A stretch of DNA of 14,825 nucleotides from Gemmatimonadota bacterium (lineage in GTDB: Bacteria > Gemmatimonadota > Gemmatimonadetes > Longimicrobiales > RSA9). The stretch spans positions 1-14,825 of the forward strand of contig JBBDRO010000114.1 of NCBI GenBank assembly GCA_040905425.1, in the 5' to 3' direction. The position numbers and the translations under genes were made by a program. The notes under the pieces are model-generated. The model was not told the DNA's origin. It worked only from the letters and a program-made list of their open reading frames with translations, and did no database searches. This document shows, piece by piece, positions 1 to 14,825 of the stretch. Position 1 is the first letter of the stretch. Each line of letters starts with the position of its first letter.

Positions 1-19
1 CACGCCGGCAACAAGGCCC

Positions 20-48
20 TTGCGTGCGGCGCATCACCCCCTTAGACT
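20..48 (+). promoter_or_regulatory. Putative sigma70-type promoter for the lipoprotein/TPR-HD-GYP operon
   Basis: TTGCGT (20-25), 17-bp spacer, TAGACT (43-48). Implies a TSS near 55 and a leader of about 180 nt. Confidence 0.5.
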
Positions 49-235
49 AGTCACCTGCGCCCTGCCCGGCGCGCCGACTCCCCGCGGCTCCGGGCGTTCG
101 TGTGCGCAAAAAAAATGCAACGCGACGGACTCTGGAGATTCCTGCGAGGATCTCCACAGCCGCACCCGCCGGCCCCGGGAGCTGCCCTCCCACCGGGGTG
201 GTCCGTACGCGTAAGACCCGATTCAGGAGAACACC

Positions 236-829
236 ATGCTGCATCGTCGCGCTTCTTATGCCGCCCTGGCGGTAGTACTCGCCTTCTCCATGTCGAGCTG
301 CGACAGCGCCGACATCCTGCAGCCCACCGACGCCGCGCCCCAGTTCAACCAGGGGAACGGTAACGGCAATGGCGTAAACAACGCGCCGGGGCAGCAGAGG
401 CAGCTCTGGGATGCTCTGGCCGACATCACCGCCTATGAGGTTGATGAGGATCATGCCTATATCGACCGCTCAGGTGGTAGCCTGGCGGCGGCCACCTCGG
501 CTGACGAACCTACCTATGCCTTCTCGCTCGTAGTCCCGAGGAACGCCGTCCGCACCTCGACTCTCTTCACGATGGGCGTGGAGGATGTCGATGACGTTGT
601 CAGTGTGGAACTGACGGCGGACGATGGGCAGGACATCGGTTCCAGAGACTTCAACCGACCGGTGACACTCTGCCTCAATCTCACCCTCGCGGATGAGACC
701 GGCACGCTCGGGCTGGAGTTCGAAGGCAGGGAGATCCCCACCTACCAGTTCACCAATCCCGAGGACGATAACGATTACCTCTGCGCCAATCTGACGCACT
801 TCTCCCGCTTCATCATCATCCATAACTAA
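236..829 (+). CDS. Predicted lipoprotein (197 aa) with a ZU5-like beta-rich domain and a C-terminal HFS motif
   Basis: SD-like AGGAG just upstream. Basic N-terminus, hydrophobic stretch and lipobox-like SMSS-C. NQGNGNGNGVNN linker, then an acidic beta-rich region (IDRSGGSL...LVVPRNAV...RPVTLCL...LTHFSRF) resembling ZU5-type domains. Confidence 0.75.
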   Translation: MLHRRASYAALAVVLAFSMSSCDSADILQPTDAAPQFNQGNGNGNGVNNAPGQQRQLWDALADITAYEVDEDHAYIDRSGGSLAAATSADEPTYAFSLVVPRNAVRTSTLFTMGVEDVDDVVSVELTADDGQDIGSRDFNRPVTLCLNLTLADETGTLGLEFEGREIPTYQFTNPEDDNDYLCANLTHFSRFIIIHN

Positions 830-832
830 CGG

Positions 833-2452
833 ATGAAAGCCGCGCAGATCTCCTCGACGCCCGGGCAGCTCGATCCGCCCGCCGATCTCAGCGAACTCGA
901 CGCCCTCGTCGAGCGGGCGCGGAGCGCACACACGAGCGGCGAGTGGACGCAGGCGCTGGAGCTCTACGAGGAGGCGTACCAACGCGCCATCCACGAAGGG
1001 GACGCGGCGGACATCGCGCGTCTGCTGCGCTGGAGCGGTCAGGTCCATGCCGAGCGCGGCGAGCCCGAACTGGCGGAGGAGCTCTACGACGCCAGCCTGG
1101 CCATCGCGGAGGCCAATCGCCTGGACAAGGACATCGTCAACGTGCTGTCCAGCCGCGCGGCGCTGGAGCAGTTCGGCGGCCAGCCGGACCGGGCCGAGCT
1201 GCTCTACAACCGTGCCCGCACGCTGGCCGCCCATCTGGGTGACGATCGGCTGGCGGCCTCGGTGGACCAGAACATGGGCGTGCTGGCCAATATGCGCGGG
1301 GACATGGCCTCCGCCCTGGTCAGCTACACCTCCGCCCTCCTCTGCTACCGCCGCCTGGGTGACGACCGCGCCGCCACGGCCGCCCTGAACAACATGGGCA
1401 TGGCGCATCTGGACCTGGAGGACGTGGAGGCCGCGGAGGCCTGCTTCAACCAGGCCTTCGAACTGGCCAGCACCACGCGGGACATGTTCACGCTGGCCTC
1501 CGTGCAGCTCAACAAGGCGGAGCTCTTCCTGCGTCGCCAGCAGTACGAGCAGGCGCGCGAGTGCTGTGACGAGGGCTTCGGCATCTTCACGAACATCGAG
1601 TCCAAGCTGGGACTGGCCGACGCCTACAAGTTCTACGGCGTCCTTTACCGCGAGACCGGCAAGCCCCATCTGGCCGACATCCACCTGGGTCTGGCCTGGA
1701 ACCTGGCCAACGGCTCCGGTGATCGTCTCCTGCAGGCCGAGGTCAAGCACGAGCTGGCCCGCGTCCACCTCGACGAGAGCCGTAGCCTGGACGCCATCCG
1801 CTCGCTGAACCAGGCGCACGCCCTCTATCACGAGGTGCAGGCGCGCCGCGAGATCCTGGACATCGAGCACCAGATCGACGAGCTGGAAGACACCTACCTG
1901 CGCGTCGTGCGGCACTGGGGCACCGAGACCATCGAGACCAAGGACCCCTACACGCTGGGCCACTCCGAGCGCGTGGCGGACTATACGTGCAAGCTGGCCG
2001 AGGCGGTCGGCGTGGGCGGGCGCGATCTCACCTGGCTCCGCATGGGCGCCTTCCTGCACGACGTGGGCAAGACGGTGGTGCCCGCCTCCGTGCTCGTGAA
2101 GCCCGGCGTGCTGAACGAGAGCGAGTGGCACCTCATGAAGAAGCACACTCTCGTGGGGGACGAGATCGTGGGCGGGCTCGACCTCCCCTATAACGTGCGC
2201 CCCATGGTACGGGGCCACCACGAGCGCTGGGATGGCCACGGCTATCCCGATCGCCTGGCGGGCACGGACATCCCCCTGACCGCGCGCATCCTGGCCGTGG
2301 CGGATGTCTTCGACGCGCTCACCACCGCCCGCAGCTACCGCCACCCCTTCTCCAAGCACGAAGCGCAGCGCATCCTCCGCCACCAGGCCGGCCGCGCGCT
2401 CGACCCTGAGCTGGTGGACGCCTTCGAAGACGTGGTGGCCCTGACCGGCTGA
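833..2452 (+). CDS. Tetratricopeptide-repeat protein with a C-terminal HD-GYP cyclic-dinucleotide phosphodiesterase domain (539 aa)
   Basis: About 40-aa helical repeats (e.g. AASVDQNMGVLANMRGD, ATAALNNMGMAHLDLED), then intact HD-GYP motifs ETKDPYTLGHSERVA, LHDVGK, HHERWDGHGYP and AVADVFDALTTARSYR. Starts 3 bp after the previous stop. Confidence 0.93.
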   Translation: MKAAQISSTPGQLDPPADLSELDALVERARSAHTSGEWTQALELYEEAYQRAIHEGDAADIARLLRWSGQVHAERGEPELAEELYDASLAIAEANRLDKDIVNVLSSRAALEQFGGQPDRAELLYNRARTLAAHLGDDRLAASVDQNMGVLANMRGDMASALVSYTSALLCYRRLGDDRAATAALNNMGMAHLDLEDVEAAEACFNQAFELASTTRDMFTLASVQLNKAELFLRRQQYEQARECCDEGFGIFTNIESKLGLADAYKFYGVLYRETGKPHLADIHLGLAWNLANGSGDRLLQAEVKHELARVHLDESRSLDAIRSLNQAHALYHEVQARREILDIEHQIDELEDTYLRVVRHWGTETIETKDPYTLGHSERVADYTCKLAEAVGVGGRDLTWLRMGAFLHDVGKTVVPASVLVKPGVLNESEWHLMKKHTLVGDEIVGGLDLPYNVRPMVRGHHERWDGHGYPDRLAGTDIPLTARILAVADVFDALTTARSYRHPFSKHEAQRILRHQAGRALDPELVDAFEDVVALTG

Positions 2453-2457
2453 GTTTC

Positions 2458-2473
2458 AAGCGACGTCCCCGCG
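2458..2473 (+). repeat. Dispersed 16-bp repeat AAGCGACGTCCCCGCG, copy 1
   Basis: Exact match to 11438-11453 and 14200-14215. Confidence 0.85.
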
Positions 2474-2478
2474 CAAGC

Positions 2479-2529
2479 TCCCCGCGCTCATCTCATCCGC
2501 CACGCCCGTTCCCCGCGCTCATCGCATCC
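2479..2529 (+). repeat. 20-bp direct repeat pair TCCCCGCGCTCATC(T/G)CATCC with a 31-bp period
   Basis: 2479-2498 vs 2510-2529, 19/20 identical, intergenic. Confidence 0.7.
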
Positions 2530-2598
2530 CCGCCGCATCGCGTCGCACACCTGCCGATCCGCCCGGACCCGTGCCACCCGGCCCCGCGTCACCCGGCC

Positions 2599-2633
2599 CC
2601 GGCTTGTCTTCGGTTTACGTTCGGTATTAGCTT
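2599..2633 (+). promoter_or_regulatory. imuB promoter with candidate operator TTCGG-N6-TTCGG
   Basis: -35 TTGTCT (2604-2609), -10 TAGCTT (2628-2633), TTCGG at 2609-2613 and 2620-2624. 22/26 identical to 11383-11408 upstream of dnaE2. Confidence 0.7.
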
Positions 2634-2639
2634 GTGCGC

Positions 2640-3983
2640 ATGGCCATCATATGTCTGGAAGCGCCCGCCTGGCGGCGCGCCCCCGGTCCCGACCCCGCTC
2701 CCGGTCCCGATCCCGCCCTGCAGGCGCCGCTCCTGGCGCTGGCGCCGCGCGTGGCGCTGGAGGTCCGGGGTGCGCTCTGGGCGGACGGGCGGGGGCTGGA
2801 CGCCGCGGCGCTGGCCAGCCGGCTCCTGGCGCGGCTGGGGGAGCTGGGGGTGCGGGAAGCACGGGCCGGGGTGGCGGACACGCCCGTGGCCGCGCGGGCC
2901 GCGGCGCGCACGGCGGGGGCGGGGGTGCGCGTGGTGCCGCCGGGCACGGACCGCGCCTTCCTGGCGCCGCTGCCGCTGGTGGTCCTGGACATCGACGAGC
3001 CGCTGCTGCTCCTGCTGGACGGCGTGGGCGTGGCCACGTGCGGAGCGCTGGCGGCGGTGCCGCGGGAGGCGGTGGAGGTGCGCTTCGGCGGGGCCGCGGT
3101 GACGCCGTGGCGCCGCGCCCGCGCTGATGATGCGCGCCGCCTCTTCGCCGCCCCGCTCCCCGTGCAGCCGCACGCGTCCATGGACTTCGTGGACTACGTG
3201 GTGACGGATCCCGAGCGGCTGGTGTTCACCGCCAACGCGCTGCTCGGGCGGCTCCTGGAGGGGCTGGCCGGGCGGGGCGAGCACGCCCGTGCCCTCACGC
3301 TTTCCCTCCCCCTGGCCAACGGCCAGACGTGGCGCCGCACGCTGCGTGCGGCCCGGCCCACGGCCAGCCGGGAGCTGTGGCTGCGCCGCCTGCGGGACGT
3401 CCTGGACCGGCTCACCGTGGATGACGCGGTGGCGGGGATGGCCCTGCGCGTGGAGGGCGCCGAGGCGGCCGGCTCCGTGCAGGGGGACCTGTTCGACCCG
3501 GGCTTTGCCTCGGCGGGGGCGGCGGAGGCGGCGGTGGCCCGCCTGCTGGACACGGGCACGGCCGTGGTGGAGGCCCGGCCGGGGCGGCATCCGCTCGCGG
3601 AGCGCCGCACGGTGTGGCAGCCCGTGGCGCCGGAGGTGGTGCGCGAGCGCCCGTGCTCCGCCGGGGCGGGGCAACCCGCCGCGGTGGCCAGCGCCGCGGC
3701 GGAGGCGGCGGGCGCCCTCACCCTGCAGCTCCTGCCCGAGCCCCGCCCGGTGAGGGTGGAGACGGTGGCGCGCCGGGATCATCAGCGCCCGCTACGCTAC
3801 CATGACGGCCGCTGGCACCAGCTGGAGACGGTGGCGGGCCCCGAGCGGGTCTCGGGGGGCGTGTGGGAGGAGGAGGCCTACGCCCGGGAGTACTTCCGGG
3901 CCGTGACCGGCCAGGGCGCGCTGGTGTGGCTCTTCCGGGACGCCGTGCGGGACCGCTGGTTCCTGCACGGCTGGTGGGACTAG
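2640..3983 (+). CDS. imuB: ImuB-like catalytically inactive Y-family DNA polymerase (mutasome accessory subunit)
   Basis: Y-family-like segments (ARAGVADTPVAARAAAR, FLAPLPLVVL, LDGVGVATCGALAAVPREAVEVRFG), beta-clamp motif QGDLF (3480-3494), and the typical ImuB C-terminus GPERVSGGVW...AREYFR...GALVWLFRD...RWFLHGWWD. Start is ATG 2640 or GTG 2634. Confidence 0.88.
   Translation: MAIICLEAPAWRRAPGPDPAPGPDPALQAPLLALAPRVALEVRGALWADGRGLDAAALASRLLARLGELGVREARAGVADTPVAARAAARTAGAGVRVVPPGTDRAFLAPLPLVVLDIDEPLLLLLDGVGVATCGALAAVPREAVEVRFGGAAVTPWRRARADDARRLFAAPLPVQPHASMDFVDYVVTDPERLVFTANALLGRLLEGLAGRGEHARALTLSLPLANGQTWRRTLRAARPTASRELWLRRLRDVLDRLTVDDAVAGMALRVEGAEAAGSVQGDLFDPGFASAGAAEAAVARLLDTGTAVVEARPGRHPLAERRTVWQPVAPEVVRERPCSAGAGQPAAVASAAAEAAGALTLQLLPEPRPVRVETVARRDHQRPLRYHDGRWHQLETVAGPERVSGGVWEEEAYAREYFRAVTGQGALVWLFRDAVRDRWFLHGWWD
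2682..2717 (+). repeat. Tandem 18-bp repeat encoding (PGPDPA)2 in the ImuB N-terminus
   Basis: CCCGGTCCCGACCCCGCT / CCCGGTCCCGATCCCGCC. Confidence 0.7.
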
Positions 3984-5350
3984 TCGCTGGCCACCCAGAC
4001 CGTCTTGACGTTCACGAACTCCCGGATCCCGAACGCGGACAGCTCGCGGCCGTAGCCCGAGCGCTTCACCCCGCCGAAGGGCAGCCGCGGGTCGGAGGCC
4101 ACCATGCCGTTGATGAAGACGGCCCCCGCCTCCAGGGCGTCCATGAAGCGCTCCTGCTCGGCGGGCTCGCGGGTCCAGGCCGCCGCCCCCAGTCCGAAGG
4201 AGGTGGCGTTGGCCACGCGCAGCGCCTCCTCCACGTCCGCCACGCGGAAGAGCGCCGCCACCGGGCCGAAGAGCTCTTCCTCCCATGCCGGCGAACCCTC
4301 GGCCACGTCCGTGAGCACGGTGGGCGGATAGAAATTGCCGGGCCCCTCCAGCGGCTCACCACCCGTGAGCACGCGGGCGCCGGCGGCCACGGAGCGGCGC
4401 ACCTGGTCGTGCAGCTCCTCGCGGATGGCCGCGGTGGCCAGCGGCCCCACGTCCGTGGCGTCGTCCATGGGGTCGCCCACCGTGAGGCCCGCCATGCGCG
4501 CCACGAACAGGCGCTCGAACTCCGCGGCCACGTCCGCGTGCACGATGAAGCGCTTGGCCGCGATGCACGACTGCCCGTTGTTGATGGTGCGCGCCTTCAC
4601 CGCCGTTTCGGCGGCCACCTCCAGGTCCGCGCTCGGCATCACCACGAAGGCGTCGCTGCCGCCCAGCTCGAGCACGGTGGGCTTGATGTGCCTGCCGGCC
4701 GCCGCGCCCACGGCGCTGCCGGCGCCCTCGCTGCCCGTGAGCGTGGCGGCGCGCACGCGCGGGTCGGCCAGGATGCCCTCCACCGGGCCGCTGCCGATGA
4801 GCAGCGTCTGGAAGGCGTCCGGGGTCACGCCCGCGCGCCGGAAGATGTCCTCGATGGCCAGCGCGCACTGCGGCACGTTGGAGGCGTGCTTGAGGAGCCC
4901 CACGTTGCCGGCCATGAGCGCCGGCGCCGCGAAGCGGAAGACCTGCCAGTAGGGGAAGTTCCAGGGCATGACGGCCAGCACCGGGCCGAGCGGCTGGTAG
5001 CGGATGAAGCTACGCGCAGCGCCCGTGGCCACCGGCTCGTCGGCCAGCTGCGCCGGGGCGTGCTCCGCGTAGTAGCGGCACACCCAGGCGCACTTCTCCG
5101 CCTCCGCCACGGCGGCCCCGAGTGGCTTGCCCATCTCCAGCGTCATGGTGCGGCCCAGCTCCGCCTTCTCCGCCTCCAGGATCTCCGCCGCCCGCAGGAG
5201 CCAGCCCGCCCGCTCGGCGAAGGACGTGGCGCGGTGGCGCTCGAAGGCCGTCCAGGCCCGCGCCAGGCGCGCCTCGAGTTCCTGGCTGGAGAGCGCTTCG
5301 AAGGTGCGGAGGGTCTCCCCGGTAGCGGGGTTCACGCTGGCTATGGCCAT
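3980..5350 (-). CDS. gabD: NAD(P)-dependent succinate-semialdehyde dehydrogenase-like aldehyde dehydrogenase (456 aa)
   Basis: MAIASVNPATGE start with AGGA SD. Motifs MPWNFP, LLKHAS, LTGSEGAG, LELGGSD, NNGQSC (catalytic Cys), EELFGP and PFGGVKRSGYGREL. The track's 5449 start overlaps the upstream gene, so 5350 is preferred. Its stop overlaps the imuB stop (CTAG). Confidence 0.9.
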   Translation of the reverse strand: MAIASVNPATGETLRTFEALSSQELEARLARAWTAFERHRATSFAERAGWLLRAAEILEAEKAELGRTMTLEMGKPLGAAVAEAEKCAWVCRYYAEHAPAQLADEPVATGAARSFIRYQPLGPVLAVMPWNFPYWQVFRFAAPALMAGNVGLLKHASNVPQCALAIEDIFRRAGVTPDAFQTLLIGSGPVEGILADPRVRAATLTGSEGAGSAVGAAAGRHIKPTVLELGGSDAFVVMPSADLEVAAETAVKARTINNGQSCIAAKRFIVHADVAAEFERLFVARMAGLTVGDPMDDATDVGPLATAAIREELHDQVRRSVAAGARVLTGGEPLEGPGNFYPPTVLTDVAEGSPAWEEELFGPVAALFRVADVEEALRVANATSFGLGAAAWTREPAEQERFMDALEAGAVFINGMVASDPRLPFGGVKRSGYGRELSAFGIREFVNVKTVWVASD

Positions 5351-5354
5351 GGTC

Positions 5355-6116
5355 CTAACGGATGCGGGTGAAGCTGGTGCCCGCCGCGGGATTGGTGCCG
5401 CGGAGGATGCGCAGGTCGCCGTCCACGATGAGGTGGCCCTGGCTACCACCCACGCTCAGGATCACCGAATCCGGCGCGGCCCAGACCACCGTGCCCAGAA
5501 AGGTGGTGCCGGCCCCGCGCAGCAGGAAGATGGGCACCTGCACCGAATCCCCGCCCAGGACCCGCGCGCGCCGCAGCACCTGCTCCATGAGCCCCACCGA
5601 CGGGCTGAGGTAGGGGATGGCGCCGTGGTCGGTGCCCACCCGCGATTCGGTGGTCACGCCGCCCTGCCGCGCCGTGCCGATCAGGCTGTCCCCGCGGAAG
5701 CTGCCGCGCGCCACCTCGGCGGGTTCGGCGTTGGCGGGGGCGCCCGCCGGCCAGCCGCGGAGCTCCACGCTCTGCACGCGCGCGTCAGCGGTCAGCTCCG
5801 CGCGATAGGCGGTGCGCGGTCCCCCGGGCGAGCGCAGCTCGCCGGTGAGCATGCCCGCCTCCCGGGCAAAGTGCTCGAAGCCCATGGTGTCCACGGCGCC
5901 GCCGGCGCCGTGGCGCAGGAACACGAAGGTGCGCGGGGAGGGGTCGGCCACCGCGGGGAGGGTGCCGGGCGTCGTCGCTTCAGAAGAAGGTTCGGAGGAA
6001 CCGGACAGTGCGGCTGTATCCGCGCGGGCGGCGGCCGATTCCCGGGGCGGGGGCGCGTCCCCGCCGCACGCCGTGACCAGGCAGGCGGCCAGCGAGAGCA
6101 GTGCGGTGCGCATCAT
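5355..6116 (-). CDS. Hypothetical lipoprotein (about 253 aa)
   Basis: MMRTALLSLAACLVTA-C lipobox, Pro/Ser/Ala-rich tether, then a beta-rich domain. Ends 4 bp before the ALDH start, so probably an operon. The true start lies inside the 5355..6602 track ORF. Confidence 0.75.
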   Translation of the reverse strand: MMRTALLSLAACLVTACGGDAPPPRESAAARADTAALSGSSEPSSEATTPGTLPAVADPSPRTFVFLRHGAGGAVDTMGFEHFAREAGMLTGELRSPGGPRTAYRAELTADARVQSVELRGWPAGAPANAEPAEVARGSFRGDSLIGTARQGGVTTESRVGTDHGAIPYLSPSVGLMEQVLRRARVLGGDSVQVPIFLLRGAGTTFLGTVVWAAPDSVILSVGGSQGHLIVDGDLRILRGTNPAAGTSFTRIR

Positions 6117-6255
6117 GGATCCAGGATAGAGGGAGCGGCCCGCCGGCGACAGACCGCCCCGCGGAAACTCCGGCGGGCCTCCACGCGTAAGAGGAAACAT
6201 GGTCGGCGCCGCCCGGCGCCGTTGCGCAGCTCGATCACGACCCGGAGAGCCAACC

Positions 6256-7956
6256 ATGCGCCTGCTCATCTGTCTGCTCGCCGCCGTCCTGGCCGCCCCG
6301 CTCCAGGCACAGGAGCTGGATCCCTGGCGGGACGGCCTGCCATCCGCCACCGCCGAACGCATCGAGGCGCTGCTCGCCGATCCGGCCACCGTGCGCTTCC
6401 ACGGCAACGCCACCGTGCCCGCGGAGCAGGTCGTGGACGGCGCCGTGGTGGCCGAAGGGGGCGTGCTCCGCGTGACCGGCACCGTGCGCGGCCAGCTGGT
6501 CACCCTGGGCGCGGAGCTGGTGCTCGAGCCGGGCGCCCGTGTGCTGGGTGACGTGTTGGTGGTGGACGGCGTCCTGCGCGGGGAGGAGGATGCCGAGATC
6601 ACGGGCTCCGTGACCGTCTACGGCCCGTCCGACAACTGGACGCGCGTGCGCGGTATGCACGGCTCCGCGGACCGCTGGGACGACTACGATGGCCGCCTCC
6701 GTAGCCGGCGGGGGGACGCGGATTTCCGGGTGGAGGTGGCGGGCAACTACAACCGCGTGGAAGGGCTGCCGGTAGCCTTCGGGCCCGACATCCGCACCGG
6801 CGGCCGCCTGCCCATGCGTATCGAGGCGCTGGCCATCTGGCGCACGGACGCTGGCCCGCTCACCAACGCCGAGCGCATGGGCTACCTGGCCCGCGCGGAG
6901 CAGTTCCTGCCCGGCGGCGCGCTCCGCCTGGGTGCCAGCCTGCGCTCCACGGTGGGGCCCATCGAGGCGTGGAGCGTCACGGACGTGGAGGCGTCGCTGG
7001 CCACCGCCGTGCTGCATGAGGACCAGCGGGACTATTTCGAGCGGGAGGGCTGGAGCGCCTATGCGCGGCTGGCGCCCCGGGGCTCCCCGCTGGACGCGGT
7101 CGTGGAGTACCGGGACGAGCGCCATGGCTCGCTGGCCGCGCGCGACCCGTGGACGCTGTTCTCCGGCGGCAGCGCGTGGCGGCTGCAGCCGCTCGTGGGG
7201 GAGGGGCGGATCCGCTCGCTGCACGGGACCTTGAGCCTGGATGGGGTGCGCGGCTGGGACTTCGGCCGGCGGGGATGGTATGCGGCGGCCACGCTCGAGC
7301 ACGTGCTGGACGGGCAGCTCACCGTCCCGCCGCTGGCCCCGCTGCCGGGCACCCCCGGCGAGATCCAACTCGGGCCCGCGTTCGACGCGGGCTACACCAC
7401 GGCGCTCCTCGACCTGCGGCGCTACCAGTACGCCGGCCGCGGTGGCATCCTGGGCCTGCGCGTGGTGGCGGGCGGTGGCCTGGAGAAGGCGCCGCTGCCG
7501 CCGCAGTTCCAGCACGCGCTGGGCGGGGCGGGCTCGCTCCCGGGCTACAGCTTCTTCTCGGCGGATTGCGGCGCGCGCGCCCTTGTGGGAACGCGCGGTG
7601 ACGGGCCCGGCGAAGCACGCTTCCACCCCGCCTACGGGTGCGACCGCTTCGGCCTGGTACAGGCGGAGTATCGCGGCGGCTTCGACCTCCACTTCGGCGG
7701 CCGGGACCACCGGGAGGGCAGGGCGCGCGGTTGGCGCCACCATGACTTCGACGTGGACGTGGACTGGACCGTCTTCTTCGACGCGGGCCGGGGCTACGCC
7801 TACGCGGCCGACGGCCGCACCGCCGGGGACACGGGCACGCTCTACGACGTGGGCGCGGGCATCGTGCTCGGGGACGTGGGTATCTACGGCGCCGCGCCGC
7901 TCACGGGCACCGACCGGGATCTGCGCTTCTTCGTGCGGCTGGGGCCGCGCTTCTGA
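6256..7956 (+). CDS. Omp85/BamA-TamA-like outer-membrane beta-barrel protein with an N-terminal bactofilin-like (polymer-forming cytoskeletal) domain (566 aa)
   Basis: GGAGAG SD and signal peptide MRLLICLLAAVLAAPLQA-Q. V/G-rich beta-helix-like repeats (VDGAVVAEGGVLRVTGTVRGQLVTLG...VLGDVLVVDG), YNRVEGL motif, L6-like LGGAGSLPGY, VFFDAGRGY, and C-terminal beta-signal RFFVRLGPRF ending in Phe. Confidence 0.75.
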   Translation: MRLLICLLAAVLAAPLQAQELDPWRDGLPSATAERIEALLADPATVRFHGNATVPAEQVVDGAVVAEGGVLRVTGTVRGQLVTLGAELVLEPGARVLGDVLVVDGVLRGEEDAEITGSVTVYGPSDNWTRVRGMHGSADRWDDYDGRLRSRRGDADFRVEVAGNYNRVEGLPVAFGPDIRTGGRLPMRIEALAIWRTDAGPLTNAERMGYLARAEQFLPGGALRLGASLRSTVGPIEAWSVTDVEASLATAVLHEDQRDYFEREGWSAYARLAPRGSPLDAVVEYRDERHGSLAARDPWTLFSGGSAWRLQPLVGEGRIRSLHGTLSLDGVRGWDFGRRGWYAAATLEHVLDGQLTVPPLAPLPGTPGEIQLGPAFDAGYTTALLDLRRYQYAGRGGILGLRVVAGGGLEKAPLPPQFQHALGGAGSLPGYSFFSADCGARALVGTRGDGPGEARFHPAYGCDRFGLVQAEYRGGFDLHFGGRDHREGRARGWRHHDFDVDVDWTVFFDAGRGYAYAADGRTAGDTGTLYDVGAGIVLGDVGIYGAAPLTGTDRDLRFFVRLGPRF

Positions 7957-7960
7957 CGGC

Positions 7961-8000
7961 CGCGGGGGGGGGGGGGGGCCCGCCGCCCCCTCCCGCCCTC
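7961..8000. terminator. GC-rich hairpin between convergent genes (G15 tract pairing with a C-rich arm)
   Basis: G run 7964-7978 followed by CCCGCCGCCCCCTCCCGCCCTC, between stops at 7956 and 8001. No U-tract. Confidence 0.4.
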
Positions 8001-8207
8001 CTACCCGCCCGTACCGGGCACGGTGATCTCGATGTTCACCTCGTCGGGCACCCCGCTGTCCCCCGCGCTGTCGCGCAGGAAGACCGCCCAGACAAGGATC
8101 ACCACCACGATCAGTACGAGCAGTCCCACGATCCATCCCGTGCTGCTGTTGCCGCCGCCGCCGCTCACCGGAGGTGGCTCCTGGTGTACGTGAACCTCGT
8201 CGTCCAT
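8001..8207 (-). CDS. Small single-pass membrane protein (68 aa)
   Basis: Strong SD GGTGAGG before the ATG at 8207. Transmembrane helix WIVGLLVLIVVVILVWAVFL and C-terminal VPDEVNIEITVP. Confidence 0.8.
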   Translation of the reverse strand: MDDEVHVHQEPPPVSGGGGNSSTGWIVGLLVLIVVVILVWAVFLRDSAGDSGVPDEVNIEITVPGTGG

Positions 8208-8407
8208 GGTCCTCACCGCATGCGGGTCAGCGCGCGCCCGCTTGACGCGCTGGAGGTGGGCTGTGCGCGATCCGTGCCAGTCCTCGCGGCGCCCCGGACC
8301 AGCGGTCGCGTCAGCGGCGCGCCGATGCCACGCTGGACCCCGATGCCTTCGGTGGCTTATTCTGAGCCATCACCCGGCCGATTCCCGCTGCCCGCTAGAG
8401 GTGCCCC

Positions 8408-9271
8408 ATGCTAGCGTCCCTGCGCCGCACGTCCCTGGTCACGGCCGTCGCGGTCCTCCTGCTGCCCGCGCCGCTGGCCGCCACCTGGTCCATCATTGCC
8501 GTGGACACGCGCACCGGCCTGGTGGTGATCGCTTCGGCCACCTGCGTCTCGGCCGAGGGGCTGCGCTCGCGCGGCGGGCTGATGAGCATCCAGGCCGTCC
8601 TGGTGCCCGGCATGGGCGTGGCGACCGCACAGGCGGGCGTGGACGGCACGCGCGCCAACCAGACGCTCATCTTCCAGGAGATGCGCAAGGGCACCGACCC
8701 GGACGAGATCCTGCGCATGCTTTCTGAGGATCCCCGCCTGCAGAGCCGCCAGTTCGGGATCGTGGACATGCGCGGCCGCATGACCGGCTTCTCGGGGGCC
8801 GGCAACGGCTACGCCTCCCTGGCGGTGCAGAGTGAGGTGCGCGGGGAGGGGATCTTCTTTGCCGTGCAGGGCAACATCCTGGAGTCCGATGACGTGGTGC
8901 TGGACGCCGTGGACGCCTTCCTGGCCGCGCAGGGCACCGTGCTGGACCGGGTGATGGCCGGCATGGAGGCCGCCGACAACGCCGGCGGGGACAGCCGCTG
9001 CAACTGTCGCACGGCGCCCGTCCCCGAGACGGAGGACCGCTGCCAGCACCGCACCGCCCAGGTGGCCTACCTGGCCGCCGCCCTGCCCCAGGACGCCACG
9101 AACGATACCCCGAGCGGCGGCGAATACGCGCTCTTCCTGGACGTGGATGACGAGAACATCCAGCCCGCCGAGAGCGCCAATCCCGTGCAGACGCTGCGCC
9201 TGCGCTACGACGCCTGGAAGGCCGGCGGCGGGTGGGCCGAGCTGACGGCCGCTGGCAGCGGCCCGTCGTGA
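8408..9271 (+). CDS. Exported DUF1028-family Ntn-hydrolase-like protein (287 aa)
   Basis: GAGGTG SD and signal peptide ending PLAA, then TWSIIAVD..TG.V.IASATC, GVATAQA, RQFGIVD, AVQGNIL and AGGDSRC motifs typical of DUF1028. Confidence 0.85.
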   Translation: MLASLRRTSLVTAVAVLLLPAPLAATWSIIAVDTRTGLVVIASATCVSAEGLRSRGGLMSIQAVLVPGMGVATAQAGVDGTRANQTLIFQEMRKGTDPDEILRMLSEDPRLQSRQFGIVDMRGRMTGFSGAGNGYASLAVQSEVRGEGIFFAVQGNILESDDVVLDAVDAFLAAQGTVLDRVMAGMEAADNAGGDSRCNCRTAPVPETEDRCQHRTAQVAYLAAALPQDATNDTPSGGEYALFLDVDDENIQPAESANPVQTLRLRYDAWKAGGGWAELTAAGSGPS

Positions 9272-9345
9272 GGCGCCGGCACTAGCTCAAGCGCCCTCTC
9301 GCGCCGCCGGCCGGAGGTCCCGTCCCCGGCGCCCCCCGCGCGGGC

Positions 9346-11232
9346 TCAGGAGGCCGGGCCAGCCCCGGCCTCCGGCCCATCCGGCCCCGTGAACTCCGCC
9401 GCTACCTCCAGGCGTCGGAGGCGCGCGCGCTTCTTGTCCTGATGCCCGCGCATGCGCGCGAAGATGCTCACCAGGGCGCGCACGGCGTCCACGATATGGG
9501 GCCCCTTGTTCAACATGACGCACTCGGCGCGCTCGCCCATGGCGGCGTCGGTGATCTCGGCGCGCGACGGGCGGCCCTTCTTGGCCAGCCCCTCCATGAC
9601 CTGCGTGGCCCACACCGCCGGGACGTGGGCGGCCTCGGCCAGCCACAGGATCTCCTCCTGCACCTCGGCCATGCGCACGAAGCCGCCCTCCACGGCCAGG
9701 TCCCCGCGCGCGATCATCACGCCCAGGGGGCCGCCGCGCAGCCCCTCGAGGAGCATGGCCGGGAGCTGCTGGAACGCCTTCACCGTCTCGATCTTGAGGA
9801 TGATGCCGAGCTCCTGGCCGCCCGCCCCCGCCAGCTCCTCGTGCAGGCGGCGCACGTCCTCGGCGCTGTGCACGAACGAGTAGCCGACCAGGTCCGCGTG
9901 GCGCGTGATGAAGGGGAGCAGCGCCAGGTCCTCCCGCGTCAGGGACGGGAGGGGGAGCACGGTGTCGGGCAGGTTGATGCCCTTCTCGGCCTTGAGCTTC
10001 TCACCCTTGGCCCGCGCGCCCGTGACCTCCACGGTGACCTCCTCCCCGGTCGCGCGCACCACGCCGCCGATCTTGCCGTCGTCGAACCAGATGCGATGGC
10101 CCTCGGCTACGGCGTCGAGCACTCCGGCGGGCAGGCAGGCAATGCGTGCGGGCTCGCGTTCGCCGGTTTCGGGATGGGTGCGCGCGGCCCGCGCATCGGC
10201 TGGATCACGCGTGAGTATCAGCAGATCGCGGGGGCGCAGGAGGAGGTGGCGCTTGCGCTGCGGCAGTGGCCCGACCCGGGCGCTCGCGCCGGCCTCCTTG
10301 CCCGCGCGCCGCTGCGAGACGGCCGTGCCCCCCAGGATGAATGACGCCGCGTCGAGCTCCGCCCACCGGCTCGCGCCCACCTCCTCCACCACCTCCAGGT
10401 GGCGCTTCTCTCCACGCGCGTCCGTGAAGTCGAGACGGTCACCCGTGGTCACGCCGGCCAGGAAGTCACCGGGCAGGGGCAGCGTGGCGCGCGGCTTCTC
10501 GGGCGCCTCTTCCAACGCCTCGGCGGGCGTCAGCCAGACGCGCGCCGGCCGCCGCGCCCGTCCGAGCGCATCCAGGCGTGGGGAGACGCGCGCGACCTCC
10601 GGGCCCGGGGGCAGCGGCCCCGTGCGCACGCGCGGGCCGGGCAGGTCCATGAGCACCCGGCAGGCGCGGCCCGTCTCCTCCACGGCCCGGTGCAGGTTGG
10701 CGATCATGCTCTCCCACGTGTCCGGGCCATCGTGGGCGCAGTTGATCCGCATGCAGTCCATACCCGCGGCCACCAGGTCCCGCACGAAGCCGTAGTCGTC
10801 GGCCGCCGCGGTGGGCATGGTGACCATGATGCGCACGGCGCGGTCCTCGGGGGCGGGACCGAAGAGCGCCTCGGTGCGGCGTACGAGCAGGGCGCTGGCG
10901 CGCGCCGGGCTGAGGGCGTCGCGCGGTTCGCGCCCCGCCTGCTCGGCGTGCAGGCGGCGCAGCACGCCCAGCACGGACTCGAGCGTCCACAGGACGTGGG
11001 ACTCCGCCCGTCCCAGCGAGGAGAGGCCGTGGCGCGTGAGCCGCTCCTGCAGTTCGCGCAGGTCACGGGAGCGCAGCGTGAGGTAGTGGAGCAGGTTGCG
11101 CGCGCTCTCGCGCGCATCGCCCGGAAGCGCCGCGAGGAGTTGCTCCCGCTCGGCCTCGCGCAACGCCAGCTCATGGCGCAGCCCGAGGAGCTGCTCGAAG
11201 AGTTCGGCGTAGTCATCCGGTGGGGCGCTCAC
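9346..11232 (-). CDS. pyk: Pyruvate kinase, atypical long form (628 aa)
   Basis: RIMVT, MRINCAHD, MDLPGPRVRTG, IWFDDGKI, EKGINLP, SFV, ILKIET, MIARGDLAVE, WATQVME, PSRAEITDA and CVMLNKG motifs. GTG start. Confidence 0.92.
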   Translation of the reverse strand: MSAPPDDYAELFEQLLGLRHELALREAEREQLLAALPGDARESARNLLHYLTLRSRDLRELQERLTRHGLSSLGRAESHVLWTLESVLGVLRRLHAEQAGREPRDALSPARASALLVRRTEALFGPAPEDRAVRIMVTMPTAAADDYGFVRDLVAAGMDCMRINCAHDGPDTWESMIANLHRAVEETGRACRVLMDLPGPRVRTGPLPPGPEVARVSPRLDALGRARRPARVWLTPAEALEEAPEKPRATLPLPGDFLAGVTTGDRLDFTDARGEKRHLEVVEEVGASRWAELDAASFILGGTAVSQRRAGKEAGASARVGPLPQRKRHLLLRPRDLLILTRDPADARAARTHPETGEREPARIACLPAGVLDAVAEGHRIWFDDGKIGGVVRATGEEVTVEVTGARAKGEKLKAEKGINLPDTVLPLPSLTREDLALLPFITRHADLVGYSFVHSAEDVRRLHEELAGAGGQELGIILKIETVKAFQQLPAMLLEGLRGGPLGVMIARGDLAVEGGFVRMAEVQEEILWLAEAAHVPAVWATQVMEGLAKKGRPSRAEITDAAMGERAECVMLNKGPHIVDAVRALVSIFARMRGHQDKKRARLRRLEVAAEFTGPDGPEAGAGPAS

Positions 11233-11382
11233 GGCGTCTTCCTCCGTCGGGGGTTCGTTGGCGGTGCAGTGTGCTCGGCGGGGAAGGGAGCCGCAAGAAG
11301 GGGGCGAGGGGGCCGCATGGTCAGCGGACCGCCGCCACCACCGCGTCCACCCGCCCCGCCACCGGCCGAGCGGCGTCCAGCG

Positions 11383-11416
11383 CCGGCTTGACTTCGGTTT
11401 TTATTCGGGTCATTCT
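11383..11416 (+). promoter_or_regulatory. dnaE2 promoter with candidate operator TTCGG-N6-TTCGG
   Basis: -35 TTGACT (11388-11393), 17 bp, -10-like CATTCT (11411-11416). TTCGG at 11393-11397 and 11404-11408. Matches the imuB upstream element. Confidence 0.7.
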
Positions 11417-11437
11417 TCCGTGTCCACCGGCCCTTGT

Positions 11438-11453
11438 AAGCGACGTCCCCGCG
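11438..11453 (+). repeat. Dispersed 16-bp repeat, copy 2 (dnaE2 5' leader)
   Basis: Exact AAGCGACGTCCCCGCG. Similarity to copy 3 extends over 11431-11464. Confidence 0.85.
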
Positions 11454-11512
11454 CCGCTCACCGGGCGCCTCCATCCACACTCGTCCACGCATCGTCCGAG
11501 GAAGAATCACCT

Positions 11513-14500
11513 GTGCCAGCCTTCGTCGAACTTCGCGCCCACTCCTGTTTCTCCTTCGGGGATGGCAGCGCCTCCCCGCAGGCGCTGGTCCGCCGCGCCG
11601 CGGAACTGGGCTATCCGGCGCTGGGGCTCACGGACAGCGCGGACCTGGGCGGCGCCATCCGCTTCACCCTGGAGGCCAACCAGGCGGGCATCAAGCCCAT
11701 CGTGGGCGCCGAGCTGCTGGTGGACGGCCATCCCACCGCCTTCCTGGCCCGCAACGCCGCCGGCTACCGCAACCTGGCCGCGCTGGTGACCCGGGCGCGG
11801 GTGGGGGATCTGCGGCGCTGGGAGGAGGGCGGTGGGGGAGAGGACGGGCAGCATACCAGTGGAATCCCATCCACTGACGGCCACGATAATACGTACATAC
11901 AGTCAGATGGGGAGAGACGCCGGATTCCGGCGGGCTGGGGTGAGCCTGTCTCGCTGACCCGGCCGGGCTCCGGCGGGGGGCGCTCCGGCGCCGGCCGCGC
12001 CGCCGCTTCCCCCGGCCTCCCGCCGCACGGCTCCCAGCCCCCCGCCCCCCGCACGCGCGACCTGCGCCGCCCCCGCGGACAGCCCGGCCTCACCTTCGAG
12101 GATCTCACCGTGCACGCGGAGGGGCTCTGGTGCCTCACCGGCCCGGCCACGGGGGAGATTGCCACCTATCTGCGCACCGGCCGCGCCGCGGACGCCGTCT
12201 ACCAGCTGGAGCGCTGGCGTGACCTCTTCGGCAGCAAGCTGGCCGTGGAGGTGCAGCTCCATCATGCCGGCGGCCACGAGGCGGCGCTGGCCGCCGAGCT
12301 GATCCAGCTGGCCGAGCGGAGCGGCCTGCCGTGGGTGGTGGCCAACGACCCGCGCTACCTGGACGGCGCCGGCCGCCTGGTGCATGACCTCCTGGTGGCC
12401 AACCGGGCCGATGTGACCGTGGACACGGCGGCCTCCTGGGGGTTGCTGCTGCCCAACGGCGAGTGGCGGCTCAAGTCCCCGCGGGAGATGGCGGTGCTGT
12501 GGCAGGGCAGGGAGCGCGGGTTGGAGGCCGCGGCCGCCGTCGCTTCCGACTGTGGCGCCTTCGACCTGCGCTGGCTGCGGCCCCCCATGCCCCGCTTCCA
12601 GGTCCCCGAGGGAGAGACGGACCACACGCACATGCGCGCCCTCACGTACGCGGGCGCGCGCGAGCGGTGGGGGGAGCTGGACGCCCGCCAGGAGGCGCAG
12701 CTGGAGCACGAGTTGGGCGTCATCGGCCGGCTGGGCTTCGACGGCTTCTTCCTGGTCATGTATGACGCCATACGTTTCGCTCGTGAGCGGGGGATCCTCT
12801 GCCAGGGGCGGGGCAGCGCCGCCAATTCAGCCGTGGCCTACTGCCTGGGCATCACGGCGGTGGACCCCGTGCGCCATGGCCTCCTCTTCGAGCGCTTCCT
12901 CTCCGAGGTGCGCACCGACGGCATGACCGAGGCGCCCGACATCGACGTGGACTTCGAGATGCACCGTCGCGAGGAGGTGCTCGACTACATGTATTCCCGT
13001 TATGACCGCTCGCAGGCGGCCATCACGGCGGTGCACCAGGAGTACCACGCCCCGAGCGCGCTGCAGGACTGCATGCGGGCGCTCGGCTATCAAGCGGAAC
13101 AGGCGTTTGCATTGTCCAAACGGATCCACGGCCTGGCGCCCAGTGAGGGTGCCGCCCGCCTGCGCGAGGGGCTGGCCGAGGCCCAGGGGCTGGACCTCAC
13201 CGAGCCGCGCGCCCGCGCCCTGCTGGCGGCGCTCGAGGGCCTGGACGACGTGGTGCGCATGCGCTCCACGCACCCCGGCGGCTTTGTCCTCTCGGACGGC
13301 CCGCTGGGCGCGTGGATGCCCATCGAGCACACCACCATGGGGCGCACCATCCTGCAGTTCGACAAGGATGACCTGGACGCCGCCGGCGTGCCCAAGTTCG
13401 ACTTCCTGGGACTCGGCGGCCTCTCCGCCGTGCACCTGGCCTTCGACGCCATCGAGCGCCGCACGGGAGAGTACAAAGAATTGTACAATATTCCCGTAGA
13501 TGACGCTGCCACCTACGATCTCATCCAGCGCGGGGAGACGGTGGGCACCTTCCAGATCGAGAGCCGCGCCCAGATCCAGTCCATCCTGCAGACGGAGCCC
13601 ACCCGCCTCTACGACATCGTGGTGCAGGTGGCGCTCATCCGCCCCGGCCCCATCCAGGCCCGCTTCGTCCACCCCTACACCGAGCGCCGCCTGGGTCGCG
13701 CGGAGGTCCACTACGAGGACCCCCGCCTGGAGCCCATCCTGCGCCGCACCTACGGCGTGCCCATCTTCCAGGAGCAGGCCATGGCCATCTCCATGGCGCT
13801 GGGCGGCTTCAGCGCCGCCGAGGCCGACGAACTGCGGCGCGCCATGGGCCACAAGCGCAAGCTTCCCCGATTGCACGCTGCGCTGGAGAATCTTCGGCTA
13901 CACATGGAGGCGAACGGCGTAAACGCCTCTGTAGCCGAACAAATAGTGGAGGATCTTCACTCTTTTGCCAACTACGGCTTCCCCGAATCGCACGCCTGGA
14001 GCTTTGCCCTCATCGCCTACGCCACGGCCTATCTGAAGGCCAACTACCCCGCGGAGTTCTACCTGGGGTTGCTGAACGCCTGGCCCATGGGCTTCTACCC
14101 GCCCGCCACGCTCGTGCACGACGCCCGCCGCCATGGGGTGAACGTCCTGGGGCCGTGCCTCAAGGTGGGCGCCTGGGACTGCACCATCGAACCCCTTCCA
14201 AGCGACGTCCCCGCGGCCGCCTCACCGGAGACACCGAGCGTGCGCGGCCTGGCTGAGCACCAGATCGCGCTCCGCGTGGGCTGGCGCCACATCCGCGGCC
14301 TGGGCGAGCGGGCGCGGCAGGCGCTGCAGGAGGCGCACGCGGCCGGGCCCTTTGCCAGTATCCAGGACGTGGTGCGCCGGGCCGGCCTGCAGCGGGCCGA
14401 AGCCCTCCACCTGGCGCGCGCCGGCGCCTTCGAGGCCTTTGCCCCCGGCCGCCGCAAGGCCGCCTGGGAGGCCCTCCGCGCCGCCGGCGACCTGCTGCCG

Positions 14501-14825
14501 CTGGCCCCCGCCCGCCACCTCCCCTTCGACCCGGCGGAGTTGGAGGGGGAGGAACTGGTCTTCCTGGACTACCTGGCCACCGGCATCAGCGTGCACGGCC
14601 ACCCCATGGACCACATGCGCGAACGCCTGGCCGCCGCCGGCGTCACCGACAGTCGCGGCCTGGAGGATCTACCGGGTGGCGCCCGCGTGGTGGTGGCGGG
14701 TCTGGTCGTGGCGCGCCAACACCCCGAGACGGCCAAAGGCACCGTCTTCGTCCTCCTGGAGGACGAGCACGGCTTCATGAACGTGATCGTGCCCGCCAAG
14801 CTCTACGAACGGAACCGCGAAGTGG
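11513..14825 (+). CDS. dnaE2: Error-prone DNA polymerase DnaE2/ImuC (3'-partial, runs off the window)
   Basis: Translated manually from GTG 11513 (GAGGAAG SD upstream): MPAFVELRAHSCFSFGDGSASP (degenerate PHP), GRGSAANS, FERFLS, PDIDVD, HPGG, KFDFLGL, GTFQIESRAQ, RPGP, YGFPESHA, PMGFY, and OB-fold GLVVARQHPETAKGTVFVLLEDEHG, in the same frame at all positions checked. Absent from the ORF track because there is no stop in the window. Confidence 0.95.
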   Translation, partial: MPAFVELRAHSCFSFGDGSASPQALVRRAAELGYPALGLTDSADLGGAIRFTLEANQAGIKPIVGAELLVDGHPTAFLARNAAGYRNLAALVTRARVGDLRRWEEGGGGEDGQHTSGIPSTDGHDNTYIQSDGERRRIPAGWGEPVSLTRPGSGGGRSGAGRAAASPGLPPHGSQPPAPRTRDLRRPRGQPGLTFEDLTVHAEGLWCLTGPATGEIATYLRTGRAADAVYQLERWRDLFGSKLAVEVQLHHAGGHEAALAAELIQLAERSGLPWVVANDPRYLDGAGRLVHDLLVANRADVTVDTAASWGLLLPNGEWRLKSPREMAVLWQGRERGLEAAAAVASDCGAFDLRWLRPPMPRFQVPEGETDHTHMRALTYAGARERWGELDARQEAQLEHELGVIGRLGFDGFFLVMYDAIRFARERGILCQGRGSAANSAVAYCLGITAVDPVRHGLLFERFLSEVRTDGMTEAPDIDVDFEMHRREEVLDYMYSRYDRSQAAITAVHQEYHAPSALQDCMRALGYQAEQAFALSKRIHGLAPSEGAARLREGLAEAQGLDLTEPRARALLAALEGLDDVVRMRSTHPGGFVLSDGPLGAWMPIEHTTMGRTILQFDKDDLDAAGVPKFDFLGLGGLSAVHLAFDAIERRTGEYKELYNIPVDDAATYDLIQRGETVGTFQIESRAQIQSILQTEPTRLYDIVVQVALIRPGPIQARFVHPYTERRLGRAEVHYEDPRLEPILRRTYGVPIFQEQAMAISMALGGFSAAEADELRRAMGHKRKLPRLHAALENLRLHMEANGVNASVAEQIVEDLHSFANYGFPESHAWSFALIAYATAYLKANYPAEFYLGLLNAWPMGFYPPATLVHDARRHGVNVLGPCLKVGAWDCTIEPLPSDVPAAASPETPSVRGLAEHQIALRVGWRHIRGLGERARQALQEAHAAGPFASIQDVVRRAGLQRAEALHLARAGAFEAFAPGRRKAAWEALRAAGDLLPLAPARHLPFDPAELEGEELVFLDYLATGISVHGHPMDHMRERLAAAGVTDSRGLEDLPGGARVVVAGLVVARQHPETAKGTVFVLLEDEHGFMNVIVPAKLYERNREV
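14200..14215 (+). repeat. Dispersed 16-bp repeat, copy 3 (in-frame within dnaE2)
   Basis: Exact AAGCGACGTCCCCGCG, encoding part of the loop PLPSDVPAAASPETP between CTIE and ALRVG. Confidence 0.85.

What the first reader, a model, noticed from the sequence alone, without database searches (positions are those of the whole stretch)
236..2452. Candidate autoproteolytic-peptide / TPR-HD-GYP signalling module (HF/S cleavage would release SRFIIIHN)
Seen: a lipoprotein ending ...YLCANLTHFSRFIIIHN-stop (HFS at 797-805), 3 bp upstream of a soluble-looking protein with long TPR repeats fused to an intact HD-GYP domain. Established: HF/S is the autoproteolysis site of Nup98 and of PIDD1. The GPS of adhesion-GPCR GAIN domains (H-L/T-x-F followed by hydrophobic residues) exposes a short hydrophobic Stachel peptide. 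RRNPP quorum-sensing receptors are TPR proteins that bind short peptides cut from an exported precursor encoded next door. HD-GYP domains hydrolyse c-di-GMP or related cyclic dinucleotides. Inference: the lipoprotein self-cleaves and holds or releases an 8-residue peptide that, after import, binds the TPR domain and tunes the phosphodiesterase. This would be a peptide or mechanical-cue pathway to c-di-GMP in a diderm, which I do not recognise as described.
Basis: partly seen in the sequence, partly recalled or inferred. Interest (0 to 1): 0.85.

Follow-up and report, generated by a model that had tools for sequence, protein, structure and literature searches.

The report
ZU5 lipoprotein paired with TPR phosphodiesterase
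A small exported lipoprotein built like the self-cutting ZU5 domains of animal cell-death proteins sits, throughout the phylum Gemmatimonadota, directly in front of a cytoplasmic enzyme that breaks down a bacterial second messenger, which points to an undescribed envelope-to-cytoplasm signalling pair.

Summary
Gene 236-829 encodes a 197-aa lipoprotein ending ...THFSRFIIIHN. Three bases later, gene 833-2452 encodes 8 TPRs fused to an intact HD-GYP domain.

The lipoprotein has no Pfam or NCBIfam hit. Its AlphaFold model matches ZU5 domains best and then GAIN domains. HFS lies in the turn before the last strand.

In 33 aligned relatives, F is present in 33/33, H in 32/33, S in 32/33 and an aromatic two residues later in 33/33. 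Mean column identity is only 30%.

A family-specific TPR motif fetched 20 Gemmatimonadota loci. In 17 of them a ZU5-like lipoprotein gene lies directly upstream on the same strand, in at least six different flanking contexts.

Self-cleavage is likely but untested. That the freed octapeptide is the TPR ligand remains speculative. Support is limited to a weak co-fold pass (ipSAE 0.52, best control 0.00), subclade-fixed tails, and an OppA-like gene in 2 of 20 loci. The TPR resembles LGN/Pins, not RRNPP receptors.

Bacterial ZU5 autopeptidases were predicted in 2012. I found this stand-alone lipoprotein and this pairing in no paper. Verdict: a real, conserved, undescribed module with its mechanism open.

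The parts
225..229 (+). Shine-Dalgarno-like AGGAG, 6 nt before the lipoprotein start codon
   Evidence: Read directly from the sequence.
236..829 (+). Gene for the 197-aa ZU5-like lipoprotein (P0001), stop codon included
   Evidence: ORF and translation. Relatives found, with alignments.
236..301 (+). Lipoprotein signal peptide up to the lipidated Cys22 (codon 299-301)
   Evidence: Sequence pattern. Cys22 is invariant in 33/33 relatives.
302..439 (+). Low-confidence linker (residues 23-68), Gly/Asn/Gln-rich, with a PQF motif present in most relatives
   Evidence: pLDDT is below 50 for residues 23-29 and 38-49. PQF is in the consensus of A1 and A4.
440..829 (+). ZU5-superfamily beta-sandwich domain (residues ~69-197)
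   Evidence: Ten-residue block mean pLDDT is 82-96 from residue 71. Foldseek matches ZU5 and GAIN domains. Atlas structural hits cover residues 69-197. 6 of 33 family members give weak PF00791 hits, best E 0.0017.
797..805 (+). H188-F189-S190, the predicted autoproteolysis triad; the scissile bond would be F189|S190
   Evidence: F 33/33, H 32/33 and S 32/33. The triad lies in the 4-residue turn between the last two modelled strands, 179-186 and 191-196. The roles of F and S in PIDD, Nup98 and CARD8 are given in PMC3210808 (passages read).
803..826 (+). Tail SRFIIIHN (S190-N197), the last beta strand and the would-be cleavage product
   Evidence: Sequence; strand 191-196. Exactly 7 residues follow the Ser in 21 of 33 relatives.
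833..2452 (+). Gene for the 539-aa cytoplasmic TPR-HD-GYP protein (P0002), stop codon included
   Evidence: ORF, translation and domains. About 100 orthologue clusters at 42-96% identity, those named by a source being Gemmatimonadota or Longimicrobiales.
893..1846 (+). Eight TPR motifs (residues 21-338, 16 helices)
   Evidence: AlphaFold model at pLDDT 91.6. Foldseek matches LGN/Pins TPR-peptide complexes at TM 0.69-0.77 by target. Asn147, Asn187, Asn227 and Asn326 are nearly invariant.
1853..1942 (+). Long linker helix (residues 341-370) joining the TPR region to the catalytic domain
   Evidence: Secondary structure of the model.
1928..2413 (+). HD-GYP domain (residues 366-527), metal-binding and GYP residues present
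   Evidence: Pfam HD_5 at E 1e-34. D410, H438, H462, H463, E464, G470 and P472 are invariant in 47 orthologues. PDB relatives are V-cGAP3 5z7c (E 1.4e-67), PmGH 4mcw and PA4781 4r8z, plus DvhD 9rbz.

Best explanation
This is a conserved two-gene module of Gemmatimonadota.

Gene 1 makes an exported lipoprotein, lipidated at Cys22. A flexible linker of about 45 residues carries a ZU5-superfamily beta sandwich. The turn before the last strand holds the family's most conserved motif, H-F-S-x-aromatic. This is the same triad, in the same place, as the self-cleavage site of PIDD1, and close to the SF/S of NLRP1 and CARD8 and the GPS of GAIN domains.

Inferred: the protein cuts itself between F189 and S190 by an N-to-O acyl shift. 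S190 would be the nucleophile, H188 the base, and buried F189 would strain the backbone. The octapeptide SRFIIIHN would stay bound non-covalently as the last strand.

Gene 2, 3 nt downstream with no ribosome-binding site of its own, is probably translationally coupled. It makes a cytoplasmic enzyme with eight LGN/Pins-like TPRs, a linker helix and a catalytically intact HD-GYP domain. That domain hydrolyses c-di-GMP or 3'3'-cGAMP; which one cannot be told from sequence.

Inferred from conserved adjacency: the two act in one pathway.

The leading specific, unproven model for the coupling is that the TPR groove reads the C-terminal tail of the lipoprotein. The tail would be freed when the ZU5 core is unfolded or degraded, then taken up, and would set phosphodiesterase activity.

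My odds by step:
- ZU5 superfamily: 0.9
- functional link of the two genes: 0.85
- self-cleavage: 0.65
- tail as TPR ligand: about 0.25
For: Fold:
- The AlphaFold2 model has pLDDT 78 overall, with 86 residues at 90 or above.
- Foldseek ranks ZU5 domains first: 4d8o at E 8.8e-5, and 3f59/3kbu at TM 0.55-0.57 by target. GAIN domains follow.
- The Atlas's own model matches a PIDD1 cluster at TM 0.53. One look-alike Gemmatimonadota cluster carries PF00791 on 50% of its members.
- 6 of 33 family members hit PF00791 weakly.

Motif:
- F 33/33, H 32/33, S 32/33 and an aromatic at +2 in 33/33, at 30% mean identity.
- The two exceptions are SFS (the CARD8/NLRP1 form) and HFT (Thr is the nucleophile in GAIN domains; the latter is recalled).
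- HFS sits in the turn between strands 179-186 and 191-196.
- PMC3210808 (passages read) says the buried Phe and the Ser are essential, and that the motif lies on a loop just before a long strand.

Linkage:
- A ZU5-like ORF lies directly upstream on the same strand in 17 of 20 Gemmatimonadota loci, plus the window.
- Of the other three loci, one contig ends inside the TPR gene, one has an N-terminally truncated TPR gene, and one keeps a 44-codon remnant.
- The flanks differ: WIN/L018/L024, L010/L012, L003, L005, L007, L009 and a 12-locus block. Only the pair is shared by all.
- Copy numbers tend to rise together: L009 has 2+2, and L012 has 1 plus a mini-lipoprotein with 2.

Tail as ligand:
- Co-fold of TPR 1-350 with lipoprotein residues 160-197 gave 'weak support': ipSAE 0.52 (runs 0.52, 0.55, 0.46), best of 3 controls 0.00.
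- That mark was reached by 116 of 157 solved complexes and 2 of 215 mismatches. At 0.60 or under, only 18 of the 157 reached it, as did both mismatches that passed.
- The runs share at least 45% of contacts, and partner pLDDT was at least 38. My own alignments were used, so these counts hold only roughly.
- Tails are identical within subclades whose cores are 44-63% identical.
- The TPR resembles LGN/Pins, which hold extended peptides in the groove.
- An OppA/DppA-type binding-protein gene follows the module in L010 and L012.
Against: - No experiment exists. Cleavage is inferred from motif and fold only.
- Apart from H188, no further conserved polar residue is seen that could assist catalysis. 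CARD8 needs extra His and Glu residues.
- Sequence similarity to ZU5 is marginal. P0001 itself has no Pfam hit at E up to 1, and the family profile finds ankyrin ZU5 only at E 0.34.
- The tail is modelled as an integral strand, so release needs unfolding or degradation.
- The lipoprotein is exported and the TPR protein is cytoplasmic. No transporter lies in the window, and an OppA-like gene is linked in only 2 of 20 loci.
- In the group-B loci checked (L002, L006, L008, L014, L015, L016, L019, L020, L023) a strong GC hairpin, in about half followed by a T-rich run, lies between the two genes at gaps of about 60-100 nt. Co-transcription is therefore not assured there.
- No RRNPP receptor is among the 50 listed fold matches of the TPR protein.
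- The co-fold pass is of the weak class. By the tool's own text, such passes are more often wrong than right unless the pairing was likely beforehand. It used 30 extra residues that would not be in the free peptide, and no contacts were reported.
- 8 of 33 tails have 11-25 residues after the Ser.
- L024 and L010 keep TPR-HD-GYP genes without a full-length lipoprotein.
- Reverse linkage could not be tested. The loci were chosen through the TPR gene, so I do not know whether family members also occur away from TPR-HD-GYP genes.
Confidence: 0.5

Rival explanations
1. The lipoprotein, cleaved or not, works only in the envelope, for example as a binding or adhesion module on the periplasmic or outer face. 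It is linked to the phosphodiesterase by co-expression, or through an unlinked membrane partner. The TPR domain would then bind some other cytoplasmic protein or peptide, and the tail is just the last strand of the fold.
For: - The two proteins are in different compartments: a signal peptide with invariant Cys on one and none on P0002.
- The tail is an integral strand in the model.
- In the group-B loci checked (L002, L006, L008, L014, L015, L016, L019, L020, L023) a terminator-like GC hairpin separates the genes.
- The ZU5 core evolves faster than the enzyme in 183 of 190 locus pairs, as exposed envelope proteins often do.
- Zhang et al. 2012 proposed ZU5 processing as a general feature of bacterial surface proteins (PMC3482391, passages read).
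- L024 and L010 keep the enzyme without a full lipoprotein.
Against: - It does not explain why a self-cleavage triad is kept 7 residues from the C-terminus in 21 of 33 members, where nothing but one strand would be detached.
- It does not explain why the pair, and only the pair, is kept across at least six flanking contexts.
- It does not explain the weak co-fold pass: ipSAE 0.52 against a best control of 0.00 among 3 controls. The mark was reached by 116 of 157 solved complexes and 2 of 215 mismatches, but at 0.60 or under by only 18 of the 157. The runs share at least 45% of contacts and partner pLDDT was at least 38.
Confidence: 0.3
2. The TPR domain binds the free C-terminus of the not-yet-exported precursor in the cytoplasm, in the way Hop binds EEVD or PEX5 binds PTS1 (both recalled). 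The enzyme would then report a backlog in lipoprotein export or maturation, and no peptide import is needed.
For: - The genes are 3 nt apart and probably translationally coupled in the window, so both products appear together in the cytoplasm.
- The co-fold piece that scored was a C-terminal 38-mer, not the cut peptide. ipSAE was 0.52 against a best control of 0.00 among 3 controls. The mark was reached by 116 of 157 solved complexes and 2 of 215 mismatches, but at 0.60 or under by only 18 of the 157. The runs share at least 45% of contacts and partner pLDDT was at least 38.
- The TPR is of the extended-peptide-binding LGN/Pins kind.
Against: - It gives no role to the conserved H and S of the triad.
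- No precedent was found in my literature searches.
- In the group-B loci checked (L002, L006, L008, L014, L015, L016, L019, L020, L023) the genes are separated by GC hairpins.
Confidence: 0.07
3. The adjacency is inherited gene order without a functional link.
For: - 12 of the 20 loci belong to one block with conserved flanks on both sides, so those count as one event.
- All loci come from a single phylum.
Against: - The other loci (L003, L005, L007, L009, L010/L012, and the window with L018 and L024) share no flanking genes with that block. Most share none with each other, yet they keep the pair in the same order and strand.
- TPR identity across these loci falls to 42-50%.
Confidence: 0.07

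Closest known systems
Autoproteolytic ZU5 domains of PIDD1 (HF/S) and of the FIIND of NLRP1 and CARD8 (SF/S)
   Same: - The fold class is the same.
- The triad has a buried Phe and a Ser nucleophile on the turn just before a long strand (PMC3210808).
- The family even shows the SFS variant once (P0005).
   Different: - Those are cytosolic animal proteins in which a whole UPA-CARD or death-domain fragment follows the cut. Here only one strand of 6-9 residues follows in 25 of 33 members, and 11-25 residues in the other 8.
- This protein is an exported bacterial lipoprotein.
- Sequence similarity is marginal.
GAIN domain of adhesion GPCRs with its GPS and Stachel
   Same: - The cut sits before the last beta strand, which stays bound and can act as a tethered or hidden peptide signal.
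- GAIN domains are among the fold matches: 4dlo at E 3.8e-3, plus 8vy2, 8oek, 5kvm and 9mqr.
   Different: - There is no helical subdomain A.
- There is no Cys-rich GPS with HL/T.
- No 7TM follows.
- ZU5 domains match better than GAIN domains.
Bacterial ZU5-superfamily autopeptidase domains predicted in polymorphic toxins and large surface proteins (Zhang et al. 2012, PMC3482391; passages read)
   Same: The domain superfamily is the same, in exported bacterial proteins, with predicted self-processing.
   Different: - Those sit at the N-terminus of very large RHS or adhesin proteins and release large cargo.
- This is a 170-200-aa stand-alone lipoprotein with no cargo domain and a conserved cytoplasmic signalling neighbour.
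- None of the passages I read mentions such a form. The paper's Additional File 1 was not looked at.
RRNPP peptide quorum-sensing systems (Rap/Phr, NprR, PlcR/PapR, PrgX)
   Same: - A TPR protein is encoded next to a gene for an exported precursor whose C-terminal few residues could be the signal. That C-terminal origin of Phr and PapR peptides is recalled, not from a call.
- Opp-type uptake would be needed, and an OppA-like gene follows the module in 2 of 20 loci.
   Different: - The organism is a diderm phylum.
- The precursor is a folded 197-aa lipoprotein rather than a 40-60-aa pro-peptide.
- Release would be by self-cleavage.
- The output is an HD-GYP enzyme rather than an HTH domain or a phosphatase.
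- The TPR fold matches LGN/Pins, and no RRNPP receptor is among the 50 listed matches.
HD-GYP phosphodiesterases PmGH (4mcw), PA4781 (4r8z), DvhD (9rbz) and the cGAMP-specific V-cGAP3 (5z7c)
   Same: The catalytic domain matches at E 1.4e-67 to 2e-41 with all conserved metal ligands present.
   Different: - The sensor domain is an 8-repeat TPR, not one of the other N-terminal sensor domains those enzymes carry.
- The best sequence match is a cGAMP-specific enzyme, so the substrate is open.
LGN/Pins TPR domains
   Same: Both are an 8-repeat TPR superhelix, at TM 0.69-0.77 by target. LGN/Pins is solved with extended peptides in the concave groove. Asn residues recur at 40-residue spacing, at positions 147, 187 and 227.
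   Different: LGN/Pins are eukaryotic polarity proteins, identity is only 16-18%, and they have no enzymatic output domain.

Membership tests
ZU5 superfamily (ZU5 / GPS-GAIN / Nup98 autopeptidase, sensu Zhang et al. 2012) | ZU5-type beta-sandwich fold | tested here: met
   Foldseek places ZU5 domains at the top (E 8.8e-5; TM 0.55-0.57 by target for single ZU5 domains), followed by GAIN domains. The Atlas model gives a PIDD1 cluster at TM 0.53. Both sides of these comparisons rest on a predicted model (pLDDT 78).
ZU5 superfamily (ZU5 / GPS-GAIN / Nup98 autopeptidase, sensu Zhang et al. 2012) | Significant match to the Pfam ZU5 model PF00791 | tested here: not met
   P0001 has no hit at E up to 1. 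6 of 33 relatives hit weakly, best E 0.0017, below the curated cut-off. The family profile against PDB finds ankyrin-1 ZU5 only at E 0.34. Membership therefore rests on fold and motif, not on sequence statistics.
Autoproteolytic ZU5 subgroup (PIDD1, UNC5CL, NLRP1, CARD8) | H/S-F-S triad on the turn before the last long strand | tested here: met
   F 33/33, H 32/33 (one S) and S 32/33 (one T). The triad lies in the turn between strands 179-186 and 191-196. Residue roles are from PMC3210808.
Autoproteolytic ZU5 subgroup (PIDD1, UNC5CL, NLRP1, CARD8) | Cleavage actually occurs and depends on the Ser | not testable with these tools
   This needs intact-mass spectrometry of wild type against S190A.
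Autoproteolytic ZU5 subgroup (PIDD1, UNC5CL, NLRP1, CARD8) | A folded domain (UPA, death domain or CARD) follows the cut | tested here: not met
   The protein ends 7 residues after the Ser. 25 of 33 relatives end within 6-9 residues, and the rest carry 11-25 residues, in several of them Pro-rich.
GAIN domain | Helical subdomain A, Cys-rich GPS with HL/T, and a following 7TM | tested here: not met
   The model has no helical subdomain after the signal peptide. The sequence ends after the tail. GAIN domains rank below ZU5 domains.
Bacterial lipoprotein | Signal peptide ending in a lipobox with an invariant Cys | tested here: met
   Each of the 33 sequences has a basic n-region, a hydrophobic core and a small residue before the Cys, and Cys22 is invariant. 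This is by inspection; no LipoP or SignalP was available.
HD-GYP phosphodiesterase | HD_5 domain above the curated cut-off, with HD, HHE and GYP residues | tested here: met
   120.1 bits against a cut-off of 27.2. D410, H438, H462, H463, E464, G470 and P472 are invariant in 47 orthologues. Solved relatives are listed.
HD-GYP phosphodiesterase | Substrate (c-di-GMP or 3'3'-cGAMP) | not testable with these tools
   The best PDB sequence match is the cGAMP-specific V-cGAP3 (E 1.4e-67), followed by c-di-GMP enzymes. An enzyme assay is needed.
RRNPP peptide-sensing receptors | TPR fold of the RRNPP type with an HTH or phosphatase output | tested here: not met
   No RRNPP structure is among the 50 listed Foldseek matches or the best 60 PDB sequence matches. 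The output is HD-GYP.
RRNPP peptide-sensing receptors | Adjacent gene for an exported precursor of a short peptide that the receptor binds after Opp import | tested here: inconclusive
   An adjacent exported precursor is present in 17 of 20 loci. For binding there is only a weak co-fold pass: ipSAE 0.52 against a best control of 0.00 among 3 controls. The mark was reached by 116 of 157 solved complexes and 2 of 215 mismatches, but at 0.60 or under by only 18 of the 157. The runs share at least 45% of contacts and partner pLDDT was at least 38. An OppA-like gene is linked in 2 of 20 loci.

The most novel reading that the evidence does not exclude
The lipoprotein is a caged pro-peptide. It cuts itself at HF|S in the periplasm but keeps the octapeptide locked in as its last strand. 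The peptide escapes only when the fast-evolving ZU5 core is unfolded or destroyed, for example by foreign or stress proteases. This is the 'functional degradation' logic of NLRP1. The peptide is then imported and binds the LGN-like groove of the TPR domain, switching the HD-GYP enzyme. That would be the first peptide-to-cyclic-dinucleotide pathway in a diderm bacterium, and a bacterial use of ZU5 self-cleavage as a tripwire.
Probability: 0.15. Interest if true: 0.9.

Novelty: new variant of a known kind. Interest (0 to 1): 0.68.

Why it matters
ZU5/GAIN-type self-cleavage is known as a signalling device of animals, in PIDD1, the NLRP1 and CARD8 inflammasomes and adhesion GPCRs. In bacteria it has only been predicted, as a way to release large toxins.

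Here the same triad is kept 7 residues from the end of a small lipoprotein, so the only thing the cut can free is a short peptide. The gene is tied to a second-messenger phosphodiesterase across a whole phylum. That gives a small, directly testable system of two proteins and one synthetic peptide. It could answer two questions:
- whether bacterial ZU5 domains really self-cleave
- what a TPR-gated HD-GYP enzyme senses

If the peptide is the ligand, it would extend peptide signalling of the RRNPP type to diderms and to cyclic-dinucleotide control. If it is not, the module still names a new family of envelope proteins and a conserved partner for them in the poorly studied Gemmatimonadota.

Tried and rejected
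- **Family libraries.** Pfam and NCBIfam gave nothing for P0001 at E up to 1.
- **Word-index protein search.** It found only 1 relative of P0001, and 8 proteins (6 beyond P0001 and that relative) with the A1 profile. The exhaustive search gave 19 hits including the query itself. Of these I dropped P0011, P0013, P0017 and P0019 as repeat proteins unrelated over most of their length. P0008 was kept apart.
- **The search for related loci.** With A3 it matched 57 stretches, none confirmed. I then scanned genome contigs with a degenerate DNA motif for a TPR stretch, KFYG..YRET, present in 51 of 97 orthologues. 6 of the 26 loci were chance matches in other phyla with no TPR-HD-GYP.
- **The listing of cluster members.** It was switched off. 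The contigs of P0003, P0012, P0016 and P0022-25 could not be inspected. Linkage of P0003 with P0026 and of P0016 with P0040 is inferred only from equal contig lengths.
- **RNA and promoter scans.** Rfam gave no credible match in the window, and no riboswitch lies upstream of the pair. The promoter and terminator scan of 1-2800 found nothing useful.
- **Family profile against PDB.** No significant hit.
- **Memberships rejected.** GAIN and RRNPP membership were both considered and rejected (see the membership table).
- **Mini-ORFs of L010 and L012.** They could not be aligned at the DNA level, so their common origin is open.
- **ImuA idea.** I suspected the ORF at window 2-214 and the ORF upstream of the L024 TPR gene were ImuA-like. 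The two are not similar and neither hits a family, so the idea was dropped.
- **Co-folding the 8-mer.** This was not possible because the tool asks for chains of 30 residues or more. A 38-residue C-terminal piece was used instead.
- **Co-variation of tail and TPR groove.** Not attempted, because about 20 pairs in one phylogeny give no power.

Full report
**Observation.** The window holds two closely spaced genes on the + strand.
- ORF 236-829 encodes 197 aa, preceded by AGGAG at 225-229.
- It starts with a lipoprotein-type signal peptide ending in Cys22 and ends ...YLCANLTHFSRFIIIHN. H188-F189-S190 are codons 797-805, and the stop is 827-829.
- Three bases later, ATG 833 opens a 539-aa ORF running to 2452.
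- Pfam finds TPR_12 (E 5.5e-29, 4 stretches) and HD_5 (E 1e-34, residues 366-527) in it. The motifs FLHDVGK and HHERWDGHGYP are intact.
- NCBIfam's best hit is a family of HD-GYP response-regulator phosphodiesterases, far below its cut-off.
- There is no signal peptide or membrane segment. The AlphaFold model (pLDDT 91.6) shows residues 1-17 disordered, 16 helices forming 8 TPRs (21-338), a long linker helix (341-370) and the catalytic domain.

**What the lipoprotein is.**
- P0001 has no Pfam or NCBIfam hit at E up to 1.
- The exhaustive search of 1.84 billion representatives found 19 proteins at E up to 0.001, counting the query itself. Fourteen of the hits are lipoproteins of 178-207 aa.
- The word-index search added the close relative P0003 (59% identity) and three more family members.
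- An AlphaFold2 model from a 15-row alignment has pLDDT 78. Ten-residue block means run 82-96 from residue 71, and the linker 23-49 is disordered.
- Foldseek against the PDB ranks ZU5 domains first: ankyrin-B ZU5-ZU5-UPA 4d8o at E 8.8e-5, ankyrin-R ZU5 3f59/3kbu at TM 0.55-0.57 by target, plus UNC5b and ZO-1.
- GAIN domains of adhesion GPCRs follow: BAI3 4dlo, CELSR1, BAI2, GPR56 and CD97.
- The ESM Atlas agrees independently. Its own model matches a PIDD1 cluster at TM 0.53. Among feature look-alikes, all Gemmatimonadota, one cluster carries PF00791 ZU5 on 50% of its members.
- At the sequence level the link is marginal. 6 of 33 family members hit PF00791, best E 0.0017. The family profile finds ankyrin-1 ZU5 only at E 0.34, over the GG.L...L.VP.GAV stretch.
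- I therefore file the protein in the ZU5 superfamily on fold and motif, not on sequence statistics.

**The HFS motif.**
- I aligned 33 sequences: 17 database proteins and 16 translated from fetched loci.
- Rows dropped:
  - L003, which is the same protein as P0006
  - L016 and L021, near-duplicates of L013 and L020, both with HFS
  - P0018, truncated
  - P0024, which ends HFSGYSPISD
- In this alignment the only invariant columns are the lipid-anchor Cys22 and F189.
- H188 is present in 32/33 (Ser in P0005), S190 in 32/33 (Thr in L005) and an aromatic at +2 in 33/33. Mean column identity is 30%.
- The two exceptions reproduce variants known to be active: SFS in CARD8 and NLRP1 (PMC3210808, passages read), and Thr in the GAIN HL/T site (recalled).
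- In the model, HFS fills the 4-residue turn between the last two strands, 179-186 and 191-196.
- D'Osualdo et al. describe the same layout. The motif lies on a loop just before a long strand, the Phe is buried as an anchor that strains the backbone, the Ser is essential, and the residue at -2 is only mildly needed.
- The tail after the Ser has exactly 7 residues in 21 of 33 sequences, 6 in 2, 9 in 2 and 11-25 in 8.
- A self-cleavage triad kept this close to the C-terminus can detach nothing but a short peptide. That is the oddest feature of the family.

**Linkage.**
- The TPR region of P0002 finds about 100 orthologue clusters (P0026-P0128) at 42-96% identity. Those named by a source are Longimicrobiales, Gemmatimonadota or Gemmatimonadetes.
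- The search for related loci could not use the lipoprotein alignments and found nothing with the three closest sequences.
- I therefore scanned genome contigs for a DNA motif encoding KFYG..YRET, present in 51 of 97 orthologues.
- This gave 26 loci. 20 are Gemmatimonadota contigs with a TPR-HD-GYP gene. 6 are chance matches in other phyla without one.
- An HMM of alignment A1, run on all six-frame ORFs, hit 20 ORFs, the window's own among them. All lie beside a TPR-HD-GYP gene on the same strand.
- 17 of the 20 loci, plus the window, have a lipoprotein gene immediately upstream.
- The three exceptions are informative:
  - In L022 the contig ends inside the TPR gene.
  - L024 has a TPR gene lacking the first ~114 codons and no lipoprotein.
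  - L010 has a 44-codon ORF that keeps a signal peptide with lipobox Cys and, about 10 residues later, ...LRHFSGYAMAIG-stop.
- L009 has two lipoprotein genes followed by two TPR-HD-GYP genes.
- L012 has one full lipoprotein gene, a 67-codon mini-lipoprotein ORF and two TPR-HD-GYP genes.
- L018 has a second lipoprotein gene downstream.

**Is the adjacency more than inherited order?**
- All-against-all BLAST of the flanks shows one block of 12 loci with conserved genes on both sides (L002, L006, L008, L013-16, L019-23).
- Outside that block:
  - The window, L018 and L024 share only the downstream genes.
  - L010 and L012 share flanks with each other.
  - L003, L005 and L007 share nothing with any locus except the pair.
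- Pfam on 134 flanking six-frame ORFs from 7 of the 20 loci (L003, L005, L007, L009, L012, L016, L018) shows unrelated functions:
  - polysaccharide deacetylase and VIT-VWA
  - DUF1207 and galactose genes
  - SDR/CinA and an amidohydrolase
  - sigma-54 activators
  - acyl-CoA dehydrogenase
  - cytochrome c and IspH
- The pair is thus the only unit kept across at least six contexts, while TPR identity falls to 42-50%. This argues for a functional link.
- The spacing varies:

| Locus | Gap between the two genes |
|---|---|
| Window | 3 nt |
| L003 | -4 nt |
| L005 | 11 nt |
| L018 | 15 nt |
| L007, L009 | 35-36 nt |
| Group-B loci checked (L002, L006, L008, L014, L015, L016, L019, L020, L023) | about 60-100 nt, with a strong GC hairpin, in about half followed by a T-rich run |

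- Such a leaky-terminator layout would make the lipoprotein more abundant than the enzyme. It also means co-transcription is not assured in those loci.

**Rates.**
- The lipoprotein is less conserved than its neighbour in 183 of 190 locus pairs.
- The window is an outlier. Against P0003/P0026 the enzyme is 97% identical but the lipoprotein only 63%. These two are inferred to share a contig only from equal contig length.
- The signal peptide, linker start and tail are identical there, while the ZU5 core is 44% identical.
- Tails are identical within subclades whose cores are 44-63% identical:
  - P0001 and P0003
  - the five GYGPTTDR sequences
  - L015 and L020
- Between subclades, tails are as diverged as the cores, 25% against 28%. 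This fits either a buried strand or discrete specificity classes, and it does not decide between them.

**The enzyme.**
- The catalytic domain matches the cGAMP-specific V-cGAP3 (5z7c, E 1.4e-67). It also matches the c-di-GMP enzymes PmGH (4mcw), PA4781 (4r8z) and DvhD (9rbz).
- All conserved metal ligands are invariant in 47 orthologues.
- The substrate cannot be told from sequence.
- The TPR half matches LGN/Pins at TM 0.69-0.77 by target. LGN/Pins is solved with extended peptides in the concave groove.
- No RRNPP receptor is among the 50 listed matches.
- Asn147, Asn187 and Asn227, spaced 40 residues apart, and Asn326 are nearly invariant. This is consistent with a groove that binds a peptide backbone; that reading is recalled from LGN and RRNPP work, not tested here.

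**Test of the central idea.**
- The 8-mer is below the co-fold tool's size limit. I therefore folded TPR 1-350 (47-row alignment) with lipoprotein residues 160-197 (33-row alignment).
- The verdict was weak support: ipSAE 0.52 (runs 0.52, 0.55, 0.46), best of 3 controls 0.00.
- The mark was reached by 116 of 157 solved complexes and 2 of 215 mismatches. At 0.60 or under, only 18 of the 157 reached it, as did both mismatches that passed.
- The runs share at least 45% of contacts. Partner pLDDT was at least 38, so its fold is uncertain. My own alignments were used, so the counts hold only roughly. No contacts were given.
- By the tool's own text, such a pass is more often wrong than right unless the guess was likely beforehand. 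I raise the odds of tail-TPR binding from about 0.1 to about 0.25.
- One more hint: in L010 and L012, the loci with the mini-ORFs, an OppA/DppA/NikA-type substrate-binding protein gene directly follows the two enzyme genes on the same strand. It hits SBP_bac_5 at E 2e-70 and Opp4A at E 4e-42 and 4e-47, below the cut-off.
- That is 2 related loci of 20. No transporter gene is in the window.

**Literature.**
- Zhang et al. 2012 (PMC3482391; abstract and ZU5 passages read) unified ZU5, GPS and Nup98 domains as one autopeptidase superfamily. They predicted ZU5 domains at the N-terminus of RHS-type polymorphic toxins and in large surface proteins.
- Kaur et al. 2021 (PMC8195603; passages read) treat ZU5 as of bacterial origin.
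- No paper linking a ZU5 lipoprotein or a peptide signal to an HD-GYP enzyme turned up in six searches:

| Search terms |
|---|
| ZU5, autoproteolysis, bacterial |
| HD-GYP, TPR, lipoprotein |
| RRNPP, HD-GYP |
| GAIN domain, prokaryotic, autoproteolysis, ZU5 |
| Gemmatimonadetes, c-di-GMP, HD-GYP |
| ZU5, lipoprotein, periplasm |

- The supplement of Zhang et al. was not read and may list small ZU5 proteins.

**Verdict.**
HFS is conserved, and homologues are linked to TPR proteins.
- Cleavage, release, uptake, binding and regulation all remain open.
- I rate it a new variant of a known kind: a stand-alone, cargo-less ZU5 lipoprotein coupled to a TPR-gated HD-GYP enzyme. Interest is 0.68.
- The boldest reading still allowed is a caged self-cleaved pro-peptide that signals to cyclic-dinucleotide turnover in a diderm. 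I put it at about 0.15.

Noticed in passing
L010 (contig orientation +) 3514-3648: A 44-codon ORF upstream of two tandem TPR-HD-GYP genes. It keeps a lipoprotein signal peptide with lipobox Cys and, about 10 residues later, the family's C-terminal ...LRHFSGYAMAIG-stop, with the whole ZU5 core missing. It could be a decayed gene, or a minimal pro-peptide form.
   Followed up: partly
L012, between the ZU5 lipoprotein gene (5283-5837, - strand) and the first TPR-HD-GYP gene: A 67-codon ORF with its own AGGAG, signal peptide and lipobox, ending ...KKGRYAMGAN. It is tail-like but lacks HFS. It is not alignable at the DNA level with the L010 mini-ORF.
   Followed up: partly
L012:139-1758 (-) and L010:7031-8644 (+): An OppA/DppA/NikA-type periplasmic substrate-binding protein gene (SBP_bac_5) lies directly downstream of the two TPR-HD-GYP genes on the same strand. 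It is seen in these 2 related loci of 20.
   Followed up: partly
window 440-796 compared with P0003: The ZU5 core of the window's lipoprotein is only 44% identical to that of P0003, while the neighbouring enzymes are 97% identical and the signal peptide and tail are identical. This suggests very fast divergence or recombination of the core. That P0003 and P0026 are neighbours is inferred only from equal contig length.
   Followed up: partly
Group-B loci checked (L002, L006, L008, L014, L015, L016, L019, L020, L023), between the lipoprotein stop and the TPR start: Strong GC-rich hairpins (about -24 to -49 kcal/mol for the intergenic stretch), in about half followed by T-rich runs and looking like intrinsic terminators, separate the two genes. 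The window and its closer relatives have gaps of -4 to 36 nt instead.
   Followed up: partly
P0008 (532 aa): A secreted-looking protein with three tandem ZU5-like repeats, two ending DHFTNFAVLL and one THFSSYSII. The motif therefore also occurs in multi-domain forms outside the lipoprotein family. Its genomic context is unknown.
   Followed up: no
window 302-304 and the same column of alignment A4: The residue after the lipidated Cys is Asp or Glu in 23 of 24 sequences of the window's group, and Ser, Thr, Ala or Gly in the 9 group-B sequences (read). In E. coli, Asp at +2 retains lipoproteins in the inner membrane (recalled). Whether that rule holds in this phylum is unknown.
   Followed up: no
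window 338-346 (P35-Q36-F37): A PQF motif in the otherwise disordered linker is kept in most relatives of the window's group (consensus). Its role is unknown.
   Followed up: no
window 2634-3983 (+) and 11258-14824 (+): An ImuB-like Y-family polymerase gene (IMS_C, E 4.7e-5) lies directly downstream of the pair, as it does in L024 and L018. An error-prone DnaE2-type polymerase gene (NF004225, E 4.7e-295) lies 7 kb further on. Between them are a succinate-semialdehyde dehydrogenase, DUF1028 and pyruvate kinase genes.
   Followed up: partly
window 5127-8136, both strands: Long overlapping ORFs of 415-633 aa have no Pfam or NCBIfam hit. Which frame is coding was not resolved.
   Followed up: no
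L009 3634-8110 and L018 276-3094: L009 carries two lipoprotein genes followed by two TPR-HD-GYP genes. L018 carries lipoprotein, enzyme, then a second lipoprotein whose tail runs 15 residues past the Ser.
   Followed up: partly
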